A DNA stretch of 64,000 nucleotides, from IMG/VR virus record IMGVR_UViG_3300045988_154997, positions 1 to 64,000 of that record. One strand, written 5' to 3'. Source of the stretch: a virus (taxonomy: Duplodnaviria > Heunggongvirae > Uroviricota > Caudoviricetes). The notes below the pieces were generated by a model. The model saw only the letters and a list, made by a program, of their open reading frames with translations, was not told where the DNA came from and did no database searches. Positions within the stretch are counted from its first letter, which is position 1. Every line of letters starts with the position of its first letter. A program made the translations under genes and the position numbers. Positions 1-64,000 of the stretch are shown here, one piece after another.

Positions 1-581
1 ATCGTTCTGCCTATAACGATATTCGCGACTGGCAGCGCCGTGAGAAAGAAGCTGACAAAAAAGAAAAATCAACCACCGACTGGGATGACGTGGTTTTTGA
101 GGTCGATTTGCTGAAGTCTCAGGAAATAAACCTGGATTATATCCTTGGACTGATTTTCGAACACAACAGACAAAATAAAGGCAAGGGCGAAATGATCGAA
201 GAGGTCAAACGCTTAATTCGTTCAAGCCTGGGGAACCGGGCGAAAGAGGGCCTGGTGGTCGATTTTATTCAGCAAACGAACCTGGATGATTTACCAGACA
301 AAGCCAGTATCATTGAGGCATTCTTTACGTTTGCTAAACGCGAACAGCAACGTGAAGCAGAAGCATTGATAAAAGAAGAAAATCTCAATGAAGATGCAGC
401 AAAACGCTATATTCGCACGTCTTTAAAACGCGAATACGCCACCGAAAATGGCACAGAATTAAACGAGACATTACCAAAACTTAGTCCGTTAAACCCGCAA
501 TATAAAACGAAAAAACAGACCGTTTTCCAGAAAATCGTCACGTTTATTGAAAAGTTCAAAGGAGTAGGTGGGCAGATATAG
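1..581 (+). CDS. hsdR: Type I restriction enzyme R subunit (HsdR), C-terminal fragment; 5' partial, ORF open from window start
   Basis: Reading frame open from nt 3 to the stop at 579-581 (ORF track begins at a GTG at 90). Tail sequence ...[28 protein letters not shown]...[17 protein letters not shown]...[14 protein letters not shown] resembles the C-terminal helical domain of type I R subunits as I recall it; no search run. Confidence 0.45.
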
Positions 582-639
582 TGTATTAATCTGAACCAGA
601 TCTGGCAGATATCTGTGCAAATTGCAGATAGCTGTCAGA

Positions 640-1116
640 TCAAGCCATCGTAGGGATGTCTGTATCCACTTTGAACTCAGGTACACCAACGAACTCTTTA
701 ACCTTCATCTGATAGCCAGTTCTGTCAGTCTTGATCGTTTCCTGCTTGCCCTCGATAAACTGCTCACGCCACTCGTCGCGACGGGAATCTGGCATAATCA
801 GCAGAACGTTAGTCATGTCCGTGACCTTCCTCCAGTACTCGGCCCAAATATTCTGTTTCACCCATTCCAGATCGACTTTATCCAACCAACCTCGATTTAA
901 ACGTGAGCGATCTTCATCTGGTCGATGGTTTAGTCTCAGCAGGCGATTAATCATGTTGTGGCGTTCGTCGCCATAAACGAAGTCGTGTACCTGATACATG
1001 AAGGCGATCTCTTTCTCGCACTCGGCCACGATTTCGTGGATGACATTCATTTCCTGACGATAGTCGATAGCCGTGTTTGAGCTGGCATCGTCGATGATGG
1101 AAAGGGCTGTATTCAT
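640..1116 (-). CDS. hypothetical protein
   Basis: 158-aa ORF, no motif recognised. Confidence 0.5.
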   Translation of the reverse strand: MNTALSIIDDASSNTAIDYRQEMNVIHEIVAECEKEIAFMYQVHDFVYGDERHNMINRLLRLNHRPDEDRSRLNRGWLDKVDLEWVKQNIWAEYWRKVTDMTNVLLIMPDSRRDEWREQFIEGKQETIKTDRTGYQMKVKEFVGVPEFKVDTDIPTMA

Positions 1117-1257
1117 AATTACACCATTAAATAATTTGTTTTCTGATTGGTGTAATTATCGCAAACTTGAAAAGGCATAAAAGCTGCATTCATAGGCGTT
1201 ACAGCAGATTTAAGGCGTAAAAATGGAGGCTGTCGCCCCCTGTCGACTGGTGCTGTA

Positions 1258-1824
1258 TTAGAGTGCGTATTGCGTTTTGTGCGGCTGCTTATTCAAGTCA
1301 TGGCGATGCGTGAGCTCCCGCATCATGTCTTCAAGGCGACTCTTTGTGTCGTCGAGCTGGTCGGCCATTGCACCTAAAAGCTGGCGAACGGCCATCGGAT
1401 CGTCGCTGTTTAGTGATGGCATTTTATAACCTGCTTTAGAAGACATAAGGTTGATTGCAGACATCAACATCGTTAGAGAGGATTTAAGCCCGGCAATTTC
1501 ACGATCTTTGCTGGCAATAATCGTCTCACTTTTGTTGCCGTCATCAGTTCCTTGAGTCTCGCTCACCATATCCAAAGTCGCTTGCAACTTATCAGCTCTC
1601 TCTTTTTCAGCAAGGTAATGAACACCGAAATGGTGTGCCAAAGCTACAATCTGAGTTGGCTCTTCAAAGGTGGAATTAAAATTAAGTATTGTAAACAGTC
1701 TCTCAAATATGGAAACGTCTTCTATTCCTCGAAGAATGGCTAACATTTTGACAAGTTCATTAGCATCCATTTCTTCGAATAGGGCGTTTTGTTCATCAGC
1801 TATTGCTTTGCATTTCTCGCACAT
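1258..1824 (-). CDS. hypothetical protein
   Basis: 188-aa ORF; start preceded by the shared initiation sequence (AAGGAAAACAC-ATG on coding strand) and the upstream palindrome 'TAAGAAAACAACTTGTTTAA' (1841..1860). Confidence 0.6.
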   Translation of the reverse strand: MCEKCKAIADEQNALFEEMDANELVKMLAILRGIEDVSIFERLFTILNFNSTFEEPTQIVALAHHFGVHYLAEKERADKLQATLDMVSETQGTDDGNKSETIIASKDREIAGLKSSLTMLMSAINLMSSKAGYKMPSLNSDDPMAVRQLLGAMADQLDDTKSRLEDMMRELTHRHDLNKQPHKTQYAL

Positions 1825-2121
1825 GTGTTTTCCTTAATGCTTAAACAAGTTGTTTTCTTATTGGCTTTATTGTGATGTGGCATATAAGGGGAGCAAGCTA
1901 AACGTAAAGGTGCAAACTCTCTATTTCGGTCAACGAAACACAAGGGCCAAATGGCCCTTGTCATTAACACTTTGCTTTACGAACTAACGGATAAGCGAAG
2001 TAGATCGCCAAACCAATGAGGACGCCATCAGAAATGACAGACATCATCTTTCCCGTAAAATCCACCAACACCGCCATCACCAGAAGAGCAATGACGATCA
2101 CAAGCCGGAATCTCTCAAGCA

Positions 2122-2547
2122 TTAGAGATAAGCATCCAGTGACAACTGAAGCGCCTGGGCGATCTTTTTCAGTGCCTGCTCTTCTTGTTCACCAATGCCA
2201 TCCTGATCGGCAATATCAAGGCACAGACACAGAACATCGACCGCCTCTGGAGTGCCCGCAATATCAGCCAGCTCACGCATAGCCTGCGCATTCGCAGAAC
2301 GAGGGGACGCTTCGTAACGAGCACGGATATTGGCGCTCATTTGGGCAATTTCACCAGCAAACGGAGAAAACGCAGGCAGAGCTGCAATTGTCTTCTCAAG
2401 AATGGCAATTTCTTTTGCGTCACATGTGCCGTCGGCATAGGAGATCATGTACGCGCCCCACACGGTGGCCTCAACCGCATCACGGTTCTCCATTTTTTTG
2501 ACTTCGATAACAGCTTTACGAGTTTTCTTTTTGAAGAAACCTAACAT
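2122..2547 (-). CDS. hypothetical protein (possibly TerB-like helical fold, weak)
   Basis: 141-aa ORF with shared initiation sequence and upstream palindrome at 2570..2587; acidic helical composition only. Confidence 0.5.
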   Translation of the reverse strand: MLGFFKKKTRKAVIEVKKMENRDAVEATVWGAYMISYADGTCDAKEIAILEKTIAALPAFSPFAGEIAQMSANIRARYEASPRSANAQAMRELADIAGTPEAVDVLCLCLDIADQDGIGEQEEQALKKIAQALQLSLDAYL

Positions 2548-2640
2548 GTGTTTTCCTTTTGTTATTTGTCAAAACAAGTTGTTTTTTAGTTTCATAAATT
2601 GCTTACGCAAAGATGGTCAATGCATATGCACTAACAGCCG

Positions 2641-2829
2641 TCAGAAATAACCAAGTACCGAACCGACTGGAAAAACAAAAATCCCAACTACACGAGCCAG
2701 AGTCATGCCAGCCTGAAACTTGAGATCACCTGAGCAAACGAGTTTTATAATGTTGGATACCCAACCGGCGGCCATGAGAGCCAGAATTGCCAGCCAAATT
2801 TTCCCAAAGTGATTTGAAAGCCAGTTCAT
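2641..2829 (-). CDS. small hydrophobic membrane protein
   Basis: 62-aa ORF, two hydrophobic segments (LAILALMAAGWV, VGIFVFPVGSVLGYF). Confidence 0.4.
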   Translation of the reverse strand: MNWLSNHFGKIWLAILALMAAGWVSNIIKLVCSGDLKFQAGMTLARVVGIFVFPVGSVLGYF

Positions 2830-3077
2830 ACAACCACCTTAGTCACAACATGATCCTGAGTAACTGGATGAACTTGAGGTATCGCATCCACCGTCATCCC
2901 ATCCAGAGTGACAGGACGCTCTACTGGAGTGGTGGTAATTGTCGTCGACGGAGGTGTGGTGATGGATGAATCCGGCATCAAAAGGCTCTGGCCGGCTGGA
3001 ACGGCTACCGTCGCCAGTGAAACTATAATGAGAACGTAGGCCATTGGTTTCAGCCTCTTTCTTTGAAAATTTTCCAT
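2826..3077 (-). CDS. small signal-peptide / Thr-Pro-rich protein (overlaps the alternative-frame ORF 2839..3333)
   Basis: 83-aa ORF; AAGGA RBS before ATG at 3077 and a second RBS (GAGG) before internal ATG; hydrophobic N-terminus MAYVLIIVSLATVAVPA. Confidence 0.35.
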   Translation of the reverse strand: MENFQRKRLKPMAYVLIIVSLATVAVPAGQSLLMPDSSITTPPSTTITTTPVERPVTLDGMTVDAIPQVHPVTQDHVVTKVVV

Positions 3078-3333
3078 TCGAACTGTCCTTGTTGTTTTTC
3101 TCCTTCACTAAAGGCCGTGCATTTTTCGCTTGGTGTGAAGAACCAGAGGTAACAATCGCCCCCACGTTCGCAACAACTGACGCTTGCTTATCTAAACGTT
3201 CATTCAGCAACCGAACGGTAGTCTCCAGTTCATCAAGACGTGACAGAACACGACCGCTAAATAATTCGGCCAAAATTTGACGTAGTGAACGAGGACGTTT
3301 AGTTGCAGAAGTGAAATAGGTTTGACGTGCCAT
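2839..3333 (-). CDS. hypothetical protein (C-terminal half overlaps 2826..3077 in another frame; one of the two is probably not real over the overlap)
   Basis: 164-aa ORF with GGAG RBS 5 nt before ATG at 3333; C-terminal part is Ser/His/Cys-rich and looks like an out-of-frame read. Confidence 0.35.
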   Translation of the reverse strand: MARQTYFTSATKRPRSLRQILAELFSGRVLSRLDELETTVRLLNERLDKQASVVANVGAIVTSGSSHQAKNARPLVKEKNNKDSSNGKFSKKEAETNGLRSHYSFTGDGSRSSRPEPFDAGFIHHHTSVDDNYHHSSRASCHSGWDDGGCDTSSSSSYSGSCCD

Positions 3334-3478
3334 GTGGACTCCATCCAGTGTCAGAAAGAGTTGCGGCTGGCGATCGCCAGCCGCCTTTCTCGTTCCATCC
3401 TGGAACTGTGTCTTACCGACACATTGTCATCCTGACGCTGATAAGATACATGATTTAATATGATAGGTAAACACTTAC

Positions 3479-4072
3479 TTACCACTTGTTGTAAATAAAA
3501 CCAATGTCTTTCTTGTGAGGCGTATCGGCTGCGGAAAAAGCTGCGATCTTCGCGAGTCGATCACATATTTCATTTTCACGATGCCCGGCGTGACCTTTAA
3601 CCCACTTCCAGCGAACATTATGTCGACTTGCGTCCTCATCCAGACGTTTCCACAGATCAACATTCTTTACCGGTTTTTTATCAGAAGTCATCCATCCATT
3701 ACGTTTCCACCATTTCATCCACTGTGTCATGCCGTTTTTCAGATACTGGCTATCAGAGTGCAAAATAACGTTGCATGGATATTTCAAACGCTCCAGCCCG
3801 ATAAGTGCCCCCATCATCTCCATGCGGTTATTGGTGGTGCTATGAAAACCATCTGAGAACTCGCGTTCCTCACCACGATACTGGAGAACTATACCGTAAC
3901 CGCCCGGGCCACCCGGATTTTTAAGGCAAGAGCCATCACTGTAGATTTTTACGGTTTTAAGCTGGGGATTGAACTCTACGACAGGCGTTGTGGGATTGGT
4001 GCGGGGAGAATTTTTGTTTTTGGCTTTTTTGCGAGTTTTTGCTTGCGATCGGGATGGTGTCTTCGTCGTCAT
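3479..4072 (-). CDS. rnhA: Ribonuclease H (RnhA-like)
   Basis: Core [17 protein letters not shown]...[11 protein letters not shown]...HSDSQY...KPVKNVDLW...[17 protein letters not shown] aligns closely with E. coli RNase HI; start moved to ATG at 4072 (AGGAG RBS) rather than the ORF-track start at 4126. Confidence 0.8.
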
Positions 4073-4656
4073 ATAAACTCCTGAATCAAGCGCCGCGCCG
4101 ATTTTTTTCCTCGCGCGTGCGCACACGCGTGCGTGTTAATAATTATTAAAATAAACAAATTACTTCCCAGAACAGGTTTTTATAAACCTGAACTGAACGA
4201 ACGAAGTGAGTGAAGTTCACCTCGAACGAAGTGAGAGGTTGTCTTTTCAGGTAATACTCTCCCAGGGAGGTGAGTATAAAAATCCCTCACCAACCTGGTC
4301 CTTTCATAACCTGAAAAGTTATGGTCTAAGTCTACTGCCAGCTTAGACTTGGGAAGTTATGGATGACAGCACCCCAGAACCGAGATCTTCCCACACTTTA
4401 TGAAGGGGAGTACTGGATTCAACCTCTCGAAACACCCCAGACTCGACAATCATAAAGTGACCCTTGTCTCCGCTCACTTTGGTTCCCCCTTCCCCGACAC
4501 CTAAACGGCACCGGTTCTACGCTGGTAGTGAGCTTTTTTAAACCTGACGCCAGTGACGCTTACCTCCACCCATCAGGTCGAGTCTCCAGTCTACGACTGG
4601 AAACTATCAGATCTTAGCACTTACAATTCATCTTATGAATAGTTTGTACTTATCTA

Positions 4657-4911
4657 TCATTTCGATTGATTATTTTCTCGACCATGTAGTTGAACATTCA
4701 AGGCAAACACCTCATTGATCAACTCACCTAAAAGCTGTTCAACAAGTTCGCGATGCTCGCCAAGATGCAAGCACTTAATTGCCCATTCGTACAAGTTGAA
4801 AGCCTGCTCACGATCTTTCATCATTTCACGAGCCTGGGCCAGAAAATCGCTCTCTACGAGCGCAACGACATTAGTCGGGTATGACATGTTGGTTTCCTTA
4901 AAGTGGTTCAT
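4657..4911 (-). CDS. hypothetical protein
   Basis: 84-aa ORF. Confidence 0.45.
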   Translation of the reverse strand: MNHFKETNMSYPTNVVALVESDFLAQAREMMKDREQAFNLYEWAIKCLHLGEHRELVEQLLGELINEVFALNVQLHGRENNQSK

Positions 4912-4992
4912 AAAATCGATTTTAAAGCGTCTGGGAAGGGGTTCTAGTGGATTCTGTAGTGATGTTCAGGTCTGGAGTCTCTGATACAAAAC

Positions 4993-5051
4993 AGCCTGCT
5001 TCCGTATAATAATAATTAATATGTAGTTATTTATATATACAGAAGCAGGCT
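4993..5051 (-). terminator. long-loop hairpin element (arms CCTGCTTC[C/T]GTATA, about 27-nt AT-rich loop) followed by a T-run on the minus strand; copy 1 of 2
   Basis: 16-bp inverted arms 4993..5008 and 5036..5051 with one mismatch; lies just 3' of the methyltransferase gene stop; near-identical copy at 53798..53852. Confidence 0.45.
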
Positions 5052-5072
5052 AATTACAGACGCCAGAACAAA

Positions 5073-5666
5073 CTAAGCAGCCTTCTTTGATGGTCTTTTT
5101 TTCCTGATCACATTCGCAGGATCATACCCTCCCAGACTTTTCATGACGTCCAAAGGGATCTTGCTTATAGAGTGCCCAGCGTCCTGACAGAATCCTCGAA
5201 AAACAACGAGCATACTGCCACCTGGGTTGATGTTTACTTCTACCTGACCCAGATTGACGTCAGGCTCGACAAACGCTACGCGGCCACCAGACAGAATAAT
5301 CGTCTCATTCGCACACTCTGTTGCACGCTCATACCACTTTGTATCTAGGGATTGAGGAATTAGCATCACTGTTGTAACTCCGCGAGCCTGCTCACGTATA
5401 GCCGCATCAATCCAGGGGGAGATTTTGGAGTAGGGTGGATTGAGGAAGGCAATTGTACCTGGCTGTCCCCATTCAGATTTCAAAGCATCACGCTCAACGC
5501 CTATGAAATTAGGCAGCTTTGCATTGTCCTTGTTGCAGGCAACGTCAACATCAAATGTCACTCCAAGATAACGTTGAATGGCAGAAAACAGCCAGTCAGG
5601 TGTTCTCCAGAGGTCACGAAGAGAGTTGTCGCGCTTTCGCTGTTTGATTTTTTCGGCTGCAATCAT
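5073..5666 (-). CDS. DNA N6-adenine methyltransferase (phage Dam-like)
   Basis: FLNPPYS catalytic motif (NPPY) and DVACNKDNAKLPNF region typical of phage N6-adenine MTases. Confidence 0.8.
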   Translation of the reverse strand: MIAAEKIKQRKRDNSLRDLWRTPDWLFSAIQRYLGVTFDVDVACNKDNAKLPNFIGVERDALKSEWGQPGTIAFLNPPYSKISPWIDAAIREQARGVTTVMLIPQSLDTKWYERATECANETIILSGGRVAFVEPDVNLGQVEVNINPGGSMLVVFRGFCQDAGHSISKIPLDVMKSLGGYDPANVIRKKRPSKKAA

Positions 5667-5676
5667 CTTCTTTCTC

Positions 5677-5697
5677 GATAGGTAAGTAAATACCTAT
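5677..5697. promoter_or_regulatory. recurrent roughly 21-bp palindromic element 'GATAGGTAAGTAAATACCTAT' (representative copy, 10 nt upstream of the methyltransferase start codon)
   Basis: Same element found by eye at about 3468, 10516, 15233, 19918, 23419, 28892, 35407, 41429, 45064, 47555, 53691, 59922. Confidence 0.4.
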
Positions 5698-5724
5698 TTT
5701 TGCATTTGATTTTATGTCTGGCAA

Positions 5725-5777
5725 TCAAATAAAACGCGCCAGAAATGCAAACGAGAAGCTCTCTGGCGCGTTTTTGT
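5725..5777. terminator. hairpin terminator (arms ACGCGCCAG / CTGGCGCGT) with T-runs on both sides; bidirectional
   Basis: aaaACGCGCCAGa...tCTGGCGCGTttttg read directly; downstream of the 5850..6659 gene. Confidence 0.5.
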
Positions 5778-5849
5778 GGTGCTGGGTATGTGATTGGCTT
5801 ACCCAGCACTATAAAGCTCTCTATGGGCTTTATTTTCAGTAGGGGAACG

Positions 5850-6659
5850 TCATCCAATAGTGTACTCCGCGACAAACTTCTTAACGATCGGTGATTCTTC
5901 GTTCAATGTTAGATTTCCACCGTCTCTAACGGCAATTCCTGTCGCTGGAAATACAGCCATCATTTGCCCAGCCTGAGTTGACGCAGTGTTAAGCGGATAC
6001 GGTTTTTCTGGATTGCTCATTAAAGCAATCTTAATACTATTACTTGTAGCCTTCTTTTCTGTGAGAAGGTGTCTCATGGAAATTACCGTGTAAACACTAA
6101 TATCTGGACCTCCGCTAAACCAATTAAGAAGGTTTAATATCTTATCCTTTGCTTTGACAGGCGCGTTATCGTAAGCGTCTAAGAAAATATCTTTTTCTAA
6201 GCCCGCTTTATTGAAAAACGAATCATCTTTATCACTTAAAGTAAAACGAGGACCTCTTGCAGTACGAGCTTTTTTATTTGTATTGCTATCATTTGACTGT
6301 TGAACTTTTAATTCATCATTAACCTCAACACACTCTTCAACCTCAATAAATCCCAATTGTTCTGGCTCGTTTTCGGCAGCTTCAACACTTTCAGCGTTAA
6401 TTACGTTTATAGGCTCATGCGCTAACTCCAACTCATTTAAAGCAGAGCTGAAATCACCTGCTTTTTCTTCATTGAACAGTTCTTCGGCAACATCATCAGA
6501 ACTCATGGCTACGCCAGCATCTAGGCCGAGCAGCAGATCGTCAATATCATCAGTATTTTCAACCTGTGCAGCTTTTTTTACTGGTTCATCAAGTGATTGC
6601 AACATGGCTGTCAGCTCGTCCAGATCATCATTTGTCATTACATTTTCAACCGAACTCAT
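5850..6659 (-). CDS. hypothetical acidic protein
   Basis: 269-aa ORF, strongly acidic N-terminal half. Confidence 0.5.
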   Translation of the reverse strand: MSSVENVMTNDDLDELTAMLQSLDEPVKKAAQVENTDDIDDLLLGLDAGVAMSSDDVAEELFNEEKAGDFSSALNELELAHEPINVINAESVEAAENEPEQLGFIEVEECVEVNDELKVQQSNDSNTNKKARTARGPRFTLSDKDDSFFNKAGLEKDIFLDAYDNAPVKAKDKILNLLNWFSGGPDISVYTVISMRHLLTEKKATSNSIKIALMSNPEKPYPLNTASTQAGQMMAVFPATGIAVRDGGNLTLNEESPIVKKFVAEYTIG

Positions 6660-6780
6660 GTAAGTCTCCTTCTGTTTGGTTACATTTGCGTTTCGATGGC
6701 TACATTTTGACTAAACCTATCAGGCGGAAAAGTATTAAATACAGGCAGGAAATGATTGAAAGGCGACTGTTCTTTAAAAG

Positions 6781-6820
6781 AAAGCCTACTTTAAACTTTT
6801 TAAAGTAGGCTTTTGTTTTA
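6781..6820. terminator. hairpin terminator (AAAGCCTACTTTAAA...TAAAGTAGGCTTT + TTTTGTTTT)
   Basis: Perfect 13-15 bp stem followed by T-run on plus strand and CTTTT on minus strand; immediately 3' of the exonuclease gene. Confidence 0.5.
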
Positions 6821-7375
6821 CACAATTTCAGAGGGTAATTTAAAAAATCCGTACTTATTACGTGCCTTAAAGAAGCATTGCATCATTAAGTTTGTGTCAT
6901 ATAAGGCACTATGTGCTTTGGCATGATCGTATATAAAGCCAAGAGAGAAGGCCAACTCTTCAAGGCGGGGACGTTTACCGTCTTCTGTGGCCCACAATCC
7001 CGATAACATAGTATCTATAACAGGAACTTCTGGCAGTCTTACTCCATACCCTGAAAACTCGTGTCGAATAAATGGTATATCAAATGCTTCGCCGTTATGA
7101 GCAACCCACACACTACATGCCCCCATATAAGCGCCAATTTCGCTGGCATGATTTGACAACAAAGGTTCAGCTGCGAGCTGTTCCAATGAAATGCCATGAA
7201 CGGCTTGAGCTTTCGGATCTATGTTTCTGCGAGGGTTAAAACGCATCTCCAGACTATCAACATGTCTCTGTGTCTCCAGTTCATAGCGGGTAATTGCGAT
7301 TTCAATAATTTTATGACCAGCAAGGAAATCCAGTCCCGTAGACTCGATATCGATGCCTGCAACAATCGTTGTCAT
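6818..7375 (-). CDS. DnaQ-like (DEDDh) 3'-5' exonuclease, epsilon-subunit-like
   Basis: Exo I motif GIDIESTGLD, Exo II HNGEAFDIPF, Exo III HSALYDT. Confidence 0.75.
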   Translation of the reverse strand: MTTIVAGIDIESTGLDFLAGHKIIEIAITRYELETQRHVDSLEMRFNPRRNIDPKAQAVHGISLEQLAAEPLLSNHASEIGAYMGACSVWVAHNGEAFDIPFIRHEFSGYGVRLPEVPVIDTMLSGLWATEDGKRPRLEELAFSLGFIYDHAKAHSALYDTNLMMQCFFKARNKYGFFKLPSEIV

Positions 7376-7384
7376 CAGAACTCC

Positions 7385-7804
7385 TTACAACTTCTTAGCG
7401 CCCTTAAGTAGTGCGCTACGTACAAATTGAGCCGCTTTTTTCAAAGTTTCTTCACTGGTTTCACAGACAATCGGATCTTTCCACTTACCTGACACAGTGT
7501 TGAGAATATTGATTTGGTTGCTATCCAGACAAACAGAGATATAAAGCACCGTGCCACCAGCCAGCATCAAATGCATAGGAAACAGAGGCTTTTTACTGCC
7601 TTCACTGAACTGAGACATGGCGATGTTAATGGCTTCACCTACTTGTGCGCCAACAAGCCCCTGCGCAGTTTCGAATATGGCACGAATAGCCAGACGAGCC
7701 TCTCGATCGCTCATAAGCGACCGGGAATGTTCGTCCGCTACACGAATCAAAGCCTCTGTTGTTTTCCGATCCAGTTCATCTTCAAGCAACATTTCACTAA
7801 ACAT
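7385..7804 (-). CDS. hypothetical protein
   Basis: 139-aa ORF. Confidence 0.5.
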   Translation of the reverse strand: MFSEMLLEDELDRKTTEALIRVADEHSRSLMSDREARLAIRAIFETAQGLVGAQVGEAINIAMSQFSEGSKKPLFPMHLMLAGGTVLYISVCLDSNQINILNTVSGKWKDPIVCETSEETLKKAAQFVRSALLKGAKKL

Positions 7805-7865
7805 TTTTTATCCTTAACCCATTTTGAGAGTTTTATTGTCGCAATGTCGAAGAGGCGAACAATTT

Positions 7866-8510
7866 CTAATGAACGGTCACTCGGCCACAGAACCGGTTTT
7901 CTATCTTTTCTACAGCGTTATCTAGCATTCTCATCACTGATCTGGCTCTTGCTTCAACCGTGCGATACCGGTTGGAAACGACGAAGGTTTGCAGATCTCC
8001 CCTTTGCGGATGCAGGTGAATTTTTGTCAGTTCCCCGCACATCAACGCATCAATACGAGCGACATACAGACGGTCTAATGATGCTCGTTGTGATCGCAAG
8101 TAATCTCGCTCTGAGAGAGCGACCCCCGGGCGTAAGCCAGCAATGGCGTTAAAGTTTGAAATAGCAGTTTTGTGGCAAAACTTTTCGATATCGAGGGCTA
8201 ACTCAATACACCGATCTTCATTTGTATGGCCGACCAAATCCAACGTGTAGGCCATAACATCAGCAGGTGTGCGATCGATAACAAAGCCTTCAACACCACG
8301 CGTAAGTAGCTCTATATGCTTTGCTATTTCCATTTGAATCTGAAGCCGCTCATATAGAGGCATAGAATCACCTACTCGAACACCGAGGCGGCTCATCAAA
8401 CTTCCGACACCAGCATCCACGTAAGGGATTCCGTAATGTTTGTCTATATATTTAGCCAGGGTTGTTTTCCCACTGCCCTGAGCACCAGTGATCCCAATCC
8501 GGTAATCCAT
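7866..8510 (-). CDS. P-loop nucleotide kinase (possible dNMP kinase)
   Basis: Walker A GITGAQGSGKTTLA at N-terminus; sits in the nucleotide-metabolism block, stop overlaps DHFR start. Confidence 0.5.
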   Translation of the reverse strand: MDYRIGITGAQGSGKTTLAKYIDKHYGIPYVDAGVGSLMSRLGVRVGDSMPLYERLQIQMEIAKHIELLTRGVEGFVIDRTPADVMAYTLDLVGHTNEDRCIELALDIEKFCHKTAISNFNAIAGLRPGVALSERDYLRSQRASLDRLYVARIDALMCGELTKIHLHPQRGDLQTFVVSNRYRTVEARARSVMRMLDNAVEKIENRFCGRVTVH

Positions 8511-8986
8511 TACGACCTTCTGTATACGATCTGCGAAAAGCCAGGCTCTTCCTCGCTGGCTCGTTGGGTATAAGCTGTTTCAACAGGCACAAAGCCTAAG
8601 TTACGCATCATGCTTGCCGGGAAGAATGCATCGGCGTTTGGTACATCAACGCCGATGTGGGAGAGCCAAATCTCTTCAACATGCGGCATGAATAGCGAGT
8701 AAATTTGTTCCCCGCCAATCACCCACACAGGCTCTGGTAATCGCAACACATCATCCACACCAGCAGGGTAGAATCCATTTGGTACAAAGCCATGAGAGCG
8801 CGTCAAAACGAGGTTATGACGCTCTGGAAGAGGGCGTTTGAGACTTTCCATCGTTTTACGCCCCATAACGACAGTGGCGTTTTTGGTGAGTCTCTTAAAT
8901 AGCTTCAGATCGGTAGAACAACGCCAGGGGAGTTCATTCGCTATGCCGATCTCATAGTTACGGCCAACAGCAGCGATCATCTTCAT
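8510..8986 (-). CDS. folA: Dihydrofolate reductase
   Basis: MIAAVGRNYEIG...LPW...DLKLFKRLT...VVMGRKTMESL...PLPERHNLVLTR aligns with E. coli FolA. Confidence 0.85.
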   Translation of the reverse strand: MKMIAAVGRNYEIGIANELPWRCSTDLKLFKRLTKNATVVMGRKTMESLKRPLPERHNLVLTRSHGFVPNGFYPAGVDDVLRLPEPVWVIGGEQIYSLFMPHVEEIWLSHIGVDVPNADAFFPASMMRNLGFVPVETAYTQRASEEEPGFSQIVYRRS

Positions 8987-9396
8987 TTGCTCACCTCATA
9001 GATGACCGGTCGATGGTGAGAGTCGGCTAAAGCGGCACGGAGTCGAGGATCGTGCACCAGCGCAGCGATAAGCAGATCGCCTTTATGCTCCGCTAATGTG
9101 CGCTTAATATGCTTCTCATAACTGGTGCCATTTGGTACGAGATGAAGCCAGTCATAATCAACGCCAAAATCTTTCAGCCATCGTTTAGTTGGCGCTTCAA
9201 GAGTTTCAGAGCGGCTACTGATAAGCACCACTTCAGCCCCTGAGCGAGCAAAACCACGCAACATACGGCTGGTGGGGAAAATGAGTTCATCACCGGCAAT
9301 GAGCTGGCCTGCATCCGCGTCAGATACTGATTTACGATGGCTGGCATTTGCCAGCACACCTTCAATTTCGCATAAGACATACATACCTCTTGCCAT
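8983..9396 (-). CDS. hypothetical protein (possible hydrolase/nucleotidase; not supported by catalytic motifs)
   Basis: ORF-track start 9444 overlaps the thyA 3' end; ATG at 9396 gives stop/start overlap TGA-T-ATG with thyA. N-terminal VLCEIEGVL is HAD-motif-like but has Glu where HAD enzymes have Asp. Confidence 0.4.
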   Translation of the reverse strand: MARGMYVLCEIEGVLANASHRKSVSDADAGQLIAGDELIFPTSRMLRGFARSGAEVVLISSRSETLEAPTKRWLKDFGVDYDWLHLVPNGTSYEKHIKRTLAEHKGDLLIAALVHDPRLRAALADSHHRPVIYEVSK

Positions 9397-9397
9397 A

Positions 9398-10528
9398 TCA
9401 CACCGCCACTGGAACCTTGATCCACGGTAGAGGGTCATAGCCAAGAATTAAAACTTCGTCCCATTTGAAATCATCCAACTCTGACCATTCATGAGGGAAA
9501 ATAACGACCGGATCTGAATGCTCTGGAGCCTGTCGTTTCATTAGCTCACACACACCTTCCATGTGGTTGTTGTACAAATGCACGTCAAAGCCAAAATGCA
9601 CAAATGCACCGGCCATGTGACCCGTAATCTTCGCGAGAAAATGAGTGAGAATGCCATAGCCAGCAATATTGAATGGCATACCAACAAAAGTGTCTACGCT
9701 ACGCTGTACGAGGCAGGAGTTGAGGATGCGTTTGGGGATTCCAAGTTCATCCAGTTCAGCTTCAGTAACACTGCCGTCCATCTCCAGATCGTATAGCATC
9801 TTGGTGTAGATAGACTCGTAACCGAGGCGACTGTGTTGAAGACCAATGTCAGTTGCCATCGTTAAACGGGTTTCAAAATCCAGCTCACGACTCCACAAAG
9901 AGAAGACAAAGTGGCAAGGTGGCAGTTTCATATCCTCAAGCTCGCCTACGTTCCATGCGTTAAGCATGATGCGACGATCGGTAGGGTTCGTGCGCAGTGT
10001 ATCGACAATACGCTGTAGCTGATCGATTTCACGGGACAGCACTACGCGATCTTCACTGATACCCAGGTATCCCTCGACTTTGTACCCGCGTTCACGGAAA
10101 GTAGCGATCTTGCTCAGATATTCACTATGGCTCACGATGCGGGTATCTTCCCATCGACGCCACTGCTTACCGTAAACCGGCCCCAAATCGCCATTCTCAT
10201 CGGCCCATGCATCCCAAATCTTAACGCCGTTATCCTTGAGAAATTGGATGTTGCCCGTGCCTTTCAGATACCACTCAAGTTCGACAAGCAGTGGCTTAAG
10301 ATTTACCGCCTTTCCAGAAATAAGCGGCACAGTCCCACCAGTAAGCATGTAGTAAGAGGGAACGTAGCAGGTGCTTAAAGTACCAGTGCCTGTGCGATCA
10401 TCAGCCTGCACGCCGCTTTTAAGCACCGTCTCAATAACTTTTGCATACGATGCGTTTGTTACCTGACCGTTCGTATGCTCACGATTCAAAAGGAGTGACA
10501 CAAAAACCTCACAAAGATAAGTAATCAC
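9398..10528 (-). CDS. thyA: Thymidylate synthase (ThyA)
   Basis: DRTGTGTLS, WADENGDLGPVYGKQWRRW and C-terminal IKVPVAV match ThyA; ORF begins with GTG at 10528, true start uncertain. Confidence 0.85.
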   Translation of the reverse strand: MITYLCEVFVSLLLNREHTNGQVTNASYAKVIETVLKSGVQADDRTGTGTLSTCYVPSYYMLTGGTVPLISGKAVNLKPLLVELEWYLKGTGNIQFLKDNGVKIWDAWADENGDLGPVYGKQWRRWEDTRIVSHSEYLSKIATFRERGYKVEGYLGISEDRVVLSREIDQLQRIVDTLRTNPTDRRIMLNAWNVGELEDMKLPPCHFVFSLWSRELDFETRLTMATDIGLQHSRLGYESIYTKMLYDLEMDGSVTEAELDELGIPKRILNSCLVQRSVDTFVGMPFNIAGYGILTHFLAKITGHMAGAFVHFGFDVHLYNNHMEGVCELMKRQAPEHSDPVVIFPHEWSELDDFKWDEVLILGYDPLPWIKVPVAV

Positions 10529-10578
10529 TTATTCATTAAGTGAGTTTACATTTATTGAGGAAACAAGGCCAGATAGAT

Positions 10579-10605
10579 AAAAAAAATGGTGGCCTATGGC
10601 CACCA
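10579..10605 (-). terminator. Rho-independent terminator (TGGTGGCC-tat-GGCCACCA followed by 8 T on minus strand)
   Basis: Read directly; 3' of the 10674..11543 gene. Confidence 0.65.
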
Positions 10606-10673
10606 AAAACGAATAGTTGCTTCAGGAATTTAACGCGCCAACACAATATACATAGATAGATAACTACCTACAA

Positions 10674-11543
10674 TTATTTTTTGATCATTCCGTACATTGC
10701 TGAGGCTTTAGCTTGCTCAACAAAGGAGGATAAATCGACATCACTATAGGTTGGAGACTTCAGAATCTTTCCATCGGAAATTCGAAAACCGATCATCTTA
10801 TCGGTACCATCAGCATGGCGAAATCCCAGGTCTGAAGAGTCGTATTTGCAGTTGGCCACAGCCTGGCGACGTTCCTCGACATCAGCAGGCCATAATTTTG
10901 TCATGTTAGACCGATGAATTTCGCCAACCAGCTCGACTACATTGATGCCGAGGAAATCAGCCAGTCGATAGGTCATCATGCACGCCACATAGATTTTGTT
11001 CATGACACGGCGCAGTTCCTGAATCAGCTCAGAATCCTTAACAGTCTTGTTCTCAAGTTTATCTGCCAGCTCTTCGAGCATACATGACGCCTCACGAGCT
11101 TCCTGAAATGGCATTGCCATATCATCGAAAACAGTGTTACCAGGCACAAAAATTGTCTGCATAAAGCGATCAATGCTCTGTTCCTGCGTGTAATAGGTCA
11201 TGCCGGTAGAAATACCACCTTTGATGGCGACCATCGTACCAACACCAACGTATAAAAAGTCGGCCATTGCATCCAGCAGTTGCTCAATATCCCCATTCAT
11301 TGCGGCTGGAATACCTTCCACTACAGCTTCTTCATGAATCAGGCTTGCACGGAGACGAAGCAGCTCTGGTGTCGGCATAACGCGTCTCGGATGCTGGAAG
11401 AGTTCATGAAACTGATCGACCATCTTGTAAATACTTTCAGTGGCTACACCATGGCCTTCATGCAACTCATATGGTTCTGGCTTAAATCCAATGAGTCGAT
11501 CGGTGGCAAGTTTCAGGTGGTCAGTCAGTTTGGTAAAGTTCAT
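10674..11543 (-). CDS. hypothetical protein; possibly all-alpha NTP pyrophosphohydrolase (MazG/dimeric dUTPase-like)
   Basis: 289-aa ORF; acidic helical motifs HEEAVVEG...DIEQLLDAMADFLYV are suggestive only. Confidence 0.35.
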   Translation of the reverse strand: MNFTKLTDHLKLATDRLIGFKPEPYELHEGHGVATESIYKMVDQFHELFQHPRRVMPTPELLRLRASLIHEEAVVEGIPAAMNGDIEQLLDAMADFLYVGVGTMVAIKGGISTGMTYYTQEQSIDRFMQTIFVPGNTVFDDMAMPFQEAREASCMLEELADKLENKTVKDSELIQELRRVMNKIYVACMMTYRLADFLGINVVELVGEIHRSNMTKLWPADVEERRQAVANCKYDSSDLGFRHADGTDKMIGFRISDGKILKSPTYSDVDLSSFVEQAKASAMYGMIKK

Positions 11544-11620
11544 GCTAGTTTTGTTCCTTCTTAATTCTTGTGATCCATTGTGGCCCAGCGTTGCCAGGCC
11601 ACATAATGCTTTGTATCGGT

Positions 11621-12763
11621 TTACAGGTCTGCAAACTGGCTTAGAGAAGCCTTATCCACGGTAGAATCGATCTGACCTACCAGATATGTGCTTTGCTCTG
11701 CCTCTTGTGGTGCAATTTGCAGTGTGTCGGTTAACAACCACTTGTTCATCCAGACCAGCGGATCAGTGGTAACTTCTGGAAATAAAGCCTTCAGGCCAAG
11801 ACGATTCATAGCCAGATTGGTTCGGTATTTTACATAGGTCTTCAGAATATCCGCGTTTAAACCAATCATCGAACCGTCTTTGAAGAGATAGTCTGCCCAG
11901 TTCATTTCTTGTTCGGCGACTGATTTCATGGTGTCGTAAATGACGTTTTCTTCATCAGCAGCAATCTCTTTCCACAATAAACCTTCGCGACCGGTACGCA
12001 TGAAGCGGATCATGCGTTCAGTTCCTTCGCAATGCAGAGCTTCATCACGGGCAATAAAGCGCATAATTTTGGTGTTACCCTCAAGCAACTTCCGTTCGCC
12101 AAAGGCAAACGTACATGCAAAACTTACATAGAAACGGATCGCCTCAAGCGCATTAATGGACACCAACGTGCGGAAAAGCTGACGGTGCAAAGGGTATGGC
12201 TCCCAGCCATATTCATTTACGTACAGACGTTCAAACTCTTTCTCACCTAACGACTGGCGCTCGCAGGTCATCCCATAAAGCCTGTCATATTCAGCAGAGA
12301 TACTGATCGCTCGGTTGATGATTTCTTCATCCGTAACAATACCGTCAAAAACAATGCTCGGATCGTCCACCATGCCACGAATAATGTGGGTGTAGCTGCG
12401 GCTATGGATAGTCTCAGAGAAAGACCATGTTTCAACCCACGTTTCCAGTTCAGGAATAGAGATAAGCGGCAGCAACGTTGCATTTGGGCTACGTCCCTGA
12501 ACTGAATCGAGTAACGTTTGATAACGGAGATTGCTCAGAAAAATGTGACGTTCGTGGTCCCGCAGCTTCGTGTTGAAGTCGATACGATCGCTCGAAATAT
12601 CAACTTCTTCCGGCCGCCAGAAGAAAGACAATTGACGTTCAATCAACTTTTCAAAATCACGGTATTTTTGCTGATCGTAACGTGCCACGTTGACAGATTG
12701 TCCGAGGAACATAGGCTCTTTGGTTGCATCATTAGCACCCAAACGGAACGTTGAATATGACAT
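11621..12763 (-). CDS. nrdB: Ribonucleotide reductase class Ia beta subunit (NrdB)
   Basis: [34 protein letters not shown]... near-identical in pattern to E. coli NrdB N-terminus; start set at ATG 12763 (shared initiation sequence), not 12799. Confidence 0.9.
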
Positions 12764-12790
12764 GTGTTTTTCCTTTTGCTTTTTGATATG

Positions 12791-12826
12791 TTTAAACAAG
12801 TTGTTATCTTATTTGTTTAAACAAGG
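12791..12826. promoter_or_regulatory. recurrent palindrome 'TTTAAACAAGTTGTTATCTTA' plus adjacent partial copy, upstream of nrdB (representative of 'TAAGAAAACAAnTTGTTTAA' family)
   Basis: Same element upstream of start codons at 1824, 2547, 24214, 52895, 56907 (read by eye). Confidence 0.4.
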
Positions 12827-12829
12827 CTT

Positions 12830-12863
12830 ACAAATCAAAGAGAAGGTGGGGATATACCCCACC
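12830..12863 (-). terminator. hairpin (GGTGGGG-atata-CCCCACC) with T-rich tail between nrdA and nrdB; terminator/attenuator
   Basis: Read directly, immediately 3' of nrdA stop. Confidence 0.45.
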
Positions 12864-12868
12864 ATATG

Positions 12869-15184
12869 TCAGATTTTGCAGGCTCCGTCGCACTCATCTT
12901 CTGGCTCGACGGCAACAGCTTGCGTAAGTGGATTCTTCGGTTCGTCGTCATCACGCTTTCCTGCCCCATCTCTGGTGTTGTGGTAGTAAAGCGTTTTAAC
13001 TCCCATCTTGTAGGCGAGAAGCAAATCTGACAGTAGCGTCATCATTGGGACTTTATCGCCTTCAAAGCGAGAAGGGTCATAGTTGGTATTGGCTGAAATA
13101 GCCTGGTCAAAGAACTTCTGGATGATCGCCACCTTTGTCAGATAGCCGCGGTTGTCCGGCATATCCCACAGGTATTCATACTGTTCCTTCAGTTTTTCAA
13201 ACTCAGGCACGACCATCTTAACGATGCCGTCCTTAGAAGATTTCACCGACACCGGGCCACGAGGCGGTTCGATGCCGTTGGTGGAATTAGTGATCTGGCT
13301 GGAAGTCTCGCATGGCATTTGTGCCGTCAGTGTGGAGTTGCGAAGGCCGTATTTTGCAATACGTTCACGCAGTTCTTCCCACGGCATCTTTAACTCAAAG
13401 TTGGTTTCGCCACTTTCGTCTAATGAAGAACGGTAATGGTCGATCGGCAACTGACCAATTGCGTACTTGGTCTGCTCAAACCAGTCACACTCACCTTTTG
13501 CTTCAGCAAGTCGGCAGCTGGCATCAAGAAGGTAATACTGGATAGCTTCGAACGTTTCATGCACCAGTTTATTGCCAGCGGTATCAGAATAACGAACGCC
13601 ATTCTTTGCCAGGTAATAAGCAAAGTTGGTTACACCAATTCCCAAGCTACGACGAGCTTTGGCAGGCACTTCGGCTGCCTCCATCGGATAGTCTTGATAA
13701 TCCAGTAACGAATCCAGTGCAGCAACGGCATAGAACGCCACCTCTTTAAGAGACTCCAGTGAACGGATGGCTCCGAGGTTAAAAGCGGATAAAGTGCATA
13801 GCGCGATCTCACCGTTCGGGTCGTCGGTAAATGCCAGTGGACGAGTGGGTAGAGTGATCTCCATGCACAGGTTTGACTGGCGGACAGGTGCAAGAGCAGG
13901 AATGAAAGCGCCATGCTCATTAATATGATCGACGTTCGCAATATAAATTCGGCCCGTGGACGCTCGTTCCTGCATCAGAGATGAGAACAGCTCAATGGCA
14001 GGTACTGACTTCTTGCGAATTGAATCATCGGCTTCGTATTTATGGTACAGCTTTTCAAACAGATCCTGGTCTGTGAAGAAGGCTTCGTACATATCAGGCA
14101 CATCATGCGGGCTGAACAGAGTGATGTTCTCGCTTCTGACGAGTCGACGGTACATTAGACGGTTACTCATGACGCCGTAATCAAGATGGCGAACGCGGTT
14201 TTCATCAATACCACGGTTATTTTTCACCACCAGCAGACTTTCAACTTCAAGATGCCAGATCGGGTAAAACGCTGTTGCTGCGCCACCACGAACACCACCT
14301 TGCGAACAAGATTTAACAGCCGTCTGGAAATGCTTCAGGAATGGAATAACTCCGGTATGGGTGGCTTCACCATTGCGGATCTTGCTGCCCAGCGCACGGA
14401 TACGGCCAAAACCAATACCAATTCCAGCACGACGTGAAACGTAGTCGATAATTGCGGCTGAAGCTGCACTAATCCCTTTCAGACTATCGCCAGACTCAAT
14501 CAGCACACAACTGGAGAACTGACGGGTTGGAGTACGGACGCCGGCCATGATTGGTGTGGGCAGAGACAGTTTGAACGTACTTGTAACGTCATAGAAACCT
14601 TTGACCATCTCCATACGTGTTTTGCCAGCGCAGTCGTCTTCCCAATTCTGGAACAGACACATGCCTACCAGCATATAGATATGTTGCGGCCCCTCATGAA
14701 TCTCACCAGTAACACGGTTTTGAACGAGGTATTTGCTTTGCAACTGCACCGTAGCTGCATAGCCAAAAAGATCGTCACGTTTCGGCTTAATGTAATTGCC
14801 GAGTTCTTCGATCTCTTCAAACGAATAATGTGTCAGCAAATCCTTGTCATAAACGCCCTTGTTAACGTTCTTGACAATGTGTTGGTAGAAGTTCGGATAG
14901 TCGTAACGACCGAAGGCATCTTTGCGGATTTTAAAAATGTTCAGGAGGGCAGCCACCTGTGAGTAATTTGGTGCTTCTGGTGAGATCAAATCAGCGGCAG
15001 ATTTAACCAAAGCCTCATGCAACTGGCTGGTGGTAATCCCATCAAAAATGCTGGCCGCAGCTCCCATTGCTACAGCGGATGCGCTTACACCACGAATGCC
15101 TTCTACGCCATACATTACGACGCGGTTGTATTTTTCTTCGGATAACGGCTCTGTTTGGCCGTTACGTTTTACGATGCTTATCAT
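12869..15184 (-). CDS. nrdA: Ribonucleotide reductase class Ia alpha subunit (NrdA)
   Basis: 771-aa ORF collinear with E. coli NrdA (e.g. VTGEI..., SLPTPIMAGVRTPTRQFSSCVLIE, NLCMEI, C-terminal DGACKI). Confidence 0.9.
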   Translation of the reverse strand: MISIVKRNGQTEPLSEEKYNRVVMYGVEGIRGVSASAVAMGAAASIFDGITTSQLHEALVKSAADLISPEAPNYSQVAALLNIFKIRKDAFGRYDYPNFYQHIVKNVNKGVYDKDLLTHYSFEEIEELGNYIKPKRDDLFGYAATVQLQSKYLVQNRVTGEIHEGPQHIYMLVGMCLFQNWEDDCAGKTRMEMVKGFYDVTSTFKLSLPTPIMAGVRTPTRQFSSCVLIESGDSLKGISAASAAIIDYVSRRAGIGIGFGRIRALGSKIRNGEATHTGVIPFLKHFQTAVKSCSQGGVRGGAATAFYPIWHLEVESLLVVKNNRGIDENRVRHLDYGVMSNRLMYRRLVRSENITLFSPHDVPDMYEAFFTDQDLFEKLYHKYEADDSIRKKSVPAIELFSSLMQERASTGRIYIANVDHINEHGAFIPALAPVRQSNLCMEITLPTRPLAFTDDPNGEIALCTLSAFNLGAIRSLESLKEVAFYAVAALDSLLDYQDYPMEAAEVPAKARRSLGIGVTNFAYYLAKNGVRYSDTAGNKLVHETFEAIQYYLLDASCRLAEAKGECDWFEQTKYAIGQLPIDHYRSSLDESGETNFELKMPWEELRERIAKYGLRNSTLTAQMPCETSSQITNSTNGIEPPRGPVSVKSSKDGIVKMVVPEFEKLKEQYEYLWDMPDNRGYLTKVAIIQKFFDQAISANTNYDPSRFEGDKVPMMTLLSDLLLAYKMGVKTLYYHNTRDGAGKRDDDEPKNPLTQAVAVEPEDECDGACKI

Positions 15185-15192
15185 GTATCACC

Positions 15193-15223
15193 AAATAAAG
15201 AGGGCCACTAAATATAGTGGCCC
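15193..15223 (-). terminator. hairpin (GGGCCACTA-aata-TAGTGGCCC) with T-rich tail on minus strand
   Basis: Read directly; 3' of the RuvC-like gene, 5' of nrdA. Confidence 0.45.
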
Positions 15224-15257
15224 ATGTTAATAGATAAGCACTTACCTATCAATGAAA

Positions 15258-15827
15258 TCAAATGAGAGACTTAAGAACATCGCGCACCTGGCGGAACTGA
15301 TCTGTTTGCATACCGGTATGGATGGCAGCCACCGCATCAGCCAAATGTTCGTTTTTGTTCACGAGAACATCCTGTCCAGATTGCTTACGACGCAGCCACG
15401 GTGCTTTAGGGTGTTTTTTCGTAGCCCACTGGATAATCTCTTCTTTCGATGTAGTAAGTTTATTGCCGACAAAATGCTTGATTTCGTTTGGAGTAACCTG
15501 GATCAATGGCTTATCCACACACGCAAGTACACCGATACAAATACCGTAAGACGTCTGCGAACGAGAGTTTTGGCTCCCAACCGGTAGCTCACAAAAAACC
15601 ATATTTGCCTTATCAATGATTGGCTTCGCAACACGCCATATTTCACTGGCGCGGCGCAGATCGTCACTGTTCACACGAACGGTCTTTTTGTTACTCCCCG
15701 CTTTAGTCTCAACAAGAGTAAGGCCGTGAATCTCAAGTTCGTCCGTCTCAAGGTCTAAAGTGCCCACAGCAAGCCCAAAGTTGCTCATTGAGGGATCAAC
15801 ACCAACTACGCTGATTTTTTTACTCAT
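15258..15827 (-). CDS. RuvC-like Holliday junction resolvase
   Basis: N-terminal VVGVDPSMSNFGLAVG and C-terminal HLADAVAAIHTG resemble RuvC catalytic and ADAxDALAIA motifs. Confidence 0.6.
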   Translation of the reverse strand: MSKKISVVGVDPSMSNFGLAVGTLDLETDELEIHGLTLVETKAGSNKKTVRVNSDDLRRASEIWRVAKPIIDKANMVFCELPVGSQNSRSQTSYGICIGVLACVDKPLIQVTPNEIKHFVGNKLTTSKEEIIQWATKKHPKAPWLRRKQSGQDVLVNKNEHLADAVAAIHTGMQTDQFRQVRDVLKSLI

Positions 15828-15836
15828 ATAGTCTCC

Positions 15837-16580
15837 TTACCATGTTCCCCATATAGGGTTTTCCAATAATCTCGCCTCCAACGAATTGGCTACTATTGCC
15901 GTTTGCAACGTTGGTTGGGGATAGTTTGCAAAGTCTGAATACTCATTTTCCTGCGTGACACGTTTATCTGCGGCATGTTTAACACCACTTGCTATGAAAT
16001 GACGCATGATGCCCAACAGCCTCCGACTGTCTGCACTATCGTTTGCTAAAACATGAGGGAGCTGAAGTTCGATTTCTACCATTTCTCCATACTTACCAAC
16101 AAACTGTAGTTTGTCCGCACTGTACTTTTTATCCCTCCTTTGGATAAGGAAACCAGTAAAAGCATCACCTGGCGATGCCAAACTATCCACCCGCTTATTG
16201 GCAAGTCGAATAAGGTTCGTGAAAGCCATACAGTGATGCGCACCCATTCCCCCAAAGAACCCTTCGCTATTAATGTTAAGATCTTCAGTTTCATGGGATG
16301 CAATAAACCCAGGCCCGACGTTGGGAAGATATCCCCCCTCAACAAAAGGATTAATCAGGATCGGCGCAATACATCCAGGTGGTAGTGATTTCAAACTTTG
16401 CATCAATGGCGTCTCGGATATTAGACCAAGCAACGCGGCGAATTGTACTCCGTCAATATTGTTGCTGCCCCACAGAATACGTGGAGCCGCACCATTGGAA
16501 GTATGCCCATTGATCAGTTTTATCGACTGCATCACTGCAAATACCTGCAAAAACTGCGAGCGGCTTAATTTAAACGACAT
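15837..16580 (-). CDS. hypothetical protein
   Basis: 247-aa ORF, overlaps the 3' end of the SbcC-like gene by 11 nt. Confidence 0.5.
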   Translation of the reverse strand: MSFKLSRSQFLQVFAVMQSIKLINGHTSNGAAPRILWGSNNIDGVQFAALLGLISETPLMQSLKSLPPGCIAPILINPFVEGGYLPNVGPGFIASHETEDLNINSEGFFGGMGAHHCMAFTNLIRLANKRVDSLASPGDAFTGFLIQRRDKKYSADKLQFVGKYGEMVEIELQLPHVLANDSADSRRLLGIMRHFIASGVKHAADKRVTQENEYSDFANYPQPTLQTAIVANSLEARLLENPIWGTW

Positions 16581-18486
16581 AGCTGCGCCCCTCTTTAACT
16601 TCCAGCGTAATAGTTTCCCGGAACCATGACTTCATCTCTTTATGGGAGATAATCAGCACAGTACCTCGCTCGCGAGCTTTGGACTCCAGAATACCCATGA
16701 GGCGTTCAAGACCGGCTGTATCGAGTGCATCGTCAATTTCGTCGCCGATAAACAAATCGATGTTTTTACTCGCCCGGTTACTAACCAGATCCTGCAATGC
16801 CAAAGAACACGCAATGCGAACCTTCCGCTTCTCACCACCAGAGAGGGTCTGGAACGACTTACTTGAACCTTTCTTCTGCACACTAATGTTGAATTTGTCG
16901 CGATACTCACCTTTTTTAGTGACATCCATCGTCGACCACTCAGCAGTAATATTCCCGTCAGACAACGTATTGAGATACTCGGCAGTGCGTGTATTCAGGA
17001 AAGGCGTAACAGACGTCAAAATATGAGAACGCACCCCGGCAGGAGAGTAGACCTGACGAGCTTTTTCCAATAGCAACGTTTGTTCCTGAATAGCCTTCAA
17101 CTCATCTTTTAAGGACTTGAAGGTAGACTTACTGGATACCAAGTTATCTTCGTGTCTGGCGATAAGAGCAATAAACGGATTAATCTCTTTTGATATACGA
17201 TCGACCTCAGTACGAGCACGAGTCACAAGAGACTCAATAGCAACAACCTCCTTCTCACGATGACGCAAAGATGAGAGTTGTTTCGTAAGCTCTTCAATCC
17301 GGGCAATGATAGCCGTTACATCAGGTGTCGTTTTAACAAGGGCAGACTCAATGCTTAACGCTTTCTCAAGATTCGTTTTGTGTTTAGCCATTGCCTCTGC
17401 AAGTGTCTTTGCCTGACCAATTTCCTGACGTGCTTGTTCAATGAAATTCTCCTTCACCGTTGATAGATCTTCTTCGCAGTAGGCTTTGCCACAAGTAGGG
17501 CATGGTGATCCCACTTTAGTACCAACCTCTTCTGCTTTGGTCTTAAAATTACGCGCGCGGTTCATTGCATCAGCCTGACTATTTTCTGTAGCTTTGATGC
17601 TTGCCCGAATATCAGTTATCGCACCACGAACTTTGAGCAACTTGGCGTCATGTTCTTCTTTTGAGGCTAACTTTTTGCGCTCACTTTCGATTGCCTTCTC
17701 GGTATCACGTATCTGTTCGGGAAGAGTGCGGATCTCAAGTTCAACTTCCGTTAACTCAACTTCGGCACTGGCCAGCCCAGCCAGGGCATCGTCATAACGT
17801 TTAGAACGCTCTTGCTCCCATGATTCAGAGGAGGCTTTCGCTGACTCAATTTCTGACTGTGTTGCCTCAATGGTCGAGATTGTCGACTCCAATTTGGTTT
17901 TAACCACATCCATACGTGCGGCAGCTGCATTAGCTCGCTCACGAGCAATAGCGTAGGCGCGTGTCAGTCTGTCAACGCCAGCGGCTTCTTCTACGATGGT
18001 TTTGAGGTTTTTGTCGGACATTCCAGGTAAATCTGGCATAGCTTCTTGGCTCGCATAGATGGAAGCCATGAAAACCTCTTTAGATGCACCGATCAGACGC
18101 TCGACGAACTCCTGCGTCAGCGCATCTTTGCCTTTCGTCATATCGCCATCTTCACCACGAACGATAAGACGATTTTTGAACTCTTTGTGTTTACGGTGAC
18201 GAATGATTGCGTATCTCTTGCCTTCATCCTCGATGGTTACTGCAACACGACAGTTCTTTTCATGGTCGGTAGACAACACATCGTCACCCTTCACACCATG
18301 AGCTGTTTCGCCATAAAGACACCACATCAGGCTATTCATTAGAGTTGACTTTCCAGAGCCATTACTTGATGCGGAACTATCATCACTATTAACACCCTGA
18401 ATAAGCACTAAACCACGCTGATCTAACTCGACCTCCGCGCTGGCGATAGCCATAAAATTCTCAACCTGGAGCTTTAAAAACTTCAT
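16570..18486 (-). CDS. sbcC: SbcC/Rad50-like recombination ATPase
   Basis: N-terminal LKLQVENFMAIASAEVELD...GVNSDDSSASSNGSGKSTLMNSLMWCLYGE (Walker A), long coiled-coil middle, C-terminal signature/Walker B region (LSGGEKRKVRIACSLAL...LFIGDEIDDALD). Confidence 0.75.
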   Translation of the reverse strand: MKFLKLQVENFMAIASAEVELDQRGLVLIQGVNSDDSSASSNGSGKSTLMNSLMWCLYGETAHGVKGDDVLSTDHEKNCRVAVTIEDEGKRYAIIRHRKHKEFKNRLIVRGEDGDMTKGKDALTQEFVERLIGASKEVFMASIYASQEAMPDLPGMSDKNLKTIVEEAAGVDRLTRAYAIARERANAAAARMDVVKTKLESTISTIEATQSEIESAKASSESWEQERSKRYDDALAGLASAEVELTEVELEIRTLPEQIRDTEKAIESERKKLASKEEHDAKLLKVRGAITDIRASIKATENSQADAMNRARNFKTKAEEVGTKVGSPCPTCGKAYCEEDLSTVKENFIEQARQEIGQAKTLAEAMAKHKTNLEKALSIESALVKTTPDVTAIIARIEELTKQLSSLRHREKEVVAIESLVTRARTEVDRISKEINPFIALIARHEDNLVSSKSTFKSLKDELKAIQEQTLLLEKARQVYSPAGVRSHILTSVTPFLNTRTAEYLNTLSDGNITAEWSTMDVTKKGEYRDKFNISVQKKGSSKSFQTLSGGEKRKVRIACSLALQDLVSNRASKNIDLFIGDEIDDALDTAGLERLMGILESKARERGTVLIISHKEMKSWFRETITLEVKEGRSYVV

Positions 18487-18761
18487 ATAACACCTTTGAT
18501 ACCGTGTGTTAGCTTTTGACCTTCTTTCAATCTGAACTCCGTATGCGCCGGGAAGGATCTGCGCCTCAATACGCCTTTTCTTGTTAACCTTCCAAGATAA
18601 AACGCTACGGGATTTCCTTGTGGCGGGTAGGGCTTGTGAAACATCACCGTCTGGCCTCGTTCAAGTCTTTTCATCGTGATGGCAAAGTCTCGAAAGCTCC
18701 CATAACGACTTTGCTTCACACAGCCTCCGAACTCTCCGCTTCGGTGAGGATTTCCTGACAC
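18483..18761 (-). CDS. hypothetical small protein between SbcD-like and SbcC-like genes
   Basis: 92-aa ORF overlapping both neighbours; may be spurious. Confidence 0.3.
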   Translation of the reverse strand: MSGNPHRSGEFGGCVKQSRYGSFRDFAITMKRLERGQTVMFHKPYPPQGNPVAFYLGRLTRKGVLRRRSFPAHTEFRLKEGQKLTHGIKGVI

Positions 18762-19801
18762 AAAATATCCAATTTGCTCAGATCAAATCCGCCGTCAGTA
18801 TCGTGGACAATCTTGCAATAAGCAGATACCGACTCTCCCAGGCTATCGATTTTGCTGGTTTCAGTTGTGCTGGCTGTACCTTCCATCATTGATGACTTAC
18901 GGATGAAGTTGCACACGACACCTTTTGCACCGATTGTTTTGAGGATGTTCTGGTACTTAATGCCTTCTTCATCGTTCTCAATTACGGCGCGGAAACGCAC
19001 GTAGTTGCCGCGAATTTGGTCATCAGCAACATCATCTTCCAGGTTAATGAATTTAGGCGCACTGGTTTCGTAGTGACTGAAACTGCCGTCCGGGTTTACG
19101 ATCATGTAGCCAGCCAGAGATCCAACATCTCCCCAATTTTGATGAGTCAGTGCACCGACACTGATAACTCCAGGAATGACCTCTTTGTGGTTGTGGTAAT
19201 GCCCACTAAGCACGAGACGAAAGCCGATATCCTTTAACTCCTGCGCATCGATACCGACGTCAGGCATTGTTGGAATGGCTTTGTTAATGGATGTATGGAT
19301 AACAACGTCATGATTATCACCTTCTACGCTCTTACGTAATGCTTTCAGATCGCTGATAAGCTCCGCATGATTGTTACGCCAGCTAATCAGGTGGACAGTC
19401 ACATCACCAATTTTTATTGAGTGTGGGCGCTTGCCACATACGATTACCACGCCGATAGAACTCAGCGATGCTGCTGCGTTGGCGCTATATACTGAATCGT
19501 TGGTTTCAAGATCGTGATTACCGGCCAGCATTACTACTGTCAGATCAAGCTCGTTGATAATCCACTTGTACGTTTCAGTTACGTAATGCAAAACAGAAGG
19601 GGACACAGTTCCTCGGACGTGAAATGTATCACCGGCAACCAACATGTACTTACAACCGGCCTTCTTCATGGCGATGGCTGCTTCTTTCGTTGCTTCCAAC
19701 TGTATTTCAAGTCTGGAGTTAAGCCCCTCAGCGTTCGTCGTGGAGAACGCATCCCATTTGTGGTAGTGGCAGTCAGAAATGACGCCGTATGGCAAAGTCA
19801 T
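18716..19801 (-). CDS. sbcD: SbcD/Mre11-like nuclease
   Basis: Calcineurin-like phosphoesterase motifs DCHYH, GDTFH, AGNHD, GHYH. Confidence 0.8.
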   Translation of the reverse strand: MTLPYGVISDCHYHKWDAFSTTNAEGLNSRLEIQLEATKEAAIAMKKAGCKYMLVAGDTFHVRGTVSPSVLHYVTETYKWIINELDLTVVMLAGNHDLETNDSVYSANAAASLSSIGVVIVCGKRPHSIKIGDVTVHLISWRNNHAELISDLKALRKSVEGDNHDVVIHTSINKAIPTMPDVGIDAQELKDIGFRLVLSGHYHNHKEVIPGVISVGALTHQNWGDVGSLAGYMIVNPDGSFSHYETSAPKFINLEDDVADDQIRGNYVRFRAVIENDEEGIKYQNILKTIGAKGVVCNFIRKSSMMEGTASTTETSKIDSLGESVSAYCKIVHDTDGGFDLSKLDILCQEILTEAESSEAV

Positions 19802-20055
19802 GTGTTTTTCCTTTGTGGTTATTTTGATACAAATTCTAAGAGCAATGAGGAGGTAAACAACTATGCATAACGGTATGTTAGGAATGAAACGAGCGCCTTA
19901 ATATACAAAATTTATAAGTAAGTATATACCTATTTATCGTGGCGCAACTTTGCTTGTCTGTATGACTAAAAATAAGACAGGATCACTGTAGAACGCTATG
20001 AGAGCTATTTTGAGGGGGCGTAGATTCTATCTACGCCAATATACGATCTGGAGGG

Positions 20056-20700
20056 TTACAGCGCGTCAGTGGGCTTTTTACGCGCTGCATTTATGCTTAT
20101 GACGCCAGCTTTTGGACGTGGGTCAACAAGGTTAAGCTCTTCTTCACTGTGGTATTCGAGGTCGAACTCACGTTTTACATGTCTGATGTAGATTGCGGTG
20201 AGCAGGCTATCTTTGGTCAGAAAGTGTCCGTAGGATTTGCGGATCACTTCTTCTACCTTCTCGATTTTCTCACCACCCATACAGAGATGATTAAACCGGC
20301 TGTGTTTCCGCAACATTTCGTCTACTGGGCCTGAGTAAACCTTGTCTACTTTCCCAAAACGGATGATTTTCCCTGTGTCTGCGGATACGAGGCAAATCAG
20401 CTTGTCTGGTGATAAACGATCTCGCCACGTCACACCTGAACGGAGTGTGTTGAAGTAGGGAGCATCCAATCCGATGATCGGTTTACGAAATGCGAGCAAT
20501 GGAACGTACCTGATGCAACTGTTTAAATGAAAATTCACACCAGCCTTATCAAGTTTAATTCTGGTTTCGTAGATCGGGCACTTCGCCGCTATACCGCAGA
20601 TGTCACAAAGCAACTTCTGCTTATTCAGGTTGGAATTTGATTCAATAGTGTAGGAGCCGTCTTCAAGACGACGAACCCAGCGCGTGCGTTTTAGATCCAT
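20056..20700 (-). CDS. hypothetical protein
   Basis: 214-aa ORF adjacent to the origin region; no motif recognised. Confidence 0.5.
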   Translation of the reverse strand: MDLKRTRWVRRLEDGSYTIESNSNLNKQKLLCDICGIAAKCPIYETRIKLDKAGVNFHLNSCIRYVPLLAFRKPIIGLDAPYFNTLRSGVTWRDRLSPDKLICLVSADTGKIIRFGKVDKVYSGPVDEMLRKHSRFNHLCMGGEKIEKVEEVIRKSYGHFLTKDSLLTAIYIRHVKREFDLEYHSEEELNLVDPRPKAGVISINAARKKPTDAL

Positions 20701-20778
20701 ATGTCATTTTTCTGTGATTGTTAGCCGAGGCAACGATAACCCACCAGGTGCGCCGAAGGTAGTAAATGCCTGTTTTAA

Positions 20779-20795
20779 TTATTCACATATCCACA
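20779..20795. promoter_or_regulatory. two tandem DnaA-box-like sequences (TTATTCACA, ATATCCACA)
   Basis: Match the TTATNCACA consensus; positioned at the outer edge of the iteron/GATC origin region. Confidence 0.5.
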
Positions 20796-20800
20796 GGATA

Positions 20801-20859
20801 GATCCTAATAAAGAGATCCATAGATAGATCCTTGTATAGATCAAATAAGATCCCCGATC
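20801..20859. promoter_or_regulatory. cluster of six GATC sites in heptamer-like repeats (AGATCC/TAGATCC) - candidate Dam-methylation-sensitive origin element
   Basis: GATC at 20801, 20815, 20827, 20839, 20849, 20856, read directly. Confidence 0.6.
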
Positions 20860-20899
20860 GCTGTAAGCCGCGCCACGACTGGTCTGAAGCCATGTTCAT

Positions 20900-21001
20900 G
20901 TATGCTGCCAGCGGTAATTGATAGTCTGTCAACGGTTCGCCGTATGCTACCAACTGTTTTTGGTATGCTGCCAGCGGCAAATCAAGTATGCTGTCAGCGG
21001 T
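20900..21001. repeat. iteron cluster upstream of rep: 4 copies of 'GTATGCTG(C/T)CAGCGG(T/C)' (one degenerate)
   Basis: Copies at 20900, 20942, 20963, 20986. Confidence 0.8.
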
Positions 21002-21021
21002 TGAATGACAAAGGTGTCCAC

Positions 21022-22116
21022 ATGTCCACAAAAAATAAAAAAGGTAAAAATAACAAAGAAGTAGAAGATAATCTCGACAACTTTGAAGAAGGTTCCCTTG
21101 AATTGTACACAGGGGAACTTGTCCCTAATAGCAACAATACAGTCCAACCAATTGCGTTGATGCGACTGGGGTTGTTCGTCCCCACGCTTAAGGGAACAAA
21201 ATACAGTAAACGTAACAAGCCAAATGAGATCGATGCTTCAAAGGAGCTTGTCCAGCTCGAAGTAGCCCGTTCTGAAGGCTATTCCGATATCAAGATAACC
21301 GGTCCTCGCCTGGACATGGATCATGATTTCAAAACGTGGGTGGGCGTTGTGCGTTCGCTGGCAGAATACGGCGAACCTAACGGTCGTGTCGAGTTAAGCA
21401 TCACGAAATTTGCGAAGTTTTGTGGCTATCCATCGTCACAGATCCGCAAAACACTCCGCGACCGGCTTACAAACAGTCTTTTGAAGATCATGCGTACAAC
21501 TCTGTCTTTCCAGAGAACGTATGAAGAAAAGAACGTCGACGGCTCTAACAAGATCTCGCTTCTGATGGTGCACCTCATCAATAGCGTGGACTACAACGAG
21601 CAGAAAGATACGGTGGTGTTCTATGCAGAACCGAAGCTGGCCGAACTATATCGCTTTGACCATAAGGTTCTTTTGCAGTTAAAGGTTATCAATAAGCTAC
21701 CACGCAAAGAAACAGCACAGGCTCTGTACACCTTCATCGAAAGTCTTCCAACCAAGCCTGCGCCGGTATCGCTTGCTCGATTGCGTGCGCGACTCAATTT
21801 GAGTAGCAGGAATGTCAGCTCGCAGAATCAGACTATACGCAACGGCTTAAAAGCTCTCCAAGATTTGGGTTATCTCGAATACAGCGAGATTAAGCGAGGG
21901 CGGTCGATCTATATCCAGATTCACAGCCGCAATCCAAAACTCAAAGTCGCACCGCCAAAACCTGAAGACATCGAACCCAAAAAACTAGATGAGAAAGCCG
22001 GGGAAATTGATGCCAAACAGAACATTATCAATAAGATAACCGAACTTTCGCAGAATTTGACGCCTGAAAATATCAAGATGATTGAGATCCTTTCCAATAG
22101 TCTCAAACTACTTTGA
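21022..22116 (+). CDS. repA: Iteron-type replication initiator (RepA-like)
   Basis: ORF flanked on both sides by iteron arrays; start set at ATG 21022 (AAAGG RBS) because the ORF-track start 20902 lies inside the iterons; Lys-rich N-terminus. Confidence 0.6.
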   Translation: MSTKNKKGKNNKEVEDNLDNFEEGSLELYTGELVPNSNNTVQPIALMRLGLFVPTLKGTKYSKRNKPNEIDASKELVQLEVARSEGYSDIKITGPRLDMDHDFKTWVGVVRSLAEYGEPNGRVELSITKFAKFCGYPSSQIRKTLRDRLTNSLLKIMRTTLSFQRTYEEKNVDGSNKISLLMVHLINSVDYNEQKDTVVFYAEPKLAELYRFDHKVLLQLKVINKLPRKETAQALYTFIESLPTKPAPVSLARLRARLNLSSRNVSSQNQTIRNGLKALQDLGYLEYSEIKRGRSIYIQIHSRNPKLKVAPPKPEDIEPKKLDEKAGEIDAKQNIINKITELSQNLTPENIKMIEILSNSLKLL

Positions 22117-22233
22117 TATGCTGTCAGCGGTGAAATGTATGCTATCAGCGGCTATTTTTCTGAAAAGTATGCTGTGAACGGTTAAAGATATGCTACCAGC
22201 GGTATAGTGAGATAAACGTATGCTGTGAGCGGT
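22116..22233. repeat. iteron cluster downstream of rep, 5 copies
   Basis: Copies at 22116, 22137, 22167, 22188, 22218 (about 21-30 bp spacing). Confidence 0.8.
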
Positions 22234-22393
22234 AAATCATCTATCACCACTCAATGCTCTTTTAAACCTCCCCAGTGGTTACTAACCTCGAAGAGTGCAT
22301 TCCATATAGGTTTGCGCTCACTAACATTCTATTCCCATTGCGTTGATTACTTGTAGTGAAAGGTATTTATTGCCTGCTGCCCCCTGATAGAAC

Positions 22394-22648
22394 GTATGCT
22401 GTCAGCGGTGTTTTATTGAGGAATTTTTGTTTGGATATGCTATCAGCGGTAATTAATGGCATATGTCAGACCTTCGTATGCTGCCAGCGGTAATTTTGTT
22501 CTGGTTATACCCATACCGGTACACATTATTCATGCAATGTCTTAAGTATGCTGTCAGCGGTAAAAAATCGAGTAAAGTATGCTGTGAGCGGTGAGATAGA
22601 CTCTCGATATGCTATCAGCGGCAGTTGATTGTGTATGCTGTCAGCGGT
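22394..22648. repeat. second downstream iteron cluster, 7 copies (incA-like copy-control array?)
   Basis: Copies at 22394, 22435, 22476, 22546, 22577, 22607, 22633. Confidence 0.8.
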
Positions 22649-22906
22649 GACGACTATGAAATATGACTGCGGAACGTGCCGCAGTCAGTTTGCATTTAGT
22701 GTATTTTCTTCAACAGACCCCAAAGTGTTCCGGCTTTTGTAGTCAGTTTTCCTGTTTCTGGATCGTACATACGCCATTCACGCCGCTGGTGGACGATATA
22801 CCCATCTTCACGTTCCAGACGCTCAAGAATGCCAGGCTGCTTGAACCCTTAGCACGCCAGTAGCCGCTTGTTTTCTCGATTTCCAGACCTGCCAGTGTTA
22901 ATGCCA

Positions 22907-23242
22907 TTATCCAACCTCCTTGCAGTCATCGAAAAGGTAGCTTTGCTGAGAAGCGTGAACGCCATAGAAGCCCTTGTATTTGTTGTATACGAAGTGGTCT
23001 TCTCCGACGCCGGTTAATTTGCCATTACGATTTGTGAGATATGGGGATGACAACACTCGATCGTCACGCACAACATAGAACTGGTCGCCGCTGTCTACGA
23101 CCATCGCTCCATATGGTGCTTTTATGACGTCGGTAAGAGCGCCATTCTTAACGTCGGCTACAGACATTTCACACTGATAAACAGTGGTGTCGGCCACAAC
23201 GATCGAAGAAAGGAACAACAGCGCGAATGGGATGGCCTTCAT
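22907..23242 (-). CDS. secreted protein (signal peptide), unknown function
   Basis: 111-aa ORF with N-terminal MKAIPFALLFLSSIVVA. Confidence 0.5.
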   Translation of the reverse strand: MKAIPFALLFLSSIVVADTTVYQCEMSVADVKNGALTDVIKAPYGAMVVDSGDQFYVVRDDRVLSSPYLTNRNGKLTGVGEDHFVYNKYKGFYGVHASQQSYLFDDCKEVG

Positions 23243-23418
23243 GCTGCCACCTCTTTGATTACATCAAATGCTGAATTAAATACGAGCACGATAGCCAAAG
23301 CGTTTATGACTACGTCGTGCACCGGGGAAAAGACTTTACGAATGACACCAGTGAAAATGCAGTCGATGACAAAAGCTATTGAAACGATGAGTAACAAGTA
23401 TTCAATAAAAATCTTCAT
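23239..23418 (-). CDS. small hydrophobic protein (59 aa), uncertain
   Basis: Unlisted ORF MKIFIEYLLLIVSIAFVIDCIFTG...; stop overlaps the start of 22907..23242; no obvious RBS. Confidence 0.25.
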   Translation of the reverse strand: MKIFIEYLLLIVSIAFVIDCIFTGVIRKVFSPVHDVVINALAIVLVFNSAFDVIKEVAA

Positions 23419-23457
23419 GATAGGTAGATACTAACTTATATAAATTTTACTGTAAAC

Positions 23458-23733
23458 TCACTCAAAAGTGCTGATGCTTAAAATACGCTCAAGATGTTCG
23501 GCATCTTCATCACTGATTTGTTGAGTCTCTTCTACGTACCAACAGTTGCCGTTATGCCAACAAACACCATCATCATCAACCATCACTGAATCAGCGTCAT
23601 GACCTGTATATTCAACGAGAATACGCTGGATCAGCGCGTCAGTTTCTTCGTCGTTAAGGCCATCGGCTTTGACCATAAAAAGCGGAAACACGTCATAGAC
23701 AGTGCTGGTAACGATTCGAACTAAAACTCTCAT
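23458..23733 (-). CDS. hypothetical protein
   Basis: 91-aa ORF with the shared initiation sequence. Confidence 0.5.
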   Translation of the reverse strand: MRVLVRIVTSTVYDVFPLFMVKADGLNDEETDALIQRILVEYTGHDADSVMVDDDGVCWHNGNCWYVEETQQISDEDAEHLERILSISTFE

Positions 23734-23788
23734 GTGTTTTTCCTTTTGTGGTTAGTGTTTACTTATTTTGTTAGTTATGAATAGGCGA

Positions 23789-24214
23789 TCAATCTTCTTG
23801 TTTAGGGAAAAACTGTTCAATAACTCTGTCAACGGCTGTGTCTATATGGAGTAGATGCCACACAACCATATCTTTGCTTCCCATGCCTTGTGTGAATATC
23901 ACGTCATACTTACGCCATGCGCAGTGGAACCAATATGCTGAGTCATCAATTGGTAAATCCTCTCCCGCCTCTTTGAAGTATTTCAGCAGCATTGCCTGCT
24001 CTGCCGTTGGCGTTGGACCTATTTCCTGAGCGTACATACGGATGAATCGCTGCCAGTCTGTCTCCTCGGTGGTCGGATCTGGTGGATTCATTTCGGCGAT
24101 AGCGTTTCGTAGCTGATGCGCCCAATCAGGTTCAGGAAAGCCTTTTGATACTTCATCATCAATAACATCCAGAGCCGCGTTTGCGGCATCGTAGAGTTTC
24201 TTAATAGCTGTCAT
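23789..24214 (-). CDS. hypothetical protein
   Basis: 141-aa ORF; upstream palindrome at 24228..24249. Confidence 0.5.
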   Translation of the reverse strand: MTAIKKLYDAANAALDVIDDEVSKGFPEPDWAHQLRNAIAEMNPPDPTTEETDWQRFIRMYAQEIGPTPTAEQAMLLKYFKEAGEDLPIDDSAYWFHCAWRKYDVIFTQGMGSKDMVVWHLLHIDTAVDRVIEQFFPKQED

Positions 24215-24262
24215 ATTTTCTTAACCCTTTAAACAAATTGTTTTCTTAATAAGATAATTGCG

Positions 24263-24288
24263 ATAAAAAAGGCGTCCAACTGGACGCC
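24263..24288 (-). terminator. Rho-independent terminator (GGCGTCCA-gtt-GGACGCC + TTTTTT on minus strand)
   Basis: Read directly; 3' of the SPFH lipoprotein gene. Confidence 0.65.
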
Positions 24289-24305
24289 TGAACTTTTAAG
24301 GGGAG

Positions 24306-25136
24306 TTATTTCACTGTAATGAAAGGAGTGTTAGCCCCTTGAGTCATGTACTGCGGTAACTGGCCATTCCATTTATTGATGGCTTCCAGCTCCATAACGT
24401 TCGGGTTTTGACGCAGAGCTTCACCGCGCAGACGAATGGCGTCGGCTTCTGCTTGCGCACGAGCACGGATAGCATCAGCTTCACCATTAGCCTGTTCACG
24501 TAGCATATTCGCCTCAGCTTTACGCTGTTCAACTTCCTGCTGACGTTGCAGAGTACGCTGGTTAGCCGTTACTTTGGCGTTGATAGATTCAATGACGGTT
24601 TTTGGGTAATCAGGCTTTCCAACCCATGACAGGCTCAGTACCTCAATACCAACCGGAGACATCTCTTTCTGAATATCTTTCAGTGCGTTGTCCAGCAATT
24701 GTGCCTTACCACCGTCGATAAATGAGTCGGTGGTCATACGGCTGGCCAAACGGTTTAGAGAGTCGGCAATTTTCTGACGCAGATCTGATTCGGTGATATC
24801 GTCTACGCCTTTGCGATAGGTCTGGAACACCGTCGTTACCTTGTCACGATTAACCAGATACGCAACGCCAATTTTGTGACCAATAGCAGTACCGTCACTC
24901 ATCTGGAATGTGAACGGCTCGTCGTAGGTCTTCATTTGTTTGAAGGTCGGGAATACGTAAAGTTCGGTGTTAAGACCTGTCCATTGGCGACCAACGCCAA
25001 CCACTTCACCAATCCCTTTGTCTTCACCTAATTTGTTTACTTTGATGCCAACGTATCCAGGCTCCACGCGATCACAGCCAGTAAGACCCATTGTGCAAAT
25101 AGCCGCCAGAGCAACTGCAAGTAAACCTTTCTTCAT
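24306..25136 (-). CDS. SPFH/band-7 domain lipoprotein
   Basis: Lipobox LTGC after signal peptide; Ala/Glu/Arg-rich coiled C-terminal region typical of stomatin/prohibitin-like proteins (assignment by pattern, moderate). Confidence 0.6.
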   Translation of the reverse strand: MKKGLLAVALAAICTMGLTGCDRVEPGYVGIKVNKLGEDKGIGEVVGVGRQWTGLNTELYVFPTFKQMKTYDEPFTFQMSDGTAIGHKIGVAYLVNRDKVTTVFQTYRKGVDDITESDLRQKIADSLNRLASRMTTDSFIDGGKAQLLDNALKDIQKEMSPVGIEVLSLSWVGKPDYPKTVIESINAKVTANQRTLQRQQEVEQRKAEANMLREQANGEADAIRARAQAEADAIRLRGEALRQNPNVMELEAINKWNGQLPQYMTQGANTPFITVK

Positions 25137-25139
25137 TAC

Positions 25140-25340
25140 TTATTTCCCCTTTGCTTTGATTAATGAGTTGATAAACTTACGACCAGCAATAAGACCGATT
25201 ACAGGAGCACCAAAACCAACGATAACTCCAAACATGACGGCTAAATCACTCTTGGTAGAAATCAGCGACGGAACCAGTAAACCGTAGATGAGAGCCACTG
25301 AAAGGCCTGTGGCTACTGCCAATAGATAGATTTTGATCAT
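25140..25340 (-). CDS. small two-TM membrane protein upstream of SPFH gene (NfeD-like partner?)
   Basis: 66-aa ORF with the shared initiation sequence. Confidence 0.45.
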   Translation of the reverse strand: MIKIYLLAVATGLSVALIYGLLVPSLISTKSDLAVMFGVIVGFGAPVIGLIAGRKFINSLIKAKGK

Positions 25341-25402
25341 GTGTTTTCCTATGTGGTTGTTATGCGAAAATAATAAGTAAGTGCTTATATATTTTCAAGA
25401 GA

Positions 25403-25426
25403 TAAAAAAGGCGTCCTGTGGACGCC
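25403..25426 (-). terminator. Rho-independent terminator (GGCGTCC-tgt-GGACGCC + TTTTTT on minus strand)
   Basis: Read directly; 3' of the RecA-like gene. Confidence 0.65.
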
Positions 25427-25432
25427 TTGTGT

Positions 25433-26506
25433 TTACTCTTCTACTGACTCGGTGGGGTTGTCTTTTGCTCTTCGGTCGTCGATTGCCTGCAAAGCCGCAA
25501 TGATTTCAGCCAGTGGCTTCTCCCGATACATCTCAACGATCTGCGATTTGGTGTATTTCTTGTCACCAATTTCAACTCGCCCGCTGGCGTTCTTTGGCAG
25601 GTATCCTTCTTCCAGCATGTACTCGACGAGCGATTCGATAACGTCGAGGCCACGAGTAGGATCGAAGTAGAATTTCCAGGTGCATTTGCCATACGGTGGT
25701 GCAACTTTGTTTTTGATGCATTCTGCGCCTACGTCCTGGCCGATCTTCTCTTTACCATCCTTCATCACCGATGCACCAAGACGGATACGTACAGAAGCGT
25801 AGAACTTCGGTGAATCTCCACCTGGCGACGTAGTAGGGTCGCCAAACATTACACCGATTTTTGTGCGAACCTGATTCAAGAAGATGATGCAGGCGTTGTA
25901 TTTGCGTGCCCACAAAGCCAGAGTAGGGAAGTTCGCACTCGTCGCACGAGCCAGTGCCGTATTGTCGTTCATGTTTAGCTGATCTTTGTCTTTGGCAGTG
26001 CCTTCAGCCATCTTTTCGAACTTCTCGGCTTTGGAGTTCGGAACCATAGACGCAAGAGAGTCAGCCACGATACAGATAGGTGCTGATTCGGGGATAAGCT
26101 CTTCATCACGAACCAATTTAAGTATTGTGCCGATCAACTCTACAGAGTCTTCGAAGGTATCTGGCTGCTTGTATACCCACTGACCGTCATCCTCATCTGC
26201 GTTCAGGCCATTGGCTACAGCCAGGCCAACGTCAAAACTGTTTTCATGATCGAGGAATACCGCCAGACCATCTTGTTTCTGTGCGGAGATCATTGCTGCT
26301 GTTGCAAGGAACGTTTTCCCTGCACTTGGAGGGCCGAATACTTCGACGATACGACCACATGGGAAGCCGCCATCGTAACGACCAGAAATAGCTTTGTTTA
26401 ACGGTGGAAAGCCTGTATCAATCCAATGAGTTACTTTCTGAATTTCGTCGTTGCTACCGATTTTCTTTTTCAGAGCAAGTGCCAGTGCGGATTTTCCTTT
26501 TGCCAT
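25433..26506 (-). CDS. RecA/UvsX-like recombinase
   Basis: GRIVEVFGPPSAGKTFLA Walker A in RecA-like context (compare E. coli RecA GRIVEIYGPESSGKTTL). Confidence 0.75.
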   Translation of the reverse strand: MAKGKSALALALKKKIGSNDEIQKVTHWIDTGFPPLNKAISGRYDGGFPCGRIVEVFGPPSAGKTFLATAAMISAQKQDGLAVFLDHENSFDVGLAVANGLNADEDDGQWVYKQPDTFEDSVELIGTILKLVRDEELIPESAPICIVADSLASMVPNSKAEKFEKMAEGTAKDKDQLNMNDNTALARATSANFPTLALWARKYNACIIFLNQVRTKIGVMFGDPTTSPGGDSPKFYASVRIRLGASVMKDGKEKIGQDVGAECIKNKVAPPYGKCTWKFYFDPTRGLDVIESLVEYMLEEGYLPKNASGRVEIGDKKYTKSQIVEMYREKPLAEIIAALQAIDDRRAKDNPTESVEE

Positions 26507-26508
26507 GA

Positions 26509-26781
26509 TCAGGCTCCTTTTGTTTCGTTGATTCGTTTTAAAGCGGCGGATTCGTCGAATACAATCGCATCGTGATTAAGGAGTCTGGATACACGAGCGA
26601 GGATTTTTACGACCTGCTCGCTGACTAATCCAAACTCGCGATCTGTCGCTTTCATTCCGGCAGCGCCCAGAATTGACGGCAGTGCGATGACAGCGTACTC
26701 ACCGTGATAAAAGACAATCTCTTTTGCCAGTTGGGTGGGGGTGGTTGTAGCGCCATTAATAATCGATTTAAGCATTAGCAA
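26509..26781 (-). CDS. hypothetical protein
   Basis: 90-aa ORF. Confidence 0.45.
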   Translation of the reverse strand: MLMLKSIINGATTTPTQLAKEIVFYHGEYAVIALPSILGAAGMKATDREFGLVSEQVVKILARVSRLLNHDAIVFDESAALKRINETKGA

Positions 26782-27719
26782 TACCTTTCGAATGGAAGAA
26801 CAAACACTTCAAGGTCTTCAAGGAACGAACGGAAATTCAGCTCGTAGCACAGTTGCTCGAATGCTTTCACGTCACGATTGCCTTTGATTGTTTCGATTTC
26901 GGTAGGCGGAAACTTCGTCTCAATCAGGTTCATTAGCGTGATGTTTCTCTTGAACGCTTCGAGCATTCGACAGCCTGTTTTCTCGTTGAAGGCATTCTTC
27001 GCTAGTTTGTTGAAGGCGGTCTTATGGCGTCCTTTGTCAACCACGATTGAGCCGTCGTTGATGCCGCGTACCATCGTTGCGACACTTCCCCATTCATGCA
27101 GCAGCTCTTTCGCACCGCCAGCACCAATGCCACCAACACCGCTAATGTTGTCCGATTTATCGCCTTGTAATGCTTTTGCTTCCAAAAATGCGCGAGGAGT
27201 AGCGAATCCTGTCAGCTCCGCAAATTGCTCAAAATTAACCTGCTTGTTTTTGGCGTCTTCACGCAGGCTTACCCAGCTTACGTTTTCACGAACTAACTGA
27301 AGCCAGTCGCTATCGCCTGTTAACAGATAGATGTGTTCAACGGTTGGCTGCGGTGCCATGCGGGATACCAGCAGCCCGGCCAGATCATCCGCTTCTGCAT
27401 CTTTTGCAATGAGTTGGGTAACTCCAAGCGCGGTCATCATTTTGAGGATGTATGGCTTCTGGATAGCAAAGCCTTCCTTCATCTTTTTCATATCAGGATC
27501 GTCGTCGCGATTTGCTTTGTAGTCCGGGTAAAAGTCGCGACGCTTGTCACTAAATCCATCCCAAAGAATCATAGGTCGGGCATGGAGGATGGAGGCATAA
27601 CGACGGACGTTCTTAACAAAGCCGAAAGCAGCCTGTACTTCCATTTCGCCGTTGTGCAATTTGTCAGATTGTTGGTGGTAATAACCCAGGCTATTGCCAT
27701 CTACGAAGAGATAATTCAC
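26775..27719 (-). CDS. 5'-3' exonuclease / flap endonuclease (FEN, T5 D15-like)
   Basis: YLFVDGNSLGYY N-terminal motif plus GDKSDNISGVGGIG helix-hairpin-helix region; start moved to GTG at 27719 (GGAAGG RBS). Confidence 0.8.
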   Translation of the reverse strand: MNYLFVDGNSLGYYHQQSDKLHNGEMEVQAAFGFVKNVRRYASILHARPMILWDGFSDKRRDFYPDYKANRDDDPDMKKMKEGFAIQKPYILKMMTALGVTQLIAKDAEADDLAGLLVSRMAPQPTVEHIYLLTGDSDWLQLVRENVSWVSLREDAKNKQVNFEQFAELTGFATPRAFLEAKALQGDKSDNISGVGGIGAGGAKELLHEWGSVATMVRGINDGSIVVDKGRHKTAFNKLAKNAFNEKTGCRMLEAFKRNITLMNLIETKFPPTEIETIKGNRDVKAFEQLCYELNFRSFLEDLEVFVLPFERYC

Positions 27720-27732
27720 CGGTACATTCCTT

Positions 27733-27764
27733 CCAAAAAGTAAGGCGTCCGTAGACGCCTTACT
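27733..27764 (-). terminator. hairpin (TAAGGCGTC-cgta-GACGCCTTA + TTTTT) between SSB-like and FEN genes
   Basis: Read directly. Confidence 0.5.
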
Positions 27765-27779
27765 GGTCACGTAATGGGA

Positions 27780-28808
27780 TTACAGAGAGTCCAGCTCTCT
27801 CAGTAGCTCATCCAGACCTTCATCTTCCGTCGCAGATGCGGTTGCTACAGATGTCGCTGCGACTGCTTCAGACTCTTTGACTGATACGGCAACGGCAGCG
27901 GAACTTGCCTCTGGTTTAAATTCAGTTTCAACGGCACGGAGGATTTCTTCATCAACCAGACTGGTTGGTTCAGAAGCCGGTGTGTGCGCGGTTGCTACAG
28001 CCGTCGCTCCTTCTGTATGACCAGTGACAGAGCCAAATCCAGGTAGTGCCGCAGCCGATGTTTTCGCGGTTGAGGAAATTGCTGGTGCAGATGCTGCGGC
28101 AGTTGGTGCAGCGATGCCAATCAGACGACCCATAGTGCGAACTGTCGACAGAAGACGAGTTTCATCAGCCTGATTTGCGTATGCGATCAGATCATGCTGG
28201 GTGTTCCAGAATTTATCTTCGATATCGCCTTTGTAGACTTTACGCTTAGGCGAGACGTCATATTTGGTATCGCGACCAGAGCCAGTACGTTTAATCAGGA
28301 ATGCGTAGCCTTCCTCTTTGCTCAGTGGATTGCCGATATCATCAGCGATGTCTTCGGTGATTGCTTTGCAGATATCATCGAATACAGTAGACGGCAGCTC
28401 GATTAACTGGCATTTCTCAGCATCTGCGAAATCCTCACGAGCAGAAAGAATGCCGTTGACCAGGTAGCGAGGAGTGGCACGCATTTGACCGATGCGTTCT
28501 TCCATTGCTTTGTTACCCTTGTGACGAGCGCGACCTTCCATCACCATTTCGCATAGCTGACAAGCGCGACCGTGAGTATGTTGCTCACAAATATAAGCGT
28601 TGGTTGCTTCTTTACCTTCCTCGTTCTGATACTTAACGTAGTGCATACCGAAAGTCTGGAAGAACTTACCGTTTGGGTCGTCTTTATTCGGGAAGATGCG
28701 GATATAGTTGACGCCGTCTTTTAAGCGAGTCAGATCAACGTTGTTACCACGTTTGGCGGCAATGTCTTCACGAGTTTTGTTAAGCAAATCAAGTAATGTC
28801 TTAGACAT
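27780..28808 (-). CDS. putative ssDNA-binding protein (gp32-like?)
   Basis: Cys/His cluster CEQHTHGRACQLC, Ala/Ser/Thr-rich linker and acidic C-terminal tail DEGLDELLRELDSL; function inferred from architecture and neighbourhood. Confidence 0.4.
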   Translation of the reverse strand: MSKTLLDLLNKTREDIAAKRGNNVDLTRLKDGVNYIRIFPNKDDPNGKFFQTFGMHYVKYQNEEGKEATNAYICEQHTHGRACQLCEMVMEGRARHKGNKAMEERIGQMRATPRYLVNGILSAREDFADAEKCQLIELPSTVFDDICKAITEDIADDIGNPLSKEEGYAFLIKRTGSGRDTKYDVSPKRKVYKGDIEDKFWNTQHDLIAYANQADETRLLSTVRTMGRLIGIAAPTAAASAPAISSTAKTSAAALPGFGSVTGHTEGATAVATAHTPASEPTSLVDEEILRAVETEFKPEASSAAVAVSVKESEAVAATSVATASATEDEGLDELLRELDSL

Positions 28809-28925
28809 GTGTTTCTCCTTGTTGTGATTTGGCCGATGGCGCTATGCGCGTTGGGCTTTCGTTCATTCGTGGCTCTTTCGAGCTGTTAAATGATAGATCA
28901 GTACTTACTTATTATCTATCAAAAA

Positions 28926-29357
28926 TCAACGGGGAGTAATAAAGCGTTCAGAGCCTAATCGCTCTAATTCAACGATGGCCATCTTTGACGCCTGAACGAT
29001 CATGTCTCGGCGATGCGAAAAGGCGGCGACAGCATGTTTGTATATGTCTGCGATGTGCCGTGCTTCATCCAACTTCTGCCGTTTAGACAGATACTGTGGG
29101 TTTGTTTTAACCTTAGCGTCCAGTACAGATTCGTTGAACTTAATGCCGTTCATACTCAAGTTCTTACGCTCTGTGTCGTATAGCTTTGCTTCAACAGCTT
29201 CAAGGTTAAGTTTTGCTTCTGCGACACTTCTTTCTGCATGGGCGAGTTTTGAGCCATATTCCATCAACAGGCGGGGTTGTCTACGCCAGACTTCTTCCAG
29301 ATTGTCTCGGTCAAACTCGAGATCGGACATGATTTTTTCGTATATATTGGTGCTCAT
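28926..29357 (-). CDS. hypothetical coiled-coil protein
   Basis: 143-aa ORF. Confidence 0.5.
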   Translation of the reverse strand: MSTNIYEKIMSDLEFDRDNLEEVWRRQPRLLMEYGSKLAHAERSVAEAKLNLEAVEAKLYDTERKNLSMNGIKFNESVLDAKVKTNPQYLSKRQKLDEARHIADIYKHAVAAFSHRRDMIVQASKMAIVELERLGSERFITPR

Positions 29358-29601
29358 TTTGATAGATTCTCACTTATCATGATGTATTGATTATAGAGCT
29401 TAAATTAACGCTAATCCAAGATAGACCGTTATGCTATCTGCTCGAACAACCATTTCTTAGGGCTTGTTAATTGCAGGAGTTTCTCCTATTGTGTTCGTGG
29501 ATTTAATCGAAAGAAATATGGGTTTTGAAAAGGATAGAATCTTCATGTTTCCGCACAGCATTTATCATTAATTATTCAAATTAAAAGGAAATATTATCCT
29601 C

Positions 29602-30192
29602 ATGTTTGATATTTATAATTTATTAAAGCAAATAGCAGAGAACACGAAACCTGACCATTCTGCTATTTGGATTGCTGTAATATCTTCAATATCAGCTATT
29701 GCAGGCGCTGCTATTGGTGCATATTTGTTATATCGAGGCACAAACGAACAAATTAATTCTGCTGCTGCTATTGAAGATAAAAAATTAAAAGCAACTATAA
29801 TTACCGCAGAAAGACTTCGTTGGCTTCAAGAGCTAAGGTCAAGAAGTAGTGAGTTTTATGCGAATCTCGATATGAATTACAACTTATTAAAACGACCGAT
29901 AAATCCGCAGGCAATCCCGACATATCAACAAGCTGGGGACGAACTGGCGAAAATTGTAATGATTCAATGCAATCAGATAATTGTATTGCTTAATCCTAAA
30001 AAAACTCATCAGCAAACTATTTTTAATAAATGTAATGATGCACTTAAATTTTTCATGGAATGCGTCGAAGAAAAAAATAATGGTAATCTGAACTTTGATG
30101 ATTCCAAGTATGCGGAAATAAAAAACGATTACTTTAATGCTTTAACTGAAATAGGTATTGAAACTTGGAAGCAGATAAAAGAGTTAAGTTGA
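29602..30192 (+). CDS. AT-rich membrane-anchored protein, unknown function (accessory)
   Basis: 196-aa plus-strand ORF with N-terminal TM segment AIWIAVISSISAIAGAAIGAYLLY; visibly low GC; own terminator. Confidence 0.5.
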   Translation: MFDIYNLLKQIAENTKPDHSAIWIAVISSISAIAGAAIGAYLLYRGTNEQINSAAAIEDKKLKATIITAERLRWLQELRSRSSEFYANLDMNYNLLKRPINPQAIPTYQQAGDELAKIVMIQCNQIIVLLNPKKTHQQTIFNKCNDALKFFMECVEEKNNGNLNFDDSKYAEIKNDYFNALTEIGIETWKQIKELS

Positions 30193-30253
30193 TGTCTTAT
30201 TGGCGGAAGATAATTAATAACTATCACTACACGGAATCTGCAATTAATAAATG

Positions 30254-30280
30254 AAACCCGCGATTGGCGGGTTTTTTATT
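30254..30280 (+). terminator. Rho-independent terminator (CCCGC-gattg-GCGGG + TTTTTT)
   Basis: Read directly, 60 nt after the 29602..30192 stop. Confidence 0.7.
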
Positions 30281-30410
30281 TATGCGACTTTCTTACCCAA
30301 GATGTTGGATAGAGTGACTCTGGTCTAGCGTTTCAGCCTGTACTATCTCACATCGCCAATCTTGTTTACTTTCATAAACTCTTTGGCCTCCTTTATGGTG
30401 TTTTCTTTAT

Positions 30411-33400
30411 TCATTTGCTAATAGTCTCCGCTACCTCTGCCAGAATTGCTTCCAGCTTTTCGCCTTCCTCTGGGCGAAAGTACAAAATATTCGGGTTAAA
30501 TCCGTAGAAAACAGTCACATCCAGCTCCGGCAGATACTCTTTGCGTCCAACCAGGTCGGATGGTTTGATCTTGTTGTTGAAGAGCGACGTTGCCCGGCTG
30601 CCACACGTCAGCACATAGGTCGGACGCACCAGATTGATCTCTTCACGCATAAAGTCGGTGAACTGGCCGATCTCGTCTTTGGTGTAGTCTTTTTCTTTGT
30701 CTTTAACCTTCTTGCAAACGCCTGTGACATAGAGATCGCCCATGCGTAAATCTCCAGCCGTCAATAGCTTGGCCTTAAAATCGTCGTATCCGTTCTCCAT
30801 AAAGTAACCGGTTCGAGCATCATTGCCGTTCGCATTGTCCAGAATGATCATGATTTTCGGCTTAATACCAATGCTGGGGCGGATTAGTTCATCACCTAAG
30901 CCCATTTCAGCCGCCATCCGTGTCATGAGCACGTTAATCTCAGCCGAACGTTTGGGGTTCATCTCAAACGGACGTGAGGCTTTAACTGCATCTATGACAA
31001 GGTTTCCCATCAATTCAGCCTGGTCGCGGAGGCGCTCTGGATCAGTTGCTGGCAGACTACCTGGCTCGATGGATGCAAACGCCCCTACTTTTTGCAGCGA
31101 TTCGCGCACTCGACTATTACAGGCACGTTTCTCGACAGCTTCTTCGAATTGCGCAAGTGACTCGAATTTGCCGCCAACCTTTTCTCGCGCTCTCATGATG
31201 GCCTGGCAGCCATTCTCAGAACACCCCTTCACAGCAGAGAAGGGCGCATACAGCACCTGGCTGCCATCTTCAAGCGTGCGGATCTCGATTCGGTTAGATG
31301 ACATGTTAACGTCTGGTGGCAATACGCGAATACCATAGGTCAGCGCATCTTTAACCAGCCCCTGGTGTTTATCTTCGCCAAGAATAGTGAGAGCAGCAGC
31401 GAAAAACTCTGCGGGATAATGAGTTTTCAACCACATAGATTGATAACTGATTAAGGAGTAAGCAACAGAGTGTGATTTGTTGAACTGGTAGGCACCATTC
31501 TTTTCGAATGCGGTCCAGATCTCCTTCGCTTTCATCTCTGATAGCCCTGGATGTGACGCTGTAACGCGTACTGCGTTTATAGGTAGTTTTGCACCGAACT
31601 CAAGTGCCTCTTCGACAGTTTTCAGAGTTCCGTCTTCGCATTTAAAATGTTCCGCACGGTGAATGCGCTGTGTAGTGCCATCTTCCAGCTCAACGTCGAT
31701 CCAGCCAGCTTGAGCCTGAACGATGAACTTCTCACCCATGCTCTTCATTTTCTCCATGTCTTTTTTGCCGATCGCTTTACGAACGCCGTCAGCTTCAGCC
31801 ATTGTGAAGCCGGCAAGCAATCGAGTCGCGTTCATCGTCTGTTCCTGATAGAGAATCACGCCATTTGTTTCTGCGGTAAGTTCATCAAGAACGGGGTGTA
31901 ATGATTCCGGCGTCATAAAGCCTTTGGCGACAGAAACATAATCATCCAACATGCCTGACTGAATTGGCCCCGGCCGGAAGAGCGCAGTCGTAGCAACGAC
32001 CGTTTTAAAGCTCATTGGCTCAATTCCACCACCTAAATCTTTAAGCAGCTTGCGCATTGGGCCTGATTCAAGCTGGAAAACACCTTGAGTGTACCCAGCA
32101 GCAAAACCATCCAGCACCTTGCGATCTTCAAGAGAAATGGCATCAAGATTGATATCCTCACCTGTGTTCTCTTTAATGTAGCGTTTTGCACTATCGAGCA
32201 AATCGAGAGTCGCCAGGCCAAGTACGTCCAGCTTAATTAGGCCCATAGCCTCGCAGTAACGCTTGTCAAATGCGATACAACGCGCGTCACCACGTCGTTC
32301 AACCGGTGTTCGTTCTGTCAGAGGAACACCTGCTACGATCATCCCTGCCGCATGTCTACCATAGCCACGCATAAGGCTTTGTAACTTGCAGGCTGCATTG
32401 AATGCATCAGGATATTTTGTCGCGTATTTGTCGAGGCTTGCCAGTTGTTCGCGCAGCTCTTCCAATGGAAGGCTATCATCCTCGACGTTCTTCAGTTCTT
32501 TTGATACCGCCATATCTGCGGACTCCACACCATAAATACGAGCGGTGTCACGTAGTGCAGAGGCCGCGCCCAGGTAGGTGAAGTTCGGAATGCCTGCAAC
32601 GTAATCTTCGCCGTAGCGTTCATTCAGATACTCGATCACCTCATGGCGACGTGCCTGGCTGAAGTCCAAGTCCGCATCTGGCAAGTCGAGACGCTCAGGG
32701 TTGATGAAACGTTCAAACAGAAGACCGTGACGGATAGGGTCGACGTTGGTTATGCCTATGCACCATGCCACCAAAGAGCCAGCGGAGGAACCACGACCAG
32801 GCCCGACAGGAATGCCAGTTTCACGGCTGTGATTCATCAGATCGCGTACCATCAGGAAGTAACCACAAAATCCCAGGCGAGTAAGCGTGTCCATTTCGTA
32901 CTTAAGTCGCTCAACATAAACCCTGTTCTCAGAAGCCGGTGGTGTGTAGCCAAACTCTTTTGTGGTAAGACGTTTACGCAGCCCAGCAACGGCCAGTTTC
33001 ATCAGCGTTGCAGGCTCGTCGTCTGCCATCTTTGGCAGTGCTGGTGGCAATTCATGCCAGCGCCATGTGCAGGCATCGATAATGGTATCCTGCGTTGTTG
33101 AGGCCATTGCGGCTGTTACCGGCACATCCATGCGAACGGAGAAGGCTTTCAGCGCCTCAAGGAGATGGCGGCGACCATTGACGGCGTTATCTCGCTGGTG
33201 GGGGATACGCAGACGATGCGGCTGGTCGATTTTGATGTTGTTCGTAACCATGTGCGCAATGTCTTTAATGTCTGCATCGTCGATCGATTCGTAATAAGCG
33301 GGATAGAACGCTACTGGCTCTATTTTCAGTGCGCTGGCGACTTTCATCGCCCGGACGTTAATCTGGTCGTAGAATGGGGTAGGGTGCGGATAAACCACAC

Positions 33401-33929
33401 TATAGAAGTTGTTTTTTCCACCCGCTGTAATCAGTGAGCTTATGATTTTTGCAAAATCGTTGCGTTGGTACACGCTACCGATGTCGGCAGTGAGCAGGAT
33501 GATGTTGCCTTTGGCATATGTAGAAACCAACTGTTCGAGCGAGAGACGCGGTACAAAGTAGAACTGTTCTCGTGTGTTGGCCGCCGTCATTAGTTCGCAG
33601 ATGTCTCGATATCCCTGCTCATTTTTAATTAGAGCGGTAAAGGAGTAGTTCCGCCCACGCTCTAATGATTCCATACATCCCATAGACTCTTTAGCAAGTT
33701 TAGCCCGGTGCTCGTATGTGGGATCATCAACAATGTTTAGTTTCACACCACAAATAACCGCCATGTCGTCACCAGCGGCACGTTGTAGTGGAATAACACT
33801 CGCAATATTCATGCTATCTGCCGAAATTACAGCGGTGTAGCCAGCTTCTCTGGCAATCTTCACCGCGTTTTCTGCTTTTAGAGCCGACTCCCCAAGAGAG
33901 AAGTCAGTTCGAACCATCAGAGCCTTCAT
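30411..33929 (-). CDS. dnaE: DNA polymerase III alpha-type (DnaE-family) replicative polymerase
   Basis: 1172-aa ORF; N-terminal PHP-like region (VRTDFSLGES...), central regions GxGRGS...SLV and C-terminal regions typical of DnaE. Confidence 0.85.
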   Translation of the reverse strand: MKALMVRTDFSLGESALKAENAVKIAREAGYTAVISADSMNIASVIPLQRAAGDDMAVICGVKLNIVDDPTYEHRAKLAKESMGCMESLERGRNYSFTALIKNEQGYRDICELMTAANTREQFYFVPRLSLEQLVSTYAKGNIILLTADIGSVYQRNDFAKIISSLITAGGKNNFYSVVYPHPTPFYDQINVRAMKVASALKIEPVAFYPAYYESIDDADIKDIAHMVTNNIKIDQPHRLRIPHQRDNAVNGRRHLLEALKAFSVRMDVPVTAAMASTTQDTIIDACTWRWHELPPALPKMADDEPATLMKLAVAGLRKRLTTKEFGYTPPASENRVYVERLKYEMDTLTRLGFCGYFLMVRDLMNHSRETGIPVGPGRGSSAGSLVAWCIGITNVDPIRHGLLFERFINPERLDLPDADLDFSQARRHEVIEYLNERYGEDYVAGIPNFTYLGAASALRDTARIYGVESADMAVSKELKNVEDDSLPLEELREQLASLDKYATKYPDAFNAACKLQSLMRGYGRHAAGMIVAGVPLTERTPVERRGDARCIAFDKRYCEAMGLIKLDVLGLATLDLLDSAKRYIKENTGEDINLDAISLEDRKVLDGFAAGYTQGVFQLESGPMRKLLKDLGGGIEPMSFKTVVATTALFRPGPIQSGMLDDYVSVAKGFMTPESLHPVLDELTAETNGVILYQEQTMNATRLLAGFTMAEADGVRKAIGKKDMEKMKSMGEKFIVQAQAGWIDVELEDGTTQRIHRAEHFKCEDGTLKTVEEALEFGAKLPINAVRVTASHPGLSEMKAKEIWTAFEKNGAYQFNKSHSVAYSLISYQSMWLKTHYPAEFFAAALTILGEDKHQGLVKDALTYGIRVLPPDVNMSSNRIEIRTLEDGSQVLYAPFSAVKGCSENGCQAIMRAREKVGGKFESLAQFEEAVEKRACNSRVRESLQKVGAFASIEPGSLPATDPERLRDQAELMGNLVIDAVKASRPFEMNPKRSAEINVLMTRMAAEMGLGDELIRPSIGIKPKIMIILDNANGNDARTGYFMENGYDDFKAKLLTAGDLRMGDLYVTGVCKKVKDKEKDYTKDEIGQFTDFMREEINLVRPTYVLTCGSRATSLFNNKIKPSDLVGRKEYLPELDVTVFYGFNPNILYFRPEEGEKLEAILAEVAETISK

Positions 33930-34107
33930 GTGTTTTTACCTTTCTGGTTTTTTTGATTTTGTCATTGGGGAAGCCTACGAATTTCCCATACATCGAAATC
34001 GCAACTTCTTTTGCTGATTGGTGACAATCGGGCTTGTCTGGACACACCAGACAAGCCTTGCCAGTTTCAGAAGCAGCGATAAGAGAGCCGAAACATCCTT
34101 TACGCAC
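33904..34107 (-). CDS. small Cys-rich protein, uncertain
   Basis: 67-aa ORF with CLVCPDKPDCH; overlaps dnaE start by 26 nt. Confidence 0.3.
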   Translation of the reverse strand: MRKGCFGSLIAASETGKACLVCPDKPDCHQSAKEVAISMYGKFVGFPNDKIKKTRKVKTHEGSDGSN

Positions 34108-34109
34108 GA

Positions 34110-35345
34110 TTAACCAAATATTTTTTGAACAACTTCACGTGCCGCTTGCGCAGAAGCTGAAGGGAGTTTGTTAATGAAAGAACGCTCAATACCTGTCACA
34201 AAGTCGCCTCGCATCATTCCAATCTTGGCCGACAACAAAAGTTCACGAGGGCCAATCGGCTGACTGATCAGGTGTTCTTCGTATCCATCGCGAACGATAC
34301 CGGCAAACTTAACCATCTTTTCAGCGTATTCATCCACGATGCCAGCATTTATCAACATGTTGATCTCTGCCTCTTTGCTCATGTATTTCACATTCGAAAC
34401 GATGCCAAAACGCGAAAAGTTAGCGGCGTTCTGGATGTTTGTACCCTGGTACAAGCCGGTTTCATCACCAGATCCGTTCGTGTTGCCAGTGCCAATGAAA
34501 GCAAACCGTTCATGCGGAGTAATGCGACGCCATTCTTGAGTCGCCTCTTTGATGACCAACGCTTCACCTTCCAGCACTGGCTGATACACGCCAAGAATCT
34601 GTGGAAACGCAAAGTCGTATTCATCCGCGAGGTAAACCCAGCCATGCTTCATTGCGAGCGCAAGCAAGCCAGGCTCGAAATACGTAGAGCCATCACGCGC
34701 CAGAATTTGTCCCGTAACATGAGCCTCTTCCATTGATGCTGTATGTTGGGCACGGATTAACGGACGATTGAGCAAAGCACATAGTTGTGTAGGCAATGAA
34801 GATTTGCCTGTTCCTGCATGACCCCACAAATAGCCTGGTATGCCAAGTTCAAGCATCATGAAAATGTCTTTGATCAGTTCGAAGTCGCCATATACGTATC
34901 CCTTCTTCACTTCTGGAACGAACTCTGGAAACGGCGTATTGACGTTGACGCTAACCATGAGCGGCGTCCCACGTTTTGTTCCGAGTTCTTTCACCGTTAC
35001 ATTTAGCAGTTCGTGAGCTGCGACCAGATCTGTCTTGTACTCAACTGTGCCTGTATAGCCTGGGCTATTGGTCACGCCAGATGATTTGGCCATTTCGCTT
35101 ATTTGCTCGGCACGTTTAGCTTGAATTGCATCAAGTGCCTTTTTCGATAGCGTTGGCTCATCTGGAAACTGCGTTGTGTACATTTTCAGTACGGTGTCAG
35201 GATCGGCATCTTTTACTGACTCAGGAATGCCCTCGCAATTACCATTGGCTACATGGGACTTAAAATAGTGAAATGATTTTCCGCACCACTTGCAAACAAG
35301 GTAATCAGAAGGATTTTTTTCATTTTGCAGTGCAGTAGTAGTCAT
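34110..35345 (-). CDS. MoxR/CobS-like AAA+ ATPase
   Basis: Walker A GHAGTGKSSL, Walker B-like WVYLADEYD; N-terminal Cys/His (CKWCGKSFHYFKSH) zinc-finger-like segment. Confidence 0.75.
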   Translation of the reverse strand: MTTTALQNEKNPSDYLVCKWCGKSFHYFKSHVANGNCEGIPESVKDADPDTVLKMYTTQFPDEPTLSKKALDAIQAKRAEQISEMAKSSGVTNSPGYTGTVEYKTDLVAAHELLNVTVKELGTKRGTPLMVSVNVNTPFPEFVPEVKKGYVYGDFELIKDIFMMLELGIPGYLWGHAGTGKSSLPTQLCALLNRPLIRAQHTASMEEAHVTGQILARDGSTYFEPGLLALAMKHGWVYLADEYDFAFPQILGVYQPVLEGEALVIKEATQEWRRITPHERFAFIGTGNTNGSGDETGLYQGTNIQNAANFSRFGIVSNVKYMSKEAEINMLINAGIVDEYAEKMVKFAGIVRDGYEEHLISQPIGPRELLLSAKIGMMRGDFVTGIERSFINKLPSASAQAAREVVQKIFG

Positions 35346-35440
35346 GCGTTTTTCCTTTGTTTTCTAATGAGCTTTCAACTTCTTATATAAATATACCATC
35401 AAATATCGTAAGTGATTACTTATCATTAAGGCTATTCTAA

Positions 35441-37549
35441 TCACTTCAAAATGATACGAGATAGTTCAGTAACTACAGATGAACCAAGACTATCAACGCT
35501 CGTTACCAGGGCATGGTTTGCGTAAAATCTCTCCGGTGCGTCAGTCATGATGCCAATTGCCATCAAATCAATGTCAGTCTGCGTTTCAATTTGCTTCGCA
35601 ACCGAACGCAAATGAGCGTCAAAACCTCTCCCAACAGCCCACGGCGCGCCATCGCTTAGAACAAGCATGATCTTCTTGTCCTCCATGCGACCAGAAAATA
35701 ACGATGCAAGGCTGGCTATGCTTTCACCATCCACGTTATTAAGAAGTGGGAATGTGTAGCCTACGCACCCCATACGTGAGCGAACTTCGCGAGAATTGGC
35801 CTTTTCATTCCAATTTTTGATGATAGGTAGCATTAAAGATTCAAAGCGAGAGAACTCATACTTGATTGCCTTAAGCTCTCCTGCTGCCATATGACTACCA
35901 AATGTTGTGAAGCCGGTGATAATGTTGGGAACATTTATTCGATCAAGCGCATCGGCGATGGTATATGCACTTGCAAGAGCCAGTTTAATCGTTTCGCCGC
36001 TCATTGAACCTGATAAATCAATCACTTGTTGAACACAGGCGTTAACGGCCTTAGATTCTTCTTTTTTACGAAACACGCGATCATCATTCATTGCTAATCT
36101 GTAGATACTAGAACCATGAATGCGCCCCCGACGCTGGCCCGGTATAAACTGAACTCTGTTTCTGCTTGCAATTGCACGCTCCAGGTCTTTTGCCAGCGTC
36201 GACGAAACACCTGACGAAAGATGCTTTTCAATATATTTGTCGAAGAGTTGGTTGCCTTCAGGAACGATGCGATAACGGCTGATTGGATATCCACCTAAAT
36301 CAATATCGGAGAATGTTTTAATAAGCCGTTTGATATGGGCTTCTGCCTGATCAATCGAACCGATGAAGTCGTATGAGCGATTGTATGGCCTGTATTCGCT
36401 TTTCGAGCTTTCTGTTAACTCGCTTTTAATCGTTTCGGATAGTGCATCTTCTGTCATGCCTCCGACTTCATCTTCCATGCTATCAAGCTCCTCTAAAGCC
36501 TCTTCCAGACTCATTTTGGACGGAGTGGGAATGTCTGAAGAGCCGTCTTCTGCCGTTTTTCTTTTTTCGTGATCCGAGGTAGTTGCTTCTGTCGTCGCGC
36601 TATTGGAAGTATCAGAATCTAATACCTCTTTATCATTTTTTGTATCATCGAATATTGTTTCTGATGATTCAGAATTATCTGAATCATCACTATCGTTATT
36701 ATCATGTATGTACTTACCTTGTGACTCATCATCTATAGATATGTGGTTATCTAGCATCTCATGTGTCTTGTGATCTTCATTGTCTTCATTACTTTCTCCA
36801 GAGGAATCCGCTTGGTCAGCGTCTGAAGGATCGGGAGTTTTTCCCGGAGCTGACTCCTTACCTTTGCTTTCACTTTCAGTGTCTTTGAGGATCTTAGCTA
36901 TGGTCGCAGCCACCTTTACACAATCCTCGGTGCAGGACATGTTACGCGCGGCCACATCGATACCATGTTTTTTTAATAATGAAATTGGTTTCTCAATGAC
37001 AGGCCAGTATTCATCCATGAAATCTACGAACGGTGCTTGGCCATCCCAGGCTCTTACAACCGGACAGAGAAAGAAGTTTAGAAAAAGCGCGCGCTGATCT
37101 TTGCCACAATAAGCAATAGCCTCTGAAGCCTTTGGTTTAAAGACTTTTTCGATTATAAGGCGCTGAGTTGCCATCAGATTACGTCTTGTTCCGTTAAAGA
37201 CCTGACCCATTTTTCGCTCGATGAACACGTCTTCTAAGGCATTCCATAGCGACCAGGAAGGAACGCGTCCTTTTTCTCTCATTTTGTTGGACACACGAAT
37301 ATCGGTAAACAAAATGTGAGCAACCTCATGATCGAGAAATCCGCGCACAGCATTCATCAATGCCGGTGTTGCGTTATCCGGGATTGATGGGATGTTTACG
37401 AGAATTGGCTCTCCATCATCGTTATAGCGTACATAAGCGTCGTCCCCTCGTTCTGCAACAGGGATGTTTTTACCTGAAAGGAGAGCGACTACTCGTTTTA
37501 CACTGTCACGGAAGTCCTGAACCTCTTTGATGGAACGTTTTTTAGACAT
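35441..37549 (-). CDS. von Willebrand factor A (VWA) domain protein, CobT-like partner of the AAA+ ATPase
   Basis: MIDAS motif VIDLSGSMSG; long Asp/Glu/Ser-rich low-complexity central region. Confidence 0.7.
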   Translation of the reverse strand: MSKKRSIKEVQDFRDSVKRVVALLSGKNIPVAERGDDAYVRYNDDGEPILVNIPSIPDNATPALMNAVRGFLDHEVAHILFTDIRVSNKMREKGRVPSWSLWNALEDVFIERKMGQVFNGTRRNLMATQRLIIEKVFKPKASEAIAYCGKDQRALFLNFFLCPVVRAWDGQAPFVDFMDEYWPVIEKPISLLKKHGIDVAARNMSCTEDCVKVAATIAKILKDTESESKGKESAPGKTPDPSDADQADSSGESNEDNEDHKTHEMLDNHISIDDESQGKYIHDNNDSDDSDNSESSETIFDDTKNDKEVLDSDTSNSATTEATTSDHEKRKTAEDGSSDIPTPSKMSLEEALEELDSMEDEVGGMTEDALSETIKSELTESSKSEYRPYNRSYDFIGSIDQAEAHIKRLIKTFSDIDLGGYPISRYRIVPEGNQLFDKYIEKHLSSGVSSTLAKDLERAIASRNRVQFIPGQRRGRIHGSSIYRLAMNDDRVFRKKEESKAVNACVQQVIDLSGSMSGETIKLALASAYTIADALDRINVPNIITGFTTFGSHMAAGELKAIKYEFSRFESLMLPIIKNWNEKANSREVRSRMGCVGYTFPLLNNVDGESIASLASLFSGRMEDKKIMLVLSDGAPWAVGRGFDAHLRSVAKQIETQTDIDLMAIGIMTDAPERFYANHALVTSVDSLGSSVVTELSRIILK

Positions 37550-37647
37550 GGCTAATCCTTTGTTATGAAAACAAATTATTTACTAGTGTGTTTAATGTAG
37601 CACTGCGCGAACAGGGAACTAAGCCATTCGCGCAGGGAGAAGAGGGG

Positions 37648-37860
37648 TTAACAGATTCTGACGGCTAAAGACCCGGAGCCGGTATTGAGAAGCGTGAAGC
37701 GTTTGTTGTTAAGTTCGAATATAAAGCCAGTGGTGTCATTCACACCAACCTGAATCTGCTCATTCGGTAGATCGGTAAGGATGTCTGTTACACACTCAAC
37801 AGCTAATTTTTGTACGTGTCCGATCTCAAGAGCGATTAGGCTGGAAATAGTGGTGTTCAT
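37648..37860 (-). CDS. hypothetical small protein
   Basis: 70-aa ORF. Confidence 0.35.
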   Translation of the reverse strand: MNTTISSLIALEIGHVQKLAVECVTDILTDLPNEQIQVGVNDTTGFIFELNNKRFTLLNTGSGSLAVRIC

Positions 37861-38105
37861 TCAATCAATCCATTCTAACTTATACTATGGTAAGGAATAC
37901 TACTAAAATTTGTATCAATACTGAATACATTCATATCATATGCAAGTTACTTTTCTTACCTATTTTGGGCTAATTTTTCTCCGTGCAATGGCCTTTAACC
38001 GGTCTTTTAAGTGCCTATCGAAAAAAATGATAATAGCTTTACAACCCTAACCTTTGATGTAATATCGGTAAGCACTTACCAGAGAGAATTGAACGCGCAA
38101 AGGTT

Positions 38106-38498
38106 GTGACCATGTCTGATAACAAGATTGAATTTATAGAAAGTCGCTACGCTGCTTTTATCGCAGGGTTGATTGAATCCTCACCTATGAGCCAGGCCCA
38201 GATAGCCAAAACAATTGGGTATAAAAACGCCAACAACCTTTCTTTAATTAAAAGCGGCAAAATTCCTTTGCCTATCGATAAGGTTCGTCCGCTGGCGCTG
38301 GCACTGGGTATTGAGCCAAGTCGTCTTATGATGATGGTGCTGGAAGAACGCCAACCCGAACTCGCAGCATTTTTATACAAAGAAGGCACTGCTCCTCTTA
38401 ACGAGGACGAAAAACAGGTTCTTGCTGCATATAACGAGCGATTCGGTAAAGAGAAAGGCGCATCACAAAAGGTTGTTGAGGCCATAAAGTCTCTATGA
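38106..38498 (+). CDS. XRE/Cro-type helix-turn-helix transcriptional regulator
   Basis: MSQAQIAKTIGYKNANNLSLIKSG...ALALGIEPSRL HTH pattern. Confidence 0.6.
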   Translation: MTMSDNKIEFIESRYAAFIAGLIESSPMSQAQIAKTIGYKNANNLSLIKSGKIPLPIDKVRPLALALGIEPSRLMMMVLEERQPELAAFLYKEGTAPLNEDEKQVLAAYNERFGKEKGASQKVVEAIKSL

Positions 38499-39596
38499 AA
38501 AATTTACACGAATAAGCTCTGTTGATAGACGATCTCCCTTAAATTTGTGGTCAATTTCGTCTAAATCCGGTTGCTCTACGATTGATGCGATGTACGTCGA
38601 GAAACTTTCTAAGGCGTCTCGCATCTCGTCCATATAATCGTGCCGGTCGTAGACCCGATCTATCCCCTCAAGACTGTGGTTCATGATTTTACGTGATACC
38701 TCCTGGCTTATGCCTAATGCTGGGAAGTAACTACGCGCAGTACGGCGCAAATCTCGGGGTGTAAATGGCTCAAGCTCCATCAGTTCTGGTCGTTCCAGAA
38801 TACGACGTAATGCCTGGGCTATTGCCACTTTAGACATAGGAAGGTCTTTCCCGATTTTTTTATTCGAAGGCACGAGCCACTGGCTGTCTTTACCATATTC
38901 GAACAACTCTTCAATACATGTGCGCATTAATGAGCTTAAAGGCAGAGAATGCTCACGGGCAGATTTGTTCCTCTTGCCTTGATTCCAAACCCCACGCTTA
39001 AGATTGAACTCACTTTTTTTAGCCCGCAGTACTTCGTCAGGTCGTCTTGCGGATACAAGACATAGCCTGGCCGCCCATTTTGTACCAGCACACACATTGA
39101 AGTAGTCCCATATATTCCAGAACACCCATACCTCTGCGTCGGTCAGCTTCCGCTCGCGAGGTGTGGGCTTTGCGCCACCGGCAACTTTGTTAAGTGACAT
39201 ATCGTTTAACGGTGACACGTCGATCATCCCCTGGAAGGCGCACCAGCTGAGGAACTGCTTCATCAGAGAGAAAACGCGGCGACCCATAACAATTTTGCCA
39301 TCCAGTATTAGTGGGTTGACCAGTTGGTTCACCATGAACCTATTAATATCACTTACTTTTACATCGGCAATGTGCGGCAAAACATGTATCAAAATACAAT
39401 GAACAGCGATCTCTGGCCGACGTCTTGTTATCAGCAGAGATAAGCGAGTGAATAACATGAATGCGTCCGAGAATCTCATGTCATTGCTGACCTGGGAGAT
39501 CATAACGGCCTGCATTTGAGATGCTCTTTCGAGATACTCAATCGCCTCTTTTGAGGTGTTCTCCGCAGCGCGTGCTCTGTCAAAGCTATTTTTCAT
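38493..39596 (-). CDS. tyrosine recombinase / phage integrase family protein
   Basis: C-terminal catalytic region ...RDLRRTARSY...HSLEGIDRVYDRHDY (R, H-x-x-R, Y pattern). Confidence 0.7.
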   Translation of the reverse strand: MKNSFDRARAAENTSKEAIEYLERASQMQAVMISQVSNDMRFSDAFMLFTRLSLLITRRRPEIAVHCILIHVLPHIADVKVSDINRFMVNQLVNPLILDGKIVMGRRVFSLMKQFLSWCAFQGMIDVSPLNDMSLNKVAGGAKPTPRERKLTDAEVWVFWNIWDYFNVCAGTKWAARLCLVSARRPDEVLRAKKSEFNLKRGVWNQGKRNKSAREHSLPLSSLMRTCIEELFEYGKDSQWLVPSNKKIGKDLPMSKVAIAQALRRILERPELMELEPFTPRDLRRTARSYFPALGISQEVSRKIMNHSLEGIDRVYDRHDYMDEMRDALESFSTYIASIVEQPDLDEIDHKFKGDRLSTELIRVNFS

Positions 39597-39804
39597 ATGA
39601 CAATCACCGAGTTACGCCGATGCACTGTATAAGTAAACAGTATATTAGGCATAGATTCTTATAGGATCAAGAGTAAAAGTAACTCATTTTCAGTAATGAT
39701 TCCATACATAGTAGGTATGGAATCATTGGGGGGCGATTTTTTTGAATCTATCTTTTCGAACGGAGGGGTTGGCTTCACTTTTATCTTCATCACCTAAAAG
39801 GTAA

Positions 39805-40794
39805 TTGATTTACTTGAAAATGGCTGGTTTTATAGTATTGTCATGCGATCGCTGCAACAGGATAAGAAAAATGATAAAAGAGACACCGGAAGTCAACACG
39901 CTATCTGAGTTATTAGGGGCTACGCCTCCCAAACCTCAGCTAGTAGTGACGACTAAAGGTATTGATTTAGGTCTGGATATCTCCCTCGGAGATTGGAATA
40001 ACTCTTCATTATTATCACGACCTTCAGCTTTGTTAGCAATTGAGCATGGGGAAAATTTATTTGAACTCATGGATAAAGAGTTAGGTCTTGTTGGTATTAA
40101 TGAAGAAGGAGTGATCAAGTCAAACATCATTATCGAACTAGATCCCCATAAAACAACTATGAGAATATTAGGTAAAATTGCGGAAGCACTCATTGTTGAA
40201 GAATGTGAAAAAAACGCGAAACAAAATGAAAACTGGGCATTATTAGCAAAGAGATATACCCCTTTCACAGATAGTTTGTCTAATTATAAAGCTGTTGGGA
40301 CTGGACTCAACTATACGAAAATTAACTATCCTACTAAATATCAACCTAATGATACTCAACGGGACATTGTGTGGATAGACAAACGAGACCCACTTTCTCA
40401 ATTACTTATTTCTGCTCCAACGTCGAATTCAGGTATACAGGCTGGAATTCAAGTGAAGGTCAGTGCAAATGGTCTTAACTATCTATCACCAATGGATTTT
40501 TCTAGCAGAAGATATGAGGTCCCTATTGTTTACTTTGATTTAAATAATGATTTTTTTGAAATTCAGATGAAGATAGTGAACTCAGGAATTGATTCGGTTT
40601 ATGGAATGGATTATCACCGTGGTAGAAACATTTCTCCTGAAATACATGAAAAACTATGTGCATATTATAACCTTATATACTCCATTATCATTGGTGATAT
40701 GAAATTAGAGGCTCTGTTACTAAATGAAGAGGCACTGAAAGGGTATGTGACTGAGATTAAAGATAGACAAGGTAAAAGAATAATCGTGACGTGA
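39805..40794 (+). CDS. AT-rich hypothetical protein (accessory, unknown function)
   Basis: 329-aa plus-strand ORF immediately after the integrase; no motif recognised; true start may be an internal ATG. Confidence 0.45.
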   Translation: MIYLKMAGFIVLSCDRCNRIRKMIKETPEVNTLSELLGATPPKPQLVVTTKGIDLGLDISLGDWNNSSLLSRPSALLAIEHGENLFELMDKELGLVGINEEGVIKSNIIIELDPHKTTMRILGKIAEALIVEECEKNAKQNENWALLAKRYTPFTDSLSNYKAVGTGLNYTKINYPTKYQPNDTQRDIVWIDKRDPLSQLLISAPTSNSGIQAGIQVKVSANGLNYLSPMDFSSRRYEVPIVYFDLNNDFFEIQMKIVNSGIDSVYGMDYHRGRNISPEIHEKLCAYYNLIYSIIIGDMKLEALLLNEEALKGYVTEIKDRQGKRIIVT

Positions 40795-40986
40795 AAACCT
40801 AAACTGTAAAGGCAACAAAAGGTGAAATAATAACTCATTAAAAGCACATTGTGTGAAATTTTAATCTGATAATTCATATATCGGAAGGGATTTTAGATAT
40901 TTTTAATATTTATAACTGTCCTTTTCATAGATATAGTTGATTTGAGCGCACACTTTCATGTAAAAAGCCGCCTAAGCGGCTCTTAA

Positions 40987-41232
40987 TTATAATGTACTCA
41001 CCAGAGCGGCGAATTCCGTATAGCCACCGATAGATTCGCCATTTACGAACACCTGCGGTATGGTCTCCACCGGCTTGCCAACCAGGGCGCTCAATTTCTC
41101 TTTGTCTATCCCAGCAGACACAATATCGATGTATTCGTAATCGCCAAAACCGTGACCGTGAAGCTGCTTCGCCAGCTCGACCGCACGTTTGCAGTATGAG
41201 CAGTTATCTCGTCCATAGATAGTGATCGTCAT
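40987..41232 (-). CDS. Glutaredoxin (NrdH/Grx-like)
   Basis: 81 aa, active-site CSYC, thioredoxin-fold length. Confidence 0.75.
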   Translation of the reverse strand: MTITIYGRDNCSYCKRAVELAKQLHGHGFGDYEYIDIVSAGIDKEKLSALVGKPVETIPQVFVNGESIGGYTEFAALVSTL

Positions 41233-41521
41233 TGCTTTGCCTCGTTATGCGCTTCGCTGGGGAACGTGTAGCGGTTAGTGAAAGAGCTGAGGTGGTAGTG
41301 CTCGTGAATGTATGGATTTGACTTCTGCACCTGACGAGATGCGCGACGCGCATGTTTACATTTATTTCCCATATTGAGTCCTTTCAAGTGAGTATCCGAA
41401 AGAACTATACAGTTAACGTGCGTAAAAAGTAAGTGCTTACCTATCATTTATTGATAGAAGAATAGCCGCCTGTCGTGTGATACTATTTACAGAACTAAAC
41501 TGGCTTTCCACAAGGTGTAAA

Positions 41522-42343
41522 ATGACTATCCTTGAAAATCCTGATGCGAATGTTGAATCTGTTTATAGTCTTCATCCAACCACGTTGTTTCATTTTACAA
41601 AAAACGAAGATGCTTTCTATAGCATATTGGCTGAGAAATATTTTAAACCATTTCTTGCTCGCGAGGAAATAAGAGGAGTCGGGGGACGCAGGAGGTTTGC
41701 AGTACCAATGGTATCGTTTTGTGACATAAAACTATCACAAATCAGAGATCATAGCGGAAAATATGGAGAATTCGGTCTTGGGCTAACTAAGTCTTGGGCG
41801 GAAAAGAAAGGTCTACACCCAGTTCTATATATGAATAAGAGTAGTGAAATATTTTCTAAATACAATGCCAGAATTCGACTTATTAAAAATAAGTTGGTGC
41901 CGCTTTGGAAGGCTAGAGGAAATTTAGATACCAAAAACAGAATAGAGTTTGAGAAATTGAAAGCAGAATATTCTGATCTATATAATTTACTGCGTTATAT
42001 GAAAAATTACAGAGGCAAGCTAGAGCGAAAAGATAATAAAACAATAGAGAATTATATATATGCAGACGAGAAAGAGTGGCGTTATGTGCCAGCTCCTTTT
42101 ATTGGTGATTTATGGCCTAGTCTGAGTTTGGAGCGTGTTATCACTTCTGATGACAAAGCAAAAATTAGCTCAAAATTTTCAAAGTTTGGCATTGATTTTG
42201 AGTTCAATGATATAAAATATATACTTATACCTAAAGAACAACATATCCAAAAGCTAATTAACTTTCTCTCAGGTTTAGATGGATTTGAATCTTCAATTAT
42301 TAGCAAAATTCTGACCATGGATAAAGTAAAGCAAGATTTTTAA
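41522..42343 (+). CDS. DUF2971-like protein (candidate defence cassette, gene 1)
   Basis: RBS AAGGTG-N4-ATG at 41522; motifs LFHFTKNEDAFYSIL and HSGKYGEFGLGL resemble the LYKY.../...HKG.C.GF signatures seen in the clearer DUF2971 protein at 55116..55835; AT-rich. Confidence 0.45.
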   Translation: MTILENPDANVESVYSLHPTTLFHFTKNEDAFYSILAEKYFKPFLAREEIRGVGGRRRFAVPMVSFCDIKLSQIRDHSGKYGEFGLGLTKSWAEKKGLHPVLYMNKSSEIFSKYNARIRLIKNKLVPLWKARGNLDTKNRIEFEKLKAEYSDLYNLLRYMKNYRGKLERKDNKTIENYIYADEKEWRYVPAPFIGDLWPSLSLERVITSDDKAKISSKFSKFGIDFEFNDIKYILIPKEQHIQKLINFLSGLDGFESSIISKILTMDKVKQDF

Positions 42344-42369
42344 TTTTTGGTTTAACGGGAGCCTAATTA

Positions 42370-43581
42370 GTGTCAATATTTTTAAGCGAAAAGGAAATGC
42401 AAAATTGGATAATTGACAAATTATCTGATCAAGATGGATTATATAATTCAATCATCAATATTGATAAATTAAATGAATTTAATCCGAAAAGACCCGAAGA
42501 GAAAAAAATTAAGGAGAGTTATCAGTTTTGTTTAAAGAACATAACATTGTTACATTTAATGACAGATGATGAGAATATCTCAGCAACAAAATCTGAGATA
42601 TTAAGACCTGATGTCGTTGCTTATTCAACAGAGAATGAATCCTTAGTTCTTATTGAGTTAAAAAATTTTTCAACACCAACAAGGGAAGCTGGAACTGAGC
42701 TAGTGGCATATGCTGCGGAACTAAAAAGTTACTTGTCATACTTGTCTGATGGAGATATTACCAATGTACTTATATCACCTGACTGGCCACCTTTGGTTAG
42801 ACACTTTATTTTTAATATGATCGTGTGGCAGAAGAAAAACTTTCTATGTTTAGAACCTTGCTATGATTTACAAGGTAACGTATCACTTACTCCTTTAGAT
42901 ATTAATAAATTAGTTATTGCGGAAGAAGCACTCAAGTTCTCATTTCGTCATCTTGGCGGGTTTCATATATGTTTGTATGATGATGAAATGTATAATCAAC
43001 CGACTTCCACTTCTCGTTTACATTCGAAATTGAATGTTATTAAAGCCAGCATGGCAAAAATGTCCTCAGACGGTGAAAAGACTAATAGCCATGGGTTTGC
43101 TATTTTATGTAGAAATTTGAACGAGAGAACTTTAGCACCATATACGATTACTCTAGTTAATGTTTCTGCGTTTTCTTCCATAGAGCGATACTTTCATTCG
43201 CCACAAATATCCAATGCTTCTCAACTCCCTAGAATAGGACAAAAAATTTATGACATTTACACTCATTACCAACCATCAGGTTTTGGGGCATCAATGTCGA
43301 AAATTTACAATTCTGGGAGGGCATATTTAGAAAAAATTAATTGCAAGCCGCGGATCGAGGTTATAGACACCTGGGATGTATTGCAAGTACATACACATGC
43401 GCCTTATATGGAAATGGTTCATATTGAAACGTGGGGAGTTTTTAAAGAAAAATTGATTGAAGGTCTAAATGAATGTTATGAGGATGAATATTACACACCT
43501 GATTTTAACGATGTAGATTTTTGCATGGTGTGTATTGAATCCTTAATTGACCAGAATTATGAATTTATAAAACTTTTTTGA
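42370..43581 (+). CDS. PD-(D/E)xK nuclease-like protein (candidate defence cassette, gene 2)
   Basis: GTG start with GGGAG RBS; N-proximal RPDVVAYSTENESLVLIELK fits D...E-x-K restriction-endonuclease-like motif; rest unrecognised. Confidence 0.45.
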   Translation: MSIFLSEKEMQNWIIDKLSDQDGLYNSIINIDKLNEFNPKRPEEKKIKESYQFCLKNITLLHLMTDDENISATKSEILRPDVVAYSTENESLVLIELKNFSTPTREAGTELVAYAAELKSYLSYLSDGDITNVLISPDWPPLVRHFIFNMIVWQKKNFLCLEPCYDLQGNVSLTPLDINKLVIAEEALKFSFRHLGGFHICLYDDEMYNQPTSTSRLHSKLNVIKASMAKMSSDGEKTNSHGFAILCRNLNERTLAPYTITLVNVSAFSSIERYFHSPQISNASQLPRIGQKIYDIYTHYQPSGFGASMSKIYNSGRAYLEKINCKPRIEVIDTWDVLQVHTHAPYMEMVHIETWGVFKEKLIEGLNECYEDEYYTPDFNDVDFCMVCIESLIDQNYEFIKLF

Positions 43582-43584
43582 AGA

Positions 43585-43608
43585 AAAGGGGCCGAAGCCC
43601 CTTTGAAT
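43585..43608. terminator. bidirectional hairpin terminator (GGGGC-cgaa-GCCCC) closing both the plus-strand cassette and the minus-strand tRNA operon
   Basis: Read directly; T-run TTTTCTTCAAAAAA on minus strand, weaker T-run on plus. Confidence 0.6.
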
Positions 43609-43679
43609 ATTGCGCTGAAAAAAAGTGTTGCTAGGATGTTAGCAAGCTATGGTTAAGAACGTCTGCCGTAATTGTCAAT

Positions 43680-43757
43680 CACAGCGTTGAGCGGTCTGGT
43701 TTATGTTAGCGGAGTCTTAATCGAGTTGATTAAAAGGCCAAACCGCTCAACGCTGTG
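43680..43757. repeat. perfect 16-bp inverted repeat (CACAGCGTTGAGCGGT / ACCGCTCAACGCTGTG) with 46-nt loop, abutting the tRNA-Ser 3' end
   Basis: Read directly. Confidence 0.6.
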
Positions 43758-43759
43758 TC

Positions 43760-43846
43760 TGGCGGAGAGTAATGGAATCGAACCATCATCGTTTGCACAA
43801 TGGGACGATTTTCAAGACCGCTTGAGCACCATGCTCCCTACTCTCC
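43760..43846 (-). tRNA. tRNA-Ser (anticodon UGA), type II (long variable arm)
   Basis: Acceptor GGAGAGT/ACTCTCC, discriminator G, encoded CCA; anticodon loop CTTGAAA; T-arm GATGG-TTCGATT-CCATT; D-arm non-canonical (A8), so needs tRNAscan confirmation. Confidence 0.6.
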
Positions 43847-44070
43847 GGCCGTTGTGGTGGCCGGTACTGAATCTCCGGCATACGGTGCAGCCAATTAGGA
43901 CTACGGACGATCACCGCTCGCGAAAGGGAAGATTTGCGGCCGCATTTCCCTAACATCCAAGAAAGCTATCGCATCAGTCTGCGAATCCACCACAACGGTA
44001 AGATCACTACCTTTCGACCAGTCATTGTGCACATGAACGACGATTAACCGTAATGATCTTATCGTTGTAT

Positions 44071-44146
44071 TGGTGCCGGTTAACGGACTCGAACCGCTGA
44101 CATCCTGCTTACAAGGCAGGCGCTCTACCAACTGAGCTAAACCGGC
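44071..44146 (-). tRNA. tRNA-Thr (anticodon UGU)
   Basis: GCCGGTT-TA-GCTC-AGTTGGTA-GAGC-G-CCTGC-CTTGTAA-GCAGG-ATGTC-AGCGG-TTCGAGT-CCGTT-AACCGGC-A-CCA; canonical cloverleaf, 76 nt. Confidence 0.85.
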
Positions 44147-44150
44147 AATT

Positions 44151-44237
44151 TGGTGGGGAGTGATGGAGTCGAACCACCCGAGTCGCAATGACAGTAGATT
44201 TACAGTCTGTCCCGCTACCTCTACGGACTAACTCCCC
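44151..44237 (-). tRNA. tRNA-Tyr (anticodon GUA), type II
   Basis: Acceptor GGGGAGT/ACTCCCC, discriminator A, CCA; D-stem GTCC/GGAC; anticodon loop CTGTAAA; T-arm GGTGG-TTCGACT-CCATC; overall similar to E. coli tRNA-Tyr. Confidence 0.75.
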
Positions 44238-44242
44238 TAAAT

Positions 44243-44317
44243 TGGCGATGGTGGGTGGATTCGAACCACCGACCAGTTGGTTAACAGCCAACTGCTCTAC
44301 CGCTGAGCTACACCATC
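44243..44317 (-). tRNA. tRNA-Asn (anticodon GUU)
   Basis: GATGGTG-TA-GCTC-AGCGGTA-GAGC-A-GTTGG-CTGTTAA-CCAAC-TGGTC-GGTGG-TTCGAAT-CCACC-CACCATC-G-CCA; canonical, 75 nt. Confidence 0.85.
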
Positions 44318-44581
44318 AATTCAGCACTGCCAGTATTTATTACTCAACAGTGCCAATCGCGGCGGTGTTAGTTTCTGCCAGGAAACACACCGCTACTGGC
44401 ACTTTCCGTTAGTGCCAGACGTTTTCGACTTCGCTCAATAGAAGGCAAAATCTTTAAGTAGATGATGTTTCTGAGGACAGCACCTACTTTGTAATTTATA
44501 CAATGTGATGTATGGAATCATTTGTTGTGAAAACAGGCACTAATGGCAACAGTGGTTAAACCTATACAACAATCCTGTCTT

Positions 44582-44705
44582 CACAACGTTGAGGCCACTA
44601 CTCCGATTGAATGTTTGCCCAACATGTTACATATCAACGCTCGCCGGTATCTCTGTGAATAGAACCTTAGAATTGATAAAAATGTAATGGCCTCAACGTT
44701 GTGTG
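44582..44705. repeat. perfect 16-bp inverted repeat (CACAACGTTGAGGCCA) with about 92-nt loop, upstream of the tRNA cluster; arms similar to the repeat at 43680..43757
   Basis: Read directly. Confidence 0.6.
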
Positions 44706-44781
44706 CTGGCTAACCATACCAGCCGGGCTACGTCGCCGCTTTTTAACCCAGTATAAACGACATAATTGAACAAAATGACGT

Positions 44782-44857
44782 AACAGGATGGGCGGTCATT
44801 GGCTAAGAATCCGGGAGTCGTATATGAGTTGAAAATATACTGACCGCCCATTCTGTT
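44782..44857. repeat. 17-bp inverted repeat (AACAGGATGGGCGGTCA / TGACCGCCCATTCTGTT, 1 mismatch) with about 42-nt loop
   Basis: Read directly; followed by a 9-bp hairpin GGAGGGAAC-tctcat-GTTCCCTCC at 44866..44889. Confidence 0.55.
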
Positions 44858-45094
44858 ACTTCATCGGAGGGAACTCTCATGTTCCCTCCTGCGTTCTGCA
44901 ATCACACTCGCTCAGTGTGTCCCATTTCGGTAACGAGGCTGGAAACTGACCTCGCTGGTGTTTGGCTTATTAGGCTACTGCCAGATAGACTTCTTCGTTT
45001 GCACTTGTATTTAAGTTCAAACAGTCGCGTCTCAACGAAAACAAAGTCATCTTATACATAAAAGATAGGTAAGTAAATACTTATTATTGTATTT

Positions 45095-45385
45095 TTATTC
45101 GGTTGTGACTTTTTTGATCAAGGCCACTCTACGACTAGGTGTTCTTGTGATGGTGGCAGTGAATTGTTTCGCTTGGATAGTAATGGTTTCGTTCTCCTTA
45201 AGTTGCCCGTAGCGAGTTTCCACCAGGGTGCCAAGACGCCACAGACCATCATCGATACGTTTATGACTAGCAAATTTAATCAGCAACAGTTTTACGACTA
45301 ACTGACCTACGTAAAAGGCGAATGCGACTCCGGCCGCTAAGAAATAGGTGACCAACCACCATTCCCAAGAAGTTAACTTGCTCAT
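45095..45385 (-). CDS. small membrane protein
   Basis: 96-aa ORF, N-terminal TM WWLVTYFLAAGVAFAFYVGQLVV. Confidence 0.45.
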   Translation of the reverse strand: MSKLTSWEWWLVTYFLAAGVAFAFYVGQLVVKLLLIKFASHKRIDDGLWRLGTLVETRYGQLKENETITIQAKQFTATITRTPSRRVALIKKVTTE

Positions 45386-45530
45386 TTTTTCACCTTTGTT
45401 TCATGAACTACTCGATACACGCGCTTTCCGATGCACAGTGTTTTGGTTTTAAGTTCCTGCTTAATCAAATCATGACAGATGCCGAAGCCGATAAGGAAGC
45501 CAGCCATAAAAGCCAATGAGATGTATGGAA

Positions 45531-45746
45531 TCATTTAAAGGCTCCTGATTCTACTAATTGCTGTAGCAATAATTTCCCTTTATCAGTTAACTGGTAGTTG
45601 GCCGAGCGCCACGTTTCAGAAACGTTTGCAACCAACCCTAAACGCTCTAACTTAGCTCGCGTTTTAGGCTTCCAGTACTCAGGGAACTCCGGCCACTTAC
45701 TTATTTCATGAAGCGTTTCTTTCTCCCGTTTACTTAATACGATCAT
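45531..45746 (-). CDS. hypothetical small protein
   Basis: 71-aa ORF overlapping ligase stop (ATGA-type coupling). Confidence 0.4.
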   Translation of the reverse strand: MIVLSKREKETLHEISKWPEFPEYWKPKTRAKLERLGLVANVSETWRSANYQLTDKGKLLLQQLVESGAFK

Positions 45747-47065
45747 TCTTTATCTCCGATTCGATCTTCGGTATCGCGTAAGCAACGCGGCCATTTCAGT
45801 CGTGGGTGGCGTAAGCTGCCATCAGGTGTTTTCTCGTGACAATGAACCTCGACAATACGACCACGGTACTTCTCTTTGTTGTTCCAGATCTCGTCCAGAT
45901 ATTTATGCTTAATGCCGCTCGCACGAACGATGACGCCGTTTTCAAGACGAATAACAATTTTCCCAAGCGTGTTGGCAAAACCAGAGTCCGGGTCGCCCGG
46001 CTCAAAATCGATAATTTCACCATCTTCTGAATCTTCGTCTTTTAACTTCCACCAGCTGCGGGTACGTTTAAACTCGTAAACAGAGTTCGGATCTTTGCCC
46101 ATCTCCCCTTCTTCGTTATCGTCCAGGCGTTTCATGAAGCGTTCGATGAAGTCTTCGTGGCTATGGATGATGTAGAACGGATGCAGGTGAATGTCTTGTG
46201 CGTAGCCTTCACTGCGATCGTTTTTGAACAACGCCACGAGCATAGCCAGGCGCTCTTTCAGCTTCATACCTGTCTTTGCATACTCTTTGGATTTAGCCTG
46301 TGCTCGCCATTCCGGTAGGAAGAAGTCGAAAACATGATAAATAGCGCCAATTGCCTGCACGTTCTTTTTGCGCAATGCAGATACGGACTGGTTAAATGAA
46401 CCGGCTGTGCCTTCACCATCGAAGAAGATGTGTTTGTGGCCTGAAAGTTTGCCTAATTCGAGCATGGCTGGCTTTAGGTGATCGAGAGACGTGATTGGAT
46501 TACCAGTACGAGAAAGGAAGTTAACCTCTTCTTCGTCAACAATAACCTCGCAAATTACTCGCAAACCATCGAGCTTAAGGCTGCCAATCATCGGCCATTT
46601 TGCTTTAGGGTTTGGCTTGAAGGGGTATTTGTCGCCTTTTTCTTTATACGGTGACGCCAGCTGCACCTCGAATTTCGGAATGGGATTTTCAAAAACCTTG
46701 TTGCATAGGCTAATCCCAACGCCAGCTTTCGGATCTTTTAAGAGGAAACGACGGAAGACGTCCTGCCCATCGGCGCACATTGACGCCACGATAGACTCAA
46801 CAGCAGCTATTGCTGCGTTCCCCGTCAGCTCGCGAGAGGCCAGCTTATTCAGTACATCAATGGCTTTTTCGTCACTTGGGACGGACTCACTAAGCGGCTC
46901 TGCCACTTTGTATTTCTTTACCCCAAAACGGATGAAAGGGTTGAGCATCAATGAAACCATGCTTTGTTCAAAGTCATCCATGTTGGCCAATGCCTCTTTT
47001 TTTGCATTGGTTCCCATAGCTTTCATTTCGTCCAGCTTATGCTTAAGTGCGATCAACTTTTTCAT
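45743..47065 (-). CDS. ATP-dependent DNA ligase
   Basis: Adenylation motif I SLKLDGLRV (K-x-D-G-x-R) and downstream nucleotidyltransferase/OB pattern. Confidence 0.8.
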   Translation of the reverse strand: MKKLIALKHKLDEMKAMGTNAKKEALANMDDFEQSMVSLMLNPFIRFGVKKYKVAEPLSESVPSDEKAIDVLNKLASRELTGNAAIAAVESIVASMCADGQDVFRRFLLKDPKAGVGISLCNKVFENPIPKFEVQLASPYKEKGDKYPFKPNPKAKWPMIGSLKLDGLRVICEVIVDEEEVNFLSRTGNPITSLDHLKPAMLELGKLSGHKHIFFDGEGTAGSFNQSVSALRKKNVQAIGAIYHVFDFFLPEWRAQAKSKEYAKTGMKLKERLAMLVALFKNDRSEGYAQDIHLHPFYIIHSHEDFIERFMKRLDDNEEGEMGKDPNSVYEFKRTRSWWKLKDEDSEDGEIIDFEPGDPDSGFANTLGKIVIRLENGVIVRASGIKHKYLDEIWNNKEKYRGRIVEVHCHEKTPDGSLRHPRLKWPRCLRDTEDRIGDKE

Positions 47066-47532
47066 TGTTGTTTTGCCTCCATATGTTGATCGATTTGCTC
47101 ATGTGTTTCTTTTGTTGTTTCTTCAATCAACGCCGCATACACGTCAGTGATCGCTGTTTGTGATGTGGCGCTCTTCTTAACCATGCTATTAATCGTTACA
47201 CTGTCACGTTTTCGTTTTATAGTTCTGGCTTGTTTATTCCGTTCTTCAACCTCCTTAATGAGTGCGGTCATATCTTCGTAATACAGAGATTCTCCTTTAC
47301 GAATCTCTTCAACCATCATTTTTAACGCCTTGCATTTGCCTGCTTTAATAGCGGTTGCGCACGACTGGAAAGACGTTCGAGGAAGACGGTTTTCTTTGAA
47401 GGCAAGAATGGTGTGCTGGCAAACGGAGTAGCTGCAATATGCCGACTCACCGTTTATCTTTACTTCCTCACAACGAAGTGAATAACCGTTATTTCCTGAA
47501 ATAGAAGGGATTTTTGACAAATCAGCTTTCAC
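47062..47532 (-). CDS. hypothetical protein
   Basis: 156-aa ORF, GTG start. Confidence 0.45.
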   Translation of the reverse strand: MKADLSKIPSISGNNGYSLRCEEVKINGESAYCSYSVCQHTILAFKENRLPRTSFQSCATAIKAGKCKALKMMVEEIRKGESLYYEDMTALIKEVEERNKQARTIKRKRDSVTINSMVKKSATSQTAITDVYAALIEETTKETHEQIDQHMEAKQQ

Positions 47533-47599
47533 AATTACCGCCAGAAATAATCTTGTGCTTACCTATCATTATTTGCGTAAAAAACGACACACAGAGAGC

Positions 47600-48382
47600 T
47601 TACCAACTTCCCCAGCTAATCATCTTGCGCTGATCGCTTTCTAAGCGATAGGGGGCAAGAAGCTCTGTGACATGATTGGTGGCGTATGATTTGGCCTCTT
47701 GCTCTATCATCGGTAATTCGTTAGCAATCCTGACCATCTTCCCAGCAAATTCCGCCATTACGCCATCACACGCCTTACCCGCATCAACAATGATATGCAC
47801 AAGATCCAACTGGCTTTTGCACATGTCCCAAAGAGTCGAATATTCGCTCTCCCTGATTAGATTTACAGCATCATTAGCCCCTTTATTAATCAAAACCTCC
47901 AACAGATTTGTCGGGGTGACGAAATCGGCTTTCAGAGACAATGTTGGTTCAGCTTTTACCGACAGCAAGTAATCTTCAAAGTTTTGCTTGTCTTCCAGCA
48001 AAGCTAAACTACGCATAGCTCGAATTGATTCTCGAATAACGGCTTCAATATGTTCGTCACCTGGAGGACAGATAATGGTATCTGTATAGATGACTCTGCC
48101 ATCAAACCACGTCCCAACCTGCACTTTTAGAGTTCGTAAGTTTTCTTTGCGTACAAAAACAACTAATGCAGAACGTCGTGCATGTGCAGGTTCGCCCCAT
48201 ACGCACAACTTAACCTTCAGATAAGGTAGCCCCGGTAGCGGGATCTCGACCAAACGAGTGGCGATATGATCCATTGCCGTATTGACGGCTTTTCCAATGA
48301 TGTCTAGCCGATTGCTCTCGCTGATTTCTAAACCAGTTTTATCAATGATGTTGCAGGCTAATCTCTTAATTTCTTCTTTCAT
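47600..48382 (-). CDS. hypothetical protein
   Basis: 260-aa ORF. Confidence 0.5.
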   Translation of the reverse strand: MKEEIKRLACNIIDKTGLEISESNRLDIIGKAVNTAMDHIATRLVEIPLPGLPYLKVKLCVWGEPAHARRSALVVFVRKENLRTLKVQVGTWFDGRVIYTDTIICPPGDEHIEAVIRESIRAMRSLALLEDKQNFEDYLLSVKAEPTLSLKADFVTPTNLLEVLINKGANDAVNLIRESEYSTLWDMCKSQLDLVHIIVDAGKACDGVMAEFAGKMVRIANELPMIEQEAKSYATNHVTELLAPYRLESDQRKMISWGSW

Positions 48383-48507
48383 ACCAACTCCTAGCTAACG
48401 GATGAAAGTATTCTTACAAAAACTTAAGTATGTATATACTTATCATTTTAGGTGCAATAGTTCTTTATACTAAGATGCCGGGCGTATCCGCAGCCCAGCA
48501 TTCACCT

Positions 48508-48921
48508 TTAATGAGCTACAGCCTCACTGTTGCACATCTTTCTGTAGACCTGCTTATAACGCTGTAAATCATGAGGATCATTAGGTGCCAACGACTTCGA
48601 TAGGATTTTGTATACCACCCCTTTTGAAAACATGCCCTTTGGCTTCATTTCGAGTTCAACAACATATGAGTGATAGCCCACGTATGCACCAAAGCCATTT
48701 TTGGCGTTTAATTCACCACACACAAAGCCTGTCACACTCCCATCATCATGATCAGTCCTGACAAACTTATCTTTCCTAAACATCACCGACGTGGGATCTT
48801 TCATATCATCCGCAATTGCCTGTTGGCCCAGAGTAATAGCCTTCTCGTCTGTAGGCTTACACCCAACTAATGCAAACAAAGACAATAAAGCACCTGTTAA
48901 AATCAACTTCTTTTTGCTCAT
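48508..48921 (-). CDS. lipoprotein, unknown function
   Basis: Signal peptide + lipobox LVGC (MSKKKLILTGALLSLFALVGCKP). Confidence 0.5.
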   Translation of the reverse strand: MSKKKLILTGALLSLFALVGCKPTDEKAITLGQQAIADDMKDPTSVMFRKDKFVRTDHDDGSVTGFVCGELNAKNGFGAYVGYHSYVVELEMKPKGMFSKGVVYKILSKSLAPNDPHDLQRYKQVYRKMCNSEAVAH

Positions 48922-49154
48922 TTTGACTTCCCTTTATTTATATTTATCGTAGGTATTAGTTAACCAAAACACGAGCCGTGTCACAATAATTCCATAGCTC
49001 ATTATTTCCATCGGTGATTAATATCACATCAACTTTACAGTTCATAAATTAAATTATCAAAGCTGACAGATTAACTAAATTTAAGTACCCTTTTCGCACA
49101 CTTGACGCTTGCCGCGTCTAAACTGTTCATCCTATATCAACAGAACAAAAAAAC

Positions 49155-50300
49155 ATGAAATACATAAAATCTTCATCGTTGCTGGCATTAACTTTGCTTT
49201 TTAACTCTGGATTCGTTAACGCAGACAATAAACAAACGCTGATAGAAGCCGCTACCGCAGGGGATACCGCAGCACAAAGTGAGTTAGGTACAAATTATTT
49301 TGATGGTGTCAATGGTTTTGATAAGGATGTAGTTGAGGCCAAGAAGTGGATTGATCTAGCTGCAGAAAAGGGAGATAAAGTAGCATATTATGCACTTGGA
49401 GTTATGTACACATTTGGCGAGGGTGTAGATAAAGACCTAAATAAAGCTGTTGAGTACTACAAACTTGCGGGGGATGCTCGTGAAGGTAGAGCCTACAACA
49501 ATCTTGGTGCTATTTATCAAAAGGGGATGCTTGGTAAAGTAGATCATGCACTCGCCATTAAATACTTCAAACTAGCCTCTGATGCCGGGTATGTTAAAGC
49601 AACTTCAGTTCTTGGGGCGTATTACCAATATGGTAAAGGCGTTAAAAAGAATTATAAAAAGGCTTTTACTTATTACAAAAAGGCGGCAGACCAAGGCAGT
49701 TCAGAAGCTATGATAGGATTAGGAATACTATACGATGATGGGTTAGGCGTTAAACGCAATGATGCAGAAGCAGTTAAGTGGTATAAAAAGGCAGCGGAAC
49801 TTGGAAACGCCGACGCCATAACCAATCTTGGCATTATGTATGAGAATGGGGAAGGTGTAAAAAAGGACTATAAAAAAGCAGCCGACCTTTATCAGACTGC
49901 TTGCGATAAAGGAGAAAAAAGAGGCTGCGATTACATTGCAGAACTGAAAGAAAGCGGCAAATATCGAGCGCCGGCTTCCAAAGCCAAAACAAAATCCGCC
50001 ACCCAGCGACTTATTGCTAAATCCATTGATAAGGGCGTTAACGCTACATTTACCTGGCAGGGTGATGATGCTACCTTCACCGCTAATGATGGCAAAGTTG
50101 ACTGCACCTTCCTGAAGGATTTTTCAGAGAAAGGAGGCAATCTGGCTACCTCGTTTGTTTGCACCGACAACGTTCAAATCATCCTGAAGCAATTCAGAGA
50201 TACCAAGAATGCCTACCTCGCGGTAATGACTGACAACTTCAACACAGAAGTTAAATCATTTTCGGTCAATGTGTACGTGACTAATACTGGTTCAAACTAA
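49155..50300 (+). CDS. secreted Sel1-repeat (TPR-like) protein
   Basis: Signal peptide; at least 6 tandem Sel1-type repeats (G.GV.KD..KA..WY.KAAE.G); non-repeat C-terminal domain. Confidence 0.7.
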   Translation: MKYIKSSSLLALTLLFNSGFVNADNKQTLIEAATAGDTAAQSELGTNYFDGVNGFDKDVVEAKKWIDLAAEKGDKVAYYALGVMYTFGEGVDKDLNKAVEYYKLAGDAREGRAYNNLGAIYQKGMLGKVDHALAIKYFKLASDAGYVKATSVLGAYYQYGKGVKKNYKKAFTYYKKAADQGSSEAMIGLGILYDDGLGVKRNDAEAVKWYKKAAELGNADAITNLGIMYENGEGVKKDYKKAADLYQTACDKGEKRGCDYIAELKESGKYRAPASKAKTKSATQRLIAKSIDKGVNATFTWQGDDATFTANDGKVDCTFLKDFSEKGGNLATSFVCTDNVQIILKQFRDTKNAYLAVMTDNFNTEVKSFSVNVYVTNTGSN

Positions 50301-51473
50301 TGCTGCTATGCCTTTTACCTTGCTTAAAAGTTCAAGCTGTCGTGAGTAAGGTTTTGCGCAATAGTAGGCTTTGATAATCTGCCCCGGGGTCGCATCGCCG
50401 GGGTCGAGTCCTTCCTCGCCCAAACATGCAATTTTCACATTAAGACCGATACTGGTCAGTCGCCTGGCTGCGGCCATAGTGTTTCGTATAGCTTGCTTTT
50501 CACTATCCCACATCATGATCACATTACGTAATCCACGCGCCTTGAGCGTCAGGAACGCGCCCAACTGATCTTCTGCATCCTGAGTGGTGTTACCAGATAG
50601 ATGCATCCCGAACGTTCCTATTGGTTCCACGTAATCGCGTAATGTTTCTTCGTCAAAAATAGCTCGTTTGACCCCCATAACATCGAACGCCCCCTCACAG
50701 ACAACTACAGTCTGTTTGCCGACTGCATTGTGGCCGTTGTAGAGAAACTTACCTGAAGCTGGAAGCTGCATAGGAAAGAGGTAGCGGCGTTCTGCTGTAC
50801 CGGTAATGTCTCGTCCTTGAAATGTCTTCATTACCCCATCCAGATCGTAAACCGGTATCAGTATTCGCATATCGAAAATCTGTCCTTTAACCTGATCTGT
50901 ATACGGATCTACATAAGCGTGCTTGCCTTCGACGCAGTATCGTAGGTCAAAATACTTTGCCATTTCAGGCGATATATTTCGTTCAACCAGATAGTCTGGA
51001 AGATGGCCATCTATAGGAAGATCGTAATGACGAGGGAGTGCAACTGGTCCCTCTAACTCGACTGTGCTTGCAAGCACTATCTCTTCTTTCTTTGGTGCCC
51101 ACCCCTGGGAAAGAAGAGCGTTCTGCACATATTCCTCGAACTGTCGTCGTGATTTACCGCTGTAGTGCTTGAGGAAGACCAGCTTATTGAACTGAATCTC
51201 TTCGGGATGATCACCAGCGAAGCATTTACCGACGCCACTGGTCAGATTGAAATATACCTTCCAGTTGGAGCTGCCGCATACCGGACACTCCTTGATATTC
51301 ACTTCACGACCGCGAGTACTCACGCCTCCACGTCGATAAACGATACCTTCAGTATCCAACCATTGTTCAAAATCTAATTCGGTAATTAGCTCTTTCAGCT
51401 CGCTCACGATAATTCCACTTTTAACAGGCAATATTGTGACCAACCTAAATGTTGATATAACATAAAGGCTCAT
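50292..51473 (-). CDS. DNA primase (zinc-ribbon + TOPRIM, T7 gp4/DnaG-like)
   Basis: Zinc ribbon CPVCGSS...GKCFAGDH and TOPRIM VVVCEGAFDVMG; start set at ATG 51473 (shared initiation sequence) rather than 51545. Confidence 0.75.
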   Translation of the reverse strand: MSLYVISTFRLVTILPVKSGIIVSELKELITELDFEQWLDTEGIVYRRGGVSTRGREVNIKECPVCGSSNWKVYFNLTSGVGKCFAGDHPEEIQFNKLVFLKHYSGKSRRQFEEYVQNALLSQGWAPKKEEIVLASTVELEGPVALPRHYDLPIDGHLPDYLVERNISPEMAKYFDLRYCVEGKHAYVDPYTDQVKGQIFDMRILIPVYDLDGVMKTFQGRDITGTAERRYLFPMQLPASGKFLYNGHNAVGKQTVVVCEGAFDVMGVKRAIFDEETLRDYVEPIGTFGMHLSGNTTQDAEDQLGAFLTLKARGLRNVIMMWDSEKQAIRNTMAAARRLTSIGLNVKIACLGEEGLDPGDATPGQIIKAYYCAKPYSRQLELLSKVKGIAALV

Positions 51474-51554
51474 GTGTTTTTCTTTTGTGGTTTGGCAAAA
51501 GAAAAGTTGTTTCACCAATGAATCAAGCGTGGAGGTGTTCTCCACGCTTATTTT

Positions 51555-52895
51555 TTAGGTAACGTCTAAGATTCGCTCAATGAAGCGCATTTGTTCGAGG
51601 TTTTGTTTAACGCGAATGCTGATCCCTCCCTGCTGGTTACGCGAACCAGCAAAGTAGAGACGAGCCTCTCCTTTCGCTTCTTCTTCTTCGGTTTTGTTGA
51701 TCGTTATTACCAGGTCAGCAATACGTACTTTTTCGATGTTGTCGGCAGCGTGCATCATTGTGGCAACTTCTGACGCGCCACCTTCACGGTTTGTTTGCGA
51801 CGCCGTGATACCAGCAACGTTATGCTTGTCATAAAGAGCACGTAAATCGGTGTAGATACTACGAATGTTGGCGCGATCATCACGAAGGTCATAACTGGCA
51901 CGCATCAAATCTGCGTAGTCGACAACAACCATGTCAGGCACCATGCCGTTGGCTTTCATGCTGTTAAGCATACGGTCCAGATCTGCCGGTGACATACTTC
52001 CTGACGGACGCTCAACCACCCACAAACTACCAATCCCCTTCGTGGCTCCCAACTCTGCCAACTTACGATGAACCTCATCGCGCCGTTCCACCAGCTTGGA
52101 CATTTCTGTCTCCGACAATCTTGCATCAAAACGGTCGGATAAAATGGTGGTGTGAACCTCCAGCGAGAGATACAGAACATTGTAGCCAGCAAGCGTTGCG
52201 TTTATGGAAAACTCACCCATTGCGGTCGATTTGCCGGATTTAGCGAACCCCATGAAGAGCACCATTTCACGCTTCGCCCAGCCTTTTTGGTACAGCAACC
52301 TATCGAGCAGAGGGAGTCCAGTTGTAATGCTGTTTGGCACATACTCCTCTGAAGCCTCATATTCACGCGCTTTCAATCGCTCACTTGCGGAGGTGTAGTA
52401 GTCATAGATTCCGGTCGCTTCGTTCGAGCCTATCTGCTGAACCTTGGCCATGATTGCCATCGCCCCCTGAAAGTCGCCCTTCTCTTTCAGTTCAGCAGCT
52501 TTAATCAGAGCATCATCAAACGCTACACTTTTTGCGAATGTGGATACCTGGTCAACCATGTACGAGGTATCAGACAATTTTTCTGCAAGGATGCGCTTAA
52601 ACGCAGCAACAACATCCGGGAAGAGTTCCTCACGGATGGTCTTATCGCGTTTCGCGCGCTTAAGCATATCCAGAATCGCAGATGAAGAAGGCGCGCTCTT
52701 GTACATACGGTAATAGCCCGAAACCATATTAACCAATATGGCATTGGCCGCATTGGCAAATTGGCTAGGCACAACCAGATCTCCCGCACGAGTAAGAAAC
52801 TCGTGATCACGACAAAAATATGCCGTCAGTCTGTTCTGGAAATCTTCATCAAACTCTTCGGACAGCCCGCGTCCTGTATGGCAAAGTTCGGTCAT
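51555..52895 (-). CDS. DnaB-like replicative helicase
   Basis: Walker A GFAKSGKST, Walker B-like VVVDYADLM in RecA-fold C-terminal domain; upstream palindrome at 52911..52931. Confidence 0.8.
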   Translation of the reverse strand: MTELCHTGRGLSEEFDEDFQNRLTAYFCRDHEFLTRAGDLVVPSQFANAANAILVNMVSGYYRMYKSAPSSSAILDMLKRAKRDKTIREELFPDVVAAFKRILAEKLSDTSYMVDQVSTFAKSVAFDDALIKAAELKEKGDFQGAMAIMAKVQQIGSNEATGIYDYYTSASERLKAREYEASEEYVPNSITTGLPLLDRLLYQKGWAKREMVLFMGFAKSGKSTAMGEFSINATLAGYNVLYLSLEVHTTILSDRFDARLSETEMSKLVERRDEVHRKLAELGATKGIGSLWVVERPSGSMSPADLDRMLNSMKANGMVPDMVVVDYADLMRASYDLRDDRANIRSIYTDLRALYDKHNVAGITASQTNREGGASEVATMMHAADNIEKVRIADLVITINKTEEEEAKGEARLYFAGSRNQQGGISIRVKQNLEQMRFIERILDVT

Positions 52896-52938
52896 GTGCT
52901 TTCCTTTGTTTTTTAAACAAATTGTTTTCTAGTATTAG

Positions 52939-53679
52939 TTAATTAGATAGGGGATCAATAAACCGCCGTGCTTCTTCCAGTTCTTCTGGAAAGTGGGCGG
53001 AAATAAGGCGCTCTGGAACGATTTCCATTAGCCAGATAGCAGAGAAAATTGCGCGTATGCGCTTGCTGCGGGGGATGATGCGCAAACGCTCCAGAATCCA
53101 CTCAAAATAGCTTTCCTGAATCGGGTTGAACTGCATGTCTCCCATATGCTTAAAGCTAACCAGAGAGTCATCCAGACGGGTTGTTGCGCGTCTGGATAAT
53201 TTCTCTTCGAATATCTCAATCAGTTCTGGCTGCCATAAATGCTGTGGGCGCGGCAACTTGTCCCACAGACGCCGTGCAGCTGCGGAAAGAACCGTGGAGA
53301 TAAAGTAGTCGTATGAACAGCAATAGCGATCAGCAAACTGGCGTGCTTTCCATAGCGACGTTTTATTGGCAGTCGACAACTCCTGATAAGGCAGGCGTTT
53401 TAACCCGGTGGTGAACGGAGCTGTTTCAAAGTGTTCGCGACCGTGCGTCAGCATGATATTTGAGTACTGACGTTTGTATGCCTCCGTAAAAAGACAGGTG
53501 GCCATGAGAGGATGCATGTCGCGGTAATCAAACCACTTCGTCTCGAAGAGTTCAGCCTCGTCATTGCAGCGCGACAAACCAATGTTTTCAGCGACCCACT
53601 TGTCCATAACAGCGGTATTCCACTCTGTCATGAAGTCGTACTGGTCGTTGTCAATGGTATCAAAAAAGATTTGGCTCAT
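52939..53679 (-). CDS. hypothetical protein
   Basis: ORF-track start is GTG 53688; ATG at 53679 has AGGTGA RBS and the 21-bp palindromic element directly upstream (53691..53711). Confidence 0.5.
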   Translation of the reverse strand: MSQIFFDTIDNDQYDFMTEWNTAVMDKWVAENIGLSRCNDEAELFETKWFDYRDMHPLMATCLFTEAYKRQYSNIMLTHGREHFETAPFTTGLKRLPYQELSTANKTSLWKARQFADRYCCSYDYFISTVLSAAARRLWDKLPRPQHLWQPELIEIFEEKLSRRATTRLDDSLVSFKHMGDMQFNPIQESYFEWILERLRIIPRSKRIRAIFSAIWLMEIVPERLISAHFPEELEEARRFIDPLSN

Positions 53680-53797
53680 GTGGCTCACCTGATAGGTAGT
53701 TACTTACTTATTGCAATGAGCGGATGATAGCGACTGGTGGCAGTTTTTGGAAGTGGAAACGGAAGGGAATGTGTCTGGGAAGTTGGCATAGAAAAAG

Positions 53798-53852
53798 ACC
53801 TGCTTCCGTATAAATAATAATAAGTAACTTAGTATTTATATACAGAAGCAGG
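53798..53852 (-). terminator. long-loop hairpin element, copy 2 (arms ACCTGCTTC[C/T]GTATA) followed by CTTTTTCT on minus strand
   Basis: Near-identical arms to 4993..5051; immediately 3' of the 53877..55073 gene. Confidence 0.45.
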
Positions 53853-53876
53853 TTCCAAATTCAACCAGCAGGATGC

Positions 53877-55073
53877 TTAAACATCTTTTAGAAAGCCTGG
53901 AAACCAATGTTTCATGATATACCTAAAATGTGCTCTAGTTGGTTCAAAAACCTGTCTAGATACCAGCGCTCCATCAGGATGATTCTGAACAGACTGTTCT
54001 TTTTCCATATCGTAAAAATTATGAGTTATCTCTGGGGGGAAGAAAATATTTCTGTCCAGTGGCACTGTCGCAAAAGGATTGTAGTAAATATGAAGGCCGT
54101 CAAAGTGCGTCTCTTCATGAGCAGTGGAATGGCAAACTACAATATCCGCACCAGTGACTTCGTTATTTAAAAAATGCCGATATGTAGTGATGAAATGATC
54201 AGGACCTATCCTTTGTGTGTGCTTTCCCTCGTTTTTCATCCCTTCATTGGCGATGAAATCATTCACATCAATGGCTCGATATCGTGTTGACCTTACATAT
54301 CTACCGATACCGCTTTGAACCACGGCTTTTCCAAAAGTGCCGGTGGTGGAGAAAATAACCGCACTTATTTCTTTATATGAGTCGTTAGTAAATATACCTA
54401 ATGGAATTTCAACGTCTTCATTCTTTTTGATTGAGGTAACTTTAGTTTGGCTGCCAGTCACCAAATTTCTGGTGGTAGGTTCCTCAATGCCAAACAACAC
54501 TCGATTGATGATTGTGTTATTTTGAGACAATGATAAATCGGAGTCAAAGGGTGCAAGCGCCAGAACAAACGGCTTATTAACTACATGAGACATCGTAGAG
54601 TACGGGAATTTTTTGCCATTAACTCCTGTAAAAAGATCATGTTTGTCTTTGATTTTTCCGATTAATTTTAGCGTTGATTGATGTTTGAATTTTGATTCGC
54701 TAAAAAGAGCACCTGCAGGTGGATTATGTGGCCGATCTGATATCACAGCTTCGACGTTAAACTGGTAGCCTGACGGTGTAGTAACACAGAAATCGGGACT
54801 GTCTTTTGTGTAGTCGACAGAATAATCGAGACGAATAAACATTTCGTTCAGATACAATTCCCATAAGGCGGAATTGAAGGTTGTCTGAAACTCTTTAACG
54901 AATTTAGTCTGCTCACCGCTACGCTCCAGTAACCCACGCCCCCACGACTGTATCACTTCTCTTACTGGAGCATATGTATTATCTTGATAAATCTGTTTAA
55001 AAGATTCGTGCAGCTTGTTTTTTGCTATTTTGGTTGAGAACAAATCCATTATTAGCCTCACTAACCAGTTCAA
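53877..55073 (-). CDS. hypothetical protein, possible degenerate PD-(D/E)xK fold (partner of DUF2971 protein; candidate defence cassette)
   Basis: 398-aa AT-rich ORF directly downstream of the DUF2971 gene; SPDFCVTTPSGYQFNVEAVIS loosely fits a D...E-x-x nuclease core (weak). Confidence 0.45.
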   Translation of the reverse strand: MNWLVRLIMDLFSTKIAKNKLHESFKQIYQDNTYAPVREVIQSWGRGLLERSGEQTKFVKEFQTTFNSALWELYLNEMFIRLDYSVDYTKDSPDFCVTTPSGYQFNVEAVISDRPHNPPAGALFSESKFKHQSTLKLIGKIKDKHDLFTGVNGKKFPYSTMSHVVNKPFVLALAPFDSDLSLSQNNTIINRVLFGIEEPTTRNLVTGSQTKVTSIKKNEDVEIPLGIFTNDSYKEISAVIFSTTGTFGKAVVQSGIGRYVRSTRYRAIDVNDFIANEGMKNEGKHTQRIGPDHFITTYRHFLNNEVTGADIVVCHSTAHEETHFDGLHIYYNPFATVPLDRNIFFPPEITHNFYDMEKEQSVQNHPDGALVSRQVFEPTRAHFRYIMKHWFPGFLKDV

Positions 55074-55115
55074 TAAGAAAAGCGCCCAACATAATCATTT
55101 GAGGAAAGTCTGGAG

Positions 55116-55835
55116 CTACTTCAGCTTTTCTTTGACAAGAAGATAACCATCATCAGGTGTACTCATTTTGTAAACCTCGATGCTCGTGTCTAGCTGTGTC
55201 CGGGCATATTCTTCTACTTCAGGAGAAACGTTATACCCAAGAATGATCTCTCTAATATATTTCTTATCAAATGCCTGAGCGCCTATTTTTTTAGTAATAA
55301 CCCTTTGTTCTTCCTCATATTTCCAGCATTCGTGCTTGTAGAAAAAGAGCTTATCAAAAAGTACCTTAAACTCATCTGTAACTTCATCGAACACGGGAAC
55401 AGAAGGTATATATTTCACATTATCAAAGCTGTGATACCCCTCAATAGAGGTAACAAAATCATCATCAAAGCCTATGCAGAAACCTTTATGCGACACTGAG
55501 TAATGTGACCACATCAAGATGTTATCTTCGTTTGGTGACAAGCACACCACACCAAAAGCCCCTAATGATTCTTTCCGCAAATCCACAGCCAACGATTTTG
55601 CAGCTTCAGGAGCTACAGCATCCCAGTCTTCAAAGGAAAAATCCTTACATCCATTGTCTTCAAAGTGTTTCCGGCGCTCCACTTCTGTACCTCCCATCGT
55701 TATCGAAACTTTGAACTCTGATGGGTCGTTGAATGAAGAAGGTGCGCTAGCAGAGATAGTGCCGTCCTCTACAAACCGTTTGAGGTTACGTAACACTTTT
55801 TGCGAATCTTCACTTCCAATATATTTGTAGAGCAT
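55116..55835 (-). CDS. DUF2971 family protein
   Basis: N-terminal MLYKYIGSEDSQKVLRNL...SSFNDPSEF and central LMWSHYSVSHKGFCIGF match the DUF2971 signatures as I recall them; start may instead be the upstream TTG at 55874. Confidence 0.55.
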   Translation of the reverse strand: MLYKYIGSEDSQKVLRNLKRFVEDGTISASAPSSFNDPSEFKVSITMGGTEVERRKHFEDNGCKDFSFEDWDAVAPEAAKSLAVDLRKESLGAFGVVCLSPNEDNILMWSHYSVSHKGFCIGFDDDFVTSIEGYHSFDNVKYIPSVPVFDEVTDEFKVLFDKLFFYKHECWKYEEEQRVITKKIGAQAFDKKYIREIILGYNVSPEVEEYARTQLDTSIEVYKMSTPDDGYLLVKEKLK

Positions 55836-55879
55836 TAGGGAACCTATAGAAAGAGGTGCCAAGCAGCACCTCAATAAAA

Positions 55880-56239
55880 TTAACCTTTCTTCATCAACTC
55901 GCGTTTGATTTCATCGGTACGCATCGTGACGTCGGCAGCAGTGATCGCCTCGTTAAGTTTCACGATATCCTCGATTTCCTGCGGCGACTTCTCTGCCAGA
56001 TGGAAAATAGCAGCACGAATCACATCAGAGCGGGTGAATTTCTCGAAGCGAGGGATGAACTTCATCATCTCCAGCAGTTCGAAGTATTCGTCTTCCAGTG
56101 ACATTGTGCGGCTTTTAATTTTCTCTTTGCCACGAGTCGGGCGTCCCTGTGGTCTGACTGGTTGGCGCAAAGGAGTTGTGTTCTTAGCCGGTGCATCAGG
56201 CTCTTTGCGCTTTGCTAGGTCACCCATTTTCATGGACAT
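55880..56239 (-). CDS. ribbon-helix-helix centromere-binding protein (ParG-like partner of ParA)
   Basis: Basic/Pro-rich N-terminal tail then RHH-like SRTMSLEDEYFELLEMM...RSDVIRAAIFHLAEK; directly downstream of parA. Confidence 0.5.
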   Translation of the reverse strand: MSMKMGDLAKRKEPDAPAKNTTPLRQPVRPQGRPTRGKEKIKSRTMSLEDEYFELLEMMKFIPRFEKFTRSDVIRAAIFHLAEKSPQEIEDIVKLNEAITAADVTMRTDEIKRELMKKG

Positions 56240-56907
56240 TATTCTTCTTCCTCCAGACTCAACAGATAATCTACAAATTCTTCAAACTCGGCTTCCGCCT
56301 TTTTGTCGCGCTCGCTACCGGTCATTTCAAAGATAGAACGACCAGACTCTTCCGCATCATCGTAGACGTTGCGGTTATATAGATTGACAGGCGCAGACTC
56401 GATGCCAAACGTCTCGACAATCTCTTTAGCCGCCAGAATGCGAGACACTTGTGATGGCAAAGCCGGGCACTGGTTCATGACCGCGCGGACCTTCACTTTA
56501 TCGTTTACATTGCGAACATTGTCGATAATAGGATCGATGTCACGTAAAGATTTCAAATCACGACGCTTAGGACGCAGCGGGATAATGATAACGTCAGCCA
56601 TCAGCATCGCTTGTCGCTGAATTTCGGAGTCGAAGCCACCAGCATCTACCACTACATACTCAGCTCTACCCTGAAGCGATTTTAGGTGCTTAATGATGTC
56701 ATCCTGAACGTATGCAAAAGGAATCAGCTCAAGGTCTTCGTTCTGTCGACGGTCTTCACACCAGCTCGTTGTCGTGCGCTGAATATCTATATCGGTGATA
56801 TAAACCTTCTTCTTCTTTTTGACTTTCAGGCAAACGGCAATTTGCTGGGCAACGGTGGATTTGCCAGGCCCGCCCTTTGTGCCGCCAACCACAAAGATCT
56901 TGGTCAT
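56239..56907 (-). CDS. parA: ParA-family partition ATPase (small, type Ib-like)
   Basis: Deviant Walker A KIFVVGGTKGGPGKST; 222 aa. Confidence 0.8.
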   Translation of the reverse strand: MTKIFVVGGTKGGPGKSTVAQQIAVCLKVKKKKKVYITDIDIQRTTTSWCEDRRQNEDLELIPFAYVQDDIIKHLKSLQGRAEYVVVDAGGFDSEIQRQAMLMADVIIIPLRPKRRDLKSLRDIDPIIDNVRNVNDKVKVRAVMNQCPALPSQVSRILAAKEIVETFGIESAPVNLYNRNVYDDAEESGRSIFEMTGSERDKKAEAEFEEFVDYLLSLEEEE

Positions 56908-57041
56908 TGGAGAGTTCCCTTTGCGTATATAATTATCGTCTGAAACAACTTGTTTTCTTATATGTGATATAGCCTAAATGCCTACGGCTGTGGTGTAAAG
57001 GTTTAATGATAGGTACATAGATTTGGTAAGGACTTAATAAC

Positions 57042-57065
57042 AAAAAACCCGCCGTAGCGGGTTTA
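57042..57065 (-). terminator. Rho-independent terminator (CCCGC-tacg-GCGGG + TTTTTTG on minus strand)
   Basis: Read directly; 3' of gene 57070..57846. Confidence 0.7.
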
Positions 57066-57069
57066 GGAA

Positions 57070-57846
57070 TTAGTGGTTGGTAGACCTGGCATCAAATGTT
57101 GTAACGCCCACTTCAATGTGGCGGTCTTCTTTGGAGATGATGGTGAGAATCTGACTAGATGGGTCTATGCTGACAGCCATAGGGTTCCAGTGACGTAACT
57201 GAGCCTCGCTGTTCAATAGCAGCGCATCCCACGGTTTGACGCCATTCTGCCCAATACCACCTTCAACAAGGACATCTATAAATTCTTTATTTAAATTGTC
57301 ATAGATTTGGACACGCCCGACCAGAAGCATACCGACCGCCCAAATTCTGGCACCGTAAACCGTCTGATGGTCATCACATACCACATGGTCATGCCAATTG
57401 AGAAGGAAATTGTAAACTCTTCTAGCAAGTCCCTTTTGTTCCTTTGAAGGGGTTACAAATGCCCCTTTGATCTGGACACCAAGGTGAGAGCCTTTTTGTG
57501 AGCGAAACTGGAAACGTTTGTAGACGAACCTGGCAATCTGAATGCCGTCATCATCTTCTTGTTCATCACCAACTAACTCACGAACACTATGAACTATCTC
57601 TGCTTCTGAATACCCCTGCTCGTCAAGATCCATTGCATGTTCTTGAAGCCAATCTGCATCAGGGTCGCCTACAAATGATACTGTCAAACAGTAATCATAA
57701 TTAGATCCCGTCAAGGACCATTCTGTGAGCCGTAAAACAGAAAAATCAGAGTTAACCATGTAGCCAACTCTGATTTTCTCTCTTGCTTCACATTCAGGGA
57801 AATCAGACAGAACTTTTGAATACTCTGCTATGAATGATGGTGACAT
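57070..57846 (-). CDS. hypothetical protein
   Basis: 258-aa ORF, start adjacent to stop of 57847..58245. Confidence 0.5.
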   Translation of the reverse strand: MSPSFIAEYSKVLSDFPECEAREKIRVGYMVNSDFSVLRLTEWSLTGSNYDYCLTVSFVGDPDADWLQEHAMDLDEQGYSEAEIVHSVRELVGDEQEDDDGIQIARFVYKRFQFRSQKGSHLGVQIKGAFVTPSKEQKGLARRVYNFLLNWHDHVVCDDHQTVYGARIWAVGMLLVGRVQIYDNLNKEFIDVLVEGGIGQNGVKPWDALLLNSEAQLRHWNPMAVSIDPSSQILTIISKEDRHIEVGVTTFDARSTNH

Positions 57847-58245
57847 TTAGTTCGCAAGCCGCATATCCGTAGATGAATCCAGTTTCGCTATTTTAACATC
57901 TACGCGGTATTTATCTTTGATAAATTTAGCTATTTTGCTTTCAATCTCATAGAAAGCATCCTGTTCACAACGCACAACATCGGGAAACTGTTTTTCTGGC
58001 TTAACAAGAAAACGTAACCGATTGTTGAGCACCATCATTTCTGCAAACAATTTGATGGTAAACTTGCCTTCTTCAACGTCACTTTTAAGGTTAACGATGA
58101 AACGCTGATCCTTAAGCATACCCGGTTTGTTCATTTCACGAATTTGGAGCGAGTCATTCCAATGCCGCAACGGAACCGATGCGATCATCTTGGTACAGTC
58201 TCTTATCGTCTGAATAGAACGAGATGCGTTAAGTGCAGTATGCAT
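57847..58245 (-). CDS. hypothetical protein
   Basis: 132-aa ORF. Confidence 0.5.
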   Translation of the reverse strand: MHTALNASRSIQTIRDCTKMIASVPLRHWNDSLQIREMNKPGMLKDQRFIVNLKSDVEEGKFTIKLFAEMMVLNNRLRFLVKPEKQFPDVVRCEQDAFYEIESKIAKFIKDKYRVDVKIAKLDSSTDMRLAN

Positions 58246-58419
58246 GTTTCCACCTTAGCCGGTAATAACTTTATGTCATAGCGGCGACCTTGTCGGTTTA
58301 GAGGCTACGAGTATGCGTCGATTTATTAAAACAAGGTATGATTTACTTGACATCCATGCTTCAAATCTACCTTGTGCTCTAATAATATGCAAATTTTATG
58401 TTAGAAAATTCCGCTTTTA

Positions 58420-58650
58420 TTATGGCACTTTTCTGCCCCATCCACACAATCGCTCCCCTATCATATTGTGAAAAAGTACTTCCCTTTCAGTCTCTTCGGT
58501 CATGAGATCATCACGGCTGATGTATAGCGGTGTAGCCGCATCGCAGAAAAGCACACCAGAGGATTGAGGCTTAATCACGCAACCACTTATTGTGCAACTC
58601 ATGATGAACAGTAGAAGCATCTTTGCGCCGTAACTCATCAAGTGTTTCAT
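58420..58650 (-). CDS. o-spanin (Rz1-like outer-membrane lipoprotein), partly embedded in the i-spanin gene in another frame
   Basis: Signal peptide + lipobox MLLLFIMSCTISGC; overlaps 58571..58822 out of frame; exact start uncertain. Confidence 0.4.
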   Translation of the reverse strand: MKHLMSYGAKMLLLFIMSCTISGCVIKPQSSGVLFCDAATPLYISRDDLMTEETEREVLFHNMIGERLCGWGRKVP

Positions 58651-58822
58651 TTTTGACATCCACTGTGCTTTGAAGTCGTTTCCTGTCTTCCTGTTTTGCC
58701 TTCTCTTCCATTGCTCGTCGCGCCGCATTTCCGCCCATCGTGTAAGCGCCGACCAGAACGAAAAGAACGGCAGCCAGCGTAATCAAAGCAACTTTTAGCT
58801 TTGTCATCAGGCTGCCTAGCAT
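58571..58822 (-). CDS. i-spanin (Rz-like)
   Basis: N-terminal TM anchor LKVALITLAAVLFVLVGAY followed by charged coiled region. Confidence 0.5.
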   Translation of the reverse strand: MLGSLMTKLKVALITLAAVLFVLVGAYTMGGNAARRAMEEKAKQEDRKRLQSTVDVKNETLDELRRKDASTVHHELHNKWLRD

Positions 58823-58823
58823 A

Positions 58824-59543
58824 TTAGACCATCCCTTTCTGGTGTCTTCTTACCTGCGACCAGGCGATAAATCCAGCCACAACAATAGTGGCAATACCGA
58901 AGATGATGCGTACTGTATCCCCACTAGAGATATGACCTTGTGCTTTATCCATAGCAGCGGAAACCTGCGGCATAACATCGGCCAGCTGCGCCAGACCAAT
59001 ACCTGCTGTAACAGTTGCGCCTGCTGTTTCTTTAGTTACAGGAACAGCCTTCACGGTTTTCACCGGCTTAACGACGCCAGCTCGACGCAGACCTTCCTCA
59101 ATAACTTCTGCCGCATACCAGGTGTTCAGCGTTTTTAGCGGACCTCGCCCATTCTCATGGCGAATGATTGCCTCAACCAAAGGTCGAAGAATGTCGTAAT
59201 CATGCAGATCGATGATCATGTCTGCGGTTACACCAACGGCTTTAGACACCTCATTAATGTAGGCGTCAGTGTTGTTTTCATTCGGCGGTGCCCAACGTTC
59301 AATAACTTCACGAATGGTATCGATACTTGAGCCGTCTTTTGCGCGACGTTTGTCGTGGTAGGTAATTAGAGTCACCGCCAGCGCACGAATCCCCCAAACA
59401 GGGTCTTTAAACGTGCAAAAGCGCGGTTCGTCTGGATTCGCAACCAGACCTTGCCACGGTGATCCTTTATCAAGATTACCGGGGTTATTATTACGAATGC
59501 CTCTCGGAGTCTTCATCCTTGATCTCCTGTTATTGCAGTCCAT
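58824..59543 (-). CDS. putative endolysin / peptidoglycan hydrolase
   Basis: Position between holin-like gene and spanins; N-terminal GIRNNNPGNL motif which I associate with phage cell-wall hydrolases (unverified); C-terminal hydrophobic segment IIFGIATIVVAGFIAW. Confidence 0.4.
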   Translation of the reverse strand: MDCNNRRSRMKTPRGIRNNNPGNLDKGSPWQGLVANPDEPRFCTFKDPVWGIRALAVTLITYHDKRRAKDGSSIDTIREVIERWAPPNENNTDAYINEVSKAVGVTADMIIDLHDYDILRPLVEAIIRHENGRGPLKTLNTWYAAEVIEEGLRRAGVVKPVKTVKAVPVTKETAGATVTAGIGLAQLADVMPQVSAAMDKAQGHISSGDTVRIIFGIATIVVAGFIAWSQVRRHQKGMV

Positions 59544-59853
59544 TTTTTACGCCATACGCGGCTAACCCCAAAAGCAGTGCAGTAATAAAGAACGACGTTA
59601 TTTTAGAAACAATGCCGCCAAAGAACCCACTGGAGATGGAATCTAACCGGTTAAGGAGTTTGTCCAGATTGGAGTGTTGAATACTATGTTGCGCCGGGGT
59701 CATATCACCAAAGTAGGTTTTCAGCTGATCATTGACCTCCTGGCCAATTTCTTCACGTAGCTCTTTACCTAATTTGCCAACAACCTCCCGAGCAACGATC
59801 GCGGCAATACGCTCAACTTGCTCTGTTGTAACGCTCGCCATCTCGTTCGACAT
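59530..59853 (-). CDS. holin-like small membrane protein
   Basis: Start set at ATG 59853 (GGAGG RBS); single C-terminal hydrophobic segment; first gene of lysis cluster. Confidence 0.3.
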   Translation of the reverse strand: MSNEMASVTTEQVERIAAIVAREVVGKLGKELREEIGQEVNDQLKTYFGDMTPAQHSIQHSNLDKLLNRLDSISSGFFGGIVSKITSFFITALLLGLAAYGVKNGLQ

Positions 59854-59934
59854 GTTTTCCTCCATGAAAAGTCAAATCGGGATGGCGGATTTATATCACA
59901 TTTCACCCTTTTGTTGTAGGTGTGTACTTACCTA

Positions 59935-60168
59935 TCATTCAGCATTGCAACGAACTGATGAGAAAGCACCTACTCCTACCCATCGCCAGTTATAGATGCT
60001 ACCCGCTTTGTATAAGGTATAGTCGTTCACTTTTTTAACAGCATATATGGGTATGACTGTCTCCTGTCCACCAATGATAGCCTCACCGTAACATATAGGT
60101 GTCGGCAATTTCTGGCAGCCAGTAAGAGAGAGAACAACAGCTATTGTTAGAAATAATCTTTTCATCAT
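59935..60168 (-). CDS. small lipoprotein (candidate superinfection-exclusion/receptor-masking protein)
   Basis: 77 aa, signal peptide + lipobox LTGC; located directly downstream of tail-fibre genes. Confidence 0.5.
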   Translation of the reverse strand: MMKRLFLTIAVVLSLTGCQKLPTPICYGEAIIGGQETVIPIYAVKKVNDYTLYKAGSIYNWRWVGVGAFSSVRCNAE

Positions 60169-60175
60169 TTACTCA

Positions 60176-60784
60176 TCAGTTATACAGATTTCTATTTATT
60201 ACCGGTACTCTGCCATTTACGCTAAAACTATGGCCGCCATTAAGTTGGTTTACGAATATCGAGCTAACAGTATTTCCATATGCCGCATATCCATAAACCA
60301 TTGTCATGGCCCCGCCCGGTACTGGAACCGCGAACACATTTGCATATGTTGGGATTATCGCTGGCGGGTAATCAAAAACATGCCCTCCAGAACTGTTCCA
60401 CTCCGTATTATTAAGAAAGGTAAATGAAAGTGGGATATTTGCCGTATTATAGATCTCCTCTCCTCGCGCATTGAAAAAACTCATGCCCCAAGTTTCTTTT
60501 TTGGCTATACCTTTCGAAAATACGTATATCGTGGCACTAGAATCGCTACCCTGACCTCCGAAACTGTAAATCACCTGGTTGTTACGCACTATTCTGTTGG
60601 CTATTAATGAAACAGCTTTCGAATAGGCAACAAAAATCATCGGTGAACGATCTGGAGATATTTGGGTGTTAAACTCTGTCCCGCCAGACAAAGAAACAAC
60701 CTGCTTTCTCTGAAAAACGATAGGAGACAAAGAAGGAGACATCCAGACCTTCCCGTCAGATCGATATATCTTGCTTCCGTACAT
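60176..60784 (-). CDS. hypothetical protein, possibly tail-fibre-associated
   Basis: 202-aa Gly/Ser/Asn-rich ORF downstream of tail fibre. Confidence 0.45.
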   Translation of the reverse strand: MYGSKIYRSDGKVWMSPSLSPIVFQRKQVVSLSGGTEFNTQISPDRSPMIFVAYSKAVSLIANRIVRNNQVIYSFGGQGSDSSATIYVFSKGIAKKETWGMSFFNARGEEIYNTANIPLSFTFLNNTEWNSSGGHVFDYPPAIIPTYANVFAVPVPGGAMTMVYGYAAYGNTVSSIFVNQLNGGHSFSVNGRVPVINRNLYN

Positions 60785-61038
60785 TATTTTTGAAAAACCA
60801 ATATGTTTAAATTGCCACTAGCTCCAGACCATGAAATGGTATTTCCAGAAACCGTAAGACTTGTGTATTTCCCATTGGTTACGTCCATTATGTAATAGTC
60901 GATTCCCAATCCCGCCTCAACCTCATATGTTCTACTTCCTGAACCAGAGGGAGTAAAATAATCGAGGTAATAAACAGGGGCCAACGCATCGACCATCTCC
61001 TGTCTTGATGGCGACCAAACCTGTGCACCATAGCTCAT
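60784..61038 (-). CDS. hypothetical protein, possibly tail-fibre-associated
   Basis: 84-aa ORF, stop/start overlap with 60176..60784. Confidence 0.4.
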   Translation of the reverse strand: MSYGAQVWSPSRQEMVDALAPVYYLDYFTPSGSGSRTYEVEAGLGIDYYIMDVTNGKYTSLTVSGNTISWSGASGNLNILVFQK

Positions 61039-61098
61039 AAATATATCCTTATACTTTTAAGCAGGGGCTGGTTTAGTTCCAGCCCCGATTGAAGTTGT

Positions 61099-63909
61099 TT
61101 ATTCTTTAGGTGAATTTAACTTCGTTTCAAGCTCCTCAACCCTTTTGGTCAATTGCTGAATATGATGAATGAGTGGTACAACCAAACGCTCATACATCAC
61201 TCCTTCAGCGACCATACCATTTGAGGAAATATCTCCTGGAGAATCATTATTTGTTGGTTCACGCCAATGGACATATTGCGGGGCAATCTCACCAACCTCT
61301 TCAGCAATAAGGCCGTAATACCCCCAATCCTTTCGGTCACCTCGACAAATTGAACGATACCAAACAGGTCTTAATGACAAAAGTTCATCAGCATATCGAT
61401 CTTGTAATGTTTCAATATCCTTTTTATAGCGCCTTGAAGATGTTGAACGCCAAACTGTATTGATACCTGGGTTTGGATCAATGTACATATTGGCACCGCT
61501 AGTAGTTGTGCCAATATCCCATATAGCAAACCCTCCACTACCGCCTGATTTGACAACCAGTGTTTCAGCAATAATATCCAGGTTGCCACTATAGCCTGTC
61601 AGTGATGATCTGCTTGCATAGGAACTTAGAAGGTTTGTTACCTCTGTTTTCGTATAAGCATTAAGGTTAGCCGCAGTCAAAGTAATATCGGCAGAGCCAT
61701 CAAACGCCACACCAGCAATTTTCCTTGCTGTCTGCAATTTTGTGGCTGTTGCGGCATTACCAGTAGTATTCTGATTACCGGTTGTATTCACACCAGGGAT
61801 TGAATCCTTAGCGGTATATACCTGCGCCCACGCTGACCATGCCGCATCAGTGGTATCTCTTCTGGAGCGAATGAAAACCGGCGCATGTGCACCGCTCGTA
61901 CCACTCCAGCCAATAAGCAACTCGCCCTCACCAGCAGCACTCGCACCTTTCATGTGCAATACGTTGCCATACGTGGTCGGGTAGCTATTGTTGTACGCCT
62001 CGTACATTTGAATGCCAGCAGTACCTTGAGTAGAACCGCTTAAAGCCGTAACTCGACCACGAGAAACCAATGTATTAATATTGATATCACCTGAACCATC
62101 AAACTTAACACCATTGATGTTTCTCGCTGTTTGCAACTTCGTAGCTGTTGAAGCATTGCCATTCAAGCTACCATTTACGCCACCAGTAACATTTAGTCCA
62201 TTACCAATAGACACAACACCGCTGCTATTATTAATTATAATCGGTCGCAAACTGTTCCATGAACCTAACGTATCTCCTGATGCTGTTAGCATGAAATATG
62301 TGCTGCCGCCGTCATTACGGATAAAGAACCCGTAGTTACCGTAAGCAATGCGGAAACCATTTGCATATTTTGAAACGATCTCACCAGAAGACGTTAACCC
62401 TCCAGATAATGTGCCACCTGAAAGCGGTAATGCTCCTACATCAGAAGCTGTTGGTTTGTTTCTAGTGTTATAAGAACGACGCCAGCCTGGTGCATAATCA
62501 CTTCCATTGTACACATAAATAAATTCCGCATTGTTAACACCACCATGACCCGATGTTGTTGTCGTTGTAACACGAATAGTGTAGTGGCTTGTTGCCTTAT
62601 TACTAAACACCTCAATCACGGAACCAGATAGATCGATCCTACCGCAACCAGTGTCGTCTATATAATTATTGTTGGCGTAAGTCCATGAGCACCGTGCGAT
62701 CCAATGTTTGTTTGTAAATGCCCCCTGATTATTTAGCCAAGTTATAAATTGAGCAGTCGTAAATGCCGTTCCGTTACCACTATTTAACCATCCAGCGGCA
62801 GCGGTTGGCGCGTTTATATCAGCCGGCTGAGGCATAAATCCAGTCGTGTAAACCTGCTCCCAACCACTTTCAAAACCATAGCCATCTCTTGAGGAACGGT
62901 AGAACAGACCACCATTTTTATAGTGAGCTTTAATTTGAAGCGTACGGCAACTACCTACACCGGTATAAAAGTTGGCAAGAATATAACTGTCGCCTGTTCT
63001 AGTTACATTGTAAGCACCAGATTCAGCATTCCACGGCACGCCACCATCAGCATCCGCATATGACCCTGTTGCCCTTCTTGCGAAAGCGGCAACATGCGCA
63101 GCGGTTAAAGTGATATCAGTAGAACCATCAAATGGAACACCGGATATTTTTCTTGCAGTCTGAAGTTTTGTAGCAGTTGCAGCATTACCAGTGGTGTTCT
63201 GATTACCCGTAGTGTTTACACCTGGAAGGTTGATATTTGCAGAACCGTCGAAACCAACTCCACCGATAGATCTTGCCGTCTGCAATTTCGTTGCTGTACT
63301 TGCATTACCATTTAATGTTCCGGTGATCCCACCAGTAACAGACAACGGACCTGAAACTGTTCCTCCGGTTGTTGGCAGTGCTCCAATATCTAACGGCGTC
63401 GGTTTCTGATGTGTGCTATACATCGTATAAACAACACCATCGGTAACGCTGGAAGGCTTACTCGCTGAATATGTTGGCGATGTATAAATAGAAACTGACG
63501 CATTTGCAGTACAATCCCAATGGATATTTACACTCGTCGCATAATTGCCAATTTCAACGTAAATATCATATGTATCGCCGGATGTGTTGATCCAGGCGAA
63601 ATTCGTTAATCCGACAGCTGTACGCTTCCACAAAGCACCTGTAATCCCTTTGGGGTTTCCATTGCCTGCTCGTAGAACCAGTTCTGAAATGCCTGCCTGA
63701 TGTGGGGAGCCGACGTTGTAACCAGCGCCACCAATCAATGCGATGTAAACGATGGAACTCGCTTGTGGCATTGTAACAGTAGCCAGTTTGAACCACCCGG
63801 CCCCGCCAGAGAAAGACATCGTTATTGAATTTAAAGTACCAATATCTTTCGGCGTTAATGTGATATCCGCAGTCAGTGCTTTCCCGTTAATTTTTCGGTT
63901 AGATGGCAC
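61099..63909 (-). CDS. tail fibre protein with phage tail-fibre repeats and C-terminal intramolecular chaperone (S74-like) domain
   Basis: At least 4 copies of GNASTATKLQTAR.I.GV.FDGS.DI.L; C-terminal ...SSRRYKKDIETL... autoproteolysis-type motif; N-terminus may extend beyond the ORF-track start. Confidence 0.8.
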   Translation of the reverse strand: MPSNRKINGKALTADITLTPKDIGTLNSITMSFSGGAGWFKLATVTMPQASSIVYIALIGGAGYNVGSPHQAGISELVLRAGNGNPKGITGALWKRTAVGLTNFAWINTSGDTYDIYVEIGNYATSVNIHWDCTANASVSIYTSPTYSASKPSSVTDGVVYTMYSTHQKPTPLDIGALPTTGGTVSGPLSVTGGITGTLNGNASTATKLQTARSIGGVGFDGSANINLPGVNTTGNQNTTGNAATATKLQTARKISGVPFDGSTDITLTAAHVAAFARRATGSYADADGGVPWNAESGAYNVTRTGDSYILANFYTGVGSCRTLQIKAHYKNGGLFYRSSRDGYGFESGWEQVYTTGFMPQPADINAPTAAAGWLNSGNGTAFTTAQFITWLNNQGAFTNKHWIARCSWTYANNNYIDDTGCGRIDLSGSVIEVFSNKATSHYTIRVTTTTTSGHGGVNNAEFIYVYNGSDYAPGWRRSYNTRNKPTASDVGALPLSGGTLSGGLTSSGEIVSKYANGFRIAYGNYGFFIRNDGGSTYFMLTASGDTLGSWNSLRPIIINNSSGVVSIGNGLNVTGGVNGSLNGNASTATKLQTARNINGVKFDGSGDININTLVSRGRVTALSGSTQGTAGIQMYEAYNNSYPTTYGNVLHMKGASAAGEGELLIGWSGTSGAHAPVFIRSRRDTTDAAWSAWAQVYTAKDSIPGVNTTGNQNTTGNAATATKLQTARKIAGVAFDGSADITLTAANLNAYTKTEVTNLLSSYASRSSLTGYSGNLDIIAETLVVKSGGSGGFAIWDIGTTTSGANMYIDPNPGINTVWRSTSSRRYKKDIETLQDRYADELLSLRPVWYRSICRGDRKDWGYYGLIAEEVGEIAPQYVHWREPTNNDSPGDISSNGMVAEGVMYERLVVPLIHHIQQLTKRVEELETKLNSPKE

Positions 63910-64000
63910 CCTGCTGTTCGCATTGTCATTGACTACTTTAACTGCTTTTGGCGTTGCGGCCAGCGATTCACTGGTGCTGTCGACAGCACTGCTAAGTTTC

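What the first reader, a model, noticed from the sequence alone, without database searches (positions are those of the whole stretch)
41522..55835. The two accessory cassettes appear to be paralogous versions of the same architecture (DUF2971-like gene followed by a roughly 400-aa nuclease-like gene)
In both loci the first gene begins with an L-[YF]-[KH]-[YF]...E-D...IL segment and contains an H-x-G-x-[YF]-[GC]-x-G-[FL] motif. In both loci the second gene is about 400 aa and has a P-D...(10-13 aa)...hhh-E-x-[KV] stretch about 80-100 residues from the N-terminus. Sequence identity is low, so these would be independent acquisitions of a conserved module rather than a recent duplication. Two diverged copies of one two-gene module on a single mobile element is what one sees for variable defence or counter-defence loci.
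Basis: inference. Interest (0 to 1): 0.75.

Follow-up and report, generated by a model that had tools for sequence, protein, structure and literature searches.

The report
Two stacked ART-plus-nuclease defence loci
Two variable slots of an E. coli SSU5-type phage-plasmid each hold an ADP-ribosyltransferase-fold abortive-infection gene followed by a ~400-aa nuclease gene; the likeness is real at fold level, but they are not demonstrably duplicated modules, and three of the four genes belong to families already known or proposed to act in phage defence.

Summary
All four genes exist, on an E. coli SSU5-like phage-plasmid.

- **1A** (41522-42343) is AbiGi family, not DUF2971. Its model has a DarT-like ADP-ribosyltransferase (ART) fold.
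- **1B** (55116-55835) is DUF2971 (PADLOC candidate PDC-S31), published as ART-like.
- **2A** (42370-43581) belongs to an uncatalogued ~400-aa family with an N-terminal PD-(D/E)xK nuclease domain.
- **2B** (53877-55049) is the known single-gene system PD-T7-5.

Profile-profile comparison is not significant for either pair. For 1A/1B the probability is 0.7-4.9% and only the ExE motif aligns; for 2A/2B it is 0.5%. So "same architecture" holds only at superfamily level.

All four genes occur alone elsewhere. The two cassettes assort independently among sister plasmids: 7 carry both, 11 only A, 4 only B.

ART-like and nuclease genes are nevertheless neighbours repeatedly. All four combinations exist, and every hit is an immediately adjacent gene. 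An AbiGi-like + PD-T7-5 pair moves as a 2.2-kb cassette, and 1B+2B entered as one 1958-bp block.

Best reading: autonomous defence genes stacked in two hotspots. Functional ART-nuclease coupling remains possible. Interest is moderate.

The parts
41522..42343 (+). Gene 1A: AbiGi-family protein (273 aa), ADP-ribosyltransferase fold, DarT-like. Conserved H24, Y81, E183-x-E185.
42370..43581 (+). Gene 2A: 403-aa protein of an uncatalogued family. N-terminal PD-(D/E)xK nuclease domain (D81, E96, K98) plus a C-terminal alpha/beta region of ~200 aa with no clear match.
55116..55835 (-). Gene 1B: DUF2971 protein (239 aa), PADLOC candidate PDC-S31. It is a divergent allele (about 40-55% aa identity) of a backbone gene of SSU5-type phage-plasmids. 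Conserved Y112, E174-x-E176.
   Evidence: Pfam PF11185 1.2e-6. PADLOC PDC-S31 2.6e-38. Family invariants. 311 plasmids carry a homologue, 300 of them at under 60% identity. 40% identical to the allele of the sister plasmid pPK8276.
53877..55049 (-). PD...E-x-V motif (D86, E100).
   Evidence: PADLOC PD-T7-5 1.5e-139 and PD-T7-1 1.8e-42. Family invariants. Listed as a PD-(D/E)xK nuclease in PMC10952713. PD-T7-5 reported in SSU5 clade J phage-plasmids.
53854..55811 (.). Swapped block of slot 2: 1958 bp holding 2B and all but the first 24 nt of 1B. In the sister plasmid pPK8276 a 755-bp DUF2971-only allele lies here.
   Evidence: blastn of the window against L257: flanks 96-97% identical, with homology ending at 53853 and resuming at 55812. 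The same breakpoints, more loosely, appear against pHCM2, Klebsiella and Cronobacter plasmids.
39728..43583 (.). Variable region of slot 1, between the integrase and the tRNA cluster. It holds orf329, a divergent grxA, a small ORF, 1A and 2A.
   Evidence: blastn against pECAZ155_2 (L259/L260): 98% homology ends at 39727 and resumes at 43584, 3 nt after the 2A stop. Against Klebsiella p23-2 (L028), which has AbiGi alone, homology resumes at 43573.
53798..53853 (.). 56-bp imperfect palindrome at the backbone edge of slot 2, 24 nt past the 2B stop codon.
   Evidence: the repeat finder, arms 53798-53812 / 53839-53853. Self-inverted blast hits.
39695..39727 (.). 33-bp near-perfect palindrome at the backbone edge of slot 1.
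   Evidence: the repeat finder. Homology with pECAZ155_2 ends at 39727.
55880..56907 (-). Backbone partition genes upstream of 1B: ParA/MipZ ATPase (56239-56907) and a 119-aa ORF (55880-56239).
   Evidence: Pfam AAA_31/MipZ/ParA hits. Conserved order parA - 118 aa - DUF2971 in L110-L112.
38493..39596 (-). Site-specific integrase flanking slot 1.
   Evidence: RefSeq annotation of the identical plasmid.
43760..44317 (-). tRNA cluster (Ser, Thr, Tyr, Asn) flanking slot 1 on the other side.
   Evidence: ARAGORN.

Best explanation
The window comes from an E. coli SSU5-type phage-plasmid. Two separate variable slots on it each stack two anti-phage genes that can act on their own.

**Slot 1** lies between the integrase and the tRNA cluster.
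- It carries an AbiGi-family protein, a DarT-like ADP-ribosyltransferase fold with an intact H-Y-ExE signature.
- 26 nt downstream lies a previously uncatalogued ~400-aa PD-(D/E)xK nuclease, 2A.

**Slot 2** lies between parA/orf119 and the DnaB helicase module.
- It carries a divergent allele of the backbone DUF2971 gene. This is also an ART-like protein, of the same kind as the validated lactococcal system Aristaios.
- 66 nt downstream lies the known single-gene nuclease system PD-T7-5.

**Inferred mechanism (not shown).**
- After a phage trigger, the ART-like proteins ADP-ribosylate DNA or another essential target and abort the infection.
- The nucleases cut phage or cell DNA.
- The genes sit in tandem because new cargo is added just 3' of a resident, expressed defence gene.

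The two cassettes are therefore analogous: the same two folds in the same order. They are not demonstrably paralogous copies of one module.
For: **Element and gene identities**
- The window is 100% identical to E. coli plasmid NZ_CP073997 and 96% identical to SSU5-like phages.
- Gene identities.
- 1A has an ART/DarT fold. 2A has a PD-(D/E)xK fold with invariant D81/E96/K98.

**Published function of relatives**
- DUF2971 is ART-like and related to AbiGi and DarT.
- The DUF2971 protein Aristaios defends on its own.
- PD-T7-5 is catalogued as a single-gene system; the source paper describes five single-protein DNase-only systems.

**Each gene occurs alone**
- AbiGi alone in a Serratia prophage, on IncF plasmids and on a Klebsiella SSU5-like plasmid.
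- 2A family without AbiGi in 24 of 24 genome loci and 12 of 12 viral loci. It sits beside RM, AAA_15, HEPN, PIN, CHAT and Cas genes, and at the integrase end of prophages.
- DUF2971 alone or with other cargo in pHCM2, Klebsiella, Cronobacter and E. coli pPK8276.
- PD-T7-5 alone in C. sakazakii pCS1 and in most metagenome loci.

**Independent assortment**
- Cassette A is in 18 plasmids and cassette B in 11. Seven carry both.

**No detectable homology between the pairs**
-.
Against: **The adjacency is not random**
- In every surveyed locus where an AbiGi/DUF2971 hit and a 2A/PD-T7-5-family hit co-occur, they are immediate neighbours. This covers about 7 independent lineages.
- All four ART x nuclease combinations exist.

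**Pairs move together**
- An AbiGi-like + PD-T7-5 pair travels as a 2.2-kb unit between unrelated flanks.
- 1B + 2B entered as one 1958-bp block with matching GC.
- 1A and 2A also share an unusually low GC of 0.33-0.34.

**A fusion points to a link**
- An HNH-AbiGi fusion protein exists (P0036).

These points fit functional coupling as well as, or better than, passive stacking. No activity was tested here.
Confidence: 0.55

Rival explanations
1. These are true two-gene systems. An ART-like protein (AbiGi or DUF2971) and the downstream PD-(D/E)xK nuclease work together, and the parts can be exchanged. For example, the ART might mark DNA by ADP-ribosylation for the nuclease to cut. Alternatively, one protein senses infection and the other executes.
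For: - All four combinations are found as immediate neighbours. AbiGi->2A (window). DUF2971->2A (L015). DUF2971->PD-T7-5 (window; L073, where the nuclease is only 49% and the DUF2971 only 25% identical). AbiGi-like->PD-T7-5 (L036, L085, L231, L233).
- The AbiGi-like + PD-T7-5 pair is a 2.2-kb cassette with unrelated flanks in 4 contigs.
- 1B + 2B is one swapped 1958-bp block.
- AbiGi lies next to PD-T7-1 (L120) and next to a PD-T7-5-family gene beside an AbiGi-AbiGii pair (L133, L135).
- An HNH-AbiGi fusion exists.
- The intergenic gaps are short, 26 and 66 nt.
Against: - Most members of each family lack the partner. That is 55 of 60 PD-T7-5 metagenome loci with upstream room, 35 of 36 surveyed 2A-family loci elsewhere, and 79 of 80 DUF2971 viral loci.
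- Orientation varies: tandem, convergent and divergent.
- PD-T7-5 and the DUF2971 protein Aristaios each protect as single genes.
- PD-T7-5 occupies the same SSU5 slot without DUF2971 in pCS1.
Confidence: 0.3
2. These are toxin-antitoxin-like pairs, as the NCBI name 'antitoxin AbiGi' implies. The first gene would neutralise a toxic nuclease encoded by the second gene until phage infection.
For: - The NCBI/Pfam label for AbiGi is 'antitoxin'.
- The gene order and sizes resemble lactococcal AbiGi (293 aa) and AbiGii (397 aa).
Against: - 2A and 2B show no similarity to lactococcal AbiGII (hhalign Prob 0.07% and 1.2%).
- AbiGi has an enzyme fold with conserved catalytic-type residues.
- Both nuclease families are overwhelmingly encoded without any AbiGi/DUF2971 neighbour, so they cannot depend on such an antitoxin.
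- AbiGi and DUF2971 are commonly solitary.
Confidence: 0.07
3. These are counter-defence or competition genes. The phage-plasmid would use the ART-like proteins and nucleases against host defences or against rival mobile elements, rather than to protect the host from phages.
For: - The genes sit on a temperate phage-plasmid.
- The DUF2971 gene lies next to the partition and replication genes and is near-universal but fast-evolving in SSU5-type elements. This fits an arms-race gene of the element itself.
- AbiGi homologues lie in the leading region of IncF plasmids near psiB.
Against: - Relatives with tested function act as anti-phage defence: PD-T7-5, Aristaios and AbiG.
- Neighbourhoods of the 2A and PD-T7-5 families are typical defence islands.
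Confidence: 0.08

Closest known systems
AbiG (AbiGi + AbiGii) of Lactococcus
   Same: 1A is a member of the AbiGi family by Pfam and PADLOC. It is followed on the same strand by a ~400-aa gene, like abiGi-abiGii (293 + 397 aa in L029).
   Different: - The second gene is not AbiGii: hhalign Prob 0.07%, with no Pfam or PADLOC AbiGii hit. It is a PD-(D/E)xK nuclease of another family.
- 1A is only ~29% identical to lactococcal AbiGI.
- Its closest relatives are solitary genes.
DarT of DarTG (ssDNA thymidine ADP-ribosyltransferase toxin)
   Different: - No macrodomain antitoxin (DarG) gene is adjacent.
- Sequence identity is only 10-16%.
- There are large helical inserts.
- Activity and substrate are untested.
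Aristaios / PADLOC PDC-S31 (single-gene DUF2971 systems)
   Same: 1B has the DUF2971 domain and matches PDC-S31 models (E 2.6e-38). Aristaios, a DUF2971 protein, protects Lactococcus on its own and has a predicted ART fold.
   Different: - 1B was not compared directly with Aristaios.
- Here the gene is a backbone gene of a phage-plasmid next to parA.
- In this lineage it is followed by PD-T7-5.
PD-T7-5 (and PD-T7-1), Vassallo et al. 2022
   Same: 2B matches the PD-T7-5 model over its whole length (E 1.5e-139). It is a single-protein putative DNase system, already reported on SSU5 clade J phage-plasmids.
   Different: - Here, and in several other lineages, it lies directly downstream of an ART-like gene (DUF2971 or AbiGi-like). 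The papers read here and the PADLOC models treat it as a single gene and do not mention such a partner.
- Its motif is D...E-x-V rather than D...E-x-K.
Stand-alone PD-(D/E)xK defence nucleases (NucS-like, Shedu SduA, HamA, Can2 nuclease domains)
   Different: - No sequence-level membership in any catalogued family (PADLOC, NCBIfam, Pfam, PDB).
- The ~200-aa C-terminal region has no clear match.
- Relatives of ~700-750 aa carry a further unknown C-terminal half.

Membership tests
AbiG two-gene system | AbiGi-family first gene | tested here: met
   1A: Pfam PF10899 E 4e-25 and PADLOC AbiGi 5.5e-47. NCBIfam equivalog score 52, far below the cutoff of 300, so it is a family member, not the lactococcal orthologue.
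AbiG two-gene system | AbiGii-family second gene adjacent | tested here: not met
   2A has no Pfam or PADLOC AbiGii hit. hhalign of the 2A family against lactococcal AbiGII gives Prob 0.07%.
ADP-ribosyltransferase superfamily (DarT-like) | ART fold | tested here: met
ADP-ribosyltransferase superfamily (DarT-like) | Conserved catalytic-type motifs (motif I H/R, motif II Y or S-x-S, motif III E or ExE) | tested here: met
   1A family: H24 nearly invariant; Y81, E183 and E185 invariant. 1B family: Y112, E174 invariant and E176 nearly invariant, with the motif I His replaced by K/Y. This matches the published description.
ADP-ribosyltransferase superfamily (DarT-like) | NAD+-dependent ADP-ribosylation activity | not testable with these tools
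   Needs biochemistry.
DarTG toxin-antitoxin | Adjacent macrodomain antitoxin (DarG) | tested here: not met
   No macro-domain hit in 2A, 2B or the scanned neighbours.
DUF2971 / PDC-S31 / Aristaios | DUF2971 domain | tested here: met
   1B: PF11185 1.2e-6 and PDC-S31 2.6e-38. 1A does not hit DUF2971, and none of 65 members of the DUF2971 alignment hit AbiGi or DarT in Pfam.
DUF2971 / PDC-S31 / Aristaios | Anti-phage protection as a single gene | not testable with these tools
   Shown for Aristaios only (PMC11381338).
PD-T7-5 | Full-length match to the PD-T7-5 model | tested here: met
   2B: E 1.5e-139, profile positions 1-342 of 346. 2A has no hit.
PD-T7-5 | Single-gene system | tested here: inconclusive
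   It is solitary in most loci and in pCS1. It is directly preceded by DUF2971 or an AbiGi-like gene here and in 3 further lineages.
PD-(D/E)xK nuclease superfamily | Restriction-endonuclease-like fold with a D...(D/E)xK triad | tested here: met
   hhalign Prob 0.7% (P 0.07), rising to 4.9% (P 0.008) with broader alignments. Only the ExE segment aligns. Fold-level and published evidence support a superfamily relation.
   hhalign Prob 0.5% full length and 0.3-2.4% for split domains. The PD motifs align in register, but without statistical support.
   1B + 2B form one 1958-bp swapped block. 2A looks like an add-on 3' of a resident AbiGi. All four genes also occur alone.

The most novel reading that the evidence does not exclude
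AbiGi/DUF2971-type ADP-ribosyltransferase-like proteins and ~400-aa PD-(D/E)xK nucleases (PD-T7-5, PD-T7-1 and the uncatalogued 2A family) would form a modular, mix-and-match two-component defence class. The ART-like protein might mark nucleic acid or relay the infection signal, and the nuclease would execute. The many solitary copies would then be either degenerate or self-sufficient forms. On this reading the window carries two different realisations of this class on one phage-plasmid.
Probability: 0.22. Interest if true: 0.75.

Novelty: new variant of a known kind. Interest (0 to 1): 0.45.

Why it matters
- **Annotation.** 1A is an ART-fold enzyme candidate, not an 'antitoxin'. 2B is PD-T7-5. 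The 'hypothetical' 2A is a PD-(D/E)xK nuclease from an uncatalogued family with a strong defence-island signature, so it is a testable new single-gene defence candidate.
- **Hotspot structure.** Two cargo hotspots of SSU5-type phage-plasmids are defined to the base pair, with palindromes at their edges. The near-core DUF2971 gene next to parA turns out to be a fast-diversifying locus.
- **Recurrent pairing.** AbiGi/DUF2971 genes lie repeatedly next to PD-T7-5-type nucleases, including a mobile 2.2-kb pair. None of the papers read here, nor the PADLOC models, describe this. If the pairing is functional, it would link DNA ADP-ribosylation to nuclease-based immunity.

Tried and rejected
- **2A as a divergent AbiGii:** rejected (hhalign Prob 0.07%). 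2B against AbiGII gave 1.2%.
- **Pfam cross-hits:** none of the 65 members of the DUF2971 alignment hit AbiGi or DarT, even at E up to 10.
- **PDB sequence searches:** profiles of all four families found nothing relevant. The 729-aa relative P0414 also found nothing.
- **afdb50 fold library:** not available. I therefore could not ask whether DUF2971 or PD-T7-5 models appear among the structural neighbours of 1A and 2A.
- **BFVD search with the 2A model:** only weak generic PD-(D/E)xK hits (TM 0.26 or less).
- **hhalign variants:** relaxed, global and split-domain runs added no significance.
- **Promoter/terminator scans:** counts were at or near shuffle expectation and not informative. The only feature of note is a hairpin just upstream of 1B.
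- **Structure cap:** only two predictions were allowed, and I used them on 2A and 1A. 1B and 2B were not modelled, so no direct structural superposition of the pairs was possible.
- **A conserved partner for the 2A family:** rejected. Its upstream genes are heterogeneous.

Full report
**Context**

Window 40000-57000 is 100% identical to E. coli plasmid NZ_CP073997. It is 96% identical, in pieces, to SSU5-like Escherichia phages, and about 81% identical to Salmonella phage SSU5. The element is an SSU5-type phage-plasmid.

**Gene identities**

- **1A** (41522-42343, +) is an AbiGi-family protein: Pfam PF10899 4e-25 and PADLOC AbiGi 5.5e-47. It is not DUF2971.
- **2A** (42370-43581, +) has no PADLOC or NCBIfam hit and only a weak HSDR_N_2 hit.
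- **1B** (55116-55835, -) is DUF2971 (PF11185) and matches the PADLOC candidate PDC-S31 (2.6e-38).
- **2B** (53877-55049, -) matches PD-T7-5 over its full length (1.5e-139) and PD-T7-1 in part.

**Test of the claimed homology**

BLASTP finds nothing for either pair. I built family alignments: A1 (AbiGi family, 61 sequences), A2 (DUF2971, 65), A3 (2A family, 42) and A4 (PD-T7-5 family, 53).

- **A1 vs A2.** hhalign gives Prob 0.7%. It aligns only 12 columns, the E-x-E-x-R motif. With alignments enlarged to 92 and 131 sequences it reaches Prob 4.9%, P 0.008, on the same segment. None of the 65 members of the DUF2971 alignment cross-hit AbiGi or DarT in Pfam.
- **A3 vs A4.** hhalign gives Prob 0.5%. 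Split into N- and C-terminal halves it gives 0.3-2.4%. The PD motifs fall in register but without support.

**Fold-level evidence**

- A published survey places DUF2971 in the ART superfamily, with significant similarity to AbiGi and DarT and a conserved Tyr and ExE. The DUF2971 protein Aristaios is a validated single-gene lactococcal defence with a predicted ART fold.
- My family invariants agree with this: H24/Y81/E183/E185 in 1A, and Y112/E174/E176 in 1B.
Its PD-(D/E)xK assignment rests on the invariant D86...E100 and on the literature.

'ART-like gene followed by a ~400-aa PD-(D/E)xK nuclease' is therefore true of both loci at superfamily level. 2A is not AbiGii.

**Are these two-gene modules? 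Evidence against**

- The 2A family has 287 relatives among 1.84 billion representatives. It has no AbiGi neighbour in 24 genome loci or 12 viral loci.
- Its upstream genes are heterogeneous: PIN_12, AAA_15, PrimPol-D5, CHAT, an Eco57I-type RM enzyme, HEPN, an S24 repressor and Cas7-Cas4. Its closest relatives (41-52% identity) follow the CI repressor and integrase at prophage ends.
- AbiGi relatives of 1A are solitary in several settings. These are a Serratia prophage (60% identity), IncF plasmids beside Avs4 (71%), a Klebsiella SSU5-like plasmid in the same slot (65%), and other elements.
- DUF2971 homologues are present in 311 plasmids, mostly SSU5-type and 300 of them below 60% identity. 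The gene always follows parA and a 118-aa ORF. The next position varies:
  - empty (Klebsiella);
  - a reverse-strand 351-aa gene (pHCM2, C. malonaticus);
  - PD-T7-5 (the window);
  - PD-T7-5 with no DUF2971 at all (C. sakazakii pCS1; viral contigs L232, L234, L235).

- Most PD-T7-5 homologues (55 of 60 metagenome loci with upstream room) have unrelated neighbours, such as Peptidase_U49, YaaC, DUF4365 and Ku.
- Among sister plasmids, cassette A occurs in 18 and cassette B in 11. Seven have both, 11 only A and 4 only B.

**Evidence for a link**

Wherever an ART-like hit and a nuclease-family hit occur in the same surveyed locus, they are immediate neighbours.

- DUF2971->2A family in Bacteroides cutis (L015).
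- DUF2971->PD-T7-5 in L073. There the nuclease is 49% and the DUF2971 25% identical to the window's, so this is an independent lineage.
- AbiGi-like->PD-T7-5 in L036, L085, L231 and L233.
- AbiGi convergent with PD-T7-1 in L120.
- A PD-T7-5-family gene divergent from an AbiGi-AbiGii pair in L133 and L135.

The AbiGi-like + PD-T7-5 pair shares 82-90% nucleotide identity over exactly about 2.2 kb, with unrelated flanks. It therefore moves as a cassette.

Against the closest backbone (pPK8276, flanks 96-97% identical), the window differs by a single block, 53854-55811. This block holds 2B plus all but the first 8 codons of 1B, and it replaces a DUF2971-only allele that is 40% identical.

In slot 1, homology to relatives resumes within 3 nt of the 2A stop. 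The Klebsiella relative has AbiGi alone between the same flanks, so 2A looks like an add-on 3' of a resident AbiGi.

GC content is 0.339 and 0.333 for 1A and 2A, and 0.406 and 0.396 for 1B and 2B. Backbone genes have 0.46-0.49. An HNH-AbiGi fusion exists.

From the DUF2971 side the association is rare. Only 1 of 80 viral loci has it, and that one is the window's own lineage.

**Interpretation**

The best-supported reading (about 0.55) is that two hotspots each stack self-sufficient defence genes of two recurrent fold classes. The parallel arises because cargo is added just downstream of a resident ART-like gene.

A genuine, exchangeable ART + nuclease partnership (about 0.3) is not excluded. 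It is the more interesting possibility.

A toxin-antitoxin reading and a counter-defence reading are less likely, for the reasons given under the rival explanations.

Mechanistic statements (ADP-ribosylation, DNA cleavage, abortive infection) are inferred from fold, conserved residues and tested relatives. Nothing was assayed here.

**Novelty**

Three of the four genes belong to known or candidate families. Three things appear to be new:
- the 2A family as a defence candidate;
- the base-pair definition of the two hotspots;
- the recurrent adjacency of AbiGi/DUF2971 genes to PD-T7-5-type nucleases.

Noticed in passing
L024 4001-5182 (Aggregatibacter actinomycetemcomitans) and L026 3929-5179 (Neisseria flavescens): A 2A-family nuclease gene sits inside a CRISPR-cas operon. 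It lies between cas7-cas4 and cas1-cas2. The downstream 337-aa gene matches solved Cas1 structures at E 7e-98.
   Followed up: partly
L085 2598-4856; also L036, L231, L233: An AbiGi-like gene (223-242 aa, ~27% identical to 1A) plus a PD-T7-5 homologue (76-77% identical to 2B) form a ~2.2-kb two-gene cassette. It is shared at 82-90% nucleotide identity between contigs whose flanks are unrelated.
   Followed up: partly
P0036 (411 aa): A fusion protein with an N-terminal HNH endonuclease domain and a C-terminal AbiGi domain. This is a 'Rosetta stone' hint that AbiGi-type proteins work with nucleases.
   Followed up: no
window 53798-53853 and 39695-39727: Palindromes of 56 bp and 33 bp lie exactly at the backbone edges of the two variable slots. 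They could be terminators, operators or recombination sites.
   Followed up: partly
P0414, P0415, P0417, P0432 and about 60 others: Proteins of ~700-750 aa carry a 2A-like region at residues ~50-360 plus an extra C-terminal ~370 aa. The three checked in all three libraries (P0414, P0417, P0432) have no Pfam family assignment beyond sub-threshold HSDR_N hits and no PADLOC match; P0414 also has no PDB sequence match.
   Followed up: partly
window 39805-40794 (+): A 329-aa ORF with GC 0.36 and no Pfam hit lies in the slot-1 variable region next to the integrase. It is another accessory gene of unknown function. The sister plasmid pECAZ155_2 carries a different, 296-aa unknown protein after its grxA in the same variable region.
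   Followed up: partly
L110 4326-5381 (pHCM2) and L112 4292-5347 (C. malonaticus): In these SSU5-type plasmids, the position held by PD-T7-5 in the window holds a reverse-strand 351-aa gene. The pHCM2 copy (L110), the one scanned, has no Pfam or PADLOC match.
   Followed up: partly
L027 (E. coli IncFIA plasmid pSJ_82) 3501-4322: An AbiGi homologue 71% identical to 1A sits alone in the leading region of conjugative IncF plasmids. It lies near psiB, ParB and DUF905, next to an Avs4 gene.
   Followed up: no
window 43760-44317 (-): A tRNA cluster (Ser-TGA, Thr-TGT, Tyr-GTA, Asn-GTT) borders slot 1. Part of it is ~93% identical to tRNA genes of phages P7 and D6.
   Followed up: no
window 49155-50300 (+): A Sel1-repeat protein (381 aa, GC 0.42) is encoded on the opposite strand within the otherwise minus-strand replication module (ligase, primase, DnaB).
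   Followed up: no

Follow-up and report, generated by a model that had tools for sequence, protein, structure and literature searches.

The 224 nt gap (43847-44070) between tRNA-Thr and tRNA-Ser in a cluster of four tRNA genes contains a conserved structured RNA, Module A, which lies on the tRNA strand and which, by its sequence and fold, is a member of the sRNA-17 family. A second module, the hairpin Module B, shares the gap with it. The region is part of a 64 kb stretch of DNA, referred to here as the window, whose source is an SSU5-like E. coli phage-plasmid. An earlier note on this DNA had been unable to fold a cloverleaf from the gap and had suggested that the inverted repeats around the tRNA genes could have a part in processing the tRNA precursor, could be further small RNAs or pseudo-tRNAs, or could be recombination or attachment-like sites. 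This reading is supported in some of its parts and not in others, as set out below.

The explanation that best accounts for the region, and which taken as a whole is considered moderately probable, is that these approximately 1.5 kb would form the untranslated leader, the body and the trailer of one minus-strand tRNA operon, within which a horizontally exchanged cassette of B and A would give rise to an independent stable RNA.

The tRNA genes and the terminator

ARAGORN identifies exactly four tRNA genes, all on the minus strand, which are the Asn, Tyr, Thr and Ser genes recognised in the earlier note; within 43847-44070 it finds nothing, in agreement with the failure to fold a cloverleaf there, and no tmRNA.

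43760-43846, minus strand: tRNA-Ser(tga/UGA), type II, CCA encoded (ARAGORN)
44071-44146, minus strand: tRNA-Thr(tgt/UGU) (ARAGORN and Rfam)
44151-44237, minus strand: tRNA-Tyr(gta/GUA) (ARAGORN and Rfam)
44243-44317, minus strand: tRNA-Asn(gtt/GUU) (ARAGORN and Rfam)
43586..43606, minus strand: intrinsic terminator closing the tRNA operon, read from the sequence, kept in Cyrano

While the Asn, Thr and Tyr genes are confirmed by Rfam models, tRNA-Ser is as atypical as had been suspected, since it fails the general tRNA model and has its best Rfam score as tRNA-Sec, at 42.3 bits against a gathering score of 47. Its D-arm is indeed unusual, with a 4 bp stem, a 5 nt loop, and an A at position 8. 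The annotators of phage D6 remark that tRNAscan-SE gives no isotype for the D6 counterpart of this gene. The tRNA content of the locus differs between relatives: tRNA-Tyr is missing in Cyrano, P7, D6, and P1, and tRNA-Asn is the sole tRNA at the locus in SSU5 and pJN2-26.

The terminator reads GGGGC-UUCG-GCCCC followed by UUUUCUUC on the minus strand and also serves the convergent plus-strand ORF at 42370-43581. It is not listed by the terminator scan, perhaps because of the extension of its stem into the U-run.

Hairpins of the leader and trailer

The three long inverted repeats reported in the earlier note are real, are somewhat longer than stated there, and are the top three long-loop inverted repeats in the whole of the 64 kb window. 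The likeness of their arms is also genuine, in that a common motif, CACAACGTTGAG, is found in this region with 0-1 mismatch and nowhere else in the window. The 9 bp hairpin said to follow the third repeat is present at 44866-44889. Overlooked at that time were two inverted repeats within the gap, listed in the next section, and a closed hairpin at 44524-44587.

43680..43757, minus strand: trailer hairpin (first repeat; arms 43680-43699 / 43738-43757, 20 nt, 95% complementary), 20 bp stem, CACAGCGUUGAG base, inner 8 bp hairpin
44524..44587, minus strand: closed hairpin, GUUGUGAAGACAGG...CCUGUUUUCACAAC
44582..44703, minus strand: leader hairpin (second repeat; arms 44582-44601 / 44684-44703, 20 nt, 95% complementary), 20 bp stem, CACAACGUUGAG base, 82 nt structured loop
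44775..44864, minus strand: leader hairpin (third repeat; arms 44775-44798 / 44841-44864, 24 nt, 92% complementary), 42 nt loop
44866..44889, minus strand: 9 bp hairpin, GGAGGGAAC / GUUCCCUCC
44880..45060, minus strand: near-invariant leader segment of about 180 nt in E. coli, Salmonella, and Klebsiella relatives

The fold of each hairpin is far more stable than that of shuffled sequence (z -4.6 to -9.1), with none of 200 shuffles as stable. The most extreme is the trailer hairpin (-41.2 kcal/mol, z -9.1), which is identical in Cyrano and CMS-2020a and shares the base of its stem with P7. The leader hairpin at 44582..44703 (z -6.5) is kept in SSU5 and pJN2-26, where its upper stem has compensatory changes and its loop differs in length, and that at 44775..44864 (z -7.3) keeps its arms in all four SSU5-like genomes while its loop varies freely, the G·U variation fitting the minus strand. 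For the 9 bp hairpin (z -5.6), there are compensatory changes at four pairs in SSU5 and pJN2-26 (alignment columns 215-248). The closed hairpin (z -4.8), partially conserved in the same two genomes, has no P2/P5 core of the kind described below; it lies directly 3' of the leader hairpin at 44582..44703, so that the order of a B-like hairpin followed by a closed element is the same as in the gap.

The repeats are therefore conserved among relatives as covarying hairpins, and they are, on this comparative evidence, RNA hairpins belonging to the leader and trailer of the transcript that carries the tRNAs. Most likely they act as processing or stability signals, and the earlier suggestion of processing structures is probably correct for them.

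In the alignment of relatives, columns ~57-216, which correspond to the leader segment, are nearly all invariant against a mean of 79%; the segment has no match in Rfam. Directly upstream, at ~45045-45075, is a candidate σ70-like promoter, TTTACT-17-TAAGAT, a weak match (8 of 12 positions) spotted by eye and below the threshold of the promoter scan. A plus-strand ORF of 60 aa at 44879-45061 is open in the window and in Cyrano; its frame is shifted by indels in SSU5 and pJN2-26, and its start codon is missing in the latter, and the segment is probably non-coding. The SSU5-type leader (44318-45094) has no similarity to the P1 ban leader, the lambda late leader, or the lambda pL leader.

Modules A and B

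The gap, unexplained in the earlier note, contains two RNA modules, both on the tRNA strand.

43849..43998, minus strand: Module A, sRNA-17 family, multi-branched RNA of 150 nt (fold, covariation, covariance-model matches)
43987-43998 with 43849-43860, minus strand: P1, closing stem of Module A, 12 bp, a perfect inverted repeat
43969-43984, minus strand: P2 hairpin, loop GACUGA
43880-43965, minus strand: centre of Module A, lineage-specific, two covarying hairpins
43861-43879, minus strand: P5 hairpin, loop AGAUUCAGUA
43974-43978 (ACUGA) with 43866-43870 (UCAGU), minus strand: kissing pairs of Module A
43987..44073, minus strand: Module B, long irregular hairpin (arms 43987-44010 / 44050-44073, 24 nt, 83%), z -4.6

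In the window P1 reads CCGUUGUGGUGG-AU...CCACCACAACGG, with the inner pairs GUG/CAC found in the family and a joiner of AU, where the family has a joiner of 2-3 nt, AAU. Columns 3-11 of the family P1 are paired, and six outer pairs have 3-11 compensatory cells each. P2 is a 5 bp stem with a 6 nt loop of the form G(G/A)CUGA, here UCGCA-GACUGA-UGCGA, in which U-A for the consensus G-C is a compensatory change relative to the copy in Klebsiella phage BUCT_49532. P5, which in the family is GCCGG/CCGGC, reads (G)CCGG-AGAUUCAGUA-CCGG(C) and abuts the 3' strand of P1, and its loop is complementary to that of P2. The order of closing helix, P2, centre, P5, and closing helix is the order of the arms in a tRNA. 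In the window copy the central domain, too, is base-paired, which leaves no obvious single-stranded seed. The terminator scan flagged P2 as an intrinsic terminator (UCGCAGACUGAUGCGA+UAGCUUUCUU), a reading that was rejected because the family does not retain the U-rich tail.

Relative to the 75%-identical copy in BUCT_49532 there are compensatory changes in 7 of the 41 pairs of Module A. Across 43 distinct family cores, collected by means of anchors inside P2 or P5/P1 and extracted with the requirement that P1 and P5 pair, 93% of cells are paired and both sides change in 15 of 26 pairs. All four helices are supported by covariation, the observed score being reached by 0/500 shuffles, and pairing collapses to 25-48% when the alignment is slid as a control. 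The kissing helix, which played no part in the choice of sequences and which together with the identity of the P1 partner is the only feature free of selection bias, is 99.5% paired in the family; its variants, from GCUGA/UCAGC to GUCGA/UCGAC, are compensatory, with ACUGA/UCAGU in the window.

Module B includes the CCA end of tRNA-Thr in its 5' base, and its 3' arm overlaps the 5' strand of P1. It has compensatory changes in 8 of 28 pairs, and its homologues adjoin A elements in Klebsiella phages, P1, and CMS-2020a. In Module A, Module B, and the leader hairpins, G·U pairs are confined to the tRNA strand, which fixes this as the strand of the RNA.

Module A and sRNA-17

In E. coli K1 strain RS218, sRNA-17 is encoded in an mEp460-like prophage and was found by RACE and Northern blot to be 193 nt; it accumulates in cells, its deletion gives phenotypes, and no Rfam homologue was reported (Front Microbiol 2020, PMC7719688). 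According to the primers in the supplement of that report, its 5' end is at CGTTGTGGTGAATGCGCAGGCTGATGCGC, with a C one base ahead of where P1 pairing begins, and its 3' end is at a terminator. These primers and the Northern probe fall on an A-type element. The 5' end is ~280 nt downstream of pL. A covariance model, R1, built from the copies in the window, P7, D6, and BUCT_49532 matches the mEp460 sRNA-17 locus at 55.1 bits (E 2e-13), and the equivalence of the two RNAs rests on this locus and the published primer table. The suggestion of an additional small RNA in the gap is thus borne out by a covariation-supported structured RNA that is homologous to a mapped one. The targets and mechanism of sRNA-17 are stated to be unknown (PMC7873438), so that any action of the family in trans would be hypothetical.

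Distribution of the family and behaviour of the cassette

The A family is present in lambdoid prophages, P1/P7/D6, SSU5-like plasmids, Klebsiella phages, and some Betaproteobacteria. R1 matches more than 60 of 100 viral loci that had been fetched with a 15-mer, as well as E. coli prophages, P1, P7, and CMS-2020a. A genome scan across 596 Gb with an anchor of 15 specified bases gave mostly chance matches; only the 14 with a GGCUGA/AGCUGA loop are real by the model, which matches 14 bacterial genomes, Betaproteobacteria among them. The conserved 5' block of the element is matched in ~13% of complete E. coli genomes (713/5,426), and the gap sequence is matched by 178 plasmid records. The window copy is not a unique object; it is well conserved, already sequenced, and identical or nearly so in many plasmids. 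In P1, the antisense ORFs plp and upl are annotated over the A element. In lambda, divergent look-alikes in the N leader and downstream of tR' are recognisable by eye only.

No family in Rfam 15 matches Module A, and the gap and the hairpins have no match at E up to 10, ribozymes, riboswitches, DicF, C4, IsrK, and 6S included. Nor is there a match at the gathering score at the A elements of 12 related loci; a match to STnc100 in one such locus (L186) and matches to C4/isrK in another (L129) lie outside the A elements. No paper was found when the literature was searched for the exact sequences of the P2 and P5 motifs. A widespread family has been left unannotated and without an Rfam family even in some of the best-studied phages, P1 and P7 among them.

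At 45 of 60 family loci there are no tRNAs. Where there is a tRNA array, A is always co-oriented with it and can end 2-8 nt before the next tRNA (the window, L005, L024, L071). Elsewhere an intrinsic terminator follows some copies by 4-10 nt, and many copies are directly downstream of the early leftward promoter pL, beside a CI-like repressor gene (6 of the 10 upstream neighbours sampled). In some phages A is inside an mRNA 5' UTR, 25 nt upstream of an N-like gene, and in lambdoid late leaders it comes directly after tR'; both of these positions would fit a purely cis-acting role equally well. A was also considered as a lambdoid nut site, which was rejected on finding a separate lambda/P22-type boxB upstream of A in loci L174 and L220; there is one P2-type hairpin per locus examined, where for nut a boxA and an N-bound boxB would be expected in each early operon.

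In Cyrano the equivalent of the gap is Thr-ACACAATT-Ser, without B-A, while there are two B-A tandems in CMS-2020a (SCU-175) and three in P1, which shows B-A to be a cassette. Short ACAAC direct repeats are present at the joints where the cassette is present or absent among relatives. The tRNA arrays of temperate phages and phage-plasmids can hold structured RNAs other than tRNAs as exchangeable cassettes.

A possible route to a stable RNA

Most likely, to judge from the arrangement of the sequences, the gap would yield a stable small RNA excised by tRNA-processing enzymes. Module A would be transcribed along with the tRNAs. RNase P would cut at the 5' end of tRNA-Ser, 2 nt past P1, the 3' end of tRNA-Thr would be matured at the base of Module B, and the long stem of B would perhaps be cut by RNase III, the combined cuts giving a stable RNA of ~150-220 nt. 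The stems are of lengths compatible with an RNase III site (24 nt arms in B, 12 bp plus the stacked P5 in P1, and 20-24 bp in the leader and trailer). In A, P1 stacks directly on P5, the P5 loop pairs with the P2 loop, and the variable domain lies between P2 and P5; accumulating as an independent molecule, the released RNA may serve as a regulator or decoy in which the conserved kissing-loop scaffold presents the variable centre. The stack of P1 and P5, at 14-17 bp, exceeds the 12 bp acceptor/T stack that RNase P measures, so that the proposed route does not account for processing on the 5' side of A.

More speculatively, and with a rather low probability, A may represent a large class of phage RNAs with a tRNA-shaped scaffold and an exchangeable centre, the closing helix being stacked on a hairpin that resembles a T-arm and is joined through its loop, by a kissing contact, to a second hairpin that resembles a D-arm. 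Such RNAs would be cut from tRNA operons, pL leaders, late leaders, and the P1 ban leader by the host enzymes that process tRNA and rRNA, and would act in trans as regulators or as decoys for a host factor that binds RNA or targets tRNAs. Less probably still, the conserved junction and the pseudoknot may together be a self-cleaving ribozyme of a new type, the 5' end of the RNA being made by its own cleavage.

Alternative explanations

A realistic alternative, although a distinctly less probable one, is that A, B, and the other long hairpins are punctuation acting purely in cis, their stems being cut by RNase III or blocking exonucleases and Rho, such that the flanking tRNAs or mRNAs are separated and stabilised and the excised piece is without function. 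A and B are always in untranslated stretches of long operons, and the B hairpins, as 20-24 bp stems with internal loops, resemble phage RNase III sites. In L174 and L220, A lies between the separate boxB and the N-like gene, and has both its flanks and its closing stem, GCUUUGGGGUGUG...CACACC-CCAAAGC, in common with the lambda N-leader hairpin (z -4.6). The latter is said to have been described by Steege in 1987, Kameyama in 1991, and Wilson in 2002 as an RNase III site that controls N translation. However, a simple cleavage signal needs no kissing-loop core conserved from Enterobacterales to Betaproteobacteria, the units of A followed by a terminator resemble genes for an RNA product, and sRNA-17 accumulates and has deletion phenotypes (PMC7719688).

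It is very unlikely that A is a processive antiterminator like put of HK022, in which the nascent RNA binds RNA polymerase and terminators are read through. The copies directly downstream of pL beside a CI-like repressor gene, several of them followed by an intrinsic terminator, would suit such a role, and phages with yfdP/Q/R early-left operons, which lack N, have been suspected of a put-type mechanism (PMC12315714). A nevertheless resembles neither HK022 put nor the annotated HK639 putL-like RNA, and HK022 put is formed by two open stem-loops in a V shape (PMC9378689), whereas in A the junction is closed and the loops kiss. A also coexists with N and boxB (L174, L220) and with Q downstream of tR', where the function would be redundant, and in the window it is followed by tRNA-Ser, a hairpin, a terminator, and a convergent gene, so that read-through would give only antisense RNA.

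The possibility that the inverted repeats work as DNA, as MITE-like terminal repeats or as recombination or attachment sites shuffling tRNA cassettes, is similarly improbable. The presence or absence of the cassette with ACAAC repeats at its joints, the varying number of B-A tandems, the HNH endonuclease gene that adjoins some copies, and the arm motif common to several hairpins would all be consistent with it. Repeats bound by a transposase or recombinase keep their sequence, whereas these arms covary and stay complementary, with G·U pairs only on the transcribed strand; that compensatory changes and G·U pairs keep the stems paired indicates RNA rather than a protein-bound DNA site. In addition, orientation always follows local transcription, the long-range complementarity between loops covaries, and one member of the family is a mapped RNA, sRNA-17. 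The earlier idea of attachment sites is thus not supported as a function of the repeats, although short ACAAC repeats do mark the joints of the cassette.

That the gap consists of decayed tRNA genes, now functionless, as in the pseudo-tRNA suggestion of the earlier note, is scarcely credible despite its position inside a tRNA array, the cloverleaf-like helix order of A, and the homologous spacers of P1, P7, and D6, which have real tRNA debris, including a remnant of the 3' end of tRNA-Thr, and a T-arm-like AGGGTTCGAATCCCT inside one B hairpin, since the gap has no cloverleaf, ARAGORN call, or Rfam tRNA match (E up to 10), most family members are far from any tRNA, and strong purifying selection and covariation act on a fold that is not that of a tRNA.

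Comparison with known systems

In L174 and L220, A holds exactly the position of the lambda N-leader hairpin, between nutL and N, with flanks and a long closing stem in common. The interior of the lambda hairpin is another branched structure, without the P2/P5 kissing core, and is not matched by the covariance model; the window copy, for its part, lies outside any N leader. The put RNA of HK022 and the putL-like RNA of HK639 are structured phage RNAs of 70-130 nt, directly after early promoters as are many A copies, and the covariance model has no match in the HK022 early region or to the annotated HK639 RNA. Some relatives of the window copy are promoter-proximal and upstream of terminators that need to be read through, as put is, whereas the window copy is not; A has another fold, and is also present where antitermination is already supplied or would be pointless. 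Of the features expected of MITEs or recombination sites, the ACAAC repeats are the only one seen at the DNA level, the covarying arms, one-strand G·U pairs, and orientation with transcription being otherwise.

Several features of A are tRNA-like: a closing stem, a 5' hairpin, a central domain, and a 3' hairpin stacked on the closing stem, with the loops of the 5' and 3' hairpins interacting as D- and T-loops do, and cotranscription with tRNAs. A differs in lacking both a fixed-size anticodon arm and the consensus of a T-loop or D-loop, in a loop-loop contact of 5-6 Watson-Crick pairs, in a stacked helix of 14-17 bp and not 12, and in being undetected by tRNA finders.

The tRNA cluster of T4 includes stable RNAs that are not tRNAs (species 1 and 2, RNA C and D); their function is unknown, and they are cotranscribed with the phage tRNAs and released by the tRNA-processing machinery. 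The fate proposed here for modules B and A would be comparable, a likeness of arrangement only, as T4 is a virulent myovirus and kinship in sequence or structure with A-B is not expected.

The closest counterpart of the window copy is sRNA-17, which has the same core: P1 is GUUGUGGUG/CACCACAAC, P2 is GCGCA-GGCUGA-UGCGC, and P5 is GCCGG-AGAUCAGCA-CCGG(U/C), with complementary loops. Encoded in the early-left region of a lambdoid prophage, sRNA-17 ends at an intrinsic terminator of its own; the window copy lacks such a terminator, is located between two tRNAs, and follows a B hairpin. The centres of the two RNAs are unrelated, and P2 (UCGCA-GACUGA-UGCGA) and P5 (with its 10 nt loop) differ in sequence. 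The report on sRNA-17 describes neither a family, nor the pseudoknot, nor a wider distribution (PMC7719688), and this virulence-linked RNA now gains both a fold and a family.

Organization of the tRNA operon

In sequence comparison, the 1.5 kb region shares 97.6% identity with Escherichia phage CMS-2020a and 96% with phage Cyrano, and its right half is ~79–83% identical to Salmonella phage SSU5 and Klebsiella phage-plasmids. The window is thus an SSU5-like phage-plasmid of E. coli. A DNA ligase gene and small-protein genes lie upstream of the tRNA operon on the minus strand, and a convergent plus-strand ORF ends at 43581. The whole region forms a single tRNA operon that is structured, conserved, and untranslated, with a cassette of two modules, B and A, between tRNA-Thr and tRNA-Ser, and A belongs to the family of sRNA-17, a prophage sRNA of E. 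coli K1.

Features of the tRNA operon region
43586–43606, minus strand, intrinsic terminator closing the operon (read by eye)
43680–43757, minus strand, trailer hairpin, identical in Cyrano and CMS-2020a
43760–43846, minus strand, tRNA-Ser(tga) (ARAGORN)
43849–43860/43987–43998, perfect 12 bp inverted repeat in the gap
43987–44010/44050–44073, inverted repeat in the gap
44071–44146, minus strand, tRNA-Thr (ARAGORN, confirmed by Rfam)
44151–44237, minus strand, tRNA-Tyr (ARAGORN, confirmed by Rfam)
44243–44317, minus strand, tRNA-Asn (ARAGORN, confirmed by Rfam)
44524–44587, minus strand, closed hairpin directly 3' of the CACAACGUUGAG hairpin

As the earlier note had it, ARAGORN finds exactly four minus-strand tRNAs and none in the 224 nt gap (43847–44070). 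The suspicion that tRNA-Ser is atypical is borne out: its best Rfam model is tRNA-Sec (42.3 bits, under the gathering score of 47), which outscores the general tRNA model, and the annotators of D6 remarked likewise on its homologue. Position 8 of this tRNA-Ser(UGA) is A, its 4 bp D-stem has a 5 nt loop, and G73 is followed by an encoded CCA. P7, D6, and numerous viral contigs carry this gene too, as a rule directly 3' of an A element. In Cyrano, a "hypothetical protein", CYRAN_40 (L001, 3089–3301), is annotated on the strand opposite tRNA-Ser and the trailer hairpin, which it overlaps, and probably does not represent a real gene.

The three large inverted repeats described from the sequence are real, with arms of 20, 20, and 24 nt, and are the largest long-loop repeats in the 64 kb window. 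All of the inverted repeats are far more stable than shuffled sequence (z −4.6 to −9.1). Comparison with relatives, which had been called for, shows that those of the leader and trailer are kept in related genomes. By alignment, the leader (44318–45094) is kept across Cyrano, SSU5, and pJN2-26, including the 9 bp hairpin, the hairpin with 24 nt arms, and the 20 bp CACAACGUUGAG hairpin, with compensatory or G·U changes that fit the minus strand and loops that vary in length. The CACAACGUUGAG hairpin followed by the closed hairpin at 44524–44587 repeats the layout of the gap, B and then a closed element.

Within the leader, a minus-strand segment of ~180 nt (44880–45060) is almost invariant among E. 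coli, Salmonella (SSU5), and Klebsiella (pJN2-26) phage-plasmids, in surroundings that are ~79% identical, and matches no Rfam family. It is overlapped by a 60 aa plus-strand ORF (44879–45061); frame-shifting indels in relatives, and the lack of a start codon in pJN2-26, argue against a coding role. Candidate roles for the segment are a promoter/operator region, an RNA, or a replication or partition signal.

The B-A cassette

Judged from its presence and absence in related sequences, the gap is an exchangeable cassette of B, a long hairpin (43987–44073), and A (43849–43998). Cyrano lacks tRNA-Tyr, and 8 nt (ACACAATT) separate its tRNA-Thr from its tRNA-Ser. In CMS-2020a (strain SCU-175), two B-A tandems lie between these two tRNAs. 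Gap positions 1–162 are common to P7 and D6 at 97.5% identity, inside a 468 nt spacer, and Klebsiella siphophages match either positions 5–160 (BUCT_49532, 75% identity) or about 120–222. The joints carry short ACAAC direct repeats, and homologues of module B covary at 8 of 28 pairs. The window copy of A is not unique, identical copies being present in many plasmids; 178 plasmid records contain the gap sequence.

In P1 (NC_005856, L247), three sense-strand B-A tandems lie in the trnT–tciA interval of the ban operon leader (5500–6210). The covariance model R1 matches at 5815–5920 (43 bits) and 6076–6203 (18 bits), and the first copy, at 5582–5643, is degenerate. Two ORFs annotated on the antisense strand of these tandems, plp ("putative lipoprotein") and upl, may be spurious. 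Between trnT and the last B-A in P7 (L002) and P1, a piece left from the 3' end of tRNA-Thr (CCGTAACCGGCAC) is fused to a second B hairpin, and the first B hairpin of P1 and D6 contains a T-arm-like AGGGTTCGAATCCCT; these are traces of duplicated, decayed tRNA-plus-cassette units.

The rrn/lambda boxA is UGCUCUUUAA. It is closely resembled by UGCUCUUUCC, which is base-paired within the B hairpin as its 3' arm in many late leaders (viral loci L012, L096, and L233, lambda L127, and P1); B of the window carries GAUCUUACC at this place. In some phages an HNH endonuclease gene adjoins A on the same strand, immediately upstream of it in the Jedunavirus BUCT_49532 (L004, 3000–3795) and immediately downstream of it in L096 (11657–12324), a hint that homing-endonuclease cassettes may take some copies along.

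Fold and covariation of module A

Module A is a structured RNA on the tRNA strand. RNAalifold of the window copy with that of BUCT_49532, 75% identical, predicts that P1 closes the element around a P2 hairpin on the 5' side, a P5 hairpin on the 3' side, and a pair of hairpins in the centre, with compensatory changes in 7 of 41 pairs and a slightly better fit for the minus strand than the plus. An exact 15-mer from P5/P1 matched at least 120 viral loci. R1, built from four sequences, detects elements of 62–150 nt in over 60 of 100 of the loci so fetched. The matches listed by a second viral scan, anchored on the P2 stem with the loop left free, were used as well.

From the loci of both scans, 43 distinct cores with a 9 nt P5 loop were extracted by a rule that itself required P1 and P5 pairing, the kissing helix being no part of it. 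The named structure is 93% paired in these, with both partners changed in 15 of 26 pairs; none of 500 shuffles equals these cores on any measure, and slid controls are only 25–48% paired. The P1 partner is always directly 3' of the conserved P5, and outer P1 covaries freely (e.g. GAUGCGGUG/CACCGCAUC and GAAGUAGGUG/CACCUACUUC). The P2 (GCUGA) and P5 (UCAGC) loops are complementary in 99.5% of cells; among the compensatory variants are GUCGA/UCGAC, from viral locus L075, and ACUGA/UCAGU, common to the window, L071, and L176. A change of a pair to G·U is tolerated on the tRNA strand only.

Distribution of the A family

In the loci examined, A invariably has the orientation of local transcription and lies in untranslated sequence. 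Of 5,426 complete E. coli genomes, 713 contain a match to its conserved 5' block, which is annotated in none of them. After pL, it adjoins CI-like repressor genes, which made up 6 of 10 sampled upstream neighbours, and precedes yfdP/Q/R-type genes; some of these copies are followed at once by a terminator. In tRNA arrays it may end 2–8 nt ahead of the next tRNA. In late leaders it follows tR' directly, downstream of Q, with a B hairpin before it, and in N leaders a separate boxB precedes it and an N-like gene follows (L174, L220). The family is not confined to enterobacterial phages, since model-verified members are present in the Betaproteobacteria Massilia (L253), Gallionella (L292), Chitiniphilus (L302), and Pandoraea (L305) and in a Magnetococcales genome bin (L284).

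In lambda, right after tR' (L127, 985–1150), a B-type hairpin GCACAACAGGUAAGAGC...GCUCUUUCCGUUGUGC and then a closed element GUUGUGCUG...CAGCACAAC can be seen by eye; the model score of this pair is at chance level. The lambda N-leader hairpin (L248, 352–518), an RNase III site, has the closing stem and flanks of A in other lambdoid phages, L174 and L220 among them. Each of these two lambda structures appears to be a divergent relative of the cassette. The N CDS as annotated in lambda RefSeq NC_001416 (start 35438, 133 aa; L248, 38–439) runs over this hairpin; the classical ATG is at about 35360.

Function and relation to known RNAs

A cut by RNase P at tRNA-Ser, 2 nt beyond P1, and tRNA-Thr 3' maturation at the base of B, which includes the Thr CCA, possibly with RNase III cleavage within B, would together release a stable RNA of 150–220 nt. 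A product acting on its own is favoured by the compact kissing-loop scaffold with its exchangeable centre, by the units in which a terminator directly follows A, and by the fact that sRNA-17 accumulates and has deletion phenotypes. The main rival is a purely cis-acting role in processing or stability, which the N-leader and late-leader settings of A keep alive. Antitermination is disfavoured, HK022 put and the annotated HK639 putL-like RNA being unrelated to A on comparison. Of the options first offered for the repeats, that of a small RNA stands, with A in the sRNA-17 family; DNA sites are disfavoured, as is a pseudo-tRNA by the ARAGORN result. The finding is real, and exceeds what was first reported.

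Rfam 15 gives no match for the gap or the hairpins of the region at E up to 10, nor, at gathering score, for the A elements of 12 related loci. A review mentions an sRNA encoded by phage mEp460, which points to sRNA-17. In E. coli K1 RS218, RACE and Northern blotting show sRNA-17 to be 193 nt long; it is repressed by ArcA, gives phenotypes when deleted, and had no Rfam homologue according to its authors; the primer table places its 5' end at CGTTGTGGTGAATGCGCAGGCTGATGCGCGAAA and its 3' end at the terminator GCGGTACCAG...CTGGTACCGCTCTTTT (PMC7719688). These ends coincide exactly with an A element plus terminator in mEp460 and E. coli prophages, and R1 matches the mEp460 locus at 55 bits. The 5' end may be a processed one, since it is one base ahead of the first P1 pair and ~280 nt downstream of the putative pL.

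The A element of the window is therefore a member of a widespread, structurally well-supported, and almost uncharacterised RNA family inside classic phages. It is an sRNA-17-type RNA, but differs from sRNA-17 in its setting within a tRNA operon and in its central domain.

What the first reader, a model, noticed from the sequence alone, without database searches (positions are those of the whole stretch)
53798..55874. Second low-GC two-gene cassette: DUF2971 protein followed by a 398-aa protein, next to the partition module
55116..55835 carries clear DUF2971-type signatures (MLYKYIGSEDSQKVL, SSFNDPSEF, LMWSHYSVSHKGFCIGF). It is followed 43 nt downstream by a 398-aa ORF (53877..55073) that I cannot assign, with a possible degenerate D...E core (SPDFCVTTPSGYQFNVEAVIS). 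The pair is closed by the long-loop hairpin terminator at 53798..53852. Both genes look AT-rich relative to the flanking parA and helicase genes. DUF2971 is a family without assigned function as far as I know.
Basis: partly seen in the sequence, partly recalled or inferred. Interest (0 to 1): 0.8.

Follow-up and report, generated by a model that had tools for sequence, protein, structure and literature searches.

The report
Two stacked anti-phage genes on phage-plasmid
Next to the partition genes of an SSU5-type phage-plasmid of E. coli sit two foreign-looking genes, a homologue of the known anti-T7 nuclease PD-T7-5 and a DUF2971 protein with an ADP-ribosyltransferase fold; they look like two separate single-gene phage-defence modules parked in a cargo hotspot, so the finding is real but largely already known.

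Summary
Both ORFs exist, both are AT-rich (GC 0.40, against 0.48-0.49 in the flanking genes), and a strong hairpin follows them. Two coordinates need correcting: the second gene starts at ATG 55049 (390 aa, not 398), and the gap between the genes is 66 nt.

The "unassignable" protein is a full-length match to the PADLOC model for PD-T7-5 (E 1.5e-139). PD-T7-5 is a single-gene anti-T7 system validated by Vassallo et al. 2022. The DUF2971 protein passes Pfam's threshold and matches the PADLOC candidate PDC-S31. Its model folds like the DNA ADP-ribosyltransferase DarT. DUF2971 already has a validated single-gene member, Aristaios.

The window is an SSU5-like phage-plasmid. The site between parB and the replication genes is a cargo hotspot with four states: DUF2971 alone (most common), DUF2971 plus PD-T7-5, PD-T7-5 alone (with a DUF2971 deletion scar), or unrelated genes. 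Of the 149 E. coli genomes carrying the gene, 136 have it alone on the chromosome.

Best reading: two autonomous defence modules stacked in a hotspot (about 0.68).

A minority reading (about 0.17) is functional coupling. In Enterobacteriaceae, PD-T7-5 often follows an ART-like gene, either DUF2971 or AbiGi.

Novelty is low. DefenseFinder has already reported PD-T7-5 on these elements.

The parts
53798..53852 (-). Terminator-like hairpin with a 15-bp stem and an AT-rich loop, followed by CUUUUUCU. It closes the cassette but is part of the conserved backbone flank.
   Evidence: Folds at -24.1 kcal/mol, z -7.4; sequence. Present at 85-97% identity in relatives without the PD-T7-5 gene (L003-L006 align over 53864..53402). 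It also follows PD-T7-5 in L080 and L143.
53877..55049 (-). PD-T7-5 family gene, 390 aa. It has an N-terminal PD-(D/E)XK-like nuclease domain and a beta-rich C-terminal domain of unknown fold.
55050..55115 (-). 66-nt intergenic spacer carrying the GAGG ribosome-binding site of the PD-T7-5 gene. No terminator lies between the two genes on this strand.
   Evidence: Sequence. The terminator scan finds none on the minus strand here. The spacer is alignable between the three pair alleles.
55116..55835 (-). DUF2971 / PDC-S31 gene, 239 aa, predicted ADP-ribosyltransferase fold.
55853..55872 (-). Short GC-rich hairpin directly after the parB-like stop codon and 17 nt before the DUF2971 start. It is a weak terminator of the partition operon and belongs to the backbone.
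   Evidence: Folds at -13.5 kcal/mol, z -5.2. Conserved in L002 and L004, whose alignments run to 55825 and 55812.
55880..56907 (-). Partition module forming the right border of the hotspot: a parB-like 119-aa gene (55880..56239) and a ParA/MipZ ATPase (56239..56907).
   Evidence: Pfam AAA_31, MipZ, CbiA and ParA hits for the 222-aa protein. These genes are 91-100% identical in related phage-plasmids while the cargo differs.
52939..53688 (-). Conserved 249-aa backbone gene forming the left border of the hotspot, upstream of the DnaB-like helicase and primase.
   Evidence: No Pfam hit. 89-99% identical across relatives. Annotated as a hypothetical protein in all records.

Best explanation
The segment 53865..55879 is cargo in a recombination hotspot of an SSU5-type phage-plasmid, between the parAB partition operon and the replication genes. 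It holds two autonomous single-gene anti-phage modules, one after the other on the same strand.

Module 1 is a DUF2971 protein. It is predicted (not shown) to be an NAD+-dependent ADP-ribosyltransferase of the DarT/AbiGi-like branch. By analogy with Aristaios and DarT, it would be switched on by infection and stop phage transcription or replication, at the cost of the cell.

Module 2 is a PD-T7-5 homologue with an N-terminal PD-(D/E)XK-type nuclease domain and a C-terminal domain that may act as the sensor. By homology to the validated system, it is expected to protect against T7-like phages on its own.

The element carries them because protecting its host from competing lytic phages protects the element itself.

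Shown here: family membership, folds, conserved catalytic-type residues, the hotspot structure, and the independence of the two genes in nature.

Inferred: enzymatic activities, triggers, phage range, and whether the mechanism is abortive or direct.
For: Identity of the element:
- 100% nucleotide identity to about 112-kb non-mobilizable E. coli plasmids, with flanks matching phage SSU5 and 536 PLSDB plasmids.

Gene identities:
- Family matches are; fold matches are.

PD-T7-5 works alone:
- Vassallo et al. cloned a single CDS of the same length (ORF 27110-28283) with only 143 nt upstream and 119 nt downstream (PMC9519451).

DUF2971 works alone elsewhere:
- Aristaios is a single-gene system (PMC11381338).
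- PADLOC lists PDC-S31 among its untested candidates. I read the 'S' as 'single-gene', which I did not verify.

The hotspot occurs in all four states:
- DUF2971 alone in SSU5 itself, E. hormaechei and phage Cyrano.
- The pair in the window and in L075-78.
- PD-T7-5 alone in Cronobacter pCS1, L081, L083 and L084.
- An unrelated gene on the opposite strand in L006.

Frequencies:
- A DUF2971 homologue is on 311 plasmids (270 covering at least 80% of the query), but PD-T7-5 is on only 13 SSU5-like plasmids.
- In 5,426 complete E. coli genomes, the gene is on plasmids in 13 (same 13 counts as the full pair; not cross-checked record by record). In 136 it is chromosomal; the one such locus examined is an ssrA-integrated island where it stands alone.

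Loss of one gene is tolerated:
- Cronobacter pCS1 keeps an intact PD-T7-5 next to an in-frame deletion scar of DUF2971, with the first 11 nt and the last ~94 nt retained (E 1.7e-22).
- A sub-lineage pairs a truncated 189-aa DUF2971 with an intact PD-T7-5.

No conserved partner family-wide:
- Among 107 non-redundant upstream neighbours, DUF2971 occurs 4 times, AbiGi 2 times, and the rest fall in 79 different Pfam families.
- No neighbour cluster spans more than 5 of 65 genome loci.
- In L131 the two genes are separate integron cassettes with an attC-like repeat between them. L132 shares only the PD-T7-5 cassette.

DUF2971 alone in another hotspot:
- The closest DUF2971 relative outside phage-plasmids (51% identity) sits alone in P2-like prophages, between the tail-fibre assembly gene and the sheath gene.

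Cargo behaviour:
- In L075 the backbone proteins are 98-100% identical to the window, while PD-T7-5 is 76% and DUF2971 54% identical.
- GC3 is 0.37-0.40 in the cassette against 0.52-0.57 in the flanks.
Against: - The pair is not a one-off. Three alleles (window; L072/73 at 80%/73% identity; L075-78 at 76%/54%) align contiguously through the intergenic spacer. The two genes have therefore stayed linked and intact over roughly 25% nucleotide divergence.
- A monophyletic group of PD-T7-5 homologues (L080, L082, L095, L143) has an AbiGi gene in the same upstream slot. AbiGi is another ART-like family said to be related to DUF2971.
- No terminator separates the two genes on the coding strand, and no promoter stands out above chance. 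They may be co-transcribed.
- No function was tested here.
- I could not obtain the sequence of the validated PD-T7-5 protein (RRM82777.1), so its identity to the window protein is unknown. By inference it is probably the 76%-identical chromosomal type.
- Sequence similarity to Aristaios itself was not tested.
Confidence: 0.68

Rival explanations
1. The two genes form one functional two-component system with an AbiG-like architecture: an ART-like protein of about 240 aa followed by an effector of about 390 aa. The fast-evolving ART-like protein would act as sensor, regulator or second effector for the conserved PD-T7-5 nuclease. The solitary PD-T7-5 genes would be reduced but still active derivatives.
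For: - Three diverged pair alleles share gene order, strand and an alignable spacer.
- An AbiGi gene (PF10899, E about 1e-50) sits in the same slot in four further loci.
- In the NJ tree, the DUF2971-linked forms are basal or paraphyletic within the enterobacterial clade, so pairing may be ancestral there.
- The effector is conserved (76-80% identity) while the partner is hypervariable (54-73%), as with sensor modules.
- The same window holds a second cassette of the same layout: AbiGi at 41477..42343 plus a 403-aa ORF at 42370..43581.
- There is no terminator between the genes.
Against: - PD-T7-5 protects as a single cloned gene.
- It is chromosomal and away from the window-type plasmid in 136 of 149 E. 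coli genomes that carry it, and solitary in the one such locus examined.
- DUF2971 was cleanly deleted in the Cronobacter-type lineage with PD-T7-5 kept intact.
- DUF2971 is alone in most SSU5-like plasmids and in P2 prophages.
- The AbiGi-linked group is monophyletic, so it counts as one event. A 62%-identical AbiGi relative has no PD-T7-5 next to it.
- Only 1 of 109 distant PD-T7-5 loci has a DUF2971 neighbour, and there the two are separate integron cassettes.
- One homologue is instead preceded by an NlpC/P60-like gene, as expected for a mixed-cargo slot.
Confidence: 0.17
2. The DUF2971 gene is not host defence but serves the phage-plasmid itself. It could be an ART used for host take-over or counter-defence, as with phage-encoded ARTs, or an addiction or maintenance function tied to the neighbouring partition operon. 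PD-T7-5 would be the only defence gene of the pair.
For: - A DUF2971 homologue sits directly after parB in more than half of the SSU5-like plasmids, including SSU5 itself.
- It is 17 nt downstream of the weak parB hairpin, so it may be read through from the partition promoter.
- It is also carried by P2-like prophages and falls in phrog_1762, a phage protein family of unknown function.
Against: - The gene is absent or replaced in backbone-identical relatives (L006, L002), so it is not needed for maintenance.
- A DUF2971 protein gives abortive-type phage resistance in Lactococcus (PMC11381338).
- The family was picked up embedded in BREX, DISARM and RM loci (PDC-S31).
- Its site in P2 lies between the tail-fibre assembly and sheath genes. 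From my own knowledge (Rousset et al. 2022, not checked here) this is a cargo hotspot that holds defence genes.
- Divergence of 40-54% on a 98-100% identical backbone fits an arms-race gene, but it does not tell defence from counter-defence.
Confidence: 0.1
3. The cassette is inert cargo, meaning decaying or unexpressed genes of no current function.
For: No promoter above chance was found. Nothing was tested functionally.
Against: - Both ORFs are full length and keep every family-invariant residue.
- The pair is conserved at 98.5-100% nucleotide identity over the whole 2.3-kb query in 11 PLSDB plasmids (10 E. coli, 1 Citrobacter freundii) from several source types. The proteins also occur in Salmonella, Enterobacter and Shigella assemblies.
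- Three diverged alleles all keep both ORFs open.
Confidence: 0.05

Closest known systems
PD-T7-5 (Vassallo et al. 2022, Nat Microbiol; PADLOC PDLC04110; DefenseFinder PD-T7-5)
   Same: Full-length HMM match (E 1.5e-139). Same length as the validated ORF (390 aa). Same nuclease-type annotation. Same species. It has already been reported by DefenseFinder on clade-J SSU5-group phage-plasmids of E. coli and Shigella (bioRxiv 10.1101/2025.09.12.675607).
   Different: Here it sits on a phage-plasmid directly behind a DUF2971 gene. The common E. coli form is solitary in an ssrA island and only 76% identical in protein. Which of the two was the tested protein could not be established. The mechanism is unknown even for the validated system.
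Aristaios (lactococcal plasmid single-gene Abi-like system, DUF2971; Grafakou et al. 2024, PMC11381338)
   Same: Pfam DUF2971 and a predicted ADP-ribosyltransferase fold. Carried on a plasmid. A single gene that occurs alone in most relatives.
   Different: 239 aa against 316 aa, and a Gram-negative phage-plasmid rather than a lactococcal plasmid. No phenotype is known for the enterobacterial branch. PADLOC lists that branch only as the untested candidate PDC-S31.
DarT of DarTG toxin-antitoxin systems (ssDNA thymidine ADP-ribosyltransferase)
AbiG (AbiGi + AbiGii) of Lactococcus
   Same: Same layout: an ART-like protein of about 240-250 aa followed on the same strand by a protein of about 390-400 aa. 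Close PD-T7-5 homologues do follow true AbiGi genes in four loci.
   Different: The DUF2971 protein does not hit the AbiGi model, and PD-T7-5 does not hit any AbiGii model. AbiG needs both genes, whereas PD-T7-5 does not.
Defence hotspots of temperate phages and satellites (P2 and P4 hotspots; Rousset et al. 2022, from my own knowledge)
   Same: A fixed site between conserved backbone genes, exchangeable AT-rich cargo, and many alternative occupants on near-identical backbones.
   Different: The site is in an SSU5-type phage-plasmid, between parB and the replication module. As far as I found, this particular hotspot has not been described as such.

Membership tests
PD-T7-5 | Full-length match to the family profile | tested here: met
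   PADLOC PDLC04110 E 1.5e-139, 462.9 bits, protein residues 9-379 of the 398-aa reading on profile positions 1-342 of 346.
PD-T7-5 | Single-gene system: one protein of about 390 aa, sufficient on its own | tested here: inconclusive
   Length is met (390 aa). Homologues are mostly solitary, but here a DUF2971 gene lies 66 nt upstream. Sufficiency cannot be tested in silico.
PD-T7-5 | PD-(D/E)XK-type nuclease core | tested here: inconclusive
PD-T7-5 | Protection against phage T7 | not testable with these tools
   Needs plaque assays.
Pfam DUF2971 (PF11185) | Score above the curated gathering threshold | tested here: met
   30.2 bits against a cut-off of 22, E 1.2e-6, profile positions 1-89 of 89.
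PADLOC candidate PDC-S31 | Match to the candidate's profiles | tested here: met
   PDLC04990 E 2.6e-38, PDLC04994 E 6.2e-31, and two further profiles. The candidate itself is untested.
Aristaios | DUF2971 domain with an ADP-ribosyltransferase fold | tested here: met
Aristaios | Direct sequence relatedness to the Aristaios protein, and an abortive phenotype | not tested
The phenotype needs experiments.
DarTG | Adjacent macrodomain antitoxin (DarG) and a DarT family sequence match | tested here: not met
   The neighbours are the parB-like gene and PD-T7-5. Neither protein has a macro-domain or DarT Pfam hit.
AbiG (AbiGi/AbiGii) | Matches to the AbiGi and AbiGii profiles | tested here: not met
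   No AbiGi or AbiGii hit for either protein in Pfam, PADLOC or NCBIfam. Only the gene layout resembles AbiG.
Type II toxin-antitoxin pair | Obligate co-occurrence of the toxin with its neutralising partner | tested here: not met
   Each gene occurs alone in the same hotspot and elsewhere.
SSU5-group phage-plasmid cargo hotspot | Conserved flanks with alternative cargo on near-identical backbones | tested here: met
   536 plasmids share the flanks and 11 share the cargo. There are several size classes of insert. Backbone identity is 98-100% against cargo identity of 40-76%.

The most novel reading that the evidence does not exclude
In Enterobacteriaceae, the PD-T7-5 nuclease is the conserved effector of a two-part system whose upstream partner is an exchangeable, fast-evolving ART-like protein (DUF2971 or AbiGi). 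The partner would set trigger specificity or add a second ADP-ribosylating blow. This would make the system an AbiG-like design with a PD-(D/E)XK nuclease in place of AbiGii. The same window carries a second instance of the layout, AbiGi plus a 403-aa protein at 41477..43581.
Probability: 0.15. Interest if true: 0.6.

Novelty: new member of a known kind. Interest (0 to 1): 0.3.

Why it matters
If the main reading holds, the value is modest and descriptive.

- It fixes the annotation of two "hypothetical" genes that are widespread on clinically common SSU5-type phage-plasmids.
- It shows that the site between parB and the replication genes is an exchangeable cargo slot. The slot mostly holds DUF2971 alleles that diverge far faster than the backbone.
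- It gives an enterobacterial DUF2971 protein that could be tested easily in E. coli. The family has about 6,000 species' worth of members and only one tested member.
- Neither family has a solved structure or a known mechanism.
- The recurrent ART-like gene in front of PD-T7-5 is a cheap hypothesis to test.

Tried and rejected
- A genome-contig scan with the single protein found no relative. Repeating it with alignment A2 worked.
- A narrow DUF2971 HMM built from 4 sequences found no neighbour in 65 genome loci. The broader A3 HMM added only L131.
- I asked whether the 403-aa partner of the window's AbiGi gene is a distant PD-T7-5 relative. BLASTP and hhalign show nothing. Likewise, hhalign sees no similarity between the window's AbiGi and the DUF2971 profile.
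- Foldseek of the PD-T7-5 model against PDB found nothing below E 0.16. Profile searches of PDB sequences gave nothing meaningful for either family.
- Rfam on 53500..56300 gave only sub-threshold noise.
- The promoter scan found 5 sites against 7.3 expected by chance, so no promoter can be claimed. The -35/-10-like site at 55192..55165 is only a lead.
- I looked for a DUF2971 deletion scar upstream of the chromosomal E. coli PD-T7-5 and found none. The scar in Cronobacter pCS1 is real.
- I first took L072 to be an independent genomic context because it has a CbtA toxin upstream. I rejected this because its flanks are still homologous to the window over 55988..53597.
- I could not retrieve RRM82777.1 or the Aristaios sequence, so identity to the tested proteins is unknown.
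- NCBIfam has no model for either protein.
Full report
**What is there**

On the minus strand the window reads as follows:
- a ParA/MipZ ATPase at 56239..56907
- a parB-like 119-aa gene at 55880..56239
- a short hairpin at 55872..55853
- a 239-aa ORF at 55116..55835
- a 66-nt spacer
- a 390-aa ORF at 53877..55049
- a strong hairpin at 53852..53798
- a conserved 249-aa gene, then a DnaB-like helicase and a primase

The 252-aa and 398-aa readings start at TTG codons that no homologue uses. The alignments start at MLYKY and MDLF. RefSeq annotates the second gene from ATG 55049, which has a GAGG site 8 nt upstream.

The cassette has GC 0.401 and GC3 0.37-0.40. The four flanking genes have GC 0.48-0.49 and GC3 0.52-0.57. 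The downstream hairpin folds at -24.1 kcal/mol (z -7.4) and is followed by a U-run.

**What the element is**

The 2.3-kb segment is 99.4-100% identical to about 112-kb non-mobilizable plasmids of E. coli from poultry, pigs, cattle and humans. Its flanks match phage SSU5, phage Cyrano and 536 PLSDB plasmids of Escherichia, Klebsiella, Enterobacter, Salmonella and Citrobacter. The window is therefore an SSU5-group phage-plasmid.

**The 390-aa protein**

It is not unassignable. It matches the PADLOC profile of PD-T7-5 end to end (E 1.5e-139), and the core of PD-T7-1 (E 1.8e-42).

PD-T7-5 came from a functional selection in E. coli. Table S2 of that paper lists a single CDS with ORF coordinates 27110-28283, the same length as here. 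It was cloned with 143 nt upstream and 119 nt downstream and annotated "Nuclease" (PMC9519451). A review lists it among PD-(D/E)XK proteins.

My own evidence for the fold is moderate:
- 31 homologues down to 48% identity keep E64, D79, K82, P85-D86-F87, E100-A101, K128 and K136.
- Foldseek and sequence searches of PDB find nothing.
- The beta-rich C-terminal half has no recognisable relative.

**The 239-aa protein**

It passes Pfam's DUF2971 threshold and matches four profiles of PADLOC candidate PDC-S31. PDC systems are untested candidates found embedded in BREX, DISARM and RM loci.

The family is no longer functionless:
- Aristaios, a 316-aa DUF2971 protein on a lactococcal plasmid, is a validated single-gene abortive-type system with a predicted ADP-ribosyltransferase fold. 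It is reported to interfere with phage transcription.
- A 2025 survey places DUF2971 in the H-Y-E clade of ARTs, near DarT and AbiGi.

**Is it one cassette or two modules?**

The site is a cargo hotspot. On backbones whose DnaB, ParA, ParB and 249-aa proteins are 89-100% identical to the window, the slot holds one of four things:
- a DUF2971 gene alone, 40-41% identical to the window's (SSU5 gene 037, E. hormaechei, phage Cyrano)
- a diverged DUF2971 plus PD-T7-5 pair (L075-78)
- PD-T7-5 alone (Cronobacter pCS1, L081, L083, L084)
- an unrelated gene on the other strand

A spread sample of the 536 plasmids shows several insert size classes. DUF2971 homologues are on 311 plasmids. PD-T7-5 is on only 13 SSU5-like ones. 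DUF2971 is therefore the usual resident and PD-T7-5 a rare addition.

The Cronobacter plasmid retains the first 11 nt and the last ~94 nt of a DUF2971 ORF in front of an intact PD-T7-5. This is an in-frame deletion scar. One E. coli sub-lineage pairs a truncated DUF2971 with an intact PD-T7-5.

In 5,426 complete E. coli genomes, 149 carry the PD-T7-5 gene. In 13 it is on plasmids, matching the 13 genomes that hold the full pair (the two lists were not cross-checked). In 136 it is chromosomal at 72% nucleotide identity. In the one chromosomal locus I examined it stands alone in an ssrA-integrated island.

Across the whole family, I examined 136 loci with at least 1 kb of upstream sequence. Their 107 non-redundant upstream neighbours fall into 79 different Pfam families. 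DUF2971 appears four times and AbiGi twice.

The only distant co-occurrence, L131, is a chromosomal integron array. There the two genes are separate cassettes with an attC-like repeat between them, and a related array shares only the PD-T7-5 cassette.

The closest DUF2971 relative outside phage-plasmids sits alone in P2-like prophages, between the tail-fibre assembly gene and the sheath gene.

Together with the single-gene validation of both families, this makes two autonomous modules the best reading.

**What speaks for coupling**

The linkage is old. Three pair alleles (window; L072/73 at 80% and 73% protein identity; L075-78 at 76% and 54%) align contiguously through the spacer.

Four further loci carry a PD-T7-5 gene 74-77% identical to the window's, directly behind an AbiGi gene on the same strand. 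AbiGi is another ART-like family reported to be related to DUF2971.

In a neighbour-joining tree the AbiGi-linked genes are monophyletic, so they count as one event. The solitary forms nest among DUF2971-linked ones. That fits an ancestral pairing in Enterobacteriaceae followed by repeated loss of the partner.

Against coupling:
- A 62%-identical AbiGi occurs without PD-T7-5.
- One E. coli homologue is preceded by an NlpC/P60-like gene instead.

I therefore rate functional coupling as possible but a minority reading, at about 0.17.

**Transcription**

No terminator lies between the two genes on the coding strand. The hairpin after parB has a poor U-tract. Promoter-like sites are no more frequent than in shuffled sequence. 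Expression could come by read-through from parAB or from internal promoters, and this is open. The terminal hairpin is backbone, not cargo.

**Comparison with what is known, and novelty**

PD-T7-5 on clade-J SSU5-group phage-plasmids of E. coli and Shigella has already been reported from a DefenseFinder screen. DUF2971 is covered by PADLOC as PDC-S31 and by Aristaios. Both proteins fall in PHROG families of unknown function.

New here, and only descriptive:
- the anatomy of the hotspot
- the fast turnover of DUF2971 alleles on identical backbones
- the deletion scar
- the recurrent ART-like gene upstream of PD-T7-5

I file it as a new member of a known kind, with interest 0.3.

**Limits**

Nothing functional was tested. 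The sequences of the tested PD-T7-5 protein and of Aristaios were not available to me. The contig sizes in cluster 3 suggest that the tested PD-T7-5 is the chromosomal type, which is 76% identical to the window protein. This is an inference.

Noticed in passing
An AbiGi gene (Pfam PF10899 E 4.8e-25; PADLOC AbiGi E 5.3e-47) is followed 27 nt later by a 403-aa ORF. That ORF matches no AbiGii model and has only a weak HSDR_N_2 (PD-(D/E)XK clan) hit and phrog_30092. The layout is the same as in the finding. No similarity to PD-T7-5 was detected by hhalign.
   Followed up: partly
window 38493..39596 (-) and 39805..40794 (+): A tyrosine integrase (Phage_integrase E 2.9e-10) and a 329-aa ORF with no family hit lie at the edge of the most AT-rich stretch of the window (GC down to 0.34). 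This suggests a separately acquired islet.
   Followed up: no
window 57070..58245 (-): Two ORFs (258 aa and 132 aa; phrog_3307 and phrog_2594, function unknown; GC about 0.40) lie on the other side of parA. At the equivalent place Cronobacter pCS1 has a DUF1778 + GNAT toxin-antitoxin pair, and phage Cyrano has an antitoxin + KacT pair. This looks like a second variable slot flanking the partition operon.
   Followed up: partly
L002 (Cronobacter sakazakii pCS1, NZ_CP012254) 5353..5557: An in-frame deletion scar of a DUF2971 gene lies between parB and PD-T7-5. The first 11 nt and the last ~94 nt are retained, at 79-85% identity to the L075 allele.
   Followed up: yes
L131 (metagenome contig Ga0233386_1000008) 3100..9250: Eight copies of a ~70-nt attC-like repeat (TAAC...GGGACGGGCTAAAGCCCGCCCC...GTTA) bracket single ORFs, forming a chromosomal integron array. 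DUF2971 and PD-T7-5 occupy adjacent but separate cassettes.
   Followed up: yes
L172-L177 (E. coli P2-like prophages) 4001..4726: A DUF2971 gene 51% identical to the window's sits alone between the tail-fibre assembly gene (Caudo_TAP) and the tail sheath gene. From my own knowledge this is the P2 cargo hotspot; that was not checked here.
   Followed up: partly
L080, L082, L095, L143 (about 5180..5940 in the 13-kb loci): AbiGi-family genes with no AbiGii lie immediately upstream of PD-T7-5 homologues, on the same strand. In L082 an IS30-like transposase lies further upstream.
   Followed up: partly
L171 (E. coli NCTC9064, NZ_LR134315) 4934..6944: A PD-T7-5 homologue at 64% nucleotide identity is preceded on the same strand by a 241-aa gene annotated as a YiiX/YebB-like NlpC/P60 cysteine hydrolase. 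The locus is an island that also carries YeeU/CbtA.
   Followed up: no
window 49155..50300 (+): A 381-aa Sel1/TPR-repeat protein with an N-terminal signal-like sequence is encoded on the opposite strand to its neighbours, beside the primase gene. RefSeq annotates it as a tetratricopeptide repeat protein.
   Followed up: no
window 27780..28808 (-): A gp32-like single-stranded DNA-binding protein (Pfam gp32, E 1.6e-66) lies in another low-GC patch at 28250..29000.
   Followed up: no
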